A DNA stretch of 64,000 nt from Acetobacter sp. 46_36 (lineage in GTDB: Bacteria > Pseudomonadota > Alphaproteobacteria > RF32 > CAG-239), in the NCBI GenBank assembly GCA_001917135.1, contig MNTT01000015.1, positions 260,222-324,221 on the forward strand, in the 5' to 3' direction. The position numbers were made by a program, and so were the translations under genes. The first letter of the stretch is position 1, and every line of letters starts with the position of its first letter. Shown here one piece after another: positions 1 through 64,000 of this stretch. The notes under the pieces are model-generated. The model was not told the DNA's origin, did not search any database, and was given only the letters and a program-made list of their open reading frames with translations.

Positions 1-775
1 ATATACGGCGGATAATGTTTTTTTCAATTCCCAAAGAAGCAATAAGTCTGATAAGTTTTTCAAGATTGTCAAGATTTTTGGGAGGGGCAATCAAAAAGTC
101 GAGTATTCCGTTATCAAAAATAAGCTTAAGCGTATTGACCGCATAGGGCGCCATAAGGATTTTAAACAATTCGTCTTTTATTTTTTCTGATGATATTTTT
201 CTTAATAAGTCTTTATTTTCAATACAGGCTTTTAACGATTTAGTGTCGATTTTTTTTCCGAACATGGCACAGAATCTGAAAAAGCGCATAATTCTGATAT
301 AATCACGTTCAATAGTTTCCTGTGGAATACCTATAAATTTGATAACTCCGTTTTCCAAATCATTGATACCGTTGTAATAATCAAAAACATTACCTTTTTC
401 ATCGGCATAAACGGCATTTATGGTAAGATCGCGTTTCGCCGCATCGCTCTTCCATTCGTCTTTGCCGTTGTCCTCTTCGGTACTTAAAGATGTAACCTTG
501 AAAAAACTGTCATTGATAATAACGCCGATTGTAAAAAATTGTATACCGATAGGGACACATCTGAGGCCTTCATCATCGCACATATCCGAAAATTCCGAAG
601 GGGACATATCCGTTACCATATCGATATCTGTCCTGTCTAATCCTGCAATAGCATCTCTTACCGCACCGCCGACAAAGCGCAAAACGCCGCCGTGCTTTTC
701 TACTAATTTAAACAGTTGAAGAATATCGTCGTTATTTATCAGTTTTTTCGGATTAATATAATCAGGATGAAACAT
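1..775 (-). CDS. cca: CCA-adding tRNA nucleotidyltransferase / poly(A) polymerase family, 5' part of the gene only (runs off the window start)
   Basis: Minus-strand ATG at 773-775. Translation MFHPDYINPKKL...LRFVGGAVRDAIAGLDRTDIDMVTDMSP...RDLTINAVYAD...ERDYIRIMRFFRF carries the GGxVRD / DxD / RDxTIN nucleotidyltransferase motifs. It is absent from the ORF track because the stop lies outside the window. Confidence 0.7.
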   Translation of the reverse strand, partial: MFHPDYINPKKLINNDDILQLFKLVEKHGGVLRFVGGAVRDAIAGLDRTDIDMVTDMSPSEFSDMCDDEGLRCVPIGIQFFTIGVIINDSFFKVTSLSTEEDNGKDEWKSDAAKRDLTINAVYADEKGNVFDYYNGINDLENGVIKFIGIPQETIERDYIRIMRFFRFCAMFGKKIDTKSLKACIENKDLLRKISSEKIKDELFKILMAPYAVNTLKLIFDNGILDFLIAPPKNLDNLEKLIRLIASLGIEKNIIRRI

Positions 776-877
776 TTAATGCCCTCTTTTTTGCGGTATT
801 TCTTAAACTTGTTAATTGTTTATTATAAATGTCTTAATTATGATATAACAAAATCAAATTTTTTAGGAATTAAAATC

Positions 878-1381
878 ATGAAAAAGTATGTTATTTTATC
901 CTTGGCTTTGCTTATTTCTTGTCCGGCTTTTGCAGGGAGTGTTCCTGTAGAGCTGGGAGAGTATGGCGACTGGACTGCATATTCATATAAAGAAGGAAAA
1001 AATTTGGTCTGTTATATGGCTTCGACGCCCAAAAAAGACGAAGGAAATTATAAAAAACGCGGGGATATATATGCCGTCGTAACCCATCGGCCTGCGGATA
1101 AAAGCTATAATGTAGTTAATTTTGTAGCCGGATATGATTATAAAAAAGGCTCCGGGGTGGTTGTAAAAATCGGTACAACGTCATTTAACAATCTGTTTAC
1201 CAGCGGAGATAACGCTTGGGCACCGGACGCTTCTACGGATAAGAAACTGGTTGATGCAATGAAGCGCGGACAAAGGATGATAGTTGAAGGAATGTCTTCA
1301 CGCGGAACCAAAACCAAGGACACATATTCTTTGGCCGGTTTTACGGGAGCTTATAAGGCAATCAGCGCAAAATGCAAATAA
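878..1381 (+). CDS. Secreted protein with cleavable signal peptide, IalB (invasion-associated locus B)-like family
   Basis: Internal ATG at 878 gives MKKYVILSLALLISCPAFAGS... (signal peptide), about 167 aa, two Cys. Architecture resembles alphaproteobacterial IalB family proteins. The longer ORF start at 716 is antisense to cca and lacks a signal peptide. Confidence 0.55.
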   Translation: MKKYVILSLALLISCPAFAGSVPVELGEYGDWTAYSYKEGKNLVCYMASTPKKDEGNYKKRGDIYAVVTHRPADKSYNVVNFVAGYDYKKGSGVVVKIGTTSFNNLFTSGDNAWAPDASTDKKLVDAMKRGQRMIVEGMSSRGTKTKDTYSLAGFTGAYKAISAKCK

Positions 1382-1391
1382 AGAGCATAAA

Positions 1392-2468
1392 ATGACAGAA
1401 AAAAAAGAACTTACAAATCTGACAAAAGAAGAATTAGTTGCAGAAATAGCCGGGCTTGGAGAAAAAAGTTTCCGGGCAAAACAATTGTGGCAATGGATAT
1501 ATTTTCGCGGTGTAACTGATTTTGCCGAAATGAGTAATCTTTCTTTGTCATTGCGGCAGAAACTGGAAGAAAACTATACGATTACCCGGCCAAAAATTAT
1601 TACGGAGCAAATATCCGTAGATAAAACCCACAAATGGTTGCTGGAGTTTAAGGACGGCGAACGCGTTGAAATGGTTTATATTCCGGAAAAAGACCGTGGA
1701 GCCGTATGTATTTCTACTCAGGTAGGCTGCGCAATGGGGTGTCGATTCTGCCACACCGGAAGCCAGAAATTTACCCGGAATTTGACTGTCGGAGAAATTG
1801 TCGGACAATTTATGGTGGCTCGCGATGCGTATGGCGAATGGCCGAGCCCGACAGATGAAGTGCGCTACCTTTCCAATATTGTGGTTATGGGAATGGGGGA
1901 ACCTTTAAACAACCTTGATAATGTTGTAAAAGCCCTGAATATTATAACCGATTGTGAGGGGATAGGAATTTCCCGTCGGCGCGTTACTATGTCAACCTCC
2001 GGGATTGCGCCCCGCATTGTGGAGGCTTTACAGCGAACGGGAGTTCGGCTTGCTGTTTCTCTTCATGCACCGAACAATATGATTCGTTCACAAATTATGC
2101 CTATAAACGATAAATTCAAAATTGAAGAAATAATGAAAGCCTGCGCTGAATATCAAAAAGGGGATCACAGTCGCTATATTACGTTTGAGTACCTTCTTTT
2201 AAAAAGGATAAATGATAGCCAGGACAATGCCGAAGAGTTGATTTCGCTTTTGAAAAAATATAAACTTCGCGCACTGTTTAATTTAATTCCTTTTAATCCC
2301 TGGCCCGGATGCGAATTTCAGCCAAGCGATAAAAAAACTGTCGAGGCCTTTTCGAATACTCTGGAAAAAGCAGGATTCGCAGCACCGGTCAGAGTAGCGC
2401 GGGGACAAGATATTTTGGCTGCCTGCGGTCAGCTAAAATCAAAATTGCCTGGAAAAAAAATGTCTTAA
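1392..2468 (+). CDS. rlmN: 23S rRNA m2A2503 / tRNA m2A37 methyltransferase (radical SAM)
   Basis: Radical-SAM CxxxCxxC motif (GCAMGCRFCHTG), GMGEPLNN motif and an overall RlmN-like sequence. Start chosen at MTEKKELTNL (1392) rather than the track's 1284. Confidence 0.9.
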   Translation: MTEKKELTNLTKEELVAEIAGLGEKSFRAKQLWQWIYFRGVTDFAEMSNLSLSLRQKLEENYTITRPKIITEQISVDKTHKWLLEFKDGERVEMVYIPEKDRGAVCISTQVGCAMGCRFCHTGSQKFTRNLTVGEIVGQFMVARDAYGEWPSPTDEVRYLSNIVVMGMGEPLNNLDNVVKALNIITDCEGIGISRRRVTMSTSGIAPRIVEALQRTGVRLAVSLHAPNNMIRSQIMPINDKFKIEEIMKACAEYQKGDHSRYITFEYLLLKRINDSQDNAEELISLLKKYKLRALFNLIPFNPWPGCEFQPSDKKTVEAFSNTLEKAGFAAPVRVARGQDILAACGQLKSKLPGKKMS

Positions 2469-2473
2469 GTTAA

Positions 2474-3397
2474 TTATATTCTGCAAGCACCTTCAATTTG
2501 GTGGTCAAGCCGGTCTTCATGGATGCCATAGGGGTCTTGGTGGATAAGCACCTGGCTTCCGGGATATGCTTCAAGTATTTTATGCTCAACCGCATCTGCC
2601 AGTTCATGAGCTTTGAGCAAAGATATGGAACCGTCAATTTCCAGATGAAGTTCAAAGTAATAAATATCACCCAGGCTTCTGCTGCGAAAATCGTGCATTC
2701 CGTGTATTCCTTTGCTGTTACGGACAATTTCCGTAATTTTTTCCCTGATTTCGGGAGCTAGTTCCTTGTCGGTTATCTGTTCTACGGATTCTGCAGCCAG
2801 CTGATAAGCATTATACAGTAAATATGCCGAAATAAACAATGCAGCGATTACATCAAAGTATGCAAAACCAAAAAAATGCACCAAAAGCAATGATAAAACA
2901 ACCGTTGCATTTGTCAGAAAGTCAACCGTATAATGCGCTCGATCCGCCTTAATTGCCAGAGAATTGGTCTTATTAGCAACATATGTCTGAAATAAAACCA
3001 ACAGCACAGTTGCCAGAATGCTGAAAAGCATAACCGCAATTCCTATAGCCGTTTGTTCTATTTGCACCGGATATATAAGTCTTTTTATTCCGTCTGCAAT
3101 AACAAAAATTCCAGATGCTCCGACAAAAATAGCCTGCAAAAAGGCGCTTAACGCCTCTGATTTGCCATATCCGTAGCGATGTTCTTTAGTAGCCGGTTTA
3201 GTTGAAAAATAAACCGCGGCGAAAGAAACAGCCGATGCAAACAAATCGGTAACACTGTCGGCAAGGGAAGAAAAAATGGCCAGAGAATCTGTCTTTATAA
3301 AAGCTGCAAGTTTCAAAACAATAAGCAAAACAGCCAGAGAAACACCGGCGATTGCTGCTGCTTTTTTCAAATAATTATTTTGTTCTTGTGATGTCAT
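2474..3397 (-). CDS. Cation diffusion facilitator (CDF) family metal efflux transporter
   Basis: Six TM helices with a HD/HxxxD-type motif (SLADSVTDL), C-terminal cytoplasmic domain, CDF-like. Confidence 0.8.
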   Translation of the reverse strand: MTSQEQNNYLKKAAAIAGVSLAVLLIVLKLAAFIKTDSLAIFSSLADSVTDLFASAVSFAAVYFSTKPATKEHRYGYGKSEALSAFLQAIFVGASGIFVIADGIKRLIYPVQIEQTAIGIAVMLFSILATVLLVLFQTYVANKTNSLAIKADRAHYTVDFLTNATVVLSLLLVHFFGFAYFDVIAALFISAYLLYNAYQLAAESVEQITDKELAPEIREKITEIVRNSKGIHGMHDFRSRSLGDIYYFELHLEIDGSISLLKAHELADAVEHKILEAYPGSQVLIHQDPYGIHEDRLDHQIEGACRI

Positions 3398-6300
3398 TTT
3401 TTATTTTTTCCCATGTTTCTTTTGATATTTCCAAATATTTTCCCCGAACATATTTTTCAAAAAATTCAATATGTTTTCCGTTTGGCGCTTTCAGAAATTC
3501 ATACTGTACATAATATTTGCCGTCATCACTTTGATAAAAAACAAGGTCTACCAAATTATTATGCTCTGCACTGATTTCCAGATTGGCCAGTTTTTTTCCT
3601 TTGATATTTTCTGATATACTTTGATAATAAACATTCAACAAAATTTTTGCGATATTCATTACTTTTATGTTATCGGTTATTTGATTGCAGCTGATTAACC
3701 GTCCAAAACGAAGATTCCATAAACTGCTGTAGGTCCAGGCATTTCTGTCAAGAGAGAGGTCATAAAAATCTGCATCGGCTTCCCATACCTGAAATTGATT
3801 TTTCAACCTTATAAAAGCGGCTTTTGATCCTCGTCCCAAATCCATATCGTACCAGCCTATCTCAAAGTTTTCGATTTCCTGATTAGCATTGTTGTATAAA
3901 CCGACTTCTATCGTGGGCGAATTTTCGTTTTTTAGGGAAGAAAAGCCAAAATATTTCATATCGGCAATTTTATCCGATTTTTTTTCATAAAACGTCATAT
4001 TATTTAGTGCAATTAAAAATCTGCGGATTCGTTCCTGATAAACCGGTATGTTTGGATATTCTTCCAATATCCATATGCCGCTTTCTTTTTTAAATGTCAG
4101 TGATGTCCGGCTGTTTTTCAGCTTTATCAGGGATATATCATTAATTTTGCTACTAAAGTCTTTAAATACCGGTTGTCCTTCATATTCCGAAATACTGTTT
4201 TTGTTTTCCATGTAAATGCTGAAAAAAGCAAGGGCGGCTATTATGGCAACCCATGCAGCCAGTTTGCCGGTTTGATGGTCAATAATAAAAAATTCCTTAA
4301 TGTTGCAAAGAACGGCAGTACGTTTTTTATAATTGAGATTAGTTAGTAAAACAATAAAGATGATAATTAAGGCCACAAAGTAGATATTGAAAAATTTAAC
4401 TTTGACTTCAAGCTGTTCAATATCTCTGTTGGCATTTAGTTTTAATGTGCTGAGTTGTTGTCTGAGATGGTCGATTTCCGTGCGGATATTTCCGATAACG
4501 GCCAGTTCGTCTGAGCTGAAAGTTCCGCGTTCTTCAAAATTCTTTTTTGCAATAACTTCTGCCAGTCCCTGCTTTGCACCGTCTATAGCCTGAAAAATAT
4601 CGTTTTCCTTTAATTTATAACGATACATATTGGCTTTACGCATATTTTCAACTTTATATAACGGGCGTCTTTGGGCATTTTTTCCCCGCAGACTGATTAA
4701 ATCGTCATTTTCTGTCAGATAGTCAAGTGCGTTCATAATAAAGTTTGCACTGTCAAAAATCGGCGTTTGATAAGATAAATCCAAAAATTTGGTTTCTTTA
4801 GCCCAAAAGGCGTCGTACATAAAGTCTGTGTCTCCGACGGCGATAACGTCAAAAGGATTTTTAGGATTATTGCTTAAGAATTCAGCTGCGATGACAATAA
4901 CGTTATTTCCCGGAGTATATTGCTGAAGCACTTCTCTGGGGCTTTTGCTTTCTTTAGCCAGTAAGACATTTAACATTGAGGAATTTCTGCTGGTTTTGAT
5001 TAGAGGAAAATATAAGACGTCGTTTCCCGGTTTGGGCATAACCATCGTTGCTGACGAAAACAAAATGTTATTCAGCTTATATGTTGTTCTGTGGTTTGGA
5101 TTAAAGTCATCCGCGGTAACCTTAAATTGTAAGAGGTCTTGCGTAAAGGACGGGTTGGTTCTGTAATTGATTGTTTCATCTACTGTTATGGAGTTGTCAA
5201 AATCTGCCGCGACGCCGATATCATAAAACTGAATTCCCCAATAGTCGGCAAGCTCGAAAATATCTGACGTTATAAATTGTCCTCCCAGCGGAGAATATAA
5301 GCGCGACGCGTCATCGGCAACGTCCATCAGCAACAAAACTTTAGGCTGTTTTTTTATTTTTTCAATAACATCTTCGCTCAGCCCGTAAGGATGCACCATC
5401 ATCAAAACATCGTATTGCTGATTTAAATCGTCGGGTTTCTCGATAATTTTAACTTTATAAAGTTCTTCAATATATTTAAGGATTTCCCATTTCCTCATCA
5501 TAACATCGTTTTGTCTGACGCCTCCGTTTATCGGCAAGGAGCTTAAAATGCCGATAGTCTTCTTTTTATGGTGCATTTTGTAAATATTCGTGGTCAGATC
5601 CTGTTCTAAGAACGGAAGCCTTTCAATCGAAAAAAACGGAATAACGGCCTTGTTTGTAAGGCTGTCGGAAAGGCTGAGCCCGAACAAAGCGTTTTGGTTA
5701 ATATCTATTAGAGGAATTGGCTGCAACCCTTCGGCTAAAGCCCTGTCTTCGTCTTTATCCAAAAATTCTGGAGTATAAATTTTATAGTCAAATTTTCCGT
5801 TTGCATAAGTTTTATATTGCTTAAGTATCAGTTTTATGCGGTCGAATATCTGCCGGACTTCCGGATTTCTCTGTCCCAAAATCGGGGAATAATATAATTT
5901 GGCAATGACCGGGCGTTCAAGTCTGCGCAAAATATTTTTCGTGTTTTGCGTCAGGCTGAGATATTTTTCTTCCGTAAAATCGTAGCTTATCTGCCGCAGA
6001 ACATTATTGGCAATAATGTTTAAGCCAAAAAAGCCGATAAATAAAAGCATAAGCACCAAAACACCGTGCTTGACGCTTGAAGATGAAATCAAACCTGAAG
6101 AGCCTTTTGTTTTCAGGCTGATGATGGCAATTGTTATTAAATTGAAGAAAACAATCAACGAGCCGAAGAAAACTAAGTCTCTTAATTCAACCAATCCTCG
6201 GCTTAAAGAGGCAAAATGGGCAAGGAAACTGAACGAAATAATAGTGTCGACAATAACGTCGCTGAACAGTTCTCTGGCCCAGAACAAAACATACTCAAAT

Positions 6301-6833
6301 CCGCTCCAGAAAAACAAAAGATTAACAAAAACGCCTAAAACCAGGGCAATAACGGGACTCTTTGTTAATGCCGACATCGTTTGTGATATGGCAAGCATCG
6401 CGCCGGCCAGAATAAAACAGCCGAGATAGCCGATTATAATAACCGTATTATCCGGATTTCCCAAGATATTAACGGTAATCCAAAACGGAAAAGTCAGTAA
6501 AATGGCTATTATTGCAAAAATCCATGATGCCAAAAATTTGCCCCATACCAAATCGGTTACGGAAACAGGAACAGTTAAAATTTGTACAATACTTTTAGTG
6601 TGAAACTCTTCGGCCCAGCTGCGCATGGCAATTCCCGGGATAAACAGCAGATAAATCCAAGGCTGATAATCAAAAAGCCCCCATAGCGAAGCGTATCCGT
6701 CCATAAAAAAATGGCCGAAATAAATGGCGCAGGAGCCGCTTAACAGCAGAAAACCGACCAGATAAACATAAGCCAGAGGAGACAGAAAATACCGTATTAG
6801 TTCATACTTAATGATAGTTTTTATGCTGTTCAT
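3375..6833 (-). CDS. Fused ABC-2 type permease (GldF-like) + GldG-like auxiliary domain + C-terminal DUF4340-like region; 1152 aa
   Basis: N-terminal ~240 aa are a multi-TM ABC-2 permease. Then a large periplasmic region, a TM segment (FNIYFVALIIIFIVLLT) and a further ~350 aa. Sits directly downstream of an ABC ATPase with a 4-nt overlap. Confidence 0.7.
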   Translation of the reverse strand: MNSIKTIIKYELIRYFLSPLAYVYLVGFLLLSGSCAIYFGHFFMDGYASLWGLFDYQPWIYLLFIPGIAMRSWAEEFHTKSIVQILTVPVSVTDLVWGKFLASWIFAIIAILLTFPFWITVNILGNPDNTVIIIGYLGCFILAGAMLAISQTMSALTKSPVIALVLGVFVNLLFFWSGFEYVLFWARELFSDVIVDTIISFSFLAHFASLSRGLVELRDLVFFGSLIVFFNLITIAIISLKTKGSSGLISSSSVKHGVLVLMLLFIGFFGLNIIANNVLRQISYDFTEEKYLSLTQNTKNILRRLERPVIAKLYYSPILGQRNPEVRQIFDRIKLILKQYKTYANGKFDYKIYTPEFLDKDEDRALAEGLQPIPLIDINQNALFGLSLSDSLTNKAVIPFFSIERLPFLEQDLTTNIYKMHHKKKTIGILSSLPINGGVRQNDVMMRKWEILKYIEELYKVKIIEKPDDLNQQYDVLMMVHPYGLSEDVIEKIKKQPKVLLLMDVADDASRLYSPLGGQFITSDIFELADYWGIQFYDIGVAADFDNSITVDETINYRTNPSFTQDLLQFKVTADDFNPNHRTTYKLNNILFSSATMVMPKPGNDVLYFPLIKTSRNSSMLNVLLAKESKSPREVLQQYTPGNNVIVIAAEFLSNNPKNPFDVIAVGDTDFMYDAFWAKETKFLDLSYQTPIFDSANFIMNALDYLTENDDLISLRGKNAQRRPLYKVENMRKANMYRYKLKENDIFQAIDGAKQGLAEVIAKKNFEERGTFSSDELAVIGNIRTEIDHLRQQLSTLKLNANRDIEQLEVKVKFFNIYFVALIIIFIVLLTNLNYKKRTAVLCNIKEFFIIDHQTGKLAAWVAIIAALAFFSIYMENKNSISEYEGQPVFKDFSSKINDISLIKLKNSRTSLTFKKESGIWILEEYPNIPVYQERIRRFLIALNNMTFYEKKSDKIADMKYFGFSSLKNENSPTIEVGLYNNANQEIENFEIGWYDMDLGRGSKAAFIRLKNQFQVWEADADFYDLSLDRNAWTYSSLWNLRFGRLISCNQITDNIKVMNIAKILLNVYYQSISENIKGKKLANLEISAEHNNLVDLVFYQSDDGKYYVQYEFLKAPNGKHIEFFEKYVRGKYLEISKETWEKIKNDITRTK

Positions 6834-7657
6834 GCCAGGGGCTCCTTCGCAACAGTCAGTTTTCGGAACGCTTTTTCCAACAAATCGCTTTTTGTTGCCT
6901 TTAAAATATCCTGCAATGTTCCGTCCGCGGCAATTCTGCCTTTGTTAATAAGGATAATGCGTGAAGCAAGAGTTTCAGCTTCATCCAGAAGGTGTGTCGA
7001 AATAATGATTGTTTTGTCTTTTCCCATGTCTTTGATTAAACGGCGCATATGCTCTTTCTGATTGGGGTCGAGGCCGTCTGTCGGCTCGTCTAAAAGCAAA
7101 ATAGGCGGATTACCGATAATGCTTTGAGCAAAACCGACCCGTCGTAAATATCCTTTTGATAAAGTTTCTATTTTTTGTTGGATAATATCCCGAATTTTTG
7201 CTAAATCAATAATACGTGCAAATTCGTTATCATATATTTTTCTTATTTGTTGTTTGCTTTGCGTTTCTGTTTCCACAAGATTAAGCTTTAATTCTATCAT
7301 ATATCTTAAAAACAATTTAACGGTCATATCCGCATACATCGGAGCGCCTTCCGGCAGAAAGCCTATATCTTTTTTTGTGGCAATGCTTTCTTTGCTTACA
7401 TCTTTCCCATTGACGAAGATTGTACCTTCAGACGGAGAAATAAAACCGGAAATCATATTCATCAGCGTAGATTTTCCTGCACCGTTAGGGCCGAGCAAAG
7501 CGATGATTTCTCCCGTACTGGCGCCAAATGAAACATTATCCACGGCCGTTAAAGTTCCGTATAATTTGGAAACATTCTCCAGACAGACTGAAAAAGGCTG
7601 AGTTTTCCTTTTAATTTGCTTCATAAATTTCACCTCCGGGGATAGGTTGGCTGACAC
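6830..7657 (-). CDS. ABC transporter ATP-binding protein (GldA-like partner of the fused permease)
   Basis: Walker A GPNGAGKST, ABC signature LSKGYLRRV, Walker B ILLLDEPT. The start could be the internal MKQIKRK (about 7624), which would reduce the overlap with anmK. Confidence 0.85.
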   Translation of the reverse strand: MSANLSPEVKFMKQIKRKTQPFSVCLENVSKLYGTLTAVDNVSFGASTGEIIALLGPNGAGKSTLMNMISGFISPSEGTIFVNGKDVSKESIATKKDIGFLPEGAPMYADMTVKLFLRYMIELKLNLVETETQSKQQIRKIYDNEFARIIDLAKIRDIIQQKIETLSKGYLRRVGFAQSIIGNPPILLLDEPTDGLDPNQKEHMRRLIKDMGKDKTIIISTHLLDEAETLASRIILINKGRIAADGTLQDILKATKSDLLEKAFRKLTVAKEPLA

Positions 7658-8711
7658 CTGTTGTGGACGGAAAAGTTATCGGCAGGGAATAAACCGCCCG
7701 TGCACTCAGAAAAGCGCTGATTTCGGCATTAACGGTATCAGTTGGGATATCAGCCTCTTTACTCACAATAACATCCATATTGGGCAGCCTTTGTCGAATA
7801 AAACGAACCAGCGTCGGGTTGCCTGCGCCTTTGCCGCAGACAATGACTTTTTTAGGAAGTTCCGGCAGATAAAGACAGATTGAATAACAGATTGCTTCGG
7901 CAACAAAAGCCGTTGCCGTTGCTGCTCCGTCCTCCAACGAAAGCCCTTCTAAATGCTCAGCTTTATCGGCAAAAATCCCTGTATAAGCTGCTTTTGGTGG
8001 AAATTTCGCAAAAAATTTATGATGCATTAAAGAGTTCACAATTTTTTCGTGGACTTTTCCCATAATAGCCAGCCTGCCGTTGTAATCATTTTCCATATTT
8101 GCGTGTTTGGATGTCCAGTTGTTAATAAAGTTATCGCCCGGACCACAATCAAAACCTACAATTTCGCCAAATGACCCAATCCAGGTAATGCTTGATTTGC
8201 CGCTGATGTTTACATATGCAGCGGGTTTTGTTTCATCAATTCCGACAGCATTAAAATAACTTGAAGAAATAGGCGTTCCCTGGCCGCCGCTGCAAATATC
8301 GGCATTACGAAAATGGGTTACGGTTTTAATGCCGGTTCGGGCTGCAATGTATCTTCCGTTTCCCAATTGATAAGTATAAGGAATGTTCGGGTTATGCATA
8401 ATTGTCAATCCGTCGATTCCGATTAAATCTATTTCATCTTCATATTCGTTTTTAAATTCATTGATAAGCTGAATGTAGAAATCTGAAACTTCTTCATCGA
8501 CTTTTTTTAGTTTCTCTTCATTTTCCGGTGTATTTTTTTGTAAACCATAAACAGCTTTTATATGGTCCTTCATCATATCGGGGTAGGGAACGGCATAAGC
8601 TTTTTTCCGCTCGTTTATATCAAGGCCGTCAGTCTTAATCAACGCGAGTTCGACGCCCCCGAAAGTTGAGGTTCCCGATAGGCCGAGACAATTTAATCCC
8701 TTAATAACCAT
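7611..8711 (-). CDS. anmK: Anhydro-N-acetylmuramic acid kinase
   Basis: MVIKGLNCLGLSGTSTFGGVELALI... ASKHA-fold; AnmK-like over its full length (~366 aa). Confidence 0.8.
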   Translation of the reverse strand: MVIKGLNCLGLSGTSTFGGVELALIKTDGLDINERKKAYAVPYPDMMKDHIKAVYGLQKNTPENEEKLKKVDEEVSDFYIQLINEFKNEYEDEIDLIGIDGLTIMHNPNIPYTYQLGNGRYIAARTGIKTVTHFRNADICSGGQGTPISSSYFNAVGIDETKPAAYVNISGKSSITWIGSFGEIVGFDCGPGDNFINNWTSKHANMENDYNGRLAIMGKVHEKIVNSLMHHKFFAKFPPKAAYTGIFADKAEHLEGLSLEDGAATATAFVAEAICYSICLYLPELPKKVIVCGKGAGNPTLVRFIRQRLPNMDVIVSKEADIPTDTVNAEISAFLSARAVYSLPITFPSTTGVSQPIPGGEIYEAN

Positions 8712-8791
8712 ATAAAAAAACGCCTCTTTATAATTGCAATATCAAATTATTATGCTAATATGCCTTAAAATTTAGTAATAAGGAAGTAAAA

Positions 8792-10045
8792 ATGACAAGT
8801 TTTAAATCAGAATTTTTAAACATAATGCACGAGCGCGGCTTTTACAATCAATGCACGAATGAGCTGGGTTTTGACGAATATCTTGCCGATTGTGAAAAGA
8901 AAGGGATGCCGGCAGTGGGGTATTTGGGGTCGGATCCGACCGGAGACAGCCTGCATGTGGGGCATATAGTACCTCTGATGATGCTGCGTTGGTTCCAAAA
9001 ATGCGGACATAAGCCGTTGACTCTGGTGGGCGGCGCAACGGCGCGTATCGGCGATCCGTCCGGCAAAGACAAACTGCGTCCGTTTTTAAGCGAAGAAGCG
9101 CTGGCGCACAATGTACAGGGACTCAAGAAATCGTTTATGAAATTCCTTAAATTCGGCGATGGCAAAAATGATGCGCTGATGGTTGACAACTATGACTGGT
9201 TCAAAGACATTAACTATTTGGAATTCCTGCGGGATATCGGCACCTGTTATTCCGTCAACCGGATGCTGACGATGGACAGCGTAAAAAGTCGTCTTGAACG
9301 TGAACAGCCTATGTCTTTTCTTGAATTTAACTATATGCTTCTTCAGGGGTATGATTTTTGTGTTTTGTTGCAAAAATATGGCTGCCGTGCCCAGATTGCC
9401 GGAGCTGACCAATGGGGAAACATCGTTTCGGGCACAGAACTCGGACGGCGCCGTTATGATACGGAATTGTTTGGGTTTACCAGTCCGATTATTACGGATT
9501 CGGCGGGTAAAAAAATGGGAAAATCGGAGGGGAATGCCGTTTGGATAAATGAAGATAAACTCCCTGCTTACGATTACTATCAGTATTTTCGCAATATTGG
9601 CGATGCCGAAGTTGGTAAATGTCTGCGGATATTCACGGATTTGCCGATGGATGAGGTTCACCGTCTGGAAGTTCTGCAGGACAAGGAAATAAACGAAGCC
9701 AAAAAGATACTTGCTTTTGAAGCGACCAAAATCTGCCGGGGAGAAACTGAAGCAGCTGCTGCGCAGGAAACGGCCGTAAAAACCTTTGAAAAGGGTATTG
9801 CCGGTGATGATTTGCCGACGGTTTCCGGGACAAAAGCCGGGGTAGGGGTGCTTGACGCATTTATGGCGCTTGGTTTTGTTGCCAGCAAAGGGGAAGCCCG
9901 CCGCTTGATAAAACAAGCCGGCTTGAAATTAAACGACAAGGTTATTACCAACGAGAATTATGTCATTACCGAAAAAGATATTGAAAACGGCAATATAAAA
10001 CTCTCGCAGGGAAAAAAGAAGCACGGGCTTCTGGTTCTTAAATAA
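8792..10045 (+). CDS. tyrS: Tyrosyl-tRNA synthetase
   Basis: HIGH motif (GHIVPLMML region), KMSKS (KMGKS), C-terminal S4-like domain. Confidence 0.9.
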   Translation: MTSFKSEFLNIMHERGFYNQCTNELGFDEYLADCEKKGMPAVGYLGSDPTGDSLHVGHIVPLMMLRWFQKCGHKPLTLVGGATARIGDPSGKDKLRPFLSEEALAHNVQGLKKSFMKFLKFGDGKNDALMVDNYDWFKDINYLEFLRDIGTCYSVNRMLTMDSVKSRLEREQPMSFLEFNYMLLQGYDFCVLLQKYGCRAQIAGADQWGNIVSGTELGRRRYDTELFGFTSPIITDSAGKKMGKSEGNAVWINEDKLPAYDYYQYFRNIGDAEVGKCLRIFTDLPMDEVHRLEVLQDKEINEAKKILAFEATKICRGETEAAAAQETAVKTFEKGIAGDDLPTVSGTKAGVGVLDAFMALGFVASKGEARRLIKQAGLKLNDKVITNENYVITEKDIENGNIKLSQGKKKHGLLVLK

Positions 10046-10050
10046 AAACA

Positions 10051-10068
10051 AGGGGCTGAAAAGCCCCT
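10051..10068. terminator. Bidirectional rho-independent terminator hairpin between convergent tyrS and cvpA
   Basis: AGGGGCT-GAAA-AGCCCCT: 7-bp GC-rich stem with a GAAA tetraloop, T-runs on both strands. Confidence 0.6.
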
Positions 10069-10114
10069 TTGACATATTCCTCCGCTAAACGATGCTTATA
10101 ATGTTTTCTAGCGG

Positions 10115-10903
10115 CTATTCTGCCGTAATGTCAATCAGCCGGTCTAAACTGTTGGTTTCTTTACTGTCGTATCCGGTGGATTCATTTTTCTTTGCAGTCG
10201 GTTTTTCGGCTGCTTTTTTCTTGTTGTTTTTTATTTCCGGCTTGACCAACAGTTCAAACATCTTGTCCATTTGTTCCTGATCGAGTTTGGAAGGAAGGCC
10301 GGTCGGTACCTTTTCTGTCGGCTTGGCGGTGGCTTTTTTGCTGTCGCTTTTTTCTTTTTTCTTCTTTGCGTCCGTGTCTGCTTTGTTTATATCTTCAACA
10401 GATTTCATCGTATTTTTGATAAAGTCTTCGGGCAGCATTTTTTCAATCATGTCAGAACAGGGCTCGGCCATCATAAAATACTGGGATTTTTTCAGAGAAC
10501 CGTCTTTCAGTTCTTCCGGTAGGACGATTTTGACAATCAGAAAGCAAAATCCCAAAATGAGTACCGCTCGCAAAAAGCCAAAAACCAATCCGAACAGCCT
10601 GTCCATAAAACTTAACGTGCTGGTACGTATCTTGGCAATCAGCTTGTCTGTGCCGATAATCCAAATGGCATAAAAAACTGCCATAATTAACAAAAATACC
10701 ACAAATTGTGCCATCAGTTTACTGGCGATAAACTGGTTCATCCACGGTGTTAACAATGGAGACAGATATACTGTCAGAACAACAAACAACGCCAGCCCTA
10801 GAATAGAAAGGACTTCTTTGACGAAACCGCGTATAAAGGCGACCAGCATTGATAAGGCAACGCCGATTAAAATGATGACATCAATATTATTTAACGGTTC
10901 CAT
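10115..10903 (-). CDS. cvpA: CvpA (colicin V production) family membrane protein with K/E-rich C-terminal tail
   Basis: Four TM helices in the N-terminal 160 aa typical of CvpA. C-terminal ~90 aa are lysine/glutamate-rich low complexity. Confidence 0.7.
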   Translation of the reverse strand: MEPLNNIDVIILIGVALSMLVAFIRGFVKEVLSILGLALFVVLTVYLSPLLTPWMNQFIASKLMAQFVVFLLIMAVFYAIWIIGTDKLIAKIRTSTLSFMDRLFGLVFGFLRAVLILGFCFLIVKIVLPEELKDGSLKKSQYFMMAEPCSDMIEKMLPEDFIKNTMKSVEDINKADTDAKKKKEKSDSKKATAKPTEKVPTGLPSKLDQEQMDKMFELLVKPEIKNNKKKAAEKPTAKKNESTGYDSKETNSLDRLIDITAE

Positions 10904-10917
10904 CTGTTTTAGCTCCT

Positions 10918-12294
10918 CTAACTAAATCTGGAAATCAGACGCTGAACATTGCCGATTTCATGATAAGACATATTGGCAATCAGCTTTTGTTTTTTGTCTT
11001 TATTAAATGAATTGGGGATAATAGCATTGGAAAAACCGAGTTTCTGCGCTTCTTTCAGGCGCAAAGTCGGCTGGCTGACTGCTCTGATTTCCCCGGACAA
11101 TCCGATTTCTCCGAAAACAACCATGTCAGCCGGAAGAGGTTTGTTTGTCATCGACGAAATGACTGCCATGGCAACAGCCAAATCAGCGGCCGGTTCGGTA
11201 ATTTTTAATCCTCCGGCAATGTTCAGATAAACATCGTGTGTACTGAAATTCATGCCGCAGCGCGCTTCCAAAACCGCTAAAATCATAGCCAGCCGGTTTG
11301 AATCCCAGCCGACCACAGCACGTTTTGCTCCAGCATATCCGCTGTTGCCGACCAAAGCCTGAATTTCTACCAGCAATGGGCGTGAACCTTCGATTCCGGC
11401 AAAAACGCACGAACCGGAAACACATCCCTGTCTTTCCGCCAAAAACAAGGCGGAAGGGTTTTCCACTTCGACAAGTCCGTTGTCCTGCATTTCAAAAACG
11501 CCGATTTCGTCAGTAGCACCGTATCTGTTTTTGACTGCACGCAAAATACGGAAGTGATGTCCCCTGTCGCCTTCAAAATAAAGCACCGTATCAACCATAT
11601 GTTCCAAAACGCGCGGTCCGGCAATAGAGCCTTGTTTAGTAACATGTCCGACCAGAAACAGCGTAAATCCCTTTTTCTTGGCAATTTTTATCAGTTCATA
11701 AGCTGCTGCCCGAACTTGGGCGACACTTCCCGGTGTCGATTCGACTTCGTCAATATACATTGTCTGAATCGAGTCGATTATAACCAAAGTCGGATTTTCT
11801 TTTTCCAAAGTTGCAATAATGTCTTTAACGCTGGTTGTGCTGGCCAGACGCACGGGGGCATCGGCTAACCCAAGACGTTTGGCACGAATTCGTACTTGGT
11901 CAATCGCCTCTTCGCCTGAAATATAAAAACAGCTGTTATCTTGTAATTTATTAGCCATTCCTGCGCAAATTTGCAGCAATAACGTTGATTTGCCGATTCC
12001 CGGGTCGCCGCCGACCAGAATAACTGACCCCGGTACCAATCCTCCGCCGGATACGCGGTTAATTTCGGAAAGGTTGGTAACCAGTCTTTTGTAGGTCTGG
12101 CTTTCGCCGTTCAGCGAAACAAAATCAATCTGGTTTCCCGGTTTTTTTGTGGAAATATTAGAAAATTCTTCGCTCGCTCTTTTTTCTTCGACAATTGTGT
12201 TCCACTCGCCGCAGGCATCGCATTTGCCCTGCCATTTGGGATATACGGCGCCACAGGACTGGCAGACATAATCAATGGTCGACTTTTTTGCCAT
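10918..12294 (-). CDS. radA: DNA repair protein RadA (Sms)
   Basis: N-terminal C4 zinc finger (CQSCGAVYPKWQGKCDACGEW), RecA-like Walker A GDPGIGKST, KNRYG motif, Lon-like C-terminal domain. Confidence 0.9.
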   Translation of the reverse strand: MAKKSTIDYVCQSCGAVYPKWQGKCDACGEWNTIVEEKRASEEFSNISTKKPGNQIDFVSLNGESQTYKRLVTNLSEINRVSGGGLVPGSVILVGGDPGIGKSTLLLQICAGMANKLQDNSCFYISGEEAIDQVRIRAKRLGLADAPVRLASTTSVKDIIATLEKENPTLVIIDSIQTMYIDEVESTPGSVAQVRAAAYELIKIAKKKGFTLFLVGHVTKQGSIAGPRVLEHMVDTVLYFEGDRGHHFRILRAVKNRYGATDEIGVFEMQDNGLVEVENPSALFLAERQGCVSGSCVFAGIEGSRPLLVEIQALVGNSGYAGAKRAVVGWDSNRLAMILAVLEARCGMNFSTHDVYLNIAGGLKITEPAADLAVAMAVISSMTNKPLPADMVVFGEIGLSGEIRAVSQPTLRLKEAQKLGFSNAIIPNSFNKDKKQKLIANMSYHEIGNVQRLISRFS

Positions 12295-12295
12295 A

Positions 12296-13063
12296 CTATT
12301 TCTCCACTTTTATCGGGCCTTTGGAAGAACCGTTGATAAACTGTCTGACATAGGGATTGGTTGTCTTATCTAGTTCTTTGACCGTACCGTACCAGATGAT
12401 TTTTCCTTCATACAGCATGGCTATTTTGTCGGCAATTTTTCTTGCCGATGCCATGTCATGCGTAATTGTCAATGTCGTAGCCCCTAAATCTTTGGCCGAT
12501 TCTATAATCAAATCGTTGATAACGTCCGCCATAATCGGATCAAGTCCGGTTGTCGGCTCGTCAAAAAAGATAATCTCGGGGCGGGTAATGACTGCCCGTG
12601 CCAACCCGACGCGTTTCTGCATGCCGCCGGAGAGTTCTGATGGATATAGGTCGGCAATGTCTTCTGTCAGCCCGACCTGGCGTAAAACTTTTATCGCCAC
12701 GATTTTAGCTTCTTTTTTGCTGAATCCTCTGTTTTGAATAAGGTCAAAGGCAACATTTTCCCATACTGTCAGGCTGTCAAACAATGCGCCGCCCTGAAAC
12801 AGCATTCCCATTTTACTGTGCATACTGTCGATAACGTCCGGATTCTCGTTGGCTATTTCTATGTCGTCAATTTCAATTGAACCGCTGTCGGGAATAAGCA
12901 GTCCCTGAATACACTTGATTAAGACCGATTTTCCTGTTCCCGAACCGCCGATGACAACCAGAGATTCTCCTTTGTATAAATCTAAGTCAACCCCATTCAG
13001 AACATGTTTTTTTCCGAAACTTTTGTGCAGGTCTCTTATTTTGATTTTTATTTCTTTTGCCAT
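12296..13063 (-). CDS. mlaF: ABC transporter ATP-binding protein, MlaF-like
   Basis: Walker A GGSGTGKS, signature LSGGMQKRVGLARA, Walker B IIFFDEPT. Immediately downstream of an MlaE-like permease. Confidence 0.8.
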   Translation of the reverse strand: MAKEIKIKIRDLHKSFGKKHVLNGVDLDLYKGESLVVIGGSGTGKSVLIKCIQGLLIPDSGSIEIDDIEIANENPDVIDSMHSKMGMLFQGGALFDSLTVWENVAFDLIQNRGFSKKEAKIVAIKVLRQVGLTEDIADLYPSELSGGMQKRVGLARAVITRPEIIFFDEPTTGLDPIMADVINDLIIESAKDLGATTLTITHDMASARKIADKIAMLYEGKIIWYGTVKELDKTTNPYVRQFINGSSKGPIKVEK

Positions 13064-13075
13064 ATCAGCCTCCGT

Positions 13076-13891
13076 TTATCTGGAAAAGAACATTTCCGTA
13101 ATAAGATAGTTGAAAATCAAAATCAGAATAGACGAAGAAACGACGGCATTTGTCGTCGCATTGCCAACGCCTTGTGCACCGCCTTTAGACTTGTAGCCGT
13201 GGTAGCAGCCCATCATCGAAATAATAAATCCGAAAACGGCGGCCTTGACCAAACCGGATACTATGCCGATAATCTGTAAATCCTGAAAAGTCGCCGTAAT
13301 ATAGTTGGCAGGGTTAAATCCCAGTTTATAAACGCCGACGACATATCCGCCGAAAATACCGATAATATCGCCGATTAAAACTAACAGCGGCAAAACCAGC
13401 AAGCCCGCCCATAATCTCGGTGCAACCAGATATTTAAAAGGGTTTGTCGACAGCGTAACCAAGGCATCAATTTGTTCAGTAACACGCATGGTTCCGATTT
13501 CAGCTGCCATAGCTGCTCCGATTCTCCCCGCGACCATAAGCGCCGATAAAACCGGTGCCAGTTCGCGTGTAACCGAAATCAGAACTACCGATGCTATGAC
13601 GCTTTCTGCCTTAAAGCCTGAAAAGCCTGAATAAGTTTGCAGAGCAATAACCATACCTGCAAACAAGGTCGTCAGTCCTACCACCGGTAACGAATAAAAG
13701 CCTATATCCAAAACCTGCTTAAAAAACAGCTTAAAATAAAACGGCGGAACAAAACAGTGATATATTGCTTTTAATATAAAAGACGTCAAATCACCCAGCG
13801 ATGATAAGAACTTAACTAACGGCTTGCCGAGAGCCCGTAAAAAAACTTCACCCAAACGCATTATCATTTTAATTACCCCGGTATATTGCAT
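13076..13891 (-). CDS. mlaE: MlaE-family ABC permease (phospholipid retrograde transport)
   Basis: Multi-TM protein with MlaE-like conserved stretches (VTEQIDAL, VVGLTTLFAGMV). Internal Met starts are possible. No MlaD gene is adjacent. Confidence 0.75.
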   Translation of the reverse strand: MQYTGVIKMIMRLGEVFLRALGKPLVKFLSSLGDLTSFILKAIYHCFVPPFYFKLFFKQVLDIGFYSLPVVGLTTLFAGMVIALQTYSGFSGFKAESVIASVVLISVTRELAPVLSALMVAGRIGAAMAAEIGTMRVTEQIDALVTLSTNPFKYLVAPRLWAGLLVLPLLVLIGDIIGIFGGYVVGVYKLGFNPANYITATFQDLQIIGIVSGLVKAAVFGFIISMMGCYHGYKSKGGAQGVGNATTNAVVSSSILILIFNYLITEMFFSR

Positions 13892-13912
13892 TTATGACTT
13901 ATAATAAAACGC

Positions 13913-14338
13913 TTAACTTATTATGCCACTTATTTTTGTTATAATTTTATAAACTGTAGAACATTCAAACGGATAAAGCTTTAATTTTGTAACGGATACC
14001 CCCAACAAATCAACCGTATCCGGCAAAGGCAGCCGCTCAAGCTCTTTTTTATCGGTGCAAAGTTCTGCACAAAGAGTTATTTCTGCTTCTTTGGCTGCTG
14101 GAAAGTTTCCGATTCCCACATTCCTTATCTCTAGTTTTCCTGAAATTGTTTCTGGGGCGGAACCGTACACTTTTCCGTTTTTCAACACAAGGTCAACTCT
14201 GTCGTCGGCAACTAGTTGCGCTTGGTATTCCATAATCATCCGCAACGCCAAATCCGATTTTCCGCTGCCGGATTTTCCGGTCAGCAAAATCCCTTTACCG
14301 TTCAGGCTGACAAGTGTGGCATGAATGTTAATCGCCAT
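13913..14338 (-). CDS. hprK: HPr kinase/phosphorylase C-terminal-domain protein (short HprK typical of Alphaproteobacteria)
   Basis: 141 aa with P-loop GKSGSGKS; corresponds to the kinase domain only. Confidence 0.65.
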   Translation of the reverse strand: MAINIHATLVSLNGKGILLTGKSGSGKSDLALRMIMEYQAQLVADDRVDLVLKNGKVYGSAPETISGKLEIRNVGIGNFPAAKEAEITLCAELCTDKKELERLPLPDTVDLLGVSVTKLKLYPFECSTVYKIITKISGIIS

Positions 14339-14798
14339 AGCCTAGTTTCTCCAAGCGTTCCTTTTTTTCTTCATCGGAAACCGTTACTTCAAAATAGCGG
14401 GCAGAATCTTTTGTAAAAATATTTACAGTCCAAATATTTTTAGGTAGAAGATACCCGATTTTTTCCGGCCACTCAATCAGGTTAACGCCGTTATAGAAAG
14501 ATTCCTCAATGCCCAGCTCATAAGCTTCTTCGGGAGATTTAAGGCGGTACATATCATAATGATATATCTCAAAATCATTTCCCTCGTACGACTGTACCAG
14601 AGTAAAAGTCGGGCTGGGAACCTCCTGTGCATCGCTCAGATTCTGAATAAAAAAGCGCGAAAAAGTGCTTTTTCCTGCGCCAAGCGTGCCGTATAGCGCA
14701 AAAATGTCCCCTTTTTGCGCCACATTGCTAAAACAGCAGGCTAATTTTTTCGTATCGTTTTCCGTTAAGCATTTAAATATTTTTTTATATTCTGTCAT
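14328..14798 (-). CDS. tsaE: tRNA threonylcarbamoyladenosine biosynthesis protein TsaE
   Basis: ALYGTLGAGKSTFSRFF P-loop and YHYDMYRL motif. Start set at MTEYKKIF (14798). The longer 230-aa ORF start would overlap the upstream nuclease gene. Confidence 0.7.
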   Translation of the reverse strand: MTEYKKIFKCLTENDTKKLACCFSNVAQKGDIFALYGTLGAGKSTFSRFFIQNLSDAQEVPSPTFTLVQSYEGNDFEIYHYDMYRLKSPEEAYELGIEESFYNGVNLIEWPEKIGYLLPKNIWTVNIFTKDSARYFEVTVSDEEKKERLEKLGYGD

Positions 14799-14799
14799 T

Positions 14800-15666
14800 T
14801 TATTTAAACCATGAGCCAAAATCAAAAAAGCCGCCGCCTTTGGAAACAGTTGTCCGTTTGATTGTAAAATCGTTGCGGCGACGCTTAATGTCGCGCCAGT
14901 CTTCCGGTGCATAAAATGTCCCCTGCCATAAGCCGGAAGATTCGCTTTTGGCCTTGGCTTCATAAGGGCGGTAGATGTCAGATTCTCTCGTATTTGCCAA
15001 AGCCCATCCGGCACCGACAAGTCCGGCGCCTATGTCATATTCTCCCCAAACGCATGTAGCCAAATCCTGTCCGTTGGGTTCTATTTTTAACAAATAACAG
15101 TCAATAGGGTTATTGTCTATCCAGCCCCGAACCCATGATGCGGCTTCTTCTCCGCAGTTGTATGAACTTCCGTTGGCATCTGAACAAATCTGATCATTAT
15201 CAGGCGCGTCAACGCCGAACAGACGGACATAGCGCCCGCCTATATAAAAAACATGCGCATGTATAACATTAGCGCTTCCGCTTATTTTAGGATAAGCCGA
15301 AGGGTCAAACCCGGTTTCTCTTTTCTTTTTCTGTTCTTTTCTGGGTGTTTTTTCCTGTTTTGATAAGCTTCGGCTTTTTTCCAGTTCATATTCCAGCCGG
15401 GCATCAATAATTTCTTTTTCTTGTCCAAGCGTTTCGTTATGTGTAGAATATAAAGCGTAAGCCAGCCCTGCTGCCGTAAGCGTAATCCAGAAATTATATT
15501 TGGGAAGCTGCTGGACAATGGCAATATGAGCCAAAGTAATGCCGCCGACAAGTATGCAAAAACCGATGGCCTGCCATACTTGTTCCCCGCCGTGGATAAG
15601 CCGTGCGCCGATAAATATAAAAATAAGCGCAACGATTCCGCATATAATTCTTTTCAACCAAAGCAT
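14800..15666 (-). CDS. Membrane-anchored thermonuclease (staphylococcal nuclease, SNase-like) family protein
   Basis: Three N-terminal TM helices, K/E-rich linker, then an SNase-like domain (VFYIGGRYVRLFGVDAPD...GEEAASWVRGWI...CVWGEYDIGAGLVGAGWA). Confidence 0.6.
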   Translation of the reverse strand: MLWLKRIICGIVALIFIFIGARLIHGGEQVWQAIGFCILVGGITLAHIAIVQQLPKYNFWITLTAAGLAYALYSTHNETLGQEKEIIDARLEYELEKSRSLSKQEKTPRKEQKKKRETGFDPSAYPKISGSANVIHAHVFYIGGRYVRLFGVDAPDNDQICSDANGSSYNCGEEAASWVRGWIDNNPIDCYLLKIEPNGQDLATCVWGEYDIGAGLVGAGWALANTRESDIYRPYEAKAKSESSGLWQGTFYAPEDWRDIKRRRNDFTIKRTTVSKGGGFFDFGSWFK

Positions 15667-15707
15667 GGCATCTCCACTGTGTCATTCCTCTGCATATAAA
15701 ATGCTCT

Positions 15708-17453
15708 TTAATCGTAAAGATTTGGTAAAATCTCTTCTTTTTTGCCTGTGTTTATTTTTTGTTTGTCTGCTTTTTTCAAAGCAGAGATAAAAGCAGTAGC
15801 ATCAAAAAAGGTTTCGTTATCCGAATATAAGAGCTGATTAAGCAGATGTAACTGTTGCGAAAAGCCTTCGCTGCCGGATTTTTCGGCAATGATATTAAAA
15901 TTGGCAATATTTTCATCGCCATATTTTACTTTAGCCCATTTCAGCAGAAATTTCTTAGCTGTTTTATAGTCTTTTCTTTTTATAGCTCTGATAACCTCGT
16001 CACGATATATGCGGGCATGATTTTTTCTGCGGCGCATTAACATCAAAAAGGCAAAAGCAAAAAGAACAAAAGAGATAAGGGCATATAGATAAAAACTCTT
16101 ACTATTCTTCGGAAGAAATGGAGGCTCGTTTTTTTTCTGCTGCGGCAGAGAATTGATATTATCTTTGCCTGTATTATGTGCAGAAATTGCAGGAAGCAAA
16201 GGTGTTGTTTTTTCTTCAGTCTGTTCTTCAGGGAGGTTTGTATTCGGGGCAATGTCAATAACTTCTGCAGGAAGCGTTGTTTTTTCAAACAATCCGCTGT
16301 TTACATTAAACCATTCGATTTCCTGCTGGGGAAGTTTAAATTTTCCTGCCTTTTCGGGAATATAAACAACATTGATGGTTGCAGTTGTAACAAGTTGTCC
16401 GTCAACGGCAGACATGCTTGTTTCCGGTTTTTCCGGATACTGCTTAAAACCTTCTATGTCAGGAAATTGTAAAGCTGGAAACATGTCTTCGGGAAGTCCT
16501 GCTGCCGTTATGGTTATTTTTCGGCTTAAAGCTTCTCCCGCTTTAAATTGAGTTTGTGAAGACCATTCAGCCTGCATTGTCAGATTGCTCAAGGGAAGCC
16601 ATACTCCTGAAAATCCGCTTGGTTTAGGTTTAATGGTAATATTTTGCGGTTTGGTTCTCATGCGGACAGGAACTTTTTGCCCGAAAGCGTTGCGAAAATC
16701 GACGCCAAAAGTCATCAGGTCATCTTGAAAATCAGGAAATCCGAAATCAACGTTTTTAATATAAAAGCCATTGAATAAAAACTGCGGAACGGCAATTTTG
16801 CCGCTTTTAAGGGGAAATGCAGCAAAAACATAAGTGAGGACATTCATGTTTTTTCCGTTTATAACATCTTTTTTGATGAAAGGCTTGTTGGAAAGAGGCG
16901 TAATAGTCCAGTTTTTTTGCGTTTCATCGCTGATGTCAAGAGAACTGCCCTGCAGTCCCAGACTGTCATAAATCGTAACCCAAACGGTCAACTGTTGCTG
17001 AACATAAGGCGTTTCCGGACTGAATGTCTGTTCGATTTGGAAATACGGCGAATTGGAATTTTCCTTGCTGTCGGGAACAAAAGCGATATTTGAAACTTCT
17101 TTTACTTCAACTTCGGCATAATTTGAACTCAATCCGCCGAGCGTAATCGGTTTTATGGTAATTTTTCCTGTTTTAAGCGGTTTTAAGCCAATCGTCCACC
17201 TTTTGGTTTGTGTCAATGTTCCGTTAATATAATTTATTTGTCGGGCGGCATAATTGGAAACAATCTGAAAATCTTGTTGCAATGCACTTAAATCGGGATT
17301 TTCATCACTGTTACCGTTATAATCAATAGTCAAATTTAGGGTATCGCCCTCCGACATAGCGTTCTTGTCCAAATTAATGTTTATTTCTGCCGCATGAACG
17401 TGGAAAGCAAATAAACAGCCAAAGAAAAAAGTAAACAGGTTAAATATTTTCAT
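15708..17453 (-). CDS. batD: BatD-like protein (Bat aerotolerance-operon family), signal peptide + C-terminal TM
   Basis: Secreted 581-aa protein ending in a TM segment and a cytoplasmic tail. Last gene of a batA/batB-batC/batD-like cluster with overlapping stops/starts. Confidence 0.6.
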   Translation of the reverse strand: MKIFNLFTFFFGCLFAFHVHAAEININLDKNAMSEGDTLNLTIDYNGNSDENPDLSALQQDFQIVSNYAARQINYINGTLTQTKRWTIGLKPLKTGKITIKPITLGGLSSNYAEVEVKEVSNIAFVPDSKENSNSPYFQIEQTFSPETPYVQQQLTVWVTIYDSLGLQGSSLDISDETQKNWTITPLSNKPFIKKDVINGKNMNVLTYVFAAFPLKSGKIAVPQFLFNGFYIKNVDFGFPDFQDDLMTFGVDFRNAFGQKVPVRMRTKPQNITIKPKPSGFSGVWLPLSNLTMQAEWSSQTQFKAGEALSRKITITAAGLPEDMFPALQFPDIEGFKQYPEKPETSMSAVDGQLVTTATINVVYIPEKAGKFKLPQQEIEWFNVNSGLFEKTTLPAEVIDIAPNTNLPEEQTEEKTTPLLPAISAHNTGKDNINSLPQQKKNEPPFLPKNSKSFYLYALISFVLFAFAFLMLMRRRKNHARIYRDEVIRAIKRKDYKTAKKFLLKWAKVKYGDENIANFNIIAEKSGSEGFSQQLHLLNQLLYSDNETFFDATAFISALKKADKQKINTGKKEEILPNLYD

Positions 17454-19374
17454 CTCTATATCTGTCCTTTACATATTCTTTTTTTATAAATTCACGCAGT
17501 AACCCTCCGGGATCTTCAGGGATTTCCCGATATTGCCTCTGCATCATGATTGCCTCACCGTCATATTGCTCATTTTCGTTTCCCTGTTGAGCCCTGACCA
17601 GATTGACGGACTGTTCCTCTTGTTGCCTTTCTGTTCCGTTATTATCGTTTCCTGGAGTATTTCTGCTCTGGGCTTCGTCCTCTCCCCCAAGAGTGGCCTC
17701 AGCCGGCTGTTGCTTATTTTCACTGTTTTTTTGAGAACTGGTTTTATCGCTTTTTTCAGAATCCGTCTGTGTTTTTTGCTGTTGTTCGTCAGTATTCGTT
17801 TGCGCGTTTCTGTTTTCTTCTTCTGTTTTGGAGGCGGTAGAATTGCCCTGTTCCGTTTTAGGAGAGGCTTCCGGTGTGTTTTTATCGTTTTGCTGTGATT
17901 GGCTTTGACGCTGTCCGTTTTGGCCGGTTTGATTTTGGGAAGACTGTTTTTGCTGCTCCTGCTTCTCTTTATTGTTTTGCGGCGATGGATTGTTATTTGA
18001 ACTTTGGTCTTGTCTGGGTTTCTGTTCTTGCGCATCGTTTGTAGAAGGATTTTGCTGTTTTTGATTATCGCCGCACTCAAGAACGGATGGGTCTTGTTTT
18101 GCTTTTTCAAATAATTCATTTATAACTGTAAGATTATATTCGGCATCACTGTTTTTTGCATCAGCCTCAAGCGCTTTGGCAAAAGCTTCTTTTGCTTCAT
18201 TATATTTGCACATTTTTGTCAGAATGACGCCTTGGTTATAAAAAGAAAGGCTGCTGTTGGATTTCTGAAATTCTTTTAAGGCATCTTCAGGCCTGCCCTG
18301 TTTGTAAAGGGTTGCTCCTATCCAGTCCGTGTTCTTAAAAAACTTGAGAGCCTGTTCATATTGCCCTTTTTGAAACAGTCTGAGGCCTTCCTGATCATTA
18401 TTCAGAAAAAATCCGGCATAAGCCTGCAACGGAAACAACAATAAAACAAGAACAATCATTCCCCGCCGGAAAAACATCAAAGTGCAAAACAGGGGGATAA
18501 ACAACAGATAATATCCGTAATCTTCAAAATCAGAACGCATATTTTGGCTGCGTTTAATTCTTTCTTCGTTAATTTTTGTGATTTCATTGACAAGTTTTTG
18601 CGTATTTGCACTTCTAACGCTTAAATAGACGCCGTTTCCGGTATCTGCCAAAACTTTGAGCTTTTCGTTTCCTGAAAATGATGTATCAATAACGTGAACT
18701 TTGTAATTAAGGGCAGATGCTTTTTTGACGTGTTGTAATGCCAAGTCAAACCGCTGCCCGACGTCGGAAGTAAATAAAATAATGCTGCCCTGCGCATAAC
18801 CTGCGGCTTTAAATCGTTCAATTGCCAAATCAACAGCCCGGTCAAGCCGGTCGCCGTTGTCCGGAACAATGTCCGGTCTGATTTGCGGCAGAAGGTTTTT
18901 TAATAATTTGACATCGTCAGCAATCGGCGTAATGACATACGGTTCCTCCGAATATACTTCCAGGCCGAACTGCCCCTGCGGAATGTGTTCTGCCAAATCG
19001 GAAATCATAAATTTAGCCCGGTCAAGTCTGGAAGGCGTGATATCCGTAAGTTGCATATCCTGCGCCAGACTGAGGACAAACATATTCGGATTTTCCACGG
19101 CAAGGGAAGGGATTTCCGTTTTTTTCCATGCCGGCCCGGCAGCCGCAATGGCCGCCACGGCCAATCCCGTATAAATGAGTTTTTTTACGGAAAAATGCCT
19201 TTGCCCGCTATTGCTGACCAAAAGAAAATTTAACAAATTTTTATCACAAACATCTGCCCACGACGAAGCATTTCCACCTGTTTTTAATTTCTTAAAAAAC
19301 AAAAGCAGAGGAAGCAGCAGAAAAACCAGCAGCCATGGGCGCAAAAAATGAAAATTATGGAATAAATCGTTCAT
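17440..19374 (-). CDS. BatB/BatC-like fusion: N-terminal TM + von Willebrand A domain + TM + TPR repeats + ~230 aa Q/N/S/E/K-rich low-complexity tail
   Basis: vWA-like region (DLSRTQ-type motifs, LFTSDVGQ), TPR-like stretch (YEQALKFFKN...AKEAFAKALEADAKN). The C-terminal half is almost all Q, N, S, E, K, T. Confidence 0.6.
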   Translation of the reverse strand: MNDLFHNFHFLRPWLLVFLLLPLLLFFKKLKTGGNASSWADVCDKNLLNFLLVSNSGQRHFSVKKLIYTGLAVAAIAAAGPAWKKTEIPSLAVENPNMFVLSLAQDMQLTDITPSRLDRAKFMISDLAEHIPQGQFGLEVYSEEPYVITPIADDVKLLKNLLPQIRPDIVPDNGDRLDRAVDLAIERFKAAGYAQGSIILFTSDVGQRFDLALQHVKKASALNYKVHVIDTSFSGNEKLKVLADTGNGVYLSVRSANTQKLVNEITKINEERIKRSQNMRSDFEDYGYYLLFIPLFCTLMFFRRGMIVLVLLLFPLQAYAGFFLNNDQEGLRLFQKGQYEQALKFFKNTDWIGATLYKQGRPEDALKEFQKSNSSLSFYNQGVILTKMCKYNEAKEAFAKALEADAKNSDAEYNLTVINELFEKAKQDPSVLECGDNQKQQNPSTNDAQEQKPRQDQSSNNNPSPQNNKEKQEQQKQSSQNQTGQNGQRQSQSQQNDKNTPEASPKTEQGNSTASKTEEENRNAQTNTDEQQQKTQTDSEKSDKTSSQKNSENKQQPAEATLGGEDEAQSRNTPGNDNNGTERQQEEQSVNLVRAQQGNENEQYDGEAIMMQRQYREIPEDPGGLLREFIKKEYVKDRYRDENI

Positions 19375-20387
19375 TTCAGGTATCTCCCCGGCAAAAACAA
19401 CAGAAACAATGCCAAAATAAGGGCAAAAGTCAAAGGAATATAAAACAAGTCTTTTTTCTCCTGCACGATATTGCCCTCGCTTTTAGCCGGCTCCAACTGG
19501 TCAATTTTTGTATATATTTCAGCCAGCGAGTTTACGTCTGTTGCTCGAAAATAGTTTCCTTTTGTTTTTTGAGCCAGCTCCTTCAGGCTTTTTTCATCGA
19601 GTTCGCCATTGCCGAGTCCAAACAGTGAGCCGAGAAAGTTACGGTCGGAACCGACGCCGACGGTATATATTTTTATTCCCTCTTTTTCTGCCAGGCCGAT
19701 GGCTTGTGCCATGCTTAGGGAACCGTCGTTATTTTCTCCGTCCGTGAGCAAAATGATAACTTTATTGTTTTTTTCTTTTTCTTCCCGCAGATTTTTTAAT
19801 GCCAGACCCAGAGCATCGCCGATAGAAGTCGAATTGCCGGCCATACCTGCATCAGCATTATTCAGAATTTCTGCAACGGCATTTTTGTCAAAGGTAAGCG
19901 GAGACTGTACATAAGCGCGTGTTCCAAAAAGAATTAACCCAAGCCGGTCTTCCGTTCTTTTTTGCACAAAAGAGCCGACAACAGCTTTTACGGCTGTCAG
20001 CCTGTCAATCCTTTGGGTTCGGGACAAATCCGGTTGCAGCATTGACGGTGATATGTCTATAACGAGCATAATATCTCTGTTTTCAGCCTTAAGACGGTAT
20101 GGTTCGCCGACAAGTTGAGGACGTGCGGCAGCAATAACAAGCAGCACCCATAAAGAAAAAAGATAAAGATATTTAACGGAAAGCCAAGCTCTGCTTCCCA
20201 AAGCCGAAAATGCCGTTTGTTCAGATTTTGCCTGAATATATTTGATATCTTTTAAAAAGGGAACTTTTAATGCATCGCCGTGTACACCCCTGGCTTTGGG
20301 AAACAGAAAAAAAACGGCGAAAGGAAACAGCAGCAACCAAAAAAATTGCGGATATTCAAAAGTGGTCATAGATTTTCCCCTATCCAT
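19371..20387 (-). CDS. batA: BatA-like von Willebrand A domain membrane protein
   Basis: Two N-terminal TMs, vWA MIDAS motif (LVIDISPSM...DGENNDG), C-terminal TM. Confidence 0.7.
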   Translation of the reverse strand: MDRGKSMTTFEYPQFFWLLLFPFAVFFLFPKARGVHGDALKVPFLKDIKYIQAKSEQTAFSALGSRAWLSVKYLYLFSLWVLLVIAAARPQLVGEPYRLKAENRDIMLVIDISPSMLQPDLSRTQRIDRLTAVKAVVGSFVQKRTEDRLGLILFGTRAYVQSPLTFDKNAVAEILNNADAGMAGNSTSIGDALGLALKNLREEKEKNNKVIILLTDGENNDGSLSMAQAIGLAEKEGIKIYTVGVGSDRNFLGSLFGLGNGELDEKSLKELAQKTKGNYFRATDVNSLAEIYTKIDQLEPAKSEGNIVQEKKDLFYIPLTFALILALFLLFLPGRYLK

Positions 20388-20821
20388 TTTCGGCAGAAGT
20401 CTTTCAGGCTCTCAGCATCTTGCGGTACATAGGTTCGGCTGTTTTCTGAACCATTCATAAAAGGGGCAAACTTAAGAAGTTTTGCTGCCTGGGGGGATAA
20501 AGGAGAGGGAGTATGTTGATTTAGAAAGTCAATCCATTTTTCCCCGTAATATGAGCTTGCCTCCGGATATTTCAAAATGCAGATACGTCGCAACAATTCA
20601 GAAATCATAACCGCGGCATAAACCGGGCGTGATGTGGAAATTTCCTCAAGTTCTTTAAAAGCATAACGTCTTTTGCTGATTCGGCGCAGTTTTAAAATTA
20701 TTTTTATAATCATGAAAGCAAAAACACCGGCAGCCAGAACAACCCACCATCCGTATGCTACGGGAAAAAAAGATACGCCGTCAGGTATTTGTATATCTCT
20801 TATTTCCGGCAGATTGTTCAT
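20366..20821 (-). CDS. Small single-TM protein (DUF4381-like) preceding batA
   Basis: 151 aa, one TM (WWVVLAAGVFAFMIIKIIL). Position and size match the small membrane protein commonly upstream of batA. Confidence 0.45.
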   Translation of the reverse strand: MNNLPEIRDIQIPDGVSFFPVAYGWWVVLAAGVFAFMIIKIILKLRRISKRRYAFKELEEISTSRPVYAAVMISELLRRICILKYPEASSYYGEKWIDFLNQHTPSPLSPQAAKLLKFAPFMNGSENSRTYVPQDAESLKDFCRKWIGENL

Positions 20822-20881
20822 AATCTCTCCCCATTAATAAAGTAAACCTAACCATAAATTTATGTTAAAAAGTTTCAAATA

Positions 20882-21370
20882 TCAAGAGAGCTTTGCAATA
20901 TAATCTTTTATCAACGGAGCCATTCTTTGCGCAGCAGCAGAATAAGCTTCCTTTTTAAAATCAATAACGTTGAAAACTGCAAACTCCAGCGTATCCCATT
21001 TATAGCGTTTAAATTCAGGATGAGGCATATCTAAGTGAATGTCTTTTTCGTTGCCTGTAAAGTAAAACAAAGAAAAATAAATATCTTGTCCGTCGTTAAA
21101 TATGCCTCTTTTACGAAAATTTTCTTTTATCTCGGCAGAAAATTCATACCGCGTAGGTTCAACATCGGTATATACAAGCTCGACCGAAGATATGCCGGTT
21201 TCTTCATAGAGTTCTCTGCACGCAGCTTCTGCCGGTATTTCTCCCGCTTCTATGCCGCCTTGGGGAAACTGCCAACTGTCGTTGGCAGTTTCGATTCTGC
21301 TTCCCAGGAATACCTTGCCGTCCTTATTAAAGACAATAGCCCCCGCGCACGGTCTGAAATGCTTGCTCAC
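20882..21370 (-). CDS. rppH: RNA pyrophosphohydrolase (NUDIX hydrolase; RppH/NudH, IalA-like)
   Basis: Nudix box GGIEAGEIPAEAACRELYEETGI. Confidence 0.8.
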   Translation of the reverse strand: MSKHFRPCAGAIVFNKDGKVFLGSRIETANDSWQFPQGGIEAGEIPAEAACRELYEETGISSVELVYTDVEPTRYEFSAEIKENFRKRGIFNDGQDIYFSLFYFTGNEKDIHLDMPHPEFKRYKWDTLEFAVFNVIDFKKEAYSAAAQRMAPLIKDYIAKLS

Positions 21371-21382
21371 CGGTTTTCTCCC

Positions 21383-22687
21383 TTACTTTTCGTCAGATTT
21401 GGAATACAGGGCCAGAGCTTTTACCAAATCTAAAGCGCGGACAAGTTGATAGTCAGCCAAATCTTCCTTGCTTTTGCCGTTTTTCTTTTCATTTCCGGCA
21501 TCTATGTCGCTGTCGTTTTTCAAGGCATTATTTAAATCGGCCTCGCTGATATTTAAGGTGTAAGACTCAAGTTCTTCAATCTTAGCAGGTTTAACCTCAA
21601 CATCGGGCTCAATGCCTTTCGCCTGAATAGAACGCCCGGACGGTGTATAATATCTGGCTGTTGTCAGGCGCATCGCCCCGTAATCCCGAAGCGGAATAAC
21701 GGTTTGAACCGAACCTTTGCCGAATGACTTTTCGCCTAAGATAATTGCTCTGTGGTGGTCTTGCAGCGCACCTGCCAGAATTTCGGAAGCCGAGGCCGAA
21801 CCTTCGTTGATAATGACGACAATAGGCAGCCCTTTGGCAATATCGCCTTCGTTTGCCATATATTTAACCGTATCCGCCTCATTGCGCGAACGGGTGGATA
21901 CGATTTCCCCTTTTTCCAAAAACAGATCCGAAACGTCAACCGCTTGGTCTAACAGCCCGCCGGGATTGTTTCTGACGTCAATGACAATGCCCAGCAGTTT
22001 GTTTTTAAGTTTCTTTTTTGCTTTGGTAATTGCTTCGCTGACAGATTTGTCAACATCTTCCGTAAACGAAGAAATTCTGATGTAAACAATAGAGTCTTCC
22101 TTGATTTCATTCTTAACGGACTGGATTTTGATTTCCTGCCGTTTAATCGTCAGTTCAATCGGTTTGGAGTTGACTCTGCGTATGGACAGTTTGACTTTTT
22201 CGCCGACTTTGCCGCGCATTTTGCTGACGGCATCGTTTAAGCTCATGCCGACTACGGTTTCTCCGTTAATGTTTGTGATATAGTCGCCGGCCTTGATACC
22301 CGCTTTTGCCGCCGGAGTGTCGTCAATCGGCGAAACGACTTTAACCAAACCGTTGTCCATGGTAACTTCGATTCCCAAGCCGCCAAATTTGCCTTTTGTC
22401 TGTTCGCTCATATAATTAAAGCTGTCAGCATCCAGATAGCTTGAATGGGGATCCAGCGATGTCAGCATTCCGTTAATTGCCGATTCGATAAGTTTCTTGT
22501 CAGAAACTTCTTCTACATAATTAAGCTTTGCCCGCTCCATAACTTCGCCGAACAAATTCAAGAGTTCGTACGTGTTGGCATCATCGTCTTTGCTGGTCGC
22601 AGCCCTGACATTTGCAGCGCTTATCATCAGTCCTGCAAATAAAGAAATAAACAACAACTTACTTTTTCCCATTTTCTTTCCTATCAA
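21383..22687 (-). CDS. ctpA: Carboxy-terminal processing protease (S41 family) with PDZ domain
   Basis: Signal peptide, PDZ region (GIKAGDYITNINGE), S41 catalytic region (NEGSASASEILAGALQD ... KSFGKGSVQTV). Confidence 0.85.
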   Translation of the reverse strand: MIGKKMGKSKLLFISLFAGLMISAANVRAATSKDDDANTYELLNLFGEVMERAKLNYVEEVSDKKLIESAINGMLTSLDPHSSYLDADSFNYMSEQTKGKFGGLGIEVTMDNGLVKVVSPIDDTPAAKAGIKAGDYITNINGETVVGMSLNDAVSKMRGKVGEKVKLSIRRVNSKPIELTIKRQEIKIQSVKNEIKEDSIVYIRISSFTEDVDKSVSEAITKAKKKLKNKLLGIVIDVRNNPGGLLDQAVDVSDLFLEKGEIVSTRSRNEADTVKYMANEGDIAKGLPIVVIINEGSASASEILAGALQDHHRAIILGEKSFGKGSVQTVIPLRDYGAMRLTTARYYTPSGRSIQAKGIEPDVEVKPAKIEELESYTLNISEADLNNALKNDSDIDAGNEKKNGKSKEDLADYQLVRALDLVKALALYSKSDEK

Positions 22688-22693
22688 TAAAGT

Positions 22694-23941
22694 TTAACCG
22701 GCAATCCATGGCGCGGGGTTAATTGGATGCCTGTCTTTCCGTATCTCGACATACAGCTTTGCATTACTGCTGTCGGGCATGGTACCAACCGGTTCTCCGG
22801 CCAGAAGCATTTGCCCCGGTTCGCAGTCGATAACGCCCAAACCGGCAAGCAGAGACAGGTATCCGTCTCCATGTTCTACTATAATAATATTACCATATCC
22901 TTTAAATGGGCCGGAAAAAATGACCGTTCCGTCGTATGGTGCGATAACCTGCGCTTCCGGGCGAGTTTTGTAAACAATTCCTTTGGAGGTTACGCCTTTG
23001 GAAAGCATTTGCCCGTATTCCGTTATGACCGTTCCCCTGACTGGTCGCGACAGCGAACCTTTGGCTTTTGCAAACCTGCCGCCCTTAGCTTGTTTTTTTA
23101 TGTCTTCGTGTTCTTTTGTACTGATAACGTGCGGCGTTTTTTGCCGTTTTAATTCTTCCTGTCGTTTCAAAGCCGCAAGTCTTTCTGCCTCTTCCTGTTT
23201 TTTGCGGGCAAGTTCTTTCTGTCGCTCCAGTTCATCAAGCAAATCCCGCAGGTTTTTTGCTTTGGAAGAAAGATTTTCCGCCAATTTCTGCGTTTCGGCG
23301 CCTTTTGTTTCCAACACCTTGCGCATACCGGCTTTTTTCTTCATCAGCGTTCTCATTTCTGCCTGTTGCTTTTCCAGCAGTTCCTGTCTTTTCTTCGTTT
23401 CCGCGACAGTTTCTTCGACTTTTTTCTTCTGCTGGTAAACGCTGTCCAAATCTGTTTTGAGTTTTGAAGACTTTTCGTTCAAAAAAGGCACCGTTTCCCG
23501 GAGAAGAATGGCGCTTCTTATAATATCCACCGGCGAAAGCGGTTGTAAAATGACCGCTTCCGACGGGTTAAGCGACATATTTTGCAGCGAAGCCAGCGTT
23601 TGTACCAAAGAATTGTTTTCTTTCGCAAAAGCTGCTTCTTTGGTTGCCAAATCCTCTTTCAATGCCGCTAGTTTGTTTTCCAGTTCGGACATTTTGTCCT
23701 CATTGTTCTGGATTTTTTGTGCCAGTCCGATAACAGTCTTGTCAATCTTGGACAATTCCAGATTGAGCTGTAGCGCCTGTGCCTGCAATTTTCTGGATTC
23801 TATCGTTTTCTTTTTGGCTTCAGCTTCTATCCTCTTGACATCGCTTTCGGATATATCTTTGGCATAACCCGAATTCCCGCTCGGGCAATTCAGGACAAAA
23901 GCTGTCAACGCTATGCCAAAGAATAATATCCGTTTCATCAA
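22694..23941 (-). CDS. EnvC-like murein hydrolase activator: coiled-coil plus C-terminal M23/LytM peptidase domain
   Basis: Long coiled-coil N-terminal half. C-terminal M23-like domain (GYGNIIIVEHGDGYLSLLAGL). Confidence 0.75.
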   Translation of the reverse strand: MMKRILFFGIALTAFVLNCPSGNSGYAKDISESDVKRIEAEAKKKTIESRKLQAQALQLNLELSKIDKTVIGLAQKIQNNEDKMSELENKLAALKEDLATKEAAFAKENNSLVQTLASLQNMSLNPSEAVILQPLSPVDIIRSAILLRETVPFLNEKSSKLKTDLDSVYQQKKKVEETVAETKKRQELLEKQQAEMRTLMKKKAGMRKVLETKGAETQKLAENLSSKAKNLRDLLDELERQKELARKKQEEAERLAALKRQEELKRQKTPHVISTKEHEDIKKQAKGGRFAKAKGSLSRPVRGTVITEYGQMLSKGVTSKGIVYKTRPEAQVIAPYDGTVIFSGPFKGYGNIIIVEHGDGYLSLLAGLGVIDCEPGQMLLAGEPVGTMPDSSNAKLYVEIRKDRHPINPAPWIAG

Positions 23942-23945
23942 AACC

Positions 23946-25475
23946 CTATTTTTCCAAGAGGGAGTTGCCCGTCATCTCTTTCGGTTTCTCAATATGCATC
24001 AAGTCCAAAAGTGTCGGGGAAATATCGGCAAGCCGCCCGTCTTTCAGGCCTTTTACCGGTGGCTCTGCGTTATAAAGTACGGCCTGAACTTTCCCGACGG
24101 TATGCGCGGTATAAGGTTCGCCCGTCTTTTCATCAACCATTTTTTCAACGTTGCCGTGGTCGGCTGTAACAAACAGAACTCCGCCGACGTCTTTAATGGC
24201 TTTCATCACTTTTCCCAAACAGTCGTCAACCGCCGCAACCGCTTTCAGCGCCGCGTCCATAATACCGGTATGCCCGACCATATCTCCGTTGGCAAAATTG
24301 CAGATAATGACGTCGTACTTTTGTTTTTCAATCGCGTCAGTTAACGCTTCCGTAACTTCATAAACGCTCATCTCCGGCTTCAGGTCATAAGTTGCGACTT
24401 TCGGGCTGTTGATAAGGATTCGCTCTTCGCCTTTAAACTCTTTTTCTTCACCGCCGTTGAAGAAGAACGTAACGTGTGCATATTTTTCCGTTTCTGCGAT
24501 TCGGAGCTGGGTCAGTCCGTGGTTTGCCACCACTTCACCAAAGATGTTTTTCAGTGCTTCCGGCGCAAAAATCGTCTTCATAAAGCGATTGTGATCAACT
24601 GAGTATTCAACCATTCCGACCAGTATGGCGAAGTTGATGATTTTCTTTCTCTCAAAACCGGTAAATTCCTTGTCGCCCAAGGCATATAAGATTTCTCTCG
24701 CTCGGTCGGCGCGGAAGTTAATCATCAGCACGGCGTCGCCGTCTTGTGCTCCCTGATAATCGCCGACAACGGCCGGAACGACGAATTCATCCGTTACGCC
24801 GTCATTGTAAGACGCGGTAATTGCTTCGTCCGCGGTGGCAAAACGCTTGCCGTCGGCGAGAACGATGTTGTCGTAGGCCTTTTCCACTCTGTCCCAGCGC
24901 TTGTCGCGGTCCATGGCGTAAAAGCGCCCGGCAATAGTCGCAAGCTTGACGTTCGGCATATCCTTGATGTTGTTTTCAAAATCGCTCAAAAAGCCTTTGC
25001 CCGACTGCGGCGGCGTGTCTCTGCCGTCCAAAAAGGCGTGTACGTCAACGTTGATGCCGTTTTTCTGCAAAATTCCGCAGACCGCTTCAATATGTTTCTG
25101 GTGGGAATGGACGCCTCCCGGCGACATCAGCCCCATCAAGTGGCAGGTTCCTTTTGTTTCTTTGAGTTTGTTAATCAGCTCGACAAGTGTCGGATTCTTC
25201 TTCAGGCTTCCGTCTTTGATTGCTAGGTCGATTTTCGGCAAATCCTGCATAACGACGCGTCCCGCGCCCAGATTCGTGTGCCCGACTTCCGAATTTCCCA
25301 TTTGTCCTTCCGGCAGTCCGACATCATATCCGGACGTTTCCACAAAACAATGCGGACAGGTCGCCAGCAGGTTGTGCCAGTTGGGCGTATGCCCCTGTTC
25401 AATGGCATTGTCGGGGGTAACGTTTGCCCGGTATCCCCAGCCGTCCAGAATCAATAGCATTACAGGTTTTTGCAT
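23946..25475 (-). CDS. gpmI: 2,3-bisphosphoglycerate-independent phosphoglycerate mutase
   Basis: MQKPVMLLILDGWGY..., metal-binding and phosphoserine motifs of iPGM, 509 aa. Confidence 0.9.
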   Translation of the reverse strand: MQKPVMLLILDGWGYRANVTPDNAIEQGHTPNWHNLLATCPHCFVETSGYDVGLPEGQMGNSEVGHTNLGAGRVVMQDLPKIDLAIKDGSLKKNPTLVELINKLKETKGTCHLMGLMSPGGVHSHQKHIEAVCGILQKNGINVDVHAFLDGRDTPPQSGKGFLSDFENNIKDMPNVKLATIAGRFYAMDRDKRWDRVEKAYDNIVLADGKRFATADEAITASYNDGVTDEFVVPAVVGDYQGAQDGDAVLMINFRADRAREILYALGDKEFTGFERKKIINFAILVGMVEYSVDHNRFMKTIFAPEALKNIFGEVVANHGLTQLRIAETEKYAHVTFFFNGGEEKEFKGEERILINSPKVATYDLKPEMSVYEVTEALTDAIEKQKYDVIICNFANGDMVGHTGIMDAALKAVAAVDDCLGKVMKAIKDVGGVLFVTADHGNVEKMVDEKTGEPYTAHTVGKVQAVLYNAEPPVKGLKDGRLADISPTLLDLMHIEKPKEMTGNSLLEK

Positions 25476-25649
25476 TATATTTACTCCATATCTGATTTAT
25501 TTTATCTCTAACCGAATATATAGGTCACTTTAAAGCAGAAAGCATTATATTTATCCATATTTTTTTAGGTTATAAACAATATAAGTCTTGTTAAGACAAA
25601 AAGATAGTTTTATATTGAAAGCAAGATTGGTTTATTTTGGGAAAAACGG

Positions 25650-26747
25650 ATGAAAATATCCCCTTTGTGGCTGTTCTGTCTGGCCGCGTCGCCCGCCTGT
25701 GCCGGCACGCTGGAAACGGATTATGCGCTGGAACTCAACAATTATTACGGCTATACGGATTATGCCAAACCGTATAACCGCCTGCATAAACAGAATAATC
25801 TGAATTCCTCGCTGAATGCGTACGGGCGGCTGACCTACGAGTTTAACCGCGAATACGCCGCCTCGCTTATCGGCTATTTTATGATAGATTCGGCAAAGGA
25901 AGTTGAAAACTATAATCAGGGAATATGGGGCGAAGAGGTCTATGTACTGGCGGAAACCCCGTTCGGCGAATTTTCCGCCGGGCAGAATTATAACGTTGCT
26001 TATGCGTTTGCCGTCGGCGCGCCGAATGTCGGAGCCTGGCGGGTAAATAATACCGATTTGGTTAATTTCATCACCAATCCGAACTGGTACAAAAAAGGCG
26101 GCAGGATGTCTTATAAGACCCTGAATTCAACCTATATCAACACCGACGGCGCTTCCCCGAAAGTCAGCTATGTAACGCCGGAATGGCAGGGGATGAAGCT
26201 GGGTGCGACCTTTGTGCCGGAAACCTACAGCCAGTCCGGGCTTGTCGCCAAAGACGCGCCGTATAAGGACAAAAGCGCCTATATTCTCGGTGCGTACGGT
26301 TCGTGGGATGTTTTCGGCTATGAGTTGGAAACATCGCTCGGTTTTGCTGATTTTGATAAAAATGACAAAGAATACTCCGCAGGAATCAGTATCTACCGCA
26401 AAGGGTGGACGCTTGGAGCCTCTTATCGCAAAACCGAAACTTCCGGTTCCGCTTATGCGCTGGATAAGGCGAACCTGTACGACGCATATAGGGAAGGGCA
26501 GGCGTATAATGTCGGCTTGAGCTATGCCATCGGGCCGTTTACGACCGGAATTGCTTATTTTGATTCCAAAGCTGATCACAGCGGCAATCGCGATAAAATT
26601 ATCAGTTTTTCCAACAGTTGGCAGTATAACAAATATGTCGGTTTTTCGCTGACAGCCGCTCATTTGGAGTCGAAAGGAGCGGATTCGCTGCCGGAAAACA
26701 ATGCCAAAGGCTATGCTTTCATTTTCGGGCTGGAGTTGAAGTTATGA
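25650..26747 (+). CDS. Outer-membrane beta-barrel protein, porin-like
   Basis: Signal peptide (LFCLAASPACAG), alternating amphipathic beta-strand pattern, C-terminal aromatic terminus (...FGLELKL). Confidence 0.55.
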   Translation: MKISPLWLFCLAASPACAGTLETDYALELNNYYGYTDYAKPYNRLHKQNNLNSSLNAYGRLTYEFNREYAASLIGYFMIDSAKEVENYNQGIWGEEVYVLAETPFGEFSAGQNYNVAYAFAVGAPNVGAWRVNNTDLVNFITNPNWYKKGGRMSYKTLNSTYINTDGASPKVSYVTPEWQGMKLGATFVPETYSQSGLVAKDAPYKDKSAYILGAYGSWDVFGYELETSLGFADFDKNDKEYSAGISIYRKGWTLGASYRKTETSGSAYALDKANLYDAYREGQAYNVGLSYAIGPFTTGIAYFDSKADHSGNRDKIISFSNSWQYNKYVGFSLTAAHLESKGADSLPENNAKGYAFIFGLELKL

Positions 26748-27358
26748 ACAAAATTTGTATAGTTTCATCGGATTCGCTGTTTGCTGGAGATTTGGCGCAG
26801 CAAATTCTGCGCGAAGTGCCGGAAACGGAAATTCTCTCCGCCGATTCGGTACAAAATGCCGATATGCTTCTGCTTGACGCGGAATCCGGCGAAACGGCGT
26901 CCTGTGCCGGGCAAAAGGCTGAAATTCCTGTGGTTCTCTTCTCATCGGAGCACGAATTGTCCGATTATGCCGATGTGGTGATAAAAAAACCGTTTGCCCT
27001 TTCCGGGTTTTTGCAGGCCTTGCAGAACAAAACCCTTCTGCCTAAAGTTCGCCGCAAGGAGTGTCTTAATTTTAAGGAATATAGCCTCTATCCCGTCAAA
27101 AAGGAGATTGTATCGTCCAAATCCGGCAAAACGACAAAGCTGACCGAAAAAGAAGTTGATATTCTTAAGTATTTGTACCAAAACCTACCCGCCGCGGCCA
27201 GTAAAGAAGATTTGCTTGAAAATGTCTGGGAATACAGCGCCGGCGTAACCACCCATACCATAGAAACGCATATTTACCGTTTACGCCAGAAAGTGGAGCA
27301 GGACGGCGGCAGCCAGCTGATATTGACGGAAAACAGCGGCTATCGTTTGAATGTATGA
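26744..27358 (+). CDS. OmpR/PhoB-family winged-helix transcriptional regulator with a compact receiver-like N-domain; no sensor kinase nearby
   Basis: C-terminal trans_reg_C domain (LTEKEVDILKYLYQN...HTIETHIYRLRQKV...GYRL). The N-domain retains the candidate acceptor Asp (MLLLDAES) and the K-P-F motif. Start overlaps the porin stop (ATGA). Confidence 0.65.
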   Translation: MNKICIVSSDSLFAGDLAQQILREVPETEILSADSVQNADMLLLDAESGETASCAGQKAEIPVVLFSSEHELSDYADVVIKKPFALSGFLQALQNKTLLPKVRRKECLNFKEYSLYPVKKEIVSSKSGKTTKLTEKEVDILKYLYQNLPAAASKEDLLENVWEYSAGVTTHTIETHIYRLRQKVEQDGGSQLILTENSGYRLNV

Positions 27359-27558
27359 AAGCCTGTCCCTCGTTTCCCATCTGTTTTGCGTTGTCTCTCC
27401 CTTTGTCCCCTCTCCGCATTCACCCTCGTTTACTACTTCCCTCCCGCCTCGGCAAGCTCTTCGGCGGCAGATAGATTCCTCAGGCCATATCCGGCATCTT
27501 TCAGATAATAACCTAGGCGGCAGATAAGCCCGGTATATCAGCTTCTCTTTTTATCAGA

Positions 27559-28596
27559 CTATTTGGATAGCCCCAGTGGCGTAAACGTAAATCGTATCTC
27601 TTTCCAGTCGCTGTATCTGGAGCCGCTTTGTGCCGACAATACCTTAAAGACACCGTAAACGTCCTGTGCTATATAAATTGCGCGTTCGGCGCTGTCTGCC
27701 AATGCCTGAAAATAGGTGTCAGTCCTGTAACGCCGCATATCTTCAATCTTTACGGATTCGATAAGTCCCTCTTTTGTCAGCTTGACGCTGATGACAACCT
27801 CAATATTGCGGTCGTCTTTACCGCCGGCAATCGTTTTCCATGATTCCTGAATTTTAGATTTTACAAAATCAATGCCGGATACCGACAGTTCGCTGAAATA
27901 CGACCCTTGGCTGTTTCCCCCCTCTATACCGAGGTTGTTGACCGGCTCGTCATAAGGAACCTGTGCCGGAGCATCTTCCTCGCCGATTTGTTTCTGCAAA
28001 TCATCAACGGAATTCATCAGGCTTTGCAGCGGATTAGCGCTTCTTACGGCATTTTTGTTTGGTTTTGCTGCCGGTTTACTGGCTGGAGTCACCTTTTTGT
28101 CGGTTTCGGTTTTTTTCGGCTGAACCGGCTTTTTATTCGGTTTAATCTGCGGCTTTTTCTGGGGAATTGGTGCCGGTTTTTTCTTTTCTTTCAGTGGCTC
28201 TTTCGATTCCTTTTTCGGTTCTTCTTTGGTTTCTTCCGGTTTTGGAGCTTCCTCAATCAGCGACGGCGATTTTATTTCCGGCGCTTTTACTTCGGGAACA
28301 GGCTCCGGTTTGGGTTTTTCTTCAACTTTCGGTGCAGGAGCTGGCTCGGCTTTTTTAGGGGTAAAACTCTCTTCGACAGGCTTTTCTTTGCGTGTCGCTG
28401 GTTTTTTTTCGGGACCGCGAACTGCTTTTGCCGGAATATTTGTCGTATCAGAAATTTTTACGTTCTCCAAATCGACCATAATCGGCGGCTGTTCATCAAA
28501 ATTACGTTTGCTTCCCAAAAACGGTATGTCAAAAACACATAGCAAAACTACTGCAATGTGTAAAGCAACCGATTTATAAACGTAATTTTTCTGCAT
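27559..28596 (-). CDS. tolA: TolA-like protein (N-terminal TM anchor, long Pro/Lys/Glu-rich spacer, C-terminal domain)
   Basis: Immediately downstream of tolQ-tolR; single TM (VALHIAVVLLCVF); PKPEPVPE/KKP repeats. Confidence 0.65.
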   Translation of the reverse strand: MQKNYVYKSVALHIAVVLLCVFDIPFLGSKRNFDEQPPIMVDLENVKISDTTNIPAKAVRGPEKKPATRKEKPVEESFTPKKAEPAPAPKVEEKPKPEPVPEVKAPEIKSPSLIEEAPKPEETKEEPKKESKEPLKEKKKPAPIPQKKPQIKPNKKPVQPKKTETDKKVTPASKPAAKPNKNAVRSANPLQSLMNSVDDLQKQIGEEDAPAQVPYDEPVNNLGIEGGNSQGSYFSELSVSGIDFVKSKIQESWKTIAGGKDDRNIEVVISVKLTKEGLIESVKIEDMRRYRTDTYFQALADSAERAIYIAQDVYGVFKVLSAQSGSRYSDWKEIRFTFTPLGLSK

Positions 28597-28610
28597 TAAC
28601 CGAAAACTTT

Positions 28611-29039
28611 CTAATTTTTGCTTTTCCGAGCTTCAGTTTTCAGCCCGACTTTGCTGAATCCTGCATCTTTTAACATAGCCATCAATCCGATAACACTGCC
28701 GTAAGATGAAGATGTATCTCCGGAAATGGTAACCGTTACGTCTTTGTTTTCTCCTTTGATTGCCTTAATCTTGTCAATAATCGTTTCCGGTTCGATTTGG
28801 CTTTGGCCGATGTAATAATGCCCGTCTTTGTCAACACTGATATTAATAGAGGTATCTTTGCCATTCAGCGTGCCTCCGCCGACTTTCGGCAGGTCAAGCG
28901 GGATTCCTGACGTCATAAGCGGCGCTGCAACCATAAAAACTACTAAAAGCACCATCATAACGTCCATAAGGTTCGTCATATTGATATCAGCGTTGCGACG
29001 GCTGCCCCGCCTTTGGATTCTTCCGTTAATAATTGCCAT
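28611..29039 (-). CDS. tolR: Biopolymer transport protein TolR/ExbD
   Basis: MAIINGRIQRR...INMTNLMDVMMVLLVVFMV typical TolR/ExbD N-terminus. ATG at 29037-29039 lies 4 nt after the tolQ stop, with GGAG upstream. The track start at 29150 would overlap tolQ by 107 nt. Confidence 0.8.
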   Translation of the reverse strand: MAIINGRIQRRGSRRNADINMTNLMDVMMVLLVVFMVAAPLMTSGIPLDLPKVGGGTLNGKDTSINISVDKDGHYYIGQSQIEPETIIDKIKAIKGENKDVTVTISGDTSSSYGSVIGLMAMLKDAGFSKVGLKTEARKSKN

Positions 29040-29043
29040 ATCT

Positions 29044-29790
29044 TTATTCTCCGGCCATTTCTGCTTTAATAGTCGTATCGTCAATTTCCCGCGATAAAAT
29101 GCTTGAAAATTCTGCCATAAAGTTTTCGAGCTTTTTGGCATAGCGGTCAATATCCGTGGTAATCATATTATAGGCAATATAAGCGGGAATTGCGGCAATC
29201 AAGCCAAATGCGGTAGTAAACAGGGCTTCGGCAATACCCGGAGCAATAGAAGTCAGAGAGTTGCTTTGGGTAACTGCAATAGCGTTAAAACATGAGATAA
29301 TGCCCCAAACTGTTCCAAACAGCCCGACCAGCGGCGCCACCGAACCGGTAGAAGCCAAAAAGCCCAGATGATTGTCCATCTCGTCAAGCTCTTTGTCCAT
29401 GGAAACCATCATCGCCTTTTCGATTCGCTGCTGTAAAGAAACGCCGCGCAGCCCCCTGTCTGTTTTGGACTTCATAATGTTCGTACGGCGCCATTCTTTC
29501 ATTGCCGCAACAAACATAGCCGACATCGGATCCTGCGGATTGCCGATGGAATCGTACAGCTTGTCAAGCGAACCGCCGGACCAAAAACGCTCTTCAAACG
29601 TCTTGGACAGGCGTTTGACTTGGCGCAGCGTATTTATTTTTTCAAAAATAATCGCCCATGACCAGACCGAAGCGGCAATCAACCCAATCATAACCGCTTT
29701 GGTAATCAGGTCGGATGACCATACCATATCCCACATCGAAAGTTGATTTACAACCTCGGCAGCAACCTCTGTTTCCATCTTTTTCCCCAT
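29044..29790 (-). CDS. tolQ: Tol-Pal system protein TolQ (MotA/TolQ/ExbB proton channel)
   Basis: Three TMs and a conserved C-terminal MotA/TolQ/ExbB region (GLFGTVWGIISCFNAIA...PGIAEALFTTAFGLIAAIPAYIAYN). Confidence 0.85.
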   Translation of the reverse strand: MGKKMETEVAAEVVNQLSMWDMVWSSDLITKAVMIGLIAASVWSWAIIFEKINTLRQVKRLSKTFEERFWSGGSLDKLYDSIGNPQDPMSAMFVAAMKEWRRTNIMKSKTDRGLRGVSLQQRIEKAMMVSMDKELDEMDNHLGFLASTGSVAPLVGLFGTVWGIISCFNAIAVTQSNSLTSIAPGIAEALFTTAFGLIAAIPAYIAYNMITTDIDRYAKKLENFMAEFSSILSREIDDTTIKAEMAGE

Positions 29791-29863
29791 TTTTGATAAT
29801 TTTTTAAACTTCTTTGCTAAGCTTTAACATATAATCGTAAAAAATCAACTAATCAAAAAGAAA

Positions 29864-29905
29864 AAAGAGTTGTTCTTAAGATTTAACTCTTAAAAACAAC
29901 TCTTT
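29864..29905 (-). terminator. Rho-independent terminator downstream of the small membrane-protein gene
   Basis: Perfect 11-bp inverted repeat AAAGAGTTGTT...AACAACTCTTT (loop ~20 nt), followed on the minus strand by a TTTTTTCTTTTT run. Confidence 0.5.
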
Positions 29906-29919
29906 CTCTTAAATACATG

Positions 29920-30231
29920 TTACCAGCCATGATACAAACAATAGCCGGCAACAATAATTACGGCGGCAATTACCAAAAGGGCTGTCCATCCGATAAGTGC
30001 CAAAATGCCATTTCCGAATAATTTGTGTATTCCAGTAACCCAGTAAACCAGGTATAAACTGAAAAACAAAACTTTTCTAACTGACCATCCAAAATCATGG
30101 ATTGCATCCACAATTGTTGGAAAAAAGTAGTCGTTAGAAAAACCGATTTTGGCATCGACATATAGTACGAGCCAAACGCTCAAAAGGGCGCAAATGCCAG
30201 CCCAAATGAACGAGAAGATACCTTCCTTCAT
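29920..30231 (-). CDS. Small integral membrane protein (3 predicted TM), unknown function
   Basis: 103 aa; hydrophobic segments FSFIWAGICALLSVWLVLYV, LFFSLYLVYWVTGI, ALIGWTALLVIAAVIIVAGY. Confidence 0.45.
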   Translation of the reverse strand: MKEGIFSFIWAGICALLSVWLVLYVDAKIGFSNDYFFPTIVDAIHDFGWSVRKVLFFSLYLVYWVTGIHKLFGNGILALIGWTALLVIAAVIIVAGYCLYHGW

Positions 30232-30337
30232 AACATATATATATTTAAATTATATTTTTCTAGACAAAACTATACCACATTTTTAGACTTTTTGCAAGCT
30301 TTTTACATCATAGAGCCTGCTTTTTGCAGCTTTTGCC

Positions 30338-30370
30338 TCAAAAAAGAAACCGTTTCCGGCTTCTTTTTTA
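30338..30370 (-). terminator. Putative terminator hairpin downstream of the 30432-31109 gene
   Basis: AAAAAAGAAACCG-TTTC-CGGCTTCTTTTTT: ~12-bp stem with one mismatch, A/T runs on both flanks. Confidence 0.4.
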
Positions 30371-30431
30371 TATTTTTTTAGAAATCCCTGAATCTTCCGG
30401 GGAATATCCGTATTTGAACTATCGTTATTTC

Positions 30432-31109
30432 CTAATATGGATTTTTAGACGGATCCGGAGATTCCAAATCGTTGCTCCACTTAATGCGTTTGGCGCATTC
30501 ATTGTCCGCTGCGTTTTTAATCCGGCACAAATTGACTTCAATATCCGGCACGCCCGCCAAATTATAACAAATGTCTCCGGTTGTCGTAATAAACCGTTCC
30601 TGAGAGCCTTTTTCGGCAACGTTCCTGAAAATAAAAGCGAAAACACGATGCGGATAAACCAATTGCAGCCCCATAGTCTTTAATTCCCGGTCAAGATTTG
30701 ATTTTAACGTAACGCCGAAAGTGCAGTTAGTCCGCCCTGTCATATCCTGAAAGACTTTAAAGCTGCCTTTGCTGACACCGATAAGCATATCTCCGCTTAA
30801 AGGCTTGAGAATGCCGTCTGCTGGTGCGGACGGAGCCGTCGCCCCGGTTTGCTTTATTTTTTCGGCAGCCTTTTGAGCCGTATTCTCAAAGTTTTCCGTA
30901 TTTTCAACATCTTCTCGAATTTCCGGGTGGTCTCCGAACATTTCATTAAACAAAGCTTCGTTTTTATCGGTTTCATCAAAGGATAATCCTCCTGAAGACG
31001 GAAAAGAAGCCTCTTGCGCAGTTTCTCCGTCTAAAACTTGTGCGTTAATCGGCTGAACCGGCGCAAAAAGCAAAAACAGACCGTAAATGCTGGAAATAAC
31101 TCTTTTCAT
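30432..31109 (-). CDS. Secreted protein of unknown function (signal peptide; Cys-containing)
   Basis: Start moved to MKRVISSIYGLFLLFAPVQPINAQ (ATG 31107-31109, AGGAGA RBS). The 258-aa track ORF has no signal peptide at its own N-terminus. Confidence 0.5.
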   Translation of the reverse strand: MKRVISSIYGLFLLFAPVQPINAQVLDGETAQEASFPSSGGLSFDETDKNEALFNEMFGDHPEIREDVENTENFENTAQKAAEKIKQTGATAPSAPADGILKPLSGDMLIGVSKGSFKVFQDMTGRTNCTFGVTLKSNLDRELKTMGLQLVYPHRVFAFIFRNVAEKGSQERFITTTGDICYNLAGVPDIEVNLCRIKNAADNECAKRIKWSNDLESPDPSKNPY

Positions 31110-31302
31110 ATTCAGTCTCCTGTATAAAATTTTATTCGGCAAAACAGTGCAAAATATTTGGGGTAAAAACCCTTTAACACACAGTTCCGTAATCTGACCG
31201 CTCGTCATCCGGAAGTTCTGCCAAATATGCTTTTAAAGCTTGGGCAGCCTTCCGTTTCGAAAACCGCCCGTATTCTGCTGTAATATCCGATAATGACTTT
31301 TT

Positions 31303-32070
31303 CTAATAGATGTTTGTCAGCGTCTTGTCGGATGTTCCCATATTTTCGACGATTTTGCCGATAATCATATCAATGTCTGAAAGTTCGCGGCTTTCTGCCG
31401 ATTCGCTCATTGCAGCCTCTTCAGTTGCCGAAATGCGTTTAAACTCGCCGAAATATTCCGGATTCTTCGTGCTGACAAATTGGAATAAATCCGTGCAATC
31501 GCTTTTATCTGCGCTCATTCCAAAACTGCCGATGGTTTCCGTATTGCGTGCAATATCGCACGGCGTTACCGTGTAGTGTGCATCGCTTAACATCAGATAA
31601 CACTTTTCATTATCCATATAAGACCGCAGGGAAATCTGTTTATCGGCACCGAAAGCGTTAACCGTTACTGATGTTTGAACCGGTTTTGATGCGTCCTCTT
31701 TGCTGAACAGGGACTTTTGTTTTTCCGCCTCTTCTACACCCAACAGGGACTCGACATAACGGTCAAATTTAAAACGTTCGTCGACAACATCCGGCCAGTC
31801 AAGGTTTACGGTAAATGTTCTGAAGTTAATAGAAGTTCTGTTGTATAGGGTAATCATATAATTGCACCCTTTAACAACGCCGTCTTCCAAGACCGGGTCG
31901 ATGTCATGAATCTTAAAAATGACGGCATCAGGCCTGGTAGACGGTTCGCCGGATTTTGCCGCGGCCTTAGCCGTCGGTGCCGGAGCTTTTTCTGCAGCCT
32001 GAAGTGCTGTCGGCGCCGCCATAACAGCCCCTAAAAGGAAAACAGCCAGAAACTTTATCGATTTTTTCAT
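31303..32070 (-). CDS. Secreted protein of unknown function
   Basis: MKKSIKFLAVFLLGAVMAAPTALQAA signal peptide; 255 aa; four Cys; no recognisable family. Confidence 0.5.
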   Translation of the reverse strand: MKKSIKFLAVFLLGAVMAAPTALQAAEKAPAPTAKAAAKSGEPSTRPDAVIFKIHDIDPVLEDGVVKGCNYMITLYNRTSINFRTFTVNLDWPDVVDERFKFDRYVESLLGVEEAEKQKSLFSKEDASKPVQTSVTVNAFGADKQISLRSYMDNEKCYLMLSDAHYTVTPCDIARNTETIGSFGMSADKSDCTDLFQFVSTKNPEYFGEFKRISATEEAAMSESAESRELSDIDMIIGKIVENMGTSDKTLTNIY

Positions 32071-32264
32071 TTTAAAACCTCATAACTTCTTATGTATGAC
32101 TGTATCATACGCACAGAGTGTTTAATTTTTATTAATTGCAAATAAAAAAATGCGGGTTTCTTGCAATTGCAAAATATAAAGACAGCTTCAAATGAACATA
32201 ATTACTAAAAACGGTCAACTGATTAGTGTTCGGCACTTTTAATCAGGCATTTTAATGCCATAAA

Positions 32265-33137
32265 TTAAACTGTTTCTTCGTCCATCTTTTTCTTTAAACG
32301 CAGCAAATCGACCCATACTTTTGACTTTTGTGAGGAACTCCGTAACAGATAAGACGGATGGTATGTTGCAAGAACATGTGCCTTCTTTTTCTCATTAATC
32401 TGATATTCCAACCATTTTCCTCGTGTCCGGGAAATGGAGTCAGATACATCCATCACTGATTTTAAGGCAATTCCTCCCAGCAATAACAAATAATCAGGTT
32501 CAATCAATTCAATTTGTCTCTTAAGAAATGGCAGACAGACGGCAATTTCTTCATCGGTTGGCGTTCTGTTCCCCGGCGGTCTCCAAGGCAAAACATTGGT
32601 AATATAGCAGTCAGGCCTGTTGACATGAATTGCAGCCAGCATTTTGTCTAACAATTTTCCGCATCTGCCGACAAAGGGCCTCCCGATGCGGTCTTCATCT
32701 GCGCCGGGAGCTTCTCCGATAAGCAACAGTTTTGCTTTAGGTGCCCCGTCGCCGAAAACCGTGGAAGCTGCCGTATTTTTCAGGTTGCAGCCGTCAAAAT
32801 TCTGCACGATGTTTCGCAGTTCGTCCAGAGAAGATGCTTTGGCACAGATATCGCGTGCATTTTTTGTAGCAGCAGCATAAGGCTGCATGGTCTGAGCCGT
32901 CGGCGCAAAACTGCGAGGTTCGGAAAAAGAAAGGTTTCCTGCCCGGCCGGTCGGCTGTCCGCTTGCCTGTTTGCCTGAAAGAACTTGTGCCGGAACGCTT
33001 TTAATTGTAGCCTGAGAGAAAAACTTTTCGGTCTCGCCGGTCAGGCACGGCAAATCGCCGCAGGTTTCGTTGACACCTGCCCACAAATACCAGTCGAGAG
33101 CTTCCCGTATGTTAATTTGTTTATTCATTGCTGCCAA
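32265..33137 (-). CDS. Uracil-DNA glycosylase, family 4, with ~90-aa N-terminal extension
   Basis: GEAPGADEDRIGRPFVGRCGKLLDKML motif (family-4 UDG motif A) and HPSYLLR motif B. Confidence 0.75.
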   Translation of the reverse strand: MAAMNKQINIREALDWYLWAGVNETCGDLPCLTGETEKFFSQATIKSVPAQVLSGKQASGQPTGRAGNLSFSEPRSFAPTAQTMQPYAAATKNARDICAKASSLDELRNIVQNFDGCNLKNTAASTVFGDGAPKAKLLLIGEAPGADEDRIGRPFVGRCGKLLDKMLAAIHVNRPDCYITNVLPWRPPGNRTPTDEEIAVCLPFLKRQIELIEPDYLLLLGGIALKSVMDVSDSISRTRGKWLEYQINEKKKAHVLATYHPSYLLRSSSQKSKVWVDLLRLKKKMDEETV

Positions 33138-33227
33138 TTATATATATTATACTTTTTATTGCAATATAAAGCAATTATTTACACAAATATAATAAATTTA
33201 GTTTAAAGTTAAGAGCAAATTGATAAT

Positions 33228-35048
33228 ATGAAACGGCAAACTACGGGAATTTTTAAACATATGTTGAAAGCGAGCTACATTATCACCCTGTTAAGCGGGA
33301 TTGGGATATTCAATTCCTGCACCGGCAATTTTATTAATATGCCCGAATATCAGCAGGAGCAGGCATATCTTTTGCAAAAGGATACTGCATACGGCAATTA
33401 TTTGGCCGGCAGAGTTGCCCATATACGGCAAGATTATGATAATGCGGCGCGTTATTATGTGCGGACGATAGAAAAGGGAATGGTTAATGAAGATTTACTC
33501 GGTAAAACATATATCATTCTGGCATCACAGGGGAAAATTGACCAGGCGGTAAAATATGCCGGAATAGCCCGCAAAAATGGGGATAAAAACAATTTTATCG
33601 ACGTTATTAATGCCGTTTATGCATTTAAGCATGGTGATTATAAGTCTTCCCGAGTTGCTTTGAACAGCATAAATGAAAAAACATACAAAAAACTGATTGC
33701 TCCGTTGTTCAACGCATGGAGTTATGTCGGAGAAGACAATTACGAACAGGCTGTAACAGAGCTGCAGAAACTGTCAGGAATGGAAGAAATGAAAACAGTC
33801 TATAGCCTGCATAGCGGCCTGATTTCCGAATATTTCGGTAAAACGAAAGATGCGCAAAAATATTATGATATCGTAATTAATGATAAAGCGAATGATATGT
33901 CGTTCCGGGCGTTGCAGATTATTTCAAATTTTCTGGTTCGCAATGGAGAAAAAGAAAAAGCGCTTAATTTAGTAGCCAAGTATTATGGTTCCAGCAATAT
34001 AAAGGAAATGCTTGCCAGCCTTCGGGAAAAAATAAACCAAGGCAGCGCGGCATCTTCCCGGCTGGTAAATACTCCTGACGAAGGGGCGGGGGAAGTCTTT
34101 TTGGAAATTGCCCTGTTATTCAAATCTGTGCCGGTTGGCCACGATTATGCCCAGATTTATATGGCTGTCTCGGAATATTTTAATCCCGATAATGATATTG
34201 CCAAAATAGCTATGGCGGATTTGTTTGAAGAACGGTTGATGCTTAATGATGCCAATAAGTATTACGATTCGATTGGTAAAAAATCAGAGATGTACTATCC
34301 GGCGCAGATGAAAAAAGCCAATAATTTGTCTGCCGAGAAAAAATACAGTGAGGCGATAAAAGTATTAAAACGGCTGCTTCGGGAAAATCCTGGCAATTTT
34401 CAGGTATTGTTTAATCTGGGCGATGTTTTGCGTGTAAGCAATAATCAGCCGGATGCTATTAAATATTACAATAAAGCCATAAATTCCATATTTTATGAGA
34501 GTGAAAAATATTGGCCGGTATACTATGCGCTGGCAGTTTCTTATGATAAAAACAATGAATGGGGCAAAGCTGAAGAAAGTCTTGAAAAAGCTCTGAAATT
34601 AAGCAACCGCCATCCGCAGGTGCTCAACTATCTTGGATACAGCTGGCTTAAATATAATATGAATACGGACAAAGCCGCGGCCATGATTTTGGAAGCTTAT
34701 GAAAAAGACCCGAATGATGGTGTGATAATGGATAGTCTTGGATGGGTCTATTTTAAAACCGGAGATTATGATAACGCCATTTTATATTTGGAAAAGGCAT
34801 CAGAACTTAATCCTCAAAATGCTATTATCAGTGATCATCTCGGCGATGCATACTGGTTTGGCGGGCGTAAAAATGAAGCAGTGTTTCAGTGGAAACAGGC
34901 ATTGTCTCAAAAAGAGGAACAAGAAGAGTTAAATGCAAAACAGGTAAAAAATAAAATAGAAAATGGATTAAAAAATATAAAAAAGCTTTCAATCCAAGAT
35001 GAAAAAATCAAGAAAAACCTGCATAGTCTGAACGATATAACCGAATAA
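33228..35048 (+). CDS. Tetratricopeptide-repeat lipoprotein
   Basis: Probable lipobox LLSGIGIFNSC; multiple TPR-like repeats (AIKYYNKAI, AEESLEKALKL, ILYLEKASEL). Confidence 0.65.
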   Translation: MKRQTTGIFKHMLKASYIITLLSGIGIFNSCTGNFINMPEYQQEQAYLLQKDTAYGNYLAGRVAHIRQDYDNAARYYVRTIEKGMVNEDLLGKTYIILASQGKIDQAVKYAGIARKNGDKNNFIDVINAVYAFKHGDYKSSRVALNSINEKTYKKLIAPLFNAWSYVGEDNYEQAVTELQKLSGMEEMKTVYSLHSGLISEYFGKTKDAQKYYDIVINDKANDMSFRALQIISNFLVRNGEKEKALNLVAKYYGSSNIKEMLASLREKINQGSAASSRLVNTPDEGAGEVFLEIALLFKSVPVGHDYAQIYMAVSEYFNPDNDIAKIAMADLFEERLMLNDANKYYDSIGKKSEMYYPAQMKKANNLSAEKKYSEAIKVLKRLLRENPGNFQVLFNLGDVLRVSNNQPDAIKYYNKAINSIFYESEKYWPVYYALAVSYDKNNEWGKAEESLEKALKLSNRHPQVLNYLGYSWLKYNMNTDKAAAMILEAYEKDPNDGVIMDSLGWVYFKTGDYDNAILYLEKASELNPQNAIISDHLGDAYWFGGRKNEAVFQWKQALSQKEEQEELNAKQVKNKIENGLKNIKKLSIQDEKIKKNLHSLNDITE

Positions 35049-35058
35049 TTCAAGGGCT

Positions 35059-35085
35059 GCCGCAAATATGCAAAATGTTTGCGGC
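35059..35085. terminator. Possible bidirectional terminator between convergent TPR gene and glmM
   Basis: GCCGCAAA-(11 nt)-TTTGCGGC: 8-bp stem; the loop is long, so confidence is low. Confidence 0.35.
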
Positions 35086-35156
35086 AATTCTCAGGCTATC
35101 ATAAACACATATTTATAAAAGAGTGTTGCCAACTCAAATATAAGCATGGAATAAAA

Positions 35157-36521
35157 TTATTTTTGATATTGTAAAATAAGCTGTTTTAAATGTTTCGCAA
35201 GCCGGGCAACCGTTTGTTCGTCCTTTCCTTCAATCCGGAGTTTGATAACCGGTTCGGTGCCGGATTTTCTCGCAATCAGATTGCTGTTTTCGCCCAAAGT
35301 TTTCTTTGCGTCATTTAAGGCTGTTTGGACATCATCATGTTCAAGGCTTTGCTGCATAAATTCTTTGGTTGAAAACCGGATATTTTCAATTAAACAGGGA
35401 TAGGGGGAGAATATCGGAAAAATTTCATTCATAGGCTTGTTGGTTTCCAAATAGGCCAAAGCCAAAATAATGGCTACGGCCAAAGCGTCGCCGCTTTTTG
35501 CGTATTGTGAAAGAACAATATGTCCCACAGGTTCTCCGCCTAGCGAGGAAAATTTTTCTTTCATTAAATCAATAACGTATCTTTCCCCGACCTTGCTTTG
35601 AAAATAAATAAAACCGTTTTTACGCAGATATTCCCCCAGTCCCAGATTGGACCATTCTGTACTGATGACTGTGTTATTGTTGAGTTGTCCGTGTTTTTTT
35701 AGATATTGCGCCAAAAAACAGAGCAGTTGGTCTCCGTCAATAACCGTTCCCGTATTATCGACAAGAATAACCCGGTCGCCGTCCCCGTCAACCGCAATGC
35801 CAAAATGGGCATGGGCTTCTTTAACGGTTTGAGCCAGCTGTTCTGTGTGCTGGGAACCGCAGTTTTGATTAATGTTATACCCGTCCGGCTGATTATTGAT
35901 TGAAATAATGCCGGCACCCAAATCCTTGAATGTCTGGGGAAGAATATAAGAATAAGCGCCGTTTGCGCAGTCAATAACCACCCGCAGCCCTTGCAGGGCT
36001 TTATAATTAGGTGCAATTTTGCGCATATTTTCAATATAGTCTTCAATAATTTCGTCTTTTTTGAAAATTTTTCCGAAACGCGTCTGTTTTGATGCTGGCG
36101 GTGTTTTTTCAGTTAAATGATTTTGTTCTAAGAGTTTTTCAATTTTTACATAAAAGTCGTCGGAAAATTTGTCGCCACTCTGATTGATAAGCTTTATGCC
36201 GTTGTCTTGATAAGGGTTATGTGATGCCGTAATCATTAAGGACATATCCACGCCGAGTTCTGGCGTTTTCAATGTAACCAACGGTGTAGGGACAATGCCC
36301 AGTAAAATAACGTCAATTCCGTTTGCCGTAAATCCGGCGCTTAGCGCTGCTTCAATCATATCTCCGGATATGCGCGTATCTTTGCCAATGGCTATTTTCT
36401 TTTTATCCGTGCACACCGTTTGGCTTAATATTTCTGCCAGGTTAAATGCAAAGTCCGCCGTCATCGGATAGAAACCGGCAACGCCTCTGACGCCGTCCGT
36501 ACCGAATAATTTATTTGCCAT
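35157..36521 (-). CDS. glmM: Phosphoglucosamine mutase
   Basis: MANKLFGTDGVRGVAG N-terminus, active-site TASHNP, 454 aa. Confidence 0.9.
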   Translation of the reverse strand: MANKLFGTDGVRGVAGFYPMTADFAFNLAEILSQTVCTDKKKIAIGKDTRISGDMIEAALSAGFTANGIDVILLGIVPTPLVTLKTPELGVDMSLMITASHNPYQDNGIKLINQSGDKFSDDFYVKIEKLLEQNHLTEKTPPASKQTRFGKIFKKDEIIEDYIENMRKIAPNYKALQGLRVVIDCANGAYSYILPQTFKDLGAGIISINNQPDGYNINQNCGSQHTEQLAQTVKEAHAHFGIAVDGDGDRVILVDNTGTVIDGDQLLCFLAQYLKKHGQLNNNTVISTEWSNLGLGEYLRKNGFIYFQSKVGERYVIDLMKEKFSSLGGEPVGHIVLSQYAKSGDALAVAIILALAYLETNKPMNEIFPIFSPYPCLIENIRFSTKEFMQQSLEHDDVQTALNDAKKTLGENSNLIARKSGTEPVIKLRIEGKDEQTVARLAKHLKQLILQYQK

Positions 36522-36622
36522 TATATTGCTCCATATTGCACCGCATTAAATTTTCCTGCTTATTAGGCTAAAGCTATAAGCGGCATAATGCAAGCATATT
36601 GTATATTATGCTATAAAATAAA

Positions 36623-36654
36623 TTGCCGCGGCATATAAGAACCAGCCGCGGCAA
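36623..36654 (-). terminator. Rho-independent terminator for the Omp gene
   Basis: Perfect 10-bp inverted repeat TTGCCGCGGC-(12 nt)-GCCGCGGCAA, followed on the minus strand by TTTATTTTAT. Confidence 0.55.
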
Positions 36655-36680
36655 TAAAAAAGCAAAATTTACAAAAAAAC

Positions 36681-37295
36681 TTATAAAATGTATCTGACGC
36701 CAACGTAAACTTCTTGGTCGGTTACGCTTGTTTTCCCGTTAAATTCGTCTAAATCGCCCATATCGTAGTAGCGGTACCCGACATCAAGATTCAGTCTGTT
36801 TGTCAGCTTTGCTGATATACCGGCACCCAATGACCAGGTAAAACTATCATCGTCCATCTTAAGCTTGGTACCGATACTGTTATTTGTTATAGTCAACTTA
36901 TGGTTAGTCCAGCCGATACCGGCGTCAACAAACGGCGTAAACCAAGAATACGGAAAAAAGTCATAATAAACAATGAACATGTATGATTGTGATCTGAATT
37001 TTCCTTTTGCATAGCTTGAGATATTTTCGCTGTTGGCTTTTCTCCACATATATTCTATTTCGGTTCTGAAATGCTCGTGTCTGTAACCAATTCCGCCGGA
37101 AGCAATAAATCTTTTCTTGTCAACGACATAGTGGGAAAAACTGTTTCCGACTCCGCTTCTGTCGTCATCAACTTCATACTCTGCATACCCGGCGCGCCCG
37201 GCCAGATAAAATCCGTCACATTCGGCAGCTGCTTTTTCTGCCGTGAAAATAAAGGCCAAAGCCAGAATTGCCGTAAAAATTTTATTGTTTGTCAT
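36681..37295 (-). CDS. Small outer-membrane beta-barrel protein (Omp25/OmpA-like, opacity-porin family fold)
   Basis: Signal peptide, 8-strand-like alternating pattern, C-terminal ...VGVRYIL aromatic terminus. Confidence 0.65.
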   Translation of the reverse strand: MTNNKIFTAILALAFIFTAEKAAAECDGFYLAGRAGYAEYEVDDDRSGVGNSFSHYVVDKKRFIASGGIGYRHEHFRTEIEYMWRKANSENISSYAKGKFRSQSYMFIVYYDFFPYSWFTPFVDAGIGWTNHKLTITNNSIGTKLKMDDDSFTWSLGAGISAKLTNRLNLDVGYRYYDMGDLDEFNGKTSVTDQEVYVGVRYIL

Positions 37296-37469
37296 TAAAG
37301 AAACTCCGTTTCACTAGTCCTGAATTTAATTCGTAGACAAAATAACACAAAATTTAAACAAAACAAGTAAAAAATTAACAAAAGGTAAATTTTTTTTGTA
37401 AAAGTATATTTTTTTCTATTTTTCCCTCAAAAGCGTTGATTTTATAATAATATGTGTTAAACCTTAAAA

Positions 37470-37865
37470 CCAAGGTGGTTGGATAGCTGCGCCGGGATTT
37501 CTTCCGGTGAGGAAAGTCCGAGCGTCATGGAAACGGGGCACCGGATAACGTCCGGCTGGAGAAATCTAAGGGAAAGTGCCACAGAAAATTACCGCCAAAA
37601 TTATTTTGGTAAGGTTGAAAAGGCGAGGTAAGAGCTCACCGCAAAGATAGTAATATCCTTTGGCAAGGCAAACCCTGCCCGACGCAAGACCAAATTAGGA
37701 GGGCGGCTTTAAGCCGTTACATGGGGCGTTTCCACCCTGCTCCAGAGGTAGGTCGCTCGAACCGAATGGCGACATTCGGTCCAGATGAATAGCTATCGCT
37801 TTGAATCTTTGCCTTCGGGTAAAGCAAATGACAAGTACAGAACTCGGCTTACAGACCACCTTTGA
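37470..37865 (+). ncRNA. rnpB: RNase P RNA (bacterial type A)
   Basis: Conserved GGAAAGTCCG(A/G)GC (P4 5' strand), ACGGGGCACCGGATAACGTCCGGC, GTGCCACAGAAAAT, AGGTAAGAGCTCACC... and a P1 helix of CAAGGTGGT (5') with ACCACCTTG (3'). Preceded by an AT-rich promoter region. Confidence 0.8.
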
Positions 37866-37884
37866 TTTTTTATGGGAGAGAATA

Positions 37885-38739
37885 ATGCAGTATCAGCACA
37901 CGTTAAAAAATGCTATTGAAATAAAGGGAATAGGACTGCACTCCGGTTGTACTGCCGTAATGACGATAGAGCCTGCTCCGGAAAATCACGGCATTCGGTT
38001 TCAACGGACTGATATTGCGGGAGTTGAAACGATTCCGGCATTGTATTCTAATGTCGTTGATACAAGGAATTGTACCTGCTTAGGTGCCTCTCCGCAAAAT
38101 ATCGTCAGTACGATAGAACATATAATGTCGGTCTTTTATATCCTCGGCATAGATAATGCGCTGGTTAAGGTTAATAATCCCGAGGTTCCGATTCTTGACG
38201 GCAGCGGCCGCGAATTTCTGCGTATTTTGCAATCGGCGGAATTGGCTGTTCAAAATGCCCCGCGCTGTATTTTGAAAGTTTCCCGCGAGGTCAGGTTTGA
38301 AGATGGCAAAGGCGCAAGCATAACGCTGTTGCCGGCAGAGACTCTGCACATTTGCTTTGATATAGAGTTCCCTTCCAAAATTGTCGGACATCAGAATTTT
38401 GATAAAGACATAACCAAAGAAGTCTTTGCCACGGAAATTGCTCCGTGCCGGACTTTCTGCGAAAAATATCAGGTCGACTATCTGCAGTCAATCGGACTGA
38501 TAAAAGGCGGTTCGCTGGACAATGCTGTTGTTTTGGATGGAGAAACGATATTGAATCCCGGCGGTTTTCGCGTGCCGAATGAATGTGTAAACCACAAAGT
38601 AATGGATACCATTGGTGATTTATATACTTCGGGGTATTATATATTGGCAAAAGTTGTTGCCAACAGAAGCGGACATTATCATAATAACGAAATCCTGAAA
38701 CAGCTGTTTGCTTCTGCGGATAATTATGAAATACTGTAA
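37885..38739 (+). CDS. lpxC: UDP-3-O-acyl-N-acetylglucosamine deacetylase
   Basis: MQYQHTLKNAIEIKGIGLHSG..., zinc-binding His residues, LpxC-like throughout. Start chosen at 37885 with GGGAGAG RBS. The track's 37801 start lies inside rnpB. Confidence 0.85.
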   Translation: MQYQHTLKNAIEIKGIGLHSGCTAVMTIEPAPENHGIRFQRTDIAGVETIPALYSNVVDTRNCTCLGASPQNIVSTIEHIMSVFYILGIDNALVKVNNPEVPILDGSGREFLRILQSAELAVQNAPRCILKVSREVRFEDGKGASITLLPAETLHICFDIEFPSKIVGHQNFDKDITKEVFATEIAPCRTFCEKYQVDYLQSIGLIKGGSLDNAVVLDGETILNPGGFRVPNECVNHKVMDTIGDLYTSGYYILAKVVANRSGHYHNNEILKQLFASADNYEIL

Positions 38740-38754
38740 GAGAGGGAAAAGAGG

Positions 38755-39504
38755 ATGAAAAAGATTCTGTATGTACTGCCGGTCATTGGTTTGATGTTCC
38801 TTTCCGCTTGTGCTTCAACGGAAGAACCCGTCAATGACGAGGACAAAAGCGCGGAAACCCTGTATAACGAAGCTTACGATTATCTGAACAAAACGTCTTA
38901 TCAGAAAGCAGCGGAGACGTTTGATAAGGTTGAAATGGAACACCCGTATTCCAAATGGGCAACCAAGTCCAAGCTGATGAGTGCGTATTCGTATTATAAG
39001 GACGAAAAATACGACGATGCCATTGCCGCGCTGGATCGTTATATTCGTTTGCATCCCGGTAACAAAGATGTTGCCTATGCCTTTTATCTCAAAGGCGTCT
39101 GCTATTACGACCAGATTGCGCCGTCTCAAAAAGAACAGTCGGCAACCCGCGATGCATATGAAACTTTTTCTCAGGTTATCGCGATGTTTCCGGACAGCGA
39201 ATATGCTGCCGATGCCAAAGCCAAAATGGCGTTGATAGAAGACCACCTTGCCGGGCATGAAATGAGTGTCGGGCGTTATTATCTGGAAAATAAAGAATAC
39301 ATTTCCGCATTGAACCGTTTCTCAACCGTAACAGATGTTTACCAGACAACCAGCCAGATAGAAGAAGCTCTGTACCGTGAGATAGAAATATATACGCTGC
39401 TGGGCTTGGACAGTGAAGCTGTAAAAAAAGAAGAAATCTTGCGCCGCAACTATCCTGACGGCAAGTGGACTGCAATGGCTGCAAAGTTAATCGCAAAGGA
39501 CTGA
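38755..39504 (+). CDS. bamD: Outer membrane protein assembly factor BamD (ComL/YfiO TPR lipoprotein)
   Basis: Lipobox FLSACAS. TPR-like repeats with the typical BamD length and motifs (AETLYNEAYDYL..., YAFYLKGVCYY). Confidence 0.8.
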   Translation: MKKILYVLPVIGLMFLSACASTEEPVNDEDKSAETLYNEAYDYLNKTSYQKAAETFDKVEMEHPYSKWATKSKLMSAYSYYKDEKYDDAIAALDRYIRLHPGNKDVAYAFYLKGVCYYDQIAPSQKEQSATRDAYETFSQVIAMFPDSEYAADAKAKMALIEDHLAGHEMSVGRYYLENKEYISALNRFSTVTDVYQTTSQIEEALYREIEIYTLLGLDSEAVKKEEILRRNYPDGKWTAMAAKLIAKD

Positions 39505-39513
39505 TTTTCACTG

Positions 39514-41196
39514 ATGCTCAAGACCCTATCCATAAGAAATGTCGTCCTGATAGACAGTTTGGACATAGATTTTTCCGGCGGTCTGACGGTTTTGAGCGGT
39601 GAAACCGGCGCCGGCAAGTCCATTCTGCTGGATTCGCTTGGGCTTTTGCTGGGCAGCCGTTCCGAGTCGTCACTTGTGCGAACCGGGGCGGACAAACTGT
39701 CCGTAACCGGCGTTTTTGAAGTCCGTCCGGACAATAAAATTTATGACATTGCCGCGGAATATGATTTGGAAGTGGACGGCGATATCATCATTAAGCGGAC
39801 GATTTCCGCTGACGGGCGCGGCAAAATACTCTTTAATGACCAGATAATCACCTTAAAGCTGTTGCGGGAATTAAGCCGCTGCTTGATAGAAATTCACGGC
39901 CAGCACGATAATCAGGGATTACTAAATCCGGCGACCCATTGTGATATTTTGGACAGTTGCGGTGCTTGCGGGAAAGAGCTTGCAGCTGTCAGAGAGGCTT
40001 TTTCCGCTTATAAAACTGCCGCTGCTGCGCTTCGCAGCCGTGAAGAAGCCCTTAACAAAGCAAAAGAAGACGAAGAAAATCTGAAACACTGGGTGCAGGA
40101 ACTAAACAAGCTGGCACCAAAAAAAGGTGAGGAAGAAACTTTGCGTATCCGTCGCAGCGAACTGATGAATGCCGAAAAGATAATAGAAAAAATGAACGCC
40201 GCTTATGCTTATCTTAATGGCAGCAGCTCTGTATTAGACAGTATAGCCAAAGCGCAAAACGCCATTTCCCGCGTCAACGAAATTGTAAATAACAAATACG
40301 CCGATATTGAGCAAAATCTGGAAACGGCACTTTACAGCCTCAATGACGCGGTGGAACGCATAGAAGCCGGTTCGGCGGACGTTTCATTAAACCAAAATGA
40401 GATTGACGATATAGAAACACGGCTGTTTGCGCTGCGCAGCGTTGCCAAAAAACACCGAACGGAAATAGATATGCTGCCCGAAAAGCAGGAAGAATTATCT
40501 GCTGCCCTGCAAAATCTGCAAAACGGCGAAGACAGTCTGCGCGAATTGCAGGAAGAGGTCAGGCGCTTGCGTGAAGCCTATATTGCCGCGGCGTCAAAGT
40601 TAAGCGAAAAGCGCATTAAAACCGCTGCCAAACTGGATAAAAGCATTATGCGCGAACTTCCGCCGCTGAAAATGGAAAAAGCCGTTTTCAGAACTTCCGT
40701 AATCTCAAAAGAAGAAAGCCAGTGGTCGGAAAAAGGTTGGGATTCCGTTTGTTTTGAGGTATCAACCAACCCTAATACCCCGATGGGTGCGTTGAATAAG
40801 ATAGCTTCCGGAGGCGAACTGTCGCGTTTTATGCTGGCATTAAAGGTAAACCTTGCGCAGACTTCCAGTCAGGAAACGCTGATTTTTGACGAGATAGATA
40901 CAGGTATCGGCGGCGCTACGGCAGAAGCGGTGGGCGAGCGTCTGGCGCGTTTGGCGGAAAAGGTGCAGGTCATGGTTGTAACTCATTCCCCGCAGGTTGC
41001 CGCATTCGGCAGTGAACATTTTAAGGTGGAAAAAACAACTCAAAATGACATTACGACAACCAGGCTGGAAAAATTAACTGCCGCGGGCAAGGTTGAAGAA
41101 ATCGCCCGTATGCTTGCCGGAGAAAAAATTACCAAAGAAGCGCGTGCTGCGGCTCATGTTTTGCTGAACAAAGATAAAAACCCGGTATTATTTTAA
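39514..41196 (+). CDS. recN: DNA repair protein RecN
   Basis: N-terminal Walker A GETGAGKS, long coiled-coil, C-terminal signature/Walker B (GGELSRFMLALK, LIFDEIDTGIGG). Confidence 0.9.
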   Translation: MLKTLSIRNVVLIDSLDIDFSGGLTVLSGETGAGKSILLDSLGLLLGSRSESSLVRTGADKLSVTGVFEVRPDNKIYDIAAEYDLEVDGDIIIKRTISADGRGKILFNDQIITLKLLRELSRCLIEIHGQHDNQGLLNPATHCDILDSCGACGKELAAVREAFSAYKTAAAALRSREEALNKAKEDEENLKHWVQELNKLAPKKGEEETLRIRRSELMNAEKIIEKMNAAYAYLNGSSSVLDSIAKAQNAISRVNEIVNNKYADIEQNLETALYSLNDAVERIEAGSADVSLNQNEIDDIETRLFALRSVAKKHRTEIDMLPEKQEELSAALQNLQNGEDSLRELQEEVRRLREAYIAAASKLSEKRIKTAAKLDKSIMRELPPLKMEKAVFRTSVISKEESQWSEKGWDSVCFEVSTNPNTPMGALNKIASGGELSRFMLALKVNLAQTSSQETLIFDEIDTGIGGATAEAVGERLARLAEKVQVMVVTHSPQVAAFGSEHFKVEKTTQNDITTTRLEKLTAAGKVEEIARMLAGEKITKEARAAAHVLLNKDKNPVLF

Positions 41197-41394
41197 TTGG
41201 TTTCAGCCCTTTCCATTATACTTTGCTGAGTTTATCCCTGTTGCATCACGCTTGCATAGCCTTTGACTATTCCAAAGATTGCCATTTACATATCCAACAC
41301 GGCATCAGAGCGTTTATGTTATGGTTTTCACTGCTTCCTATGTTGCCGCTCTTTTTCTTTTGCATAGCAAAATTATATTTCCGGCTGTCAGATC

Positions 41395-42348
41395 CTATAA
41401 CTTCCCCTGTCTTCGTTTTAAGCGTGACAATTTATAGCTGACAACGGACGTATCTCTTCCTGTTTTGGCCAGACGGTCATACATACGTTCAATTTCTTTT
41501 TCCAGATATGCCGTTTCAATTTCATTGTCTAAGGCGACTTTTTCTTCAGCATTCCCCAAACCCCGGATGCTGCATACTTCGCGTATAATATCAACCACAT
41601 CTTTTCCCGAATTTTGCCGTTTCCGGATAAAATAGGGCAATTCGTAAACCAGCTGTCGGGTATTGTCATAAACTTTATCGCCGTCACAACATTTGTCGTA
41701 TTTGTTTTTCAGCAGGCTGAAAGCGACTTCCAGTTCAAAATCATTATCAACAACGACAAACGGTACCGGGTCGGAAAAACCTTTATTGGAAATGGATTTA
41801 AGAAATTCAAGCAAATGATGGAAAAAACCGCTGATATTGTAAAGAATAAAAGGTTTTCTTTGCAGCAACCCGTCCTGCATGGCTACGCAATCATACGCAA
41901 GCTCATCCAATGTTCCGACGCCACCCGGAGCAAATACGACAAAATCGGCATTCAGTAGCCTTTGTTTGCGCTCTTCTAATGTTTTCGCAAAAATAACGTT
42001 AATATGCTTCAGCATAATATCGTCTGAATCATAAAGCTTATAATATTCTTCGGTTGTAATCCCCTGAATGGGAAATTCAGGTGCCGGACAATGTTGTTTT
42101 TCATTCCACGCATCCATCACGCCGCGGGCAACTGCTCCCATAATACCTGAATTGGATAAGCCAAAATCAAGTTTAAATCCCATCTCGACAATTTTTTTGC
42201 CCAGAGTGTACGCCTCCTTGACATAAACCGGATTATGGCCGCCGCGCGAACCCCCGGCAACAAAGACGCGGATACCGTCTTTTTCATTTTCTTTAATAAA
42301 TGCGGAGAGTAGTTCTTCGCTGTTGTTGCAGTTCGGTTGGTTTTTCAT
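41395..42348 (-). CDS. LOG-family (TIGR00730, lysine-decarboxylase-like Rossmann) protein with ~120-aa C-terminal extension
   Basis: VFVAGGSRGG...GGVGTLDELAYD LOG/PpnN-like motifs; 317 aa versus ~190 aa for a minimal LOG protein. Confidence 0.6.
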   Translation of the reverse strand: MKNQPNCNNSEELLSAFIKENEKDGIRVFVAGGSRGGHNPVYVKEAYTLGKKIVEMGFKLDFGLSNSGIMGAVARGVMDAWNEKQHCPAPEFPIQGITTEEYYKLYDSDDIMLKHINVIFAKTLEERKQRLLNADFVVFAPGGVGTLDELAYDCVAMQDGLLQRKPFILYNISGFFHHLLEFLKSISNKGFSDPVPFVVVDNDFELEVAFSLLKNKYDKCCDGDKVYDNTRQLVYELPYFIRKRQNSGKDVVDIIREVCSIRGLGNAEEKVALDNEIETAYLEKEIERMYDRLAKTGRDTSVVSYKLSRLKRRQGKL

Positions 42349-42432
42349 AGCGTCATCTCCTCTCTTAAAATTTTTGCCGCCTTAAAAATTCTGCCGCACG
42401 CTGTCCGGTGCAAATTCGGATTTTTATCCGTT

Positions 42433-43581
<1,149 letters not shown>

Positions 43582-43602
43582 TTAAAACTGTTATCAGTTT
43601 TA

Positions 43603-44781
43603 TTATTCTTTATAAATCTTGCTCCACAAAGGTATTTCGTTACCGATTCCTTTAGCTAGCTTATCTGCTTCAATAAAAGCCATTTCTCCGCTGTCAAACA
43701 TAACCCGGTACCATTTTTTGTCGGCGGTGTATCCGGTAAGCCGGACTGTTGTTCCCCGTTCAACGGTTGCAAAAACATCAAAGCCCCGGTCAGCGCCATG
43801 CATCGCCTGCGTCGTATCCGTAACATGGTATAGCTGCAGTTTGTCATGTACGTCAACCGGAATGTCAAAAATCTTTGCAACGGCAACATCGCTGAAAACT
43901 TTCTGTCCGTTTTTAAAAATAACAACTTCTTTGACGTTGACCTTATTTTTGTTTTCAGCCTCTATTTTGCCGAGAAACAGTCCGCCGGCGATAAGAAATA
44001 ATATAATCAGCAACATAAACGGATAGAAAAGTTGTATCCTTTTCAGTTTTCCGAAATTCCATTTTCTGACGCCGAGCGGGGTGTAATCGCTTAACGTCTG
44101 TAAATATTGATTAAGATAGGGCATTTCGTCTTTGTTTGCGTAATCTCTTGCCAAGGCGGCAAGTGTTGCTGCTTCCTTTTTCTTTCCCTCGGCATTATAA
44201 GCCAAAGCGTTATGCAGCAAAAGGTTCAGATTTTCTTTTCTGGCGTTGATATGGTTTATGTTCTGGATAATAGCGGCGATATTTACAAAAAAAGCGCTGA
44301 TTCCCAAAAAGCCGTAAAGCCAGTTATGCCGGGTAATTCTGCCAATAACTTCTGCCGCTTCATAAAGGCTGCAATAATAAATTTTATCAATTTTATTGTG
44401 TCCGAGTCCTTTTCCCGTTACTTCCGTCAGATGAAAAGCCCTCATATTCAAATCTTCCTGTCCGTGCATATTTCGAAGAACGAGAAGGGCGTTCATGTCA
44501 GGAAAGTTTTCCTTGTCGTAAATTATTGACAGGAGAGTATAAGCCAGCCTTGTTTGGGGCTCTTTAAGAACATCATATGCAGCGGAGATTTTTTGAAACA
44601 TATCAACGGCATCAGGGGAGTTATTATGGTCTGGATGCCAGAATTTAGCCATATCCCGATATTTTTGCCGCAGTTCTTCTTCCGGCGTTTCCGGAGAAAC
44701 TCCCAAAACTTTATAATAGTCCAAACTGTCGTATTTAAGTTCTTTCCCCATGTTAAATCCCCTGACCAAGCTTTTTTGCAA
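43603..44781 (-). CDS. J-domain (DnaJ-like) membrane protein with C-terminal SH3b-like domain
   Basis: J domain with HPD (YYKVLGV...AKFWHPDHNN), central region with one TM (LFYPFMLLIILFLIAGGLFL), C-terminal SH3-like beta domain (WYRVMFDSGEMAFIE). Confidence 0.55.
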   Translation of the reverse strand: MQKSLVRGFNMGKELKYDSLDYYKVLGVSPETPEEELRQKYRDMAKFWHPDHNNSPDAVDMFQKISAAYDVLKEPQTRLAYTLLSIIYDKENFPDMNALLVLRNMHGQEDLNMRAFHLTEVTGKGLGHNKIDKIYYCSLYEAAEVIGRITRHNWLYGFLGISAFFVNIAAIIQNINHINARKENLNLLLHNALAYNAEGKKKEAATLAALARDYANKDEMPYLNQYLQTLSDYTPLGVRKWNFGKLKRIQLFYPFMLLIILFLIAGGLFLGKIEAENKNKVNVKEVVIFKNGQKVFSDVAVAKIFDIPVDVHDKLQLYHVTDTTQAMHGADRGFDVFATVERGTTVRLTGYTADKKWYRVMFDSGEMAFIEADKLAKGIGNEIPLWSKIYKE

Positions 44782-45589
44782 TATTGCAAATATCCAAAGC
44801 AGCCTCGGAAGTCGGGTAACGGGAAAGCAGAAGTTCTTTGTTTCTTATCGTATCCCGGATTCTCGTGTCAATTCTGACAATACCGAGCAAGTCAGGACAT
44901 TTCAACCCGTTTCGATCGGCGGCTTTGTTTAGCTCTTCATAAATTTTATATCCGTCTTCAAAAGAATTTACTTTGTTAATTATTAAATTATAATTAGCAT
45001 CAATTTTCGTTTCATTCATAAATTTAATCAAATCAAACGTTTTAATCAGGTCGGCGCTGTTTTCTGAACACATAATCAGAATATTGTCGGCAATTTGGCA
45101 TAAACTCAGGTTTTTGTCTGTCAGTTCAGTGCCGAGGTCGATAATCGTATGGTCATAATTTTCTGCCAGAATTTGCAAATCTTCGGCCATAATCTGAACC
45201 CGCCCCAGAGGTAGTTCCGCCAGATAATTGTTTCCTTGTTCGGCAGTCAGAATATGAAAATTTTTATTTTTGTATGGCACCGTCAATTGGTTTAACGTTT
45301 TCTTTCCTTTAATATAATCTTCTAAAAAAGACGTATTTTGCAAAATAAGATAAGAGCTTATATTGGAAAAATTACCGTTGCCGTCAACCAGCAGGATACG
45401 CTTTTTTTCTGCATTCAAGGCGTGGGCAATGCTTAAAGCGCACCATGAAGTTCCGATTCGTTCGGCTCCCGATATCAGCACGGATAAGTTTCTGGGCGTT
45501 TCATGCTTCAGAAACAGATTGCTGTAAATTAAATCCCGGCTTTTGTTCAAAATAACACCTGTAATAACCTGGTTTGGCAATAAAGACAC
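44753..45589 (-). CDS. ParA/MinD/CpaE-like P-loop-fold protein with degenerate Walker A
   Basis: Fold-level resemblance to MinD/ParA, but the deviant Walker A KGGxGK[ST] is replaced by SGAERIGTSW. Overlaps the upstream J-domain gene by 29 nt. Confidence 0.5.
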   Translation of the reverse strand: MSLLPNQVITGVILNKSRDLIYSNLFLKHETPRNLSVLISGAERIGTSWCALSIAHALNAEKKRILLVDGNGNFSNISSYLILQNTSFLEDYIKGKKTLNQLTVPYKNKNFHILTAEQGNNYLAELPLGRVQIMAEDLQILAENYDHTIIDLGTELTDKNLSLCQIADNILIMCSENSADLIKTFDLIKFMNETKIDANYNLIINKVNSFEDGYKIYEELNKAADRNGLKCPDLLGIVRIDTRIRDTIRNKELLLSRYPTSEAALDICNIAKKLGQGI

Positions 45590-45681
45590 ATCTCCGAAAT
45601 AATGGGAGATAAATCATTTTTTAACATAATAACATTATACTTGTAAACATTCAAAGATTCTTTTTTTACTCAGGGGGAATT

Positions 45682-46686
45682 ATGAAAATAATCAGATTAC
45701 TGGTATTATCTCTGTTATGTGTTTTTTGTGGTCAGGTGCAGGCGGCTGACAACATTATTACCATGTTTGGCAAAGATGTAAACGGATATAATCAGCCGCG
45801 ATACTATAAGAGCAGTACGAGATATGACTGGCTGGACCGTTTTGATATTGTTGCTATTTCTGATCCGGATAATTTTCCCTGGTCATCGGCAGAACAAGGG
45901 TCTGTTTTTGTAAAAATTTTTGAAGATTTGGCCCAAAAGGAACATATTGTAGTTGTTTTTTATTATCCGGGCGAGGGGTATGAACAAAGCGTCGACGATT
46001 TTGAAAAAGGCAAAGTAAAGTTTATGACTAAAACAAACGCCGTTTTTGGAACATATTATGAAAACATTCCATACTCAAAAAATGAATATATCTATCCGGC
46101 TTTTTTTGAAAATAATATTCACATTATTACATCTGCCCGCAATAACATTGCTGTTAAAACCAAAGAAGATCTTAAAAATTTTAAAGGCGTATATTCGGCA
46201 GATGACCGCTTTTCAAGTTTCGTTCTTAAAGATTTTAAGTCTTTGGGAATTAAAGAAGCAAAAGATTATCCTGAAGCTTACAGGCAGCTTTTAAGCGGAG
46301 AAGCCGATTATGTCGTGGGAACTTATTATCCCAGCCAGATAGAGCTGTATAAGCTTGGAATTCGTGATTATGTTGTTTACAGCAAAGCGCCTGTCTGGAA
46401 AATGCCTATGTTTATCCGGGCAATGCCGGGGCTTGCAGAGCATCCTCGTATGGAATATTTGAAAAAATATTTGCGTAGTTCAAGATATAAAAAGGTTCGC
46501 GATGAAGCGCTGCAGGAACTTTTAGATATTTACAGGGAAAACACTAAGGGTATTGTCCCGCCGACATATGTAAATACGGCTCCGGATAAACAGGAACCGG
46601 CAGAAGACACTCCTGCTGCCGGAAAAAATACGGACACTCTGATACCGGATTCGGCCATGCCTTTGTCTGTAAATGAGAAAAAGTAA
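45682..46686 (+). CDS. Secreted periplasmic protein, possibly solute-binding-protein (family 3)-like
   Basis: Signal peptide LLVLSLLCVFCGQVQA; bilobed SBP-like mid region (KGVYSADDRFS...GEADYVVGTYY). Weak assignment. Confidence 0.45.
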   Translation: MKIIRLLVLSLLCVFCGQVQAADNIITMFGKDVNGYNQPRYYKSSTRYDWLDRFDIVAISDPDNFPWSSAEQGSVFVKIFEDLAQKEHIVVVFYYPGEGYEQSVDDFEKGKVKFMTKTNAVFGTYYENIPYSKNEYIYPAFFENNIHIITSARNNIAVKTKEDLKNFKGVYSADDRFSSFVLKDFKSLGIKEAKDYPEAYRQLLSGEADYVVGTYYPSQIELYKLGIRDYVVYSKAPVWKMPMFIRAMPGLAEHPRMEYLKKYLRSSRYKKVRDEALQELLDIYRENTKGIVPPTYVNTAPDKQEPAEDTPAAGKNTDTLIPDSAMPLSVNEKK

Positions 46687-46751
46687 TAAATGCTTGAAAA
46701 AGATAAATTTAGATTATAATATGCCTCGTATCGTTTAGGAGAAAAACAACC

Positions 46752-47417
46752 ATGGTTCTTTTAGTTCACCACAGCATCTCGCCGCAATCTCGCAAAGTTC
46801 GCCTGATTATGGCAGAAAAGAAAATGCTTTTTGTCTTAAAAGAAGAAGAGCCATGGAAACTTTCGCAGGACATATTGGATATAAATCCTTCGGGAGATTT
46901 GCCCGTGTTGGTTTTTGACGGTAAGGTTGTTGCCGGAAATTACGCCGTAACCGAATATTTGGAAGAAAGCAATCCCCAATATAAATTGCTTCCTGAAGAG
47001 CCGGTTGCCCGGGCAGAAGTGCGCCGGATTATGGATTGGTTTGACACAAAATTTTTTAACGAAGTCTATAAATATATTGTTGCAGAAAAAATTATAAAAC
47101 GGTTTCAGCTAAAACAGGCGCCAAATTCCAAAATTTTAAAAGCCGGATTGAATAATTTGAAATTTCATATGGAATATATAGATTATTTGGCCGACCGGAA
47201 CAATTACCTTGCCGGGAAAAACCTGACATTGGCCGATCTAACCGTAGCTGCGCACTTATCAATCATAGACTATTTAGGCGATATTCCGTGGAATGATTAT
47301 AAAAATGCCAAATTATGGTACGCAAAAATAAAATCGCGTCCGAGTTTTAAAGATATTTTGAAAGACAATATCCGCGGCATATCTCCGTCAGCGAACTATT
47401 CAAACCTGGATTTTTGA
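46752..47417 (+). CDS. Glutathione S-transferase family protein
   Basis: N-terminal thioredoxin-like GST domain (LLVHHSISPQSRKVRLIMAEK...LPVLVFDGKVV), C-terminal helical domain. Confidence 0.75.
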   Translation: MVLLVHHSISPQSRKVRLIMAEKKMLFVLKEEEPWKLSQDILDINPSGDLPVLVFDGKVVAGNYAVTEYLEESNPQYKLLPEEPVARAEVRRIMDWFDTKFFNEVYKYIVAEKIIKRFQLKQAPNSKILKAGLNNLKFHMEYIDYLADRNNYLAGKNLTLADLTVAAHLSIIDYLGDIPWNDYKNAKLWYAKIKSRPSFKDILKDNIRGISPSANYSNLDF

Positions 47418-47418
47418 A

Positions 47419-47874
47419 ATGAAAAAACTCAGTCTGACATTGTTGGTTTTTCTGCTGGCCGCTTGTGGCAGTACGACAAGGGGGCAGGTTGTATTCCACT
47501 GGGATCGCTATAATACCGGCGGGCTTAAATTTGCCCGGGATCATTCCGAATGTATGCGGGAAGCGGAAGCCTTCAAGCTCTTGCCGAATTTTAAAAGCTG
47601 GTTTTATACGGAAGAACAGAGATACAATATTGTTGTAAAATGGCATAAAGAACATGGAATATGGGCAAGTTTTGTTCCGTATCCGGGGGCAATGCCGGTG
47701 ATGGTCAATTCCGTTCGGGACGATACGGACGCCAGCCCTCGTAAATATCAAAAATGTATGTTGCGTAAGGGGTATGTGGAACGGACGACCGATATTCCGG
47801 AGGCCAGCAACTTATTTGTTTACAAGCCTCAAAGCGTAAATCAGGATGCCCCGTTAGACAGTACATATCCATAA
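47419..47874 (+). CDS. Lipoprotein of unknown function
   Basis: Lipobox LLAACGS; 151 aa; start 1 nt after the GST stop. Confidence 0.5.
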   Translation: MKKLSLTLLVFLLAACGSTTRGQVVFHWDRYNTGGLKFARDHSECMREAEAFKLLPNFKSWFYTEEQRYNIVVKWHKEHGIWASFVPYPGAMPVMVNSVRDDTDASPRKYQKCMLRKGYVERTTDIPEASNLFVYKPQSVNQDAPLDSTYP

Positions 47875-48021
47875 CACGGGCTAAAAATTATCCCTGATTA
47901 AATGCTGTTTGCGGTTTCTCCGTGACATGTACGGCGTAAGGGTATTTTAGTAAAATCTTCTGTAAATAATTAACGGGTGCAAATCCTGAATACTGCGGTG
48001 AAACTGCGCCACAGAGATGAA

Positions 48022-49438
48022 TTATTTGCATATTTCTAAATTATATCCTCCGCCGGTAGCTTTATAAAATGCCGTAATATATTGCAAAATTTCGGCATTG
48101 CTGGCAGCTAATGCGGTTTGCGCATTCAAAAGGTTCTGTTCGGCGGTGGCAACGTCTGTAAAATCGACCAGCCCGTTTTCGTATTTTTCACGGGTAAGGT
48201 TCATAACATTGCGCATTTTATAATACGAATTTTTACGGTAAGCATTTGTTTTATAGGCCTGTTCTGTTGCTGTAATGGCATTTTTGATTTCCGAAATGGC
48301 TGTAAGCATGGCTTCATTATAATTTAAAATGTATTCTTCTTTAATATGCTTTTGCAGTTCTATATTGTTTGTCAGCTGCCCCCAATGCCAGACAGGCAGG
48401 CTTAATCCCGGAGTGTAACCGTAAACCTGGCTGTCTTTATTAAAAAGGGAATTGCCGCTTGAAGAAATAAAGCCAAAAGTTGCGCTGAGGCTGACAGTTG
48501 GGTACAAATTTGTTATGGCTTCGCTGACAACTGCATTTTGCGCCCGAATAGTCGCCTCGGAGGCCATAATGTCAGGACGGGAGCGGATAATGCTGAGCGG
48601 CAGGTCATATAACCTTTTTTGTGCTATAATTAAAAGTCGTTGCCGTGATGTTTTTCTTATATTTGTCAAGATTTATCGGCAGATTGCTGGGAAGAACGCC
48701 CAATAAGACGGCAATAGCGTTTTTATAGCTTTCAATTTGCTGTTTTAATGGCGGAATACTGGATTTTGTCGTTTCTACGGCATATTCGGCCTGATTTAGA
48801 GCTAGTTCGTCGGCAATTCCTGCGGTATATTTATCTCGGACAGTTTGCAGAATATCTTGTTGTAATGCCAGATTCTTTTGTGCAATAAACAGTTTTTCCT
48901 GAGCTTCCCGCAGCCCGATGTAATTGCCGGTAACCTCTGCGGTAATGGAAACTTTTAAATCTAGCAGAGTATACTGGTAATTATGCATAAGCTCATAATA
49001 TTGTTCGGTAATATATTTCCCTTTTCCCCAGATATCCAGCTCCCAGGAGGTATCCAATCCGACTTTAAAGGCATTTATGTCATACGAATAATCCTGATTG
49101 TCGCTGGCCTTACTGAAATTATATTCACCGTTTGCATCAATCATGGGGTAACTGGTTTTGGCATTAATCATCAGGGAATAGCGGGATTGTTGCAGGCGCT
49201 CTATTCCCTGCCGTATCGTAAAATTATTATTTAAAGCGTGATTAATCAGTGTATTTAAATCACTGTCTTTAAAAATCTCATACCAGGCAGAACTGACAGA
49301 ATTTCCGTTTTTTTTCAGATTCAGATTTTCTTGAACATCATACGGTGTAATAATTTCCGTATGGTGGTACTCTTCGCCGACATGGCATGATCCGAGCAGG
49401 AATGAAAGTAAAAAAATATGATATTTATGCATTTGCAT
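48022..49438 (-). pseudogene. Outer-membrane efflux factor (TolC/OprM/NodT family lipoprotein) split by a frameshift near 48605-48669 into 316-aa and 215-aa ORFs
   Basis: The N-terminal ORF has lipobox LLGSC and the first OMF repeat. The C-terminal ORF has the second repeat. Together they give ~510 aa, typical of this family. The ORFs overlap by 65 nt in different frames, with an A6/T6 homopolymer at 48615-48620. Directly downstream of the RND pump stop. Confidence 0.6.
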
Positions 49439-52400
49439 TCTCCTCAGAAGGCGATAAATCAGTTTTTGTATTCTTCTCCAAAGGTTGTAAATCAGACTTT
49501 GCGTTCTCTTCTGAAAGCTCTGAACGGGGTTCAGTGGGAGAAGAAGATGTATCAAGATTGTTTTTAGCCGGTGCGGGGTAAAAATATTCTTTTATGCTTT
49601 CGAACAGAGCAAATAATGCCGGAATAAATATAATGCCGACCAGAGTTGCCGCAATCATGCCGAAAAATACGGTAACACCGATTGATATTTGCGAGCTTGC
49701 TCCGGGGCCTGTGGCAATAACCATCGGAAAAACGCCGAGGATAAACGTCATCGCCGTCATCAGAACCGCGCGGAATCTTTCGCCGGCTCCTTTCTCCGAA
49801 GCTTCCAGAATACTAAAGCCCTGTTCTCGGTAATCTTTGGTAAATTCGACAATTAAAATAGCATTTTTCGCTGCCAGACCGATAAGAAGGATAATGCCGA
49901 GTTGAGCATAAATACTGAGAGGAAGACCGAACAGGTGTAATCCGAGAAAAGCGCCGAGAACAGCGAAGACAGTGGAAAACATAACCGAAAATGCCAGCAT
50001 CCAGCTTTCGTATAAAGCAACCAAAAACAAATAACAGAATATGACGGCCAGAGTAATCAATGCTCCCACCAGTCCGCGCGTTTCAGCCTCCTGCAGAGAA
50101 AGAGCCGTCCAGTCGATGGAAAAGCCTTGCGGCAAAACCTGTTCAGCCAGTTTCTCCATGGTATCCATTGCCTGTCCGCTGCTGATGCCTTCTGCAGCCT
50201 GCGCCGTGATTGCCGCGGCAGTATATAAATCATAGCGGTAGATGATTTTTGGCGAAATTTCCGTAGAAACATCGGCAAAACTGTCTATTTTTATCAGACT
50301 GCCGTTATTGGATTTAACATAAAGGTTTTTGATGTTTTCTATGCTGCGGCGATAATTGAAATCGGCCTGCAGGATAACTTTGTTGACTTGTCCGCTCAAC
50401 GTGATGTTGTTAATATATGTTGCTCCCAAATTGCTTTGCAGTGTATTATAAAGGGCTGAAACCGGAATGTCGTAAGATTGCAGTTTCGTCCGGTCTATAT
50501 TAAGATAAACATGCGGCGTATCTGCGGTAAATGTACTGAAAGCATAAGCCATCTCCGGACTGCTGTTCGCCGCGTAAAGATATTGTTTTAACGCTTTATC
50601 CAAATCTTGAGGTGTAGCATCGGTATTAGTTGCCACCAATTCTAAGGACAAACCGTTGCTTTGTCCGATTCCGGGGACGGACGGCGGGGCAAAAAAGTTA
50701 AGCTCGGCATTTTTATAGGAGCCGAATTTTTGGCTTAAAGAGCCGGTGATACCTTCAATAGAAAGAGCCTTGGTCGTGCGTTTGGACCAGTCTTCCAGTC
50801 CTATAACGCCAAGAGCGACATTTTCCCCGCTGCCTCCCAGCAGGCTGTATCCGGCGACGGTAATAACATATTTAATCCCGTCCATCTGCAAAATTTTACG
50901 GCTCATATCAGCCAGAATCTCATTCGTCTGGTTAATGCTGGCAGTCGTATCCAGCTGCACGTTTGCAAAAATAATGCCCTGATCTTCTTCCGGCAGAAAA
51001 GATGTTGCCGTAAATTTAAAGTATAATCCGATAACGGCGATAACGGCCGCAATAATAAGAACCGTAAACAGCAGATAACGGGAAAAAAAACCGACGACTT
51101 TAATATAAACGTTTTTGAATTTATCTAACCCGTCATTAAACAGTTTAAAAAAGCCACGCCCCCGGCTTTCCTTTTCATTTTTAAGAAAAATGGAACATAA
51201 TGCCGGACTGAGTGTCAAAGCATTGAATGCGGAAAAAACGACCGATGTACCGATGGCAACAGCAAATTGCTGATAAATCTTTCCCGTGATGCCCGCCATC
51301 AATCCGACCGGAACAAAAATGGCAAGCAGAACGAAAGTTGTCGCGACAATGGCGCTTCCTATTTGCTGCATGGCTTTTACTGAAGCTTCATAAGCCGGAA
51401 GGTTTTCGTTAAGCATAAGATATTGTACGCGTTCAACCACGATAATGGCATCATCGACAACCAGTCCGATAACCAAAATCATGGCAAATAGCGTTAAGAT
51501 GTTAATATCAAATCCAAGAATATAAATAATAACGAACGTAGCGATTAAAGAAACCGGAATTGTTATCAGTGGGATTAATGTTGTTTTTATTTTCTGCAAA
51601 AAAAGAAACGTAACCAGAATAACCAGCCCGAAAGTGATAAACAGCGTTTCTACAATGGCGGATATGGACGCCCGTACATAATCCGTTGAATCATAAGCAA
51701 CTTTTATCTCCATATCTTTTGGAAAAGTTTGAGCAAGTTCATCAATTTCCTTTTGTACGGCATCCATCGTTTGCAGGGCGTTGGTATTCGGCGTTTGGTT
51801 CAAGGCTATAATAACCGCCGGAGCGTTGTCATATTTTGAGTTAATGTTGTAGGAATCCCGTCCCAGTTCAATCCGTGCAACGTCTTTCAAATATGTAACT
51901 CCGCCGCTTTCAGAGGTAGCAATAACAATATTGGAGAAGTTTTCAACGCTGTTGAGCAGCCCCTGCGCAGTCAGAGTCAAAACAAGATTGGTGTCTTTGC
52001 TGCTGGGCGCCGAGCCGATGCTTCCGACCGCAGCCTGAACATTTTGATTTTGTACGGCAGCAATAACATCGGCACTGCTCAGGCCTAACGCCGTTATTTT
52101 GTCAACGTCAAGCCAGATGCGCATGCTGTATTGCGGGCCGAAGATTTGTACCTGTCCAATGCCGTAAAGTCTGGACAGCGGGTTTTTTATATTAGTATAA
52201 GCATAATTGCTTAAAAACAAATCATCATATGAATTATTGGGCGAACGCAGGGCAATCAGAGCCAGTATGTCTGCATTTTCCGTCGAAACGTCAAGCCCTT
52301 CTTTGGTAACCTCGGCAGGAAGTTCGCTGTTAACCTGTTGCAGGCGGTTTTGTACTTTAACCTGCGCAATATCCGGATCTGTTCCTATGTCAAACGTAAC

Positions 52401-52682
52401 CGTAAGCGTATAGGAACCGTTATCGTCAGAAGTAGATGACATATACAGCATATCTTCAACGCCGTTCATCTGGTTTTCAATCGGTATGGCGACCGTATCG
52501 GTCAAAACTTGGGCATTAGCGCCGAGGTAGGTTGTTTTGACGGTAACCTGTGGCGGAGTAATGCTTGGGAATTGTGAAATCGGCAGAATTTTAATTGCCA
52601 GGACGCCGAGAATAATCATAATGATTGAGATAACCATGGCAAAACGAGGTCTGTCTATAAAAAATTTAGAAAACATGGCCAT
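49425..52682 (-). CDS. RND (AcrB/MexB-type) efflux permease
   Basis: 1085 aa, 12-TM/two-large-loop architecture, AcrB-like motifs ([12 protein letters not shown], multiple conserved TM4/TM10 residues). Confidence 0.9.
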
Positions 52683-52700
52683 AAACTCCCGTGTCGGAAA

Positions 52701-53834
52701 TTAATTAATAATGTCAAAATGGATGTTCGCACCGCTTTTTAGGTTTGAAACATCGTCCAATATCAGCAAGTCGCCGGCATTAAAAGTATTCCTGAGGACA
52801 TATTGGTTATTTTTATCGGCAATAATATCAGCTTTGACTTTTGTAATGGCGTTGTTTCTTGCTATAACGACAAAATTTCCCGTTGTTTCCATTTTTATAA
52901 AGTTCTTGTCGAGAATAACACTGTCTTTAAAAATTTTTTCGACTTCCACCGTTACAAAAGAATTTGGCAGAAGTTCATTTTTATCATTTTTAAAATAAGT
53001 GTAAACAGCCAGTGAGTTGGTAGTCTTATTGATTTCATTGTCAGTGTATTTAAATTCTCCGGGATAGGGAAAAATTTTGCCGTTTGCCGTCTTCAGCCGG
53101 ATAATGCTGTCATTGAACAAGTTTTTTTCACTTTGTGCCATATTAAGGTATTCTGCGTCAGTCAGGGAAAAAACAACCCGTATAGGATTTGTTTGAACGA
53201 TGTTTAACAAAGTCCCGTTTCCCGGAGAAACATAGTCTCCGGGGCTTAGCGTAAAATTTCCGACAAGTCCGGAAATGGGAGCTTTAATTTTTGTGTATCC
53301 GTAATTAACCTGAGCCAAAGCGCGGTTGGCTTCTGCATTTTTTAATGCTGCCTGCGACTGCAGAAAATTATTTTTGGCATTGTCTGTTTCAATTTCGGAA
53401 AAAGCTTTCTTGCCGGACTTTTGAACCCTGTCGTAGTAATTTTGATTGTAAGCAAAAGCTGCTTCCGCTTGTAAGACAGAAGCTTCTGCGGCGTCAAGTT
53501 TCGCTTTGTACTCATTGGGTTCAATGGTAATAAGAAGTTCTCCTTCTCTGACAAATTGTCCTGCTTTCACGGAGATTTCTTGCAGATAACCGCTGATGTA
53601 AGGGATAATCTGCACTTGATTGATAGCTTCGGCATAGCCGACATAGCTGTTTGTTACCGTAACGTCGCCCGGCATAATCGGCTTGGCGTTTAAAGTAATG
53701 CTGTCGTTAACGGGAACCGGCCTGGCTTCTTTGGCATCAGACATTTTAAACATATAAAATCCTAATCCGAAAGAAGCCAGACATAATATTAATAACAATA
53801 ATATATAAACAAAACGTTCGTTTTTATTCTCCAT
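52701..53834 (-). CDS. RND efflux membrane fusion protein (AcrA/HlyD family)
   Basis: N-terminal TM anchor, coiled-coil hairpin, lipoyl/beta-barrel domains; 377 aa. First gene of the MFP-RND-OMF operon. Confidence 0.85.
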   Translation of the reverse strand: MENKNERFVYILLLLILCLASFGLGFYMFKMSDAKEARPVPVNDSITLNAKPIMPGDVTVTNSYVGYAEAINQVQIIPYISGYLQEISVKAGQFVREGELLITIEPNEYKAKLDAAEASVLQAEAAFAYNQNYYDRVQKSGKKAFSEIETDNAKNNFLQSQAALKNAEANRALAQVNYGYTKIKAPISGLVGNFTLSPGDYVSPGNGTLLNIVQTNPIRVVFSLTDAEYLNMAQSEKNLFNDSIIRLKTANGKIFPYPGEFKYTDNEINKTTNSLAVYTYFKNDKNELLPNSFVTVEVEKIFKDSVILDKNFIKMETTGNFVVIARNNAITKVKADIIADKNNQYVLRNTFNAGDLLILDDVSNLKSGANIHFDIIN

Positions 53835-53902
53835 AGCCCTCTATCCTTATTTCCTGATTAGGTTTGCAAAATAGATAATAAGCAATGGATGACTTTCAAG
53901 AC

Positions 53903-54778
53903 TTATTGCATTAGTTCTATAGCCTTTGTAATCTTTTTTATGGAGTTAAGTTCAATCTGCCTGACCCTTTCTTTTGAAATATTGTAGGTTTTGCTTAAAT
54001 CGTCAAGCGTAATGGTTTTTTCGTATAAACGCCGTTTGAACAAAATGTCTTTTTCGCGTTTGTTCAGGACATAAAGTGCCTGATTAAACATTTGCCGGCG
54101 GTATTTGACGGTTTCGGAGTGGGCAAGGCTTTCTTCCTGATTTGGCTTATTGTCTGAAATAAAATCCAGCCATTCGGTTGTTCCGTCGGAATCTCCGTCA
54201 ATAATGGCATTTAAAGAGCCGTCATGCGATTTCAGGCGCATATTCATATCGGTTACGTCCTGAACGCTGACGTCGAGAGATTTGGCGATATCTTTCAAAA
54301 CATGCTGCGACAGTTCTCTGTCGTCAATTAAATTCAGGCGGTTTTTTATTTTTCTGAGATTGAAAAAAAGTTTTTTCTGAGCCGCTGTTGTACCTAATTT
54401 GACCAGCGACCAGGAATTAAGAATGTATTTTTGTACGGAAGCTTTAATCCACCATAGGGCATAAGTGGAAAAGCGAAAGCCTTTTTCAGGGGCAAATTTG
54501 TCGATAGCATACATCAGGCCGATATTGCCTTCGGAAATCATTTCGCCGACAGGCAAACCATAGCCCCGGTATTTTGAAACAACCTTAACCACCAGCCGCA
54601 AATGTGATGTGATTAATTTATAGGCTATTTCTTTGTCTTTGCTTTGTTGATATCTTAGTGCTAAATCGTATTCTTCTTCGGATGATAAAATGGGAAATTT
54701 TTTGATAGATTGCAGATAACGGGAAAGGTTTTCTTCGGGTGAAAAGTCAAGTCCATTTAGAGTAAGTTGTTCTTTCAT
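53903..54778 (-). CDS. rpoH: RNA polymerase sigma-32 factor
   Basis: Sigma-70 regions 2 and 4 plus the RpoH box QKKLFFNLRK. Alpha-type sequence (SWSLVKLGTTAAQKKLFFNLR). Confidence 0.9.
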   Translation of the reverse strand: MKEQLTLNGLDFSPEENLSRYLQSIKKFPILSSEEEYDLALRYQQSKDKEIAYKLITSHLRLVVKVVSKYRGYGLPVGEMISEGNIGLMYAIDKFAPEKGFRFSTYALWWIKASVQKYILNSWSLVKLGTTAAQKKLFFNLRKIKNRLNLIDDRELSQHVLKDIAKSLDVSVQDVTDMNMRLKSHDGSLNAIIDGDSDGTTEWLDFISDNKPNQEESLAHSETVKYRRQMFNQALYVLNKREKDILFKRRLYEKTITLDDLSKTYNISKERVRQIELNSIKKITKAIELMQ

Positions 54779-54931
54779 GATTCTTCTCCTAAAAGTTGAC
54801 TGACGCGAGTTTATAACTGTAAAATTTTTTCCACAACCTAGACAATAGTTTTATTATTTTTAATAATTTATTAAGCAATTTTAAGGAGTTGCTAAACTAA
54901 AAGATATATGCCTTGCGTTCTGAAAACGCTG

Positions 54932-55936
54932 TTAAAAAACTCTCAGATTTTCTATAAGATTTTGCATATCTTCGGGAAAATCGGCTGTAAACGACAGGCG
55001 CTGGTGGTTTATCGGATGTTCAAACCCGAGAGAATAGGCGTGGAGCGCCTGCCTCGGAAAAGTATTGACAAAGGATTTTAATGGTTCAGGCAAATTAATG
55101 GTACTTTTTTTTGCTTTTGTATATACATCGTCGCCGACCAAATTGCAACCGATAGAAGACATATGGACGCGTATTTGGTGTGTCCGTCCTGTTTCCAGAT
55201 TGCATTGCACCAAGGCCGCCGCCTTTTTATAAGTTTCAATGGTTTTGTAATGGGTTGTTGCTGTTTTTCCGCCATTTTGTACAATGGCCATTTTTTTACG
55301 GTCATAAGGGCTTCGGGCGATATTGCCCGTGATTGTTCCTTGTTCGGGCGAGGGAATACCGTAAACGACAGCATAATAAGTCCGCTCAATGGTATGGTAA
55401 AAAAACTGTTCGGCTAAACCGCGATGGGCAATGTCGTTTTTTGCCGCAACCAGAATGCCGCTCGTGTTTCTGTCAATACGATGGACAATTCCGGGTCTTG
55501 CTACGCCGCCGATTCCGGATAGAGAATCCCGGCAATGATACAAAAGGGCATTAACCAATGTGCCCGTATAAACGCCTGCAGCCGGATGAACTGTCATTCC
55601 TGCCGGTTTGTTCACGACAATCAGGTCACTGTCTTCATAGAGAATGTCAAGCGGTATGTTTTCCGCCTGCGGTGCCGCTTCCTTGGGTTCCGGAAGGTTT
55701 ACCTGATAGACGTCTCCAATTCGTGTTTTGTGATTTTTATCCAAGATAACTTCATCATCTGCAAAAACGAATCCCTCTTCAATCAGCCTCTGCACCTGAG
55801 CGCGCGAAAAATCCCGGATTTCACCGGCTATATATTTGTCAATACGGAGAGAAGCCTGCGAAGCTTCAACCGGATTTGTATAAAAAACTTTATTATTTTC
55901 GCTGTCCATAGGGGTTCTTGTTAAATATATTTTCAC
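54932..55936 (-). CDS. rluD: 23S rRNA pseudouridine synthase, RluA/RluD family
   Basis: S4-like N-domain and catalytic HRLDRNTSG motif. Confidence 0.8.
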   Translation of the reverse strand: MKIYLTRTPMDSENNKVFYTNPVEASQASLRIDKYIAGEIRDFSRAQVQRLIEEGFVFADDEVILDKNHKTRIGDVYQVNLPEPKEAAPQAENIPLDILYEDSDLIVVNKPAGMTVHPAAGVYTGTLVNALLYHCRDSLSGIGGVARPGIVHRIDRNTSGILVAAKNDIAHRGLAEQFFYHTIERTYYAVVYGIPSPEQGTITGNIARSPYDRKKMAIVQNGGKTATTHYKTIETYKKAAALVQCNLETGRTHQIRVHMSSIGCNLVGDDVYTKAKKSTINLPEPLKSFVNTFPRQALHAYSLGFEHPINHQRLSFTADFPEDMQNLIENLRVF

Positions 55937-55984
55937 ATATACCGCCTAAAATAAACCATAAGATAAGATAAAATCAAGGGTATA

Positions 55985-56290
55985 ATGATGTCAAACGTTA
56001 AAATAGCCAAATATATTGCCATATTGCTGGGTGCCTGTATCGTTTTGTGCACTTATTTTGTGTTTTTGAAAATCCTGAATAAGAAAACGGGTATTTCCGG
56101 TGTTCCGGTTTCCACCGAAATAGTGCTGAAAGTTCCTGAAAATGCCGAAGTAAAAGATGTCAGGATAGCCGAGGGAAAAATTTATTTTTTAATGGCATCG
56201 CCTTATGAAGAGAGTTTAGTTATCGTTGACGAAAATGCCCGGCAGGAGATTTTGAAAATTGTTCTGAAAAAGGAGAAAGCCCATGAGTAA
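55985..56290 (+). CDS. Small single-TM protein, first gene of the coupling-protein operon
   Basis: 101 aa, one N-terminal TM (IAILLGACIVLCTYFVFL), AAGGG RBS. No recognisable family. Confidence 0.5.
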   Translation: MMSNVKIAKYIAILLGACIVLCTYFVFLKILNKKTGISGVPVSTEIVLKVPENAEVKDVRIAEGKIYFLMASPYEESLVIVDENARQEILKIVLKKEKAHE

Positions 56291-57380
56291 TGATGATTCT
56301 CTTGATGCCTTTTTGACTGCGGATATGCCGGCGGAGGAAAAGAAAAATAACAAAGACACAAGTTTGGAAGATGAATTTGCCAAGCTTTTGAATGATTTTA
56401 TAAATCAGGATAAACCGGCCGCAAAACCAGATAATAAAAAAACGGAAGATAGTCTGGACAGTTTTCTTGAAAGTTCGGGCAGCGGTCTTGACAGCTTCTT
56501 GACTTCGCCGGTTGTTCCGTCCGAAAACACACCGGCCGCACAGCCGCAGCAGACATCTTTCAATGCGGAATCTGTGGAAAATGCCGCACAGCCGACAGAG
56601 GTGGAGAATTTGTCCGGTCTCGAAGTTCAGTCTGTATTTGCCGCTCCCGAAACCGCGCCGGAAAATATTCAGGCCGACGATACTGCCGCAAATAGGCTGA
56701 AACAGGAAGAGCAGGAATTAGCGCGTGCGGTTGCCAATTTTCAGGATGGCATAGTTGCAATGGCTGACAAAAAAAATCTTAAAGTACCCGATACCGATTA
56801 CAAAGAAGATATGCTGTATCCGAACTATAAGCCCAGTATTGGCAAAAAAATTGCCCAATATCTGCTGGCATGCTGGGATATTATGAATAAATATGATCCT
56901 GAAAATATGAAACGGCTCTCCAAAGATGCCGGAGATGAAGAATATCTCGCTTTTGCCGAAACGCTGAACGATACGGATATGCAGCTTGCCATAATATCGT
57001 ACGTTGAAATTCTTATAAATCTGGAAATTTGCGAGGTCAGCTATGAGCAAAAAAAAGAAATTTTGCAAAAAAATCGGATAAAGCGGGAATTGTATGAAGA
57101 ATATATGGAACTTCAGGAACGAAAAGCCCTGTTTATCAAAAAATTGAAAGAAAAAGATTTTCCGGTAGATGCGGAGCGGCTGATAGGAAATTACTTTCGG
57201 GTTGCACAAAAAGATCCCGACGGCTCGTTTAATGCTTTGGTAAAGAATCCGGCTATGTTTTCTCCGATAGAATTTGAAAAAATCCGGCCCAAATTTTTCG
57301 GATTAATAAAAGTAACGCCCGAAGACGGAATAAAAGCAAATCAAAAAATCGGGCATTTTATAAAAAAACTTAAAGTTTAA
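56283..57380 (+). CDS. Acidic protein: disordered N-terminal half with 3x SLDxFL motif, predicted helical C-terminal domain
   Basis: AAGGAG RBS; start overlaps the previous stop by 8 nt. DSLDAFL / DSLDSFL / GLDSFL tandem motif. No recognisable family. Confidence 0.6.
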   Translation: MSNDDSLDAFLTADMPAEEKKNNKDTSLEDEFAKLLNDFINQDKPAAKPDNKKTEDSLDSFLESSGSGLDSFLTSPVVPSENTPAAQPQQTSFNAESVENAAQPTEVENLSGLEVQSVFAAPETAPENIQADDTAANRLKQEEQELARAVANFQDGIVAMADKKNLKVPDTDYKEDMLYPNYKPSIGKKIAQYLLACWDIMNKYDPENMKRLSKDAGDEEYLAFAETLNDTDMQLAIISYVEILINLEICEVSYEQKKEILQKNRIKRELYEEYMELQERKALFIKKLKEKDFPVDAERLIGNYFRVAQKDPDGSFNALVKNPAMFSPIEFEKIRPKFFGLIKVTPEDGIKANQKIGHFIKKLKV

Positions 57381-57471
57381 TAAAATTTGCCTGATAGCGG
57401 AACGGTTTAAAGTAGACAACCTGCGGTTTTTATGCTAATATAACATAAAAGCATAAAAATCGGAGGCAAAA

Positions 57472-59103
57472 ATGGCTGAGCAATCCCAAATAAACAAATT
57501 GGACCGGATACTAAAGCAAAATATAGAAGATATGGAAAAAGCTACAGAGGCTAATTTGATTAGTGTTCCTCCCCGAGCCGGGGCAGAAACCGGAAATGGC
57601 AGTGCGCCTGCCGGGCAGCCGCCGGAAACCGGGACGCCGTCTCCGTCAGCAGGAACTGATAATACGGGAACGGGCGGAAACGATACAGGGGACAGCAGCA
57701 GTAACAGTCAGGACGCTCCTGCACAGCCTGAAAACGGACGGGATACACCGGAACCGCGTCGTCCCGAAAAAATTCCCGATGGTATCTCGCGGGCGTATGA
57801 TGATGTGTCTTTAGGCGAATTTGATACCAAAGCCCCGAAAGAAAAAACGGAAACCAAGGGTTCAAAACCTAAAGGCGGCATAACGCCCCCCAAACGCGAC
57901 CGCGGTGGAACCAAGGGAAAATCCGGCGGCGATGATATTATGGAAGTTTTTTGGAATGACTGTATTATGGCTTTTTATGCCTGGACAATAGATACGGTTG
58001 TCGACAATACGCTGGATTTTGCCGAATGGGTACTGTTTTCGCCATACAAATCCGGCGGCAGTACGGTTGAAACTACGACTGAAAAAAAGCCGAAAACCAT
58101 ATATATGTTGGGCGAAGAATTGTATAAAAGCCGTATGGAAAACTTTGCCAAAGAAAAAGATAAGCTGATAGAATTAAACGAAAATCTGGAAAAAAGCGCA
58201 AACGGAATCCAGCCTGAATGGAGACTTTGGGGAAAAATGCCGGCATTTTATCCCAAATTGCAGCAAATTCATGCCAAGGCAATAGAAAATCCCGACTCTG
58301 AAGAAGCCAAATTTATGCATAAGTACGGTTTGGGAAGCAGTGCCGAAACCGTCAAAGGGCGTTTTGCCAAAGAGGAAAAACTGTTTATGCTCGCAGTTCG
58401 TTTGGCTACGGTAGAAGAAGTCGTCAGCGATGCCAAAAATACGATTTCTCCTGAATTTTCCCAAAAATTGGCGGATTTGGATGAAACGTTGAAAAAGAAT
58501 AATTGCAGCAAGCAGGATATAACGGAAAAAATCAATGCTCTGTCTGAAGAAGCAGGCGGAGAATACGCTGTTTGCAAAGGTGTTTCTGATAAAATAGAAG
58601 AGATAAAGACCCTTCTTGAAAAAGATGGCGATATTTCAAAAGTAAAAAAAGATATCGTAAAAAAAGCCAAGGATATTCGTAAGATTTCCGAGGGTGCCGG
58701 CCACGATGAAGACATCATAAAAGAACATATCAGAAAACGCGGCCAGGAAAAATATAAGAGGCTTATGGAAAATATTGATAAAATTCATGAAGCTTATGTG
58801 GATGACCCGGAAAAGGTCAAGGAAACTATTAAAGAATACCTTAGTTCTGTAAATAATGCCGGCAAGGAGGCCAAGCAAGCGACGGACAAAGTCATTGAAG
58901 AAGGCCTGAAAGGCAAAATAAATGCCGGGGAAAAACGTAAAAACGCCAAAGCATCCGTAGAAAAAATTGATACGGCGATAAATGATTTTATGCTTGAAGG
59001 CGAAAAAATATCATCAAAAGCTCCGGCAGCCCAAAAAGATGAATTCGTATTAACGGAAAAACAATTTTCTAAAGCTATAAAAGATTATCGGTTGGGTCGC
59101 TAA
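57472..59103 (+). CDS. 543-aa protein: G/T/P/S-rich disordered N-region, then a long K/E-rich predicted helical domain
   Basis: GGAGG RBS; coding-like composition. No recognisable family. Confidence 0.6.
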   Translation: MAEQSQINKLDRILKQNIEDMEKATEANLISVPPRAGAETGNGSAPAGQPPETGTPSPSAGTDNTGTGGNDTGDSSSNSQDAPAQPENGRDTPEPRRPEKIPDGISRAYDDVSLGEFDTKAPKEKTETKGSKPKGGITPPKRDRGGTKGKSGGDDIMEVFWNDCIMAFYAWTIDTVVDNTLDFAEWVLFSPYKSGGSTVETTTEKKPKTIYMLGEELYKSRMENFAKEKDKLIELNENLEKSANGIQPEWRLWGKMPAFYPKLQQIHAKAIENPDSEEAKFMHKYGLGSSAETVKGRFAKEEKLFMLAVRLATVEEVVSDAKNTISPEFSQKLADLDETLKKNNCSKQDITEKINALSEEAGGEYAVCKGVSDKIEEIKTLLEKDGDISKVKKDIVKKAKDIRKISEGAGHDEDIIKEHIRKRGQEKYKRLMENIDKIHEAYVDDPEKVKETIKEYLSSVNNAGKEAKQATDKVIEEGLKGKINAGEKRKNAKASVEKIDTAINDFMLEGEKISSKAPAAQKDEFVLTEKQFSKAIKDYRLGR

Positions 59104-59114
59104 GGAGAAGATAA

Positions 59115-59606
59115 ATGGCAAAAGTGGAAAAATTGATAAAATTTTTTACGGTTTGTGCAGTTGTTTTTGTCGTTTTGGGGTATATTTGCCGGGAATTGTT
59201 TAAATTTATCTGGAATTTTGATATTTTCAATCGGGAATCTTACCGGATTTTGTATGATTACTGGGAAAACGGCGGCGTATTTAATACGTTTCGGGATTGC
59301 AGCTTGGGGCTGTTCTTGTTTTTAATGCCCGTAATATGGCTGGTTTTGAGTTATAAGCTGTATAAGTACGGGCTGGTGAAGTTTTTGCTTAATCCGTTGG
59401 TTAAACTGTACCGCCGTATAACCCGTCCTAAAACTATGGAAGTTGAACACGTTTCAATCAAAAATCTTGGCGGGAAGGATAAAACGCTGGATGAGATTAT
59501 CGCCGAAAAAGTGGAAAAGCAGGGAGGGAACAAAAGTGCCGGACATGCCTCGCAAAATCTGCGCCGGCAGATAGCTGCAAAAATTGAAGAAAATGAAAAA
59601 CAATAA
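59115..59606 (+). CDS. 2-TM membrane protein, paralogous in its N-terminus to the next gene
   Basis: AAGGAG RBS; TMs FFTVCAVVFVVLGYIC and LGLFLFLMPVIWLVLSY. Shared motif WNFDIF...ESYRILYDYWENGG. Confidence 0.6.
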   Translation: MAKVEKLIKFFTVCAVVFVVLGYICRELFKFIWNFDIFNRESYRILYDYWENGGVFNTFRDCSLGLFLFLMPVIWLVLSYKLYKYGLVKFLLNPLVKLYRRITRPKTMEVEHVSIKNLGGKDKTLDEIIAEKVEKQGGNKSAGHASQNLRRQIAAKIEENEKQ

Positions 59607-59660
59607 TTACTTGTTAACCAATCAATGGATATAATGGGAAAATAAAAGCCGGAGAAGAAC

Positions 59661-60986
59661 TTGAAACCGCTGATAATAATACTAAAAACACTGATAGTCG
59701 GCTATTTATGGAGTATTGTCTTCATAGATGGCATCAGGGTGGTTTTGCTTATAAACTGGCATTTTGACATCTTTTTATCCGAACACTGGCGCCTTTTGAG
59801 TTATAAGTGGAACAGCGGAGCGCCTATGACAAATTCAGAACTGGGCTTTTTTATGATTATAGCCAGCTCGATTCCGCTGTGGCTTGCCGGCTGGGTAGGG
59901 TTATGCCTTGTAAAGTGGGAGCGCCTGCTGAAAAAAGTATTCTTAAGCCCTCTGTATCTTTTCCGCAAAATAACCTTAAAAACCAAACCTCCGGTAGTTG
60001 TTAAGAAAAAGTCCATTGCGGAAGAAACAAAAGTTGTTAAAAAGACGCCGATAATCAAAAAAGCCCCGGTCAAACGTCCGCCGCTGCCGTCTGCGACTTT
60101 AATGCAGTCAAATATAAACAGTAATTTGATGGCATCGCCTGCCGGACGTACTTCTTCCTATACACCGGGCAAAAAAGAGCCGGAAGCGCCGATTAACCAT
60201 GCTCTGTTTAATTTTGACGATGATGATTTTGACTTGGATTTTGATTTTGAAAAGAAAGATAAGAAGCCGGATATCGATGATTCCATTCCTTCGGCGCTTA
60301 TGGTTGACGAGCCGAAAACGATTGAAACCGTTCCTGCGGCGGTTGTTGAAGAAAAGCCTAAAAACACGCCGGCACCTTCAAAAAACCAGGAAAAATCATC
60401 ACCGCAGAATAATAAAAAAGACAATGCCCAGCCTAAAAACAAATCCGCAGATATGTCTGCCGCTCAGGCTATGCCGATTAAGGAATCCCATACTCCGGTT
60501 TTGGATGTTCTTAATCAAAAGGGATTTGACGTCATCCCTTCGGCGATTATCAAAAATACGACAATTGATTACATCGGCGTTTCCAAAAATCAACTCTTTT
60601 TATGCCTGATTGATAAAGAAGCCGGCGACTGGCTGGCGGATGAAGAAAAGTTCAATGATGAAGAGCCGTTATGGTTTTCGGAAAGCAGCCACCGCATTTC
60701 TCCGGTACGAAAGATTGATGTGGCCAGAGATATTTTAAAGACCAAACTGGCTGTCGGAGATATGAATTTTGAAATCATCGCGTATGTTATCATTCAGGCC
60801 GGCAATATTATTAACGCCGAGGATATGTTTGAAATCTGGAACAATATGAACGTAAATGTAACGCGTATAAACCGGGGCAGCCCGAAAGAAATCCGTCTGT
60901 TTTCAAAGTCGTTGGATAATTGTGAGGAAAAAACGGATAAAAATACGCTTGAAAAACTTAAGAAACTTATTCGCAGTCTGGCATAA
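59661..60986 (+). CDS. 2-TM membrane protein with long K/P-rich and acidic-aromatic linker and ~190-aa C-terminal globular domain; TTG start
   Basis: GGAGAAG RBS with TTG at 59661. N-terminus paralogous to the preceding gene (WHFDIF...EHWRLLSYKWNSG). FNFDDDDFDLDFDFE patch. Confidence 0.55.
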   Translation: MKPLIIILKTLIVGYLWSIVFIDGIRVVLLINWHFDIFLSEHWRLLSYKWNSGAPMTNSELGFFMIIASSIPLWLAGWVGLCLVKWERLLKKVFLSPLYLFRKITLKTKPPVVVKKKSIAEETKVVKKTPIIKKAPVKRPPLPSATLMQSNINSNLMASPAGRTSSYTPGKKEPEAPINHALFNFDDDDFDLDFDFEKKDKKPDIDDSIPSALMVDEPKTIETVPAAVVEEKPKNTPAPSKNQEKSSPQNNKKDNAQPKNKSADMSAAQAMPIKESHTPVLDVLNQKGFDVIPSAIIKNTTIDYIGVSKNQLFLCLIDKEAGDWLADEEKFNDEEPLWFSESSHRISPVRKIDVARDILKTKLAVGDMNFEIIAYVIIQAGNIINAEDMFEIWNNMNVNVTRINRGSPKEIRLFSKSLDNCEEKTDKNTLEKLKKLIRSLA

Positions 60987-61010
60987 TTGTTATTATTGAG
61001 GTAAGAAAAA

Positions 61011-63230
61011 ATGGCAAAAGAAAGAGGAAAAGAATGGGAAGAATATGACAACGCCGTCCGGTGGATGACAATAACGTTCGCCATCGCGGTCGTTGTTACG
61101 GTTGTTTTCATGTATATCGCCCCGATTCTGGCATTTTTTATGCAAAACGGTATTTCCAAAAAGAGTGTGGAAATAGCAGGTTTGTTTTTGAAAAAGTCTT
61201 TTGCAGACTTTGGCTTTTTGTGGGACTGGTATCTGAAATGGTTCAAAAAGGTTTATCGTTACAGCGGCGAGTTTAAAATAAGTTTATGGCCGCCGATTCT
61301 GCCGTTTATTTCTTTTCCGCTGATTTTGATTATCGGCGGCATAAAGTGCCCGTATAAATTCCAATCGAATATTCACGGGTCGGCGCACATTGCTACTTTG
61401 CGCGATATTGAAAAAATGCCGCTGCTCGGATTTGACGGTTTTTGTATGGTGGTCGGCAAGTTTCAGGGTAAAATGCTGAAACTGAAAGAAACGCTGTCAA
61501 CCCTGTGTTGTGCGCCTCCGGGAACCGGTAAAACTGCCGGTGTCGTTATTCCGACAATTTTTAATTCCGAGGGGCTTAGCATTATCGTAAACGACCCGAA
61601 ACCAGAGTTGTGCTACCAGACGACGGGTGCGAGAAACAAGGTCGGCCCTGTATTTGTCATCAACTGGGGTAAGGAAGACAATCCGGCAACTGGAGAATAC
61701 TATCCGAGTTGGAACCCGCTGTCTCCGGGAGCGCTCCCGGCACCGGGGCCGGAACGCGACCTGTATGTCGATTCTATGTGCAACACGCTGGTGGAAGACC
61801 CCAAGGGCGGCGCTGACCCGCACTGGTCAAAAACCGGTCGAAGCGCGCTCTGCGGCTTTATCCATTTTATCTCTTCCAAATGCGAACGGGCTTTAGCTAA
61901 TGAACGCTTTATACAGAAAATTTATGAAGGCTCAATGACAGCCGAAGACAAAGCCGAGTTGATAAAGCTTTACGACGAAATGAGCATCGGCGGTTTGCGG
62001 GCTAATGCCGCGCGCGCAATTCAGGACTTGCAGAACGGAAATCTGACGATTGAAAATTATCTGCCTGTCGGAACCTGGAACCTACTGCCGGAAAAATGGA
62101 TTAACCACGAGCCCTGTCTGGCGATGATTCTGGAATGGATTACTTCGTCCCAGATTGAACAGAGCAATGAAATTAAACGCCGCCTGGAAGAAGGCGACCA
62201 AATGGCCGCTATGGCAGACCCGATGCGCGATTTGCTGGACGCCGCGGTGGAAGAAGCAAATAACTATGGGTATTCCCGCCGCTGCGTAACCGAATTGAGC
62301 GCTTTGAGCGCCATGCCGGATAAAGAGCGGGGATCCGTCCTTTCTACCGGTCTTACCGGTATCGGTATTTTCAAAAACTCGGCAGTTGTGGCCCGTACCA
62401 GCTTTTCCGATATTCAGTTTAAAGATTTGCGTGGTATGAAGGATCCGGTAACCGGCGAATGGAAGCCGATTTCCGTTTACCTTTCGGTTAACCAGACGGA
62501 CGCTCAGGCGTTGAACCCGATTAGCGCGACATTTGTTGACCTGATGAGCGCTTATCTTATTTCAAATCCGCCGAATTCTGTTAACCGTACTGACGGTAAA
62601 ATGGGGCCTTTCCCGACTTTGTTTGTGCTTGACGAGTTCCCGCAGATGCCGAAGCTGAAAGCGGTTATTGACGGGCCGGCGGTCGGCCGCGGACAAAAAG
62701 TTTCGTATCTGCTGATTGGGCAAGACTTGGGTCAGATTTCCGGAAAATACGGTAAAGACGACTTGGAAACAGTTATATCTACAACTGCCTGCAAGGTTAT
62801 TCTGTCACAGAACAACGAACAGACGGCACAGCGTTTTTCCAAAATGATTGGCAATAAAACGGTGCAGACTACGTCCTACAGCCGAAACGAAGGCAGCCTT
62901 GCCAAAGAATATAATCCGTTTGCCAAAAACGTCAGCTATCAGTTGCAGGGCGTTTCAGCCATCAGTGCCAATGACTTGTTGAGTTTGCCGATGCTGAAAC
63001 AGGTCGTGCTGATGCAAGGCTCGATTGATACGCCGATTATGGCAGACGCGCCGCGTTTTTATCTGGACAAGAAAATGCTGGCAATGTCAAAGCTCCCGCA
63101 TTCTCCGTGGGTTCCGGACTGGATTGTTGCTCAGCGTACTGATGAAAATGAGGATATCCTGTCTAAATTAGGTATAGACTATGATCCGAATGCAGAAGAA
63201 GAGGAAGGTTTTGAAGAAGACGAAGCTTAA
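61011..63230 (+). CDS. Type IV secretion/conjugation coupling protein (VirD4/TraG/TraD family ATPase), 739 aa with acidic C-terminal tail
   Basis: Two N-terminal TMs, IHGSAHIATLRD (TraG/VirD4 HGSARWA-like motif), Walker A APPGTGKTAG, Walker B LFVLDEFPQM, C-terminus ...DPNAEEEEGFEEDEA. Confidence 0.85.
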   Translation: MAKERGKEWEEYDNAVRWMTITFAIAVVVTVVFMYIAPILAFFMQNGISKKSVEIAGLFLKKSFADFGFLWDWYLKWFKKVYRYSGEFKISLWPPILPFISFPLILIIGGIKCPYKFQSNIHGSAHIATLRDIEKMPLLGFDGFCMVVGKFQGKMLKLKETLSTLCCAPPGTGKTAGVVIPTIFNSEGLSIIVNDPKPELCYQTTGARNKVGPVFVINWGKEDNPATGEYYPSWNPLSPGALPAPGPERDLYVDSMCNTLVEDPKGGADPHWSKTGRSALCGFIHFISSKCERALANERFIQKIYEGSMTAEDKAELIKLYDEMSIGGLRANAARAIQDLQNGNLTIENYLPVGTWNLLPEKWINHEPCLAMILEWITSSQIEQSNEIKRRLEEGDQMAAMADPMRDLLDAAVEEANNYGYSRRCVTELSALSAMPDKERGSVLSTGLTGIGIFKNSAVVARTSFSDIQFKDLRGMKDPVTGEWKPISVYLSVNQTDAQALNPISATFVDLMSAYLISNPPNSVNRTDGKMGPFPTLFVLDEFPQMPKLKAVIDGPAVGRGQKVSYLLIGQDLGQISGKYGKDDLETVISTTACKVILSQNNEQTAQRFSKMIGNKTVQTTSYSRNEGSLAKEYNPFAKNVSYQLQGVSAISANDLLSLPMLKQVVLMQGSIDTPIMADAPRFYLDKKMLAMSKLPHSPWVPDWIVAQRTDENEDILSKLGIDYDPNAEEEEGFEEDEA

Positions 63231-63246
63231 ATCTGCCGCTGCGGAA

Positions 63247-63969
63247 ATGAGAAGTTTTTCTCTGTGGTGCGTTTTGAAGAGCAGTATAAAATTTATACTG
63301 CTCTTCAAGCGTACATTTTTATTGTGGTGTTTGGCAAATTTTGCTTTTCTGATTGTCTTTAGGCAGATTCCAAATGGCTGGACCAATTCGCTGAGCATCC
63401 TGTGGCTTGTTGCCTACTATGTGTTTTGGTGCGTGTTTGTCCGTCATATTCAGCAGCATCCGCCTTATTTTTCCCTAATTCGTATTTTTAACGGTTTGAT
63501 TCCCGCCAGCAAAATTATGTTTATTAACATTATAATCTATTTGGTTTTGGTAATTGCTCCATACATTCCATTATTTATGGGTTTTAGGGAGAAATATCTG
63601 GAATTTTTTGAGCAATATATGGCTGTTTTGCAAAGCCATAATTCCCTGCCGGGGAAAACGCTGTTTTATGTATTAATGCTGCTGTTGTCTCCGTATACGA
63701 TAAGCCGGCCGTATCTTGCCTGGTTATCATCGCTGATAGGAAAAAGCCGCTCAATCATAGATGCTTACAAAAAGACACAAGGCAACTATTGGAATTTTGT
63801 CTTTTGTGCAGTTGTTATGAGCGGGCTGTTTGCTCTGTCATATTTTATTGACGTTACTTATAAAACAAGCTCTCTGATTTTTGTAATGTCAGTCCTGCCG
63901 ATATTTTTCAATGTCGTCTTTATTGATATTTACAAAGTATTTTACAAGCGTAGAAAAAATATCAAATAA
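63247..63969 (+). CDS. Polytopic membrane protein of unknown function, last gene of the operon
   Basis: About 6 hydrophobic segments. Start ambiguous: the track ORF starts at 63181 and overlaps the T4CP gene by 50 nt; MRSFSLW at 63247 avoids the overlap. Confidence 0.5.
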   Translation: MRSFSLWCVLKSSIKFILLFKRTFLLWCLANFAFLIVFRQIPNGWTNSLSILWLVAYYVFWCVFVRHIQQHPPYFSLIRIFNGLIPASKIMFINIIIYLVLVIAPYIPLFMGFREKYLEFFEQYMAVLQSHNSLPGKTLFYVLMLLLSPYTISRPYLAWLSSLIGKSRSIIDAYKKTQGNYWNFVFCAVVMSGLFALSYFIDVTYKTSSLIFVMSVLPIFFNVVFIDIYKVFYKRRKNIK

Positions 63970-64000
63970 CTCTTCTTATCCGAAACTGCTCGCTTTTAGC

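Follow-up and report, generated by a model that had tools for sequence, protein, structure and literature searches.

A coupling protein gene among housekeeping genes

Coupling proteins (T4CPs) are regarded as the gate through which substrates enter type IV secretion, and their genes normally accompany those of the secretion channel or lie on mobile elements. The window analyzed here, a stretch of 64 kb, raises the question of what such a protein does when its gene (61011..63230, + strand) lies in housekeeping surroundings. Housekeeping genes account for all ten of the largest open reading frames (ORFs) in the window, and the 10 kb past its end contain ligA, infC, fba and glgP and no T4SS genes. 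Searches of the window by tblastn with 21 VirB4, VirB6, VirB8, VirB9, VirB10, VirB11 and secretin queries returned no match, and the same queries detected nothing near the T4CP gene in 174 loci of its clade, the search covering the locus only; this query set was validated on T4SS-linked control loci, all of which (7/7) were cross-detected. Neither a relaxase nor a known adaptor family was found among the operon products in Pfam and NCBIfam searches, and neither an oriT nor a T4SS was identified at the T4CP locus. These results bear out the lack of an adjacent secretion apparatus that a sequence-only reading of this DNA had remarked upon. As evidence for a function independent of any T4SS the orphan context is nonetheless weak, because one ancestral separation from virB would leave all descendants unlinked.

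The gene encodes the following features, all on the + strand:

61011..63230, +: T4CP gene of the VirD4/TraG class, 739 aa with an ATG start, the terminal gene of its operon
61050..61331, +: N-terminal membrane anchor, two hydrophobic segments (aa 14-32 and 89-107) separated by a loop of ~55 aa, seen in hydropathy and as long helices in the AlphaFold2 model
61515..61541, +: Walker A motif PPGTGKTAG (aa 169-177), from the ORF translation
61872..62069, +: all-alpha-domain insertion specific to the clade (aa 288-353) and made up of three helices, from the alignment and the AlphaFold2 model
62625..62648, +: Walker B motif VLDEFPQM (aa 539-546), from the ORF translation and the alignment
63153..63227, +: acidic C-terminal tail with an embedded Phe (aa 715-739), from composition and predicted disorder

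The protein belongs to the VirD4/TraG class

A GAGG motif precedes the ATG by 11 nt, and the translation contains all the motifs on which the initial assignment had been based: HGSAHIA (aa 122-128), the two Walker motifs and the terminal EEEEGFEEDEA (aa 729-739). The Walker A lysine, K174, is invariant across 60 relatives. Profile searches place the protein well within PF02534 (T4SS-DNA_transf; 183.8 bits, cut-off 20.1), with additional matches to TraG-D_C (79.8 bits) and TrwB_AAD_bind (65.5 bits). NCBIfam VirD4/TraG models match at 90-147 bits, in every case far below the cut-offs of the named equivalogs: CD1115-type VirD4 reaches 146.9 against 250, and the best scores among the others (VirD4 PRK13897 and PRK13850, IncP/Ti TraG) are 127.8 against 728, 109.8 against 674 and 90.2 against 681.

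Structural comparison points the same way. The AlphaFold2 model (pLDDT 87.5, pTM 0.78) has an all-alpha domain at ~aa 247-474, and its top Foldseek match is Cagbeta (8dol; E 7.5e-20), followed by TrwB (1e9s/1e9r; E 5e-13 to ~1e-12, target-normalized TM-score 0.68-0.75) and, at E ~1e-6, HerA, with HerA-NurA and HerA-Sir2 among the fold matches. A single-sequence phmmer search of the PDB gave no match; a profile search of PDB sequences recovered Cagbeta at 3e-12, and DotL chains were absent among its matches at E<=1. The product of 61011..63230 is thus a genuine VirD4/TraG-class coupling protein by profile, motifs, anchor and fold. The broader placement first proposed, in a VirD4/TraG/TraD P-loop family, is right and can be narrowed to the VirD4/TraG class, with TraD and DotL set aside: F-type TraD matches at 30.5 bits against a cut-off of 521, SXT_TraD at 25.3 against 366 (NCBIfam), and DotL chains remain unmatched.

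The C-terminus is strongly acidic, as had been claimed. Nine of the final 15 residues are D or E and none is K or R, in a protein with 11.8% D/E overall and no other 15-aa window holding more than five. This acidity is beyond chance (binomial P ~1e-5 per window, ~0.008 across all windows), and it recurs in the 120 closest homologues, all of whose distinct tails are acidic, nearly always with an embedded F or Y. Residues 715-739 have pLDDT values below 50 in the AlphaFold2 model and are predicted to be disordered.

An undescribed clade with its own insertion

Across gut-clade species the T4CP is 70-76% identical, compared with 58-81% for RpoH and 53-68% for RluD in the same species; it is under strong purifying selection and conserved at the level of RpoH. 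The locus is fixed beside rpoH and rluD and is vertically inherited. Genomes representing single species gave at least 450 stretches that match, the ORF is full-length with intact motifs in hundreds of genomes, and the assembly collection contains the identical protein in 5441 indexed blocks.

To place this lineage among its relatives, we inferred a bootstrapped tree from an improved alignment using corrected distances, with the insertion columns left out. In this tree the T4CP clade is distinct from other relatives in 161 of 200 bootstraps. A first, midpoint-rooted neighbor-joining tree built on loosely trimmed columns had nested the clade among T4SS-linked genes; it was rejected in favor of the improved bootstrapped tree. 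Seven of the eight nearest outgroup relatives lie directly 3' of virB11, and these outgroup VirD4s belong to VirB operons carried by alphaproteobacterial plasmids and by a 534-kb gut-metagenome contig. Because the nearest outside relatives are true VirD4s following virB11, the ancestor of the clade would have worked with a VirB channel. Shared housekeeping genes of the T4SS-bearing contig L101 and of the orphan genomes were also compared, and the comparison returned only partial ParE matches (50-62%).

The clade carries an insertion of ~55 aa in the all-alpha domain: the segment corresponding to aa 256-353 measures 92-98 aa in the orphan proteins, against 35-42 aa in the relatives that follow virB11. 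Its three helices (residues 271-306, 311-324 and 330-341 of the model) have pLDDT values above 90, and its consensus in the clade is E[QRK]AxANDYF...YEG..D.ED..LE.YY.M...NY.P.G.W, the first motif of which is degenerate in the protein studied here (ERALANERF). The length of this segment was considered as a strict marker of orphan genes and rejected, as a looser insertion occupies this site in the T4SS-linked P0129 and also in P0150. The separate clade in the bootstrapped tree, together with the insertion in the alignment, sets the ATPase core apart from canonical VirD4; the tight clustering with canonical VirD4 that formed one half of the sequence-only reading's own refuting scenario is not observed. 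The clade is undescribed, and uncultured gut and rumen Alphaproteobacteria keep its T4CP as a core chromosomal gene; a literature search did not find a description of the clade or of its partner types.

A syntenic operon of candidate partner genes

The T4CP gene closes a syntenic operon whose order is g100, g365, a fast-evolving slot gene, g163, g441, T4CP and a strong terminator, with short or overlapping junctions:

55985..56290, +: g100, 101 aa with one N-terminal TM segment (ORF and hydropathy), the first gene after the divergent rluD
56283..57380, +: g365, soluble; the N-terminal half is acidic and looks disordered, the C-terminal half is helical and conserved, and the basic C-tail FIKKLKV is conserved as well
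57472..59103, +: g543, the positional orthologue in the fast-evolving slot; the N-terminus is of low complexity, and a long helical region is rich in K and E
59115..59606, +: g163, a small protein of the inner membrane whose two hydrophobic segments form a TM hairpin like that of g441 (a paralogous N-terminal domain); a charged helix comes after the hairpin
59661..60986, +: g441, the immediate upstream partner, with a TM hairpin (aa 1-106; conserved NW[HR]FDIF..W loop), a Lys-rich disordered linker, the conserved acidic-aromatic motif HALFNFDDDDFDLDFDFE at ~aa 180-197 and a restriction-endonuclease/NERD-fold domain (aa 279-441)
63273..63320, +: intrinsic-terminator-like hairpin with a 17-bp stem and U-tract, 43 nt after the T4CP stop, marking the operon end

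The upstream order and tight spacing are kept in ~150 loci despite a divergence two to three times faster than that of the T4CP, and the downstream flank varies between loci while the cassette remains constant. The terminator folds at -30.2 kcal/mol (z = -8.3), a value that none of 200 shuffles attains, and the downstream ORF beyond it (63181-63969) occurs in only 19 of 87 loci. The proposal that the neighboring genes are partners of the T4CP is therefore upheld for the genes of 56283-60986, most strongly g441 but also g365, the slot gene and g163, given their strict synteny, and does not extend to 63181-63969, which lies past the terminator.

The gene directly upstream is g441-like in 87/87 loci of one set and in 61/87 of another, in which a pentapeptide-repeat protein takes this position in 14 more; by sequence, it appears always to be a dedicated partner of the T4CP. 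In locus L094, g441 is still linked to the T4CP though the rest of the cassette is missing. The C-terminal domain of g441 matches the restriction-endonuclease fold. Pfam NERD (PF08378) matches 13 of 30 orthologues at E<=1 (best E 3.4e-5) and not g441 itself, and the homologue P0474 has a precomputed PF08378 match. Residues D303, D318 and E320 show little or no variation. The motif reads D318-K319-E320, with Glu at the canonical Lys position, and nuclease activity is doubtful because the lysine of (D/E)xK is replaced. The smaller membrane protein g163, found in 81-86 loci, shares 32% identity with g441 over 77 aa (BLAST E 1e-6).

The slot is always occupied by one ORF (437-771 aa), which in 77 of 81 loci belongs to one family with no recurring Pfam domain; g543 is joined to this family weakly (E 0.009), through the common motif DI[IM]..W..A..W. 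Rapid evolution next to an ATPase that evolves slowly is what one would expect if the slot gene encoded an effector. Of 87 loci, 80-81 contain g365, with 32-55% identity, and no Pfam domain recurs among 39 orthologues. Proteins of this family are acidic overall, with a mean net charge of +5.1 in their last 30 aa, and g365 is a candidate cargo or adaptor. The end of g100 overlaps the start of g365 by 8 nt; an orthologue of g100 gives a weak DUF6476 match, its profile finds matches in 74 loci, and its membership in the functional unit is uncertain.

In the deeper branches partnered by pentapeptide-repeat proteins, DD often replaces the Walker B DE and the glycines of Walker A are less constant, which suggests an altered use of the ATPase. 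Relatives with a 'DDWWL..NPF' motif were considered as DotL-like and rejected, NCBIfam and PDB lending no support; they have instead a pentapeptide partner and a housekeeping context. VirB/D4 substrates carry positively charged C-terminal signals, and the basic C-tails of g365 and of the pentapeptide partners (net charge +6.8 in the last 20 aa) resemble, by analogy, such signals. A pentapeptide-containing candidate rvh effector of Rickettsia provides a loose parallel only (PMC11077975).

A putative coupling complex and its alternatives

The reading that we favor, tentatively, is that the T4CP acts as receptor ATPase in a coupling complex of its own, feeding a VirB channel encoded elsewhere. 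A single, clade-founding separation from a virB operon would have been accompanied by gain of the three-helix insertion in the substrate-binding all-alpha domain, leaving a predicted functional VirD4-class protein in a vertically inherited chromosomal clade. In the membrane the ATPase hexamer would be joined by the TM-hairpin proteins g441 and g163, with g441 placing its nuclease-fold (NERD-like) domain near the cytoplasmic mouth of the ATPase; g365 and the slot protein would serve as adaptors or cargo, contacted by way of the enlarged all-alpha domain and the acidic, disordered tail, for output to a VirB-type channel elsewhere in the genome. The contacts among the operon products are likewise conjectural. 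In favor of the complex count the identity, fold and intact motifs of the T4CP, the ancestral use of a VirB channel, the strong purifying selection, the tight operon with its terminator, the partner gene always found directly upstream, the basic C-tails of the neighbors and the fast evolution of the slot gene. Known partners bind T4CPs at the all-alpha domain; as an example, the title of entry 8dol concerns regulation of Cagbeta by CagZ. Recruitment of operon partners by the acidic tail is plausible, because the tail is disordered, conserved and tied to the g441-type branch. Against the coupling complex stand the absence of VirB genes from the window, the following 10 kb and the 174 clade loci (locus only), the absence of a relaxase or known adaptor family from the operon, and the altered ATPase use suggested for the deep branches; furthermore, we know of no established role for a nuclease-fold membrane partner in effector-type T4SSs.

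Comparison with known systems locates this putative complex more closely. VirD4s of VirB/VirD4 systems (type IVA, MPF_T), such as the plasmid-borne ones of Sphingosinicella, Erythrobacter and Microvirga and Cagbeta of H. pylori, share with the T4CP the PF02534 domain, the arrangement of two-TM anchor, NBD and all-alpha domain, and the Walker A and B motifs, and the nearest of them have 35-50% core identity. Unlike them, the T4CP has no adjacent virB11 or VirB genes, carries the ~55-aa insertion and the acidic tail, is core chromosomal and has its own partner genes. Coupling complexes are assembled on C-terminal extensions in Legionella (DotL-DotM-DotN-IcmSW-LvgA) and in the F plasmid (TraD-TraM). 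A T4CP with a disordered C-tail, encoded with small membrane and soluble possible adaptors, offers a working analogy to these, whereas a sequence relationship is absent and the partners match no known adaptor family. Cagbeta-CagZ is likewise a VirD4-class ATPase regulated by a dedicated partner, and Cagbeta is the top structural match; yet CagZ is small and soluble and Cagbeta lies in the cag T4SS island, while the T4CP partner is a nuclease-fold membrane protein with no T4SS nearby. MOB_C-type relaxases have a restriction-endonuclease fold, and TraI of the gonococcal DNA-secretion island is membrane-associated. Both are precedents for a PD-(D/E)xK-fold or membrane-associated DNA-processing protein that works beside a T4CP, from which g441 differs in its non-canonical motif (D-K-E).

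Less likely, in our estimate, though with an appreciable chance of being correct, is a neo-functionalized motor independent of any T4SS: a core-genome, inner-membrane hexameric ATPase with a membrane-tethered nuclease-fold partner or, in sister lineages, a DNA-mimic-like pentapeptide-repeat partner. Its substrate would be DNA or another polymer, and examples of its task would be to export or take up DNA through the inner membrane or to process chromosomal or foreign DNA. Such a motor would account for the contrast between no VirB genes at 174 loci and virB11 preceding seven of the eight nearest outside relatives, for a monophyletic clade with its own all-alpha insertion, for the DNA-flavored character of both partner types (PD-(D/E)xK/NERD fold and pentapeptide repeats), for behavior like that of a core gene, at an unchanging position among housekeeping genes next to rpoH and rluD, and for the change from DE to DD in deep branches. 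The T4CP also falls structurally in the HerA/FtsK group, whose members are paired with nucleases elsewhere. In HerA-NurA, HerA-Sir2 and HerA-DUF4297 a hexameric ATPase of this group adjoins a nuclease-fold gene; the T4CP differs from these modules in being a clear coupling protein (Cagbeta ~1e-20, HerA ~1e-6), membrane-anchored, vertically inherited and outside PADLOC. Against the motor, a single ancestral separation would suffice for the orphan context, the replaced Lys makes nuclease activity of g441 doubtful and the operon has no outer-membrane component. Moreover, no T4CP of diderm bacteria is known to work without a T4SS.

It is improbable that the gene is simply a displaced virD4 serving a virB operon elsewhere, with unrelated genes upstream. 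Scattered virB/virD4 genes are known in some Alphaproteobacteria, such as the rvh genes of Rickettsiales, and the ATPase motifs are intact; unrelated neighbors would not be expected to keep order and spacing in ~150 loci while diverging two to three times faster, to leave g441 attached in L094 or to remain constant beside a variable downstream flank, and the clade-own insertion also argues against it. An anti-phage or anti-plasmid defense module that combines a translocase ATPase with a nuclease is disfavored, with very little chance of being correct: the pairing of a HerA/FtsK-group ATPase with a PD-(D/E)xK-fold protein, and the occurrence of NERD domains in defense contexts, are set against PADLOC matches at noise level only (mad8, E 0.0017, 16 bits; ZorA, E 0.005, in 0 stretches), no phage-family matches in PHROGs, and the fixed position and vertical inheritance of a locus that is conserved like housekeeping genes across at least 450 stretches, unlike patchy defense islands. 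Decay of a lost conjugative element or T4SS, which would explain the isolation of the locus from any T4SS, is effectively refuted by the level of conservation, with an intact full-length ORF in hundreds of genomes, 70-76% identity and the identical protein in 5441 blocks.

Implications

A VirD4 lineage has long persisted as a core gene of slow evolution throughout a group of abundant uncultured gut and rumen Alphaproteobacteria, with its own insertion and two alternative, tightly linked partner types. The operon is either a specialized cargo-selection module or the setting of a coupling protein with a new job. If a VirB channel lies elsewhere in the genome, as in the coupling complex that we favor, the operon would be a compact, tractable example of a type IVA coupling protein with its adaptor/cargo complex, and a source of candidate effectors of gut commensals. 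If there is no such channel, a coupling protein would have been recruited outside secretion, and a T4SS-independent role, if true, would make this, to present knowledge, the first protein of the VirD4 class to have a housekeeping-like function beyond type IV secretion.

The coupling-protein gene and its product

The last gene of the operon encodes a 739-residue type IV coupling protein (T4CP) that starts at an ATG with a GAGG motif 11 nt 5' of it. The motifs quoted in the sequence-only reading were all located in this ORF:

61011-63230 (+), T4CP gene
T4CP aa 122-128, HGSAHIA
T4CP aa 169-177, Walker A, PPGTGKTAG
T4CP aa 539-546, Walker B, VLDEFPQM
T4CP aa 729-739, end of the acidic tail, EEEEGFEEDEA

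The strongly acidic C-terminus claimed in that reading also held up. The final 15 residues include nine D/E and no K/R (whole-protein D/E, 11.8%), every other 15-aa window contains at most five D/E, and the corresponding binomial P is ~1e-5 per window and ~0.008 across the protein. The tail is more than a chance feature: acidity is common to all distinct tails of the 120 closest homologues, with an F or Y embedded in almost all of them. AlphaFold2 predicts residues 715-739 to be disordered (pLDDT <50) and models the rest confidently (mean pLDDT 87.5, pTM 0.78).

Sequence, motifs, architecture and fold all place the protein in the T4CP family. Pfam matches comprise T4SS-DNA_transf (183.8 bits), TraG-D_C and TrwB_AAD_bind. 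NCBIfam VirD4/TraG models score 90-147 bits versus 30 bits for F-type TraD, all far below the curated cut-offs (250-728 bits), and the protein therefore matches no named equivalog. A single-sequence search of the PDB with the T4CP returned no match; a family-profile search retrieved H. pylori Cagbeta (3e-12) and, marginally, TrwB, with no DotL chain among its matches. The best fold match of the model is likewise Cagbeta (E 7.5e-20), with target-normalised TM-scores of up to 0.75 for TrwB, and VirB4 and HerA rank behind them, near E 1e-6. The earlier VirD4/TraG/TraD placement is thus narrowed: the class is VirD4/TraG, not TraD or DotL. The protein is a bona fide, intact and strongly constrained VirD4-class ATPase.

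Conservation in gut Alphaproteobacteria

The 120 closest clusters all share at least 73% identity with the T4CP. Their hosts are uncultured Alphaproteobacteria of the gut, bearing the labels "Azospirillum sp. CAG:260", "Acetobacter sp." or "Alphaproteobacteria bacterium", and probably belong to GTDB order RF32. In a collection of species-representative genomes, 450 confirmed relatives were retrieved with a peptide pattern specific to the clade; the best 80 are MAGs from gut and rumen, among them Candidatus Scatocola faecigallinarum. The assembly collection lists the identical protein in 5441 blocks. Between species, identity at the same loci is 70-76% for the T4CP, against 58-81% for RpoH and 53-68% for RluD, and the T4CP therefore evolves like a core gene. 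Two MAGs titled Lachnospiraceae and Lactobacillaceae carry the alphaproteobacterial cassette at 70-71% identity, one of them on an 829-kb contig, and are probably mislabelled or mis-binned.

A syntenic operon with fast-evolving members

In 87 related loci, the gene order comprises rpoH and rluD on the minus strand and, on the plus strand, the following genes ending with the T4CP:

55985-56290 (+), g100
56283-57380 (+), g365
57472-59103 (+), g543, the window's copy of the slot gene
59115-59606 (+), g163
59661-60986 (+), g441

The operon junctions in the window are, in order, an 8-nt overlap and gaps of 91, 11, 54 and 24 nt. At the 3' end, two features bear on where the unit stops:

63273-63309, terminator-like hairpin 43 nt 3' of the T4CP stop (17-bp stem and U-tract, -30.2 kcal/mol, z = -8.3)
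63181-63969 (+), ORF for a multi-TM protein, present in 19 of the 87 loci

The start of this downstream ORF is probably mis-called, because the strong hairpin falls inside its first 130 nt. The ORF lies outside the operon unit, and the downstream flank varies by species (ligA versus PBP5/MipZ). The earlier proposal that neighbouring genes are candidate partners is supported by synteny for the genes at 56283-60986, whose products have co-segregated with the T4CP, and is not supported for the downstream ORF.

The upstream neighbours diverge much faster than the T4CP (identities of 32-55% for g365, 34-65% for g441 and 20-32% for g163). The slot between g365 and g163 is always filled by one ORF, of 437-771 aa, belonging in 77 of 81 loci to one family, to which g543 is tied weakly (E 0.009) by a common DI[IM]..W..A..W motif and the same architecture. 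The slot gene evolves extremely fast. No Pfam or NCBIfam family was assigned to g100, g365, the slot gene, g163 or g441 of the window, and scans of 39 orthologues of g365 and of the slot family yielded none either. BLAST does not recognise g543 as a relative of the 77-member family, yet it neighbours an ATPase conserved to the degree of RpoH. In three further loci (L109-L111), a 780-aa T4CP variant at about 9983-12325 ends in an extremely acidic tail, with D/E at 18 of its last 25 positions; g365 is present there, and the 317-aa ORF upstream of the T4CP is not recognised by the g441 profile.

Partner proteins upstream of the T4CP

The g441 and g163 proteins both begin with a TM hairpin, 32% identical between them (E 1e-6), whose loop is a conserved NW[HR]FDIF..W. 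In g441 the hairpin gives way to a disordered linker rich in Lys, an acidic-aromatic motif that is conserved (HALFNFDDDDFDLDFDFE) and a very conserved C-terminal domain, mostly modelled at pLDDT about 85-92 (aa 279-441, AF2). NERD is the sole recurring Pfam family for this domain (13 of 30 orthologues, best E 3.4e-5), and one g441 homologue has a precomputed PF08378 match. The domain is a restriction-endonuclease/NERD-fold module, and g441 is thereby a membrane partner with a nuclease fold. Its conserved acidic residues are D303, D318 and E320; since the motif reads D-K-E in place of (D/E)xK, its putative catalytic competence is in doubt.

Pooling 80 loci from the metagenome scan with seven distant clade loci, the gene upstream of the T4CP is g441-like in 61, a pentapeptide-repeat protein in 14, something else in six and unscorable in six. 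The pentapeptide-repeat proteins are soluble (330-521 aa) and lie directly upstream of T4CPs P0124, P0134, P0135 and P0307 (33-39% identity) and P0199 (30%), the last belonging to a "DDWWL..NPF" tail group:

L088:8772-10001, pentapeptide-repeat partner
L089:9006-9998, pentapeptide-repeat partner
L090:8613-9998, pentapeptide-repeat partner
L091:8428-9993, pentapeptide-repeat partner
L095:4963-6294, pentapeptide-repeat partner

The distance to the T4CP start is 0-8 nt in four loci and 82 nt in L095, and the housekeeping genes that surround the pair differ from locus to locus. These proteins, which end in strongly basic tails after long charged C-terminal regions, are a second, unrelated partner type occupying the same position in deep branches of the clade. 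Cas9 (RuvC_III/HNH) and Cas1 are encoded at L088:1-2444, some 8 kb 5' of one such T4CP, probably by coincidence.

Origin of the orphan clade

An exhaustive search of cluster representatives yielded only 262 clusters at E<=1e-30, the most divergent full-length relatives being 27% identical. Beyond the clade, virB8-9-10-11 immediately precede the VirD4 genes on plasmids of Sphingosinicella, Erythrobacter, Microvirga and Thalassospira, and the plasmid bearing the Azospirillum p5 relative is typed as conjugative (MPF_T). Among metagenomic sequences, the nearest outgroups (P0126, P0128, P0129) also come after virB11; the T4SS that includes P0128 is chromosomal and sits on a gut contig of 534 kb. 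Inside the clade, the start of P0121 (53% identity) is overlapped by the end of an upstream g441 orthologue (E 4.5e-91), and P0125 (54%) lies beside rsmE and rluD with no partner gene upstream.

The segment at aa 256-353 spans 92-98 residues in all context-verified clade members versus 35-42 in relatives after virB11; the additional residues, about 55, are a homologous insertion (E[QRK]AxANDYF...YEG..D.ED..LE.YY.M...NY.P.G.W; first motif degenerate in the window's protein, ERALANERF). Modelled as three confident helices within the all-alpha domain, it is a clade-specific enlargement of the substrate-binding domain. A looser insertion occupies this site in P0129, which is T4SS-linked; segment length alone is therefore not diagnostic, and the insertion probably predates the loss of virB linkage.

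In a bootstrapped NJ tree (200 replicates, insertion columns removed), clade members split from all T4SS-linked sequences in 161/200 replicates. The core does not cluster tightly with canonical VirD4; such tight clustering was one half of the outcome named beforehand as refuting. The g441-type group was recovered in 180/200 and the pentapeptide-type groups together in 194/200. An earlier, cruder tree was misleading and is superseded. The window's branch retains GTGKT and LDEFPQ, as do the T4SS-linked outgroups; in pentapeptide-type branches Walker B is often DD and the Walker A glycines are altered. The clade descends from a VirB-linked ancestor.

Among the T4SS-linked sequences, P0129 (L102:4578-8087, 1169 aa) carries an intein, marked by a Pfam Hom_end_hint match and some 210 additional residues immediately N-terminal to Walker A. 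In the chromosomal VirB/VirD4 cluster of the 534-kb gut-metagenome contig, a secretin gene (PF00263; L101:13410-14741 (-)) lies between virB9 and virD4, which is unusual within a type IVA cluster; a 417-aa protein weakly similar to it (L100:6011-7264 (+), E 2e-11) lies between virB9 and virB10.

Housekeeping surroundings

The window's ten largest ORFs are housekeeping (RadA, RecN, iPGM, PGM, CtpA, M23 peptidase, Bat/TPR proteins and an ABC-type system). It contains no tRNA, a class A RNase P RNA (37471-37867 (+), 282.9 bits) and a BatD and TPR/VWA (Bat-like aerotolerance) gene cluster (15708-20387 (-)). As the sequence-only reading had it, no secretion apparatus is adjacent: tblastn with 21 queries drawn from related T4SS loci, which cross-detect 7/7 T4SS-linked control loci, found no VirB4/6/8/9/10/11 or secretin in the window, and contigs with the identical T4CP continue for 10 kb beyond its end with ligA, infC, fba and glgP. 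Nor does any VirB gene lie within reach in 174 clade loci, many of the same or related species. T4SS association, the functional hallmark of T4CPs, is thus absent from the window, the next 10 kb and the clade loci.

Proposed function

Our literature searches turned up no account of a chromosomal VirD4 clade unlinked to a T4SS, nor of a T4CP with NERD-fold or pentapeptide partners. Our leading, tentative reading is a coupling complex whose output goes to a VirB channel encoded elsewhere. A T4SS-independent motor acting with DNA-flavoured partners is possible, if rather unlikely; orphan context says little about which of the two applies, since one ancestral separation would unlink all descendants. 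A plain displaced virD4 with irrelevant neighbours is improbable and contradicted by the synteny, and a defence module is more improbable still, being contradicted by PADLOC and by vertical, fixed-locus inheritance. A decaying remnant, contradicted by conservation, is scarcely credible.

If a coupling complex is indeed what the operon encodes, the ATPase, g441 and g163 would form it at the inner membrane, joined through the TM hairpins of g441 and g163, and soluble operon products would be engaged by the enlarged all-alpha domain and the acidic tail. The case for such a complex is circumstantial: VirB/D4 substrates carry positively charged C-terminal signals, which the basic tails of g365 (acidic overall, with a conserved tail of +5.1 net charge over the last 30 aa) and of the pentapeptide partners (+6.8 over the last 20 aa) may recall by analogy, and the fast-evolving slot gene looks effector-like.
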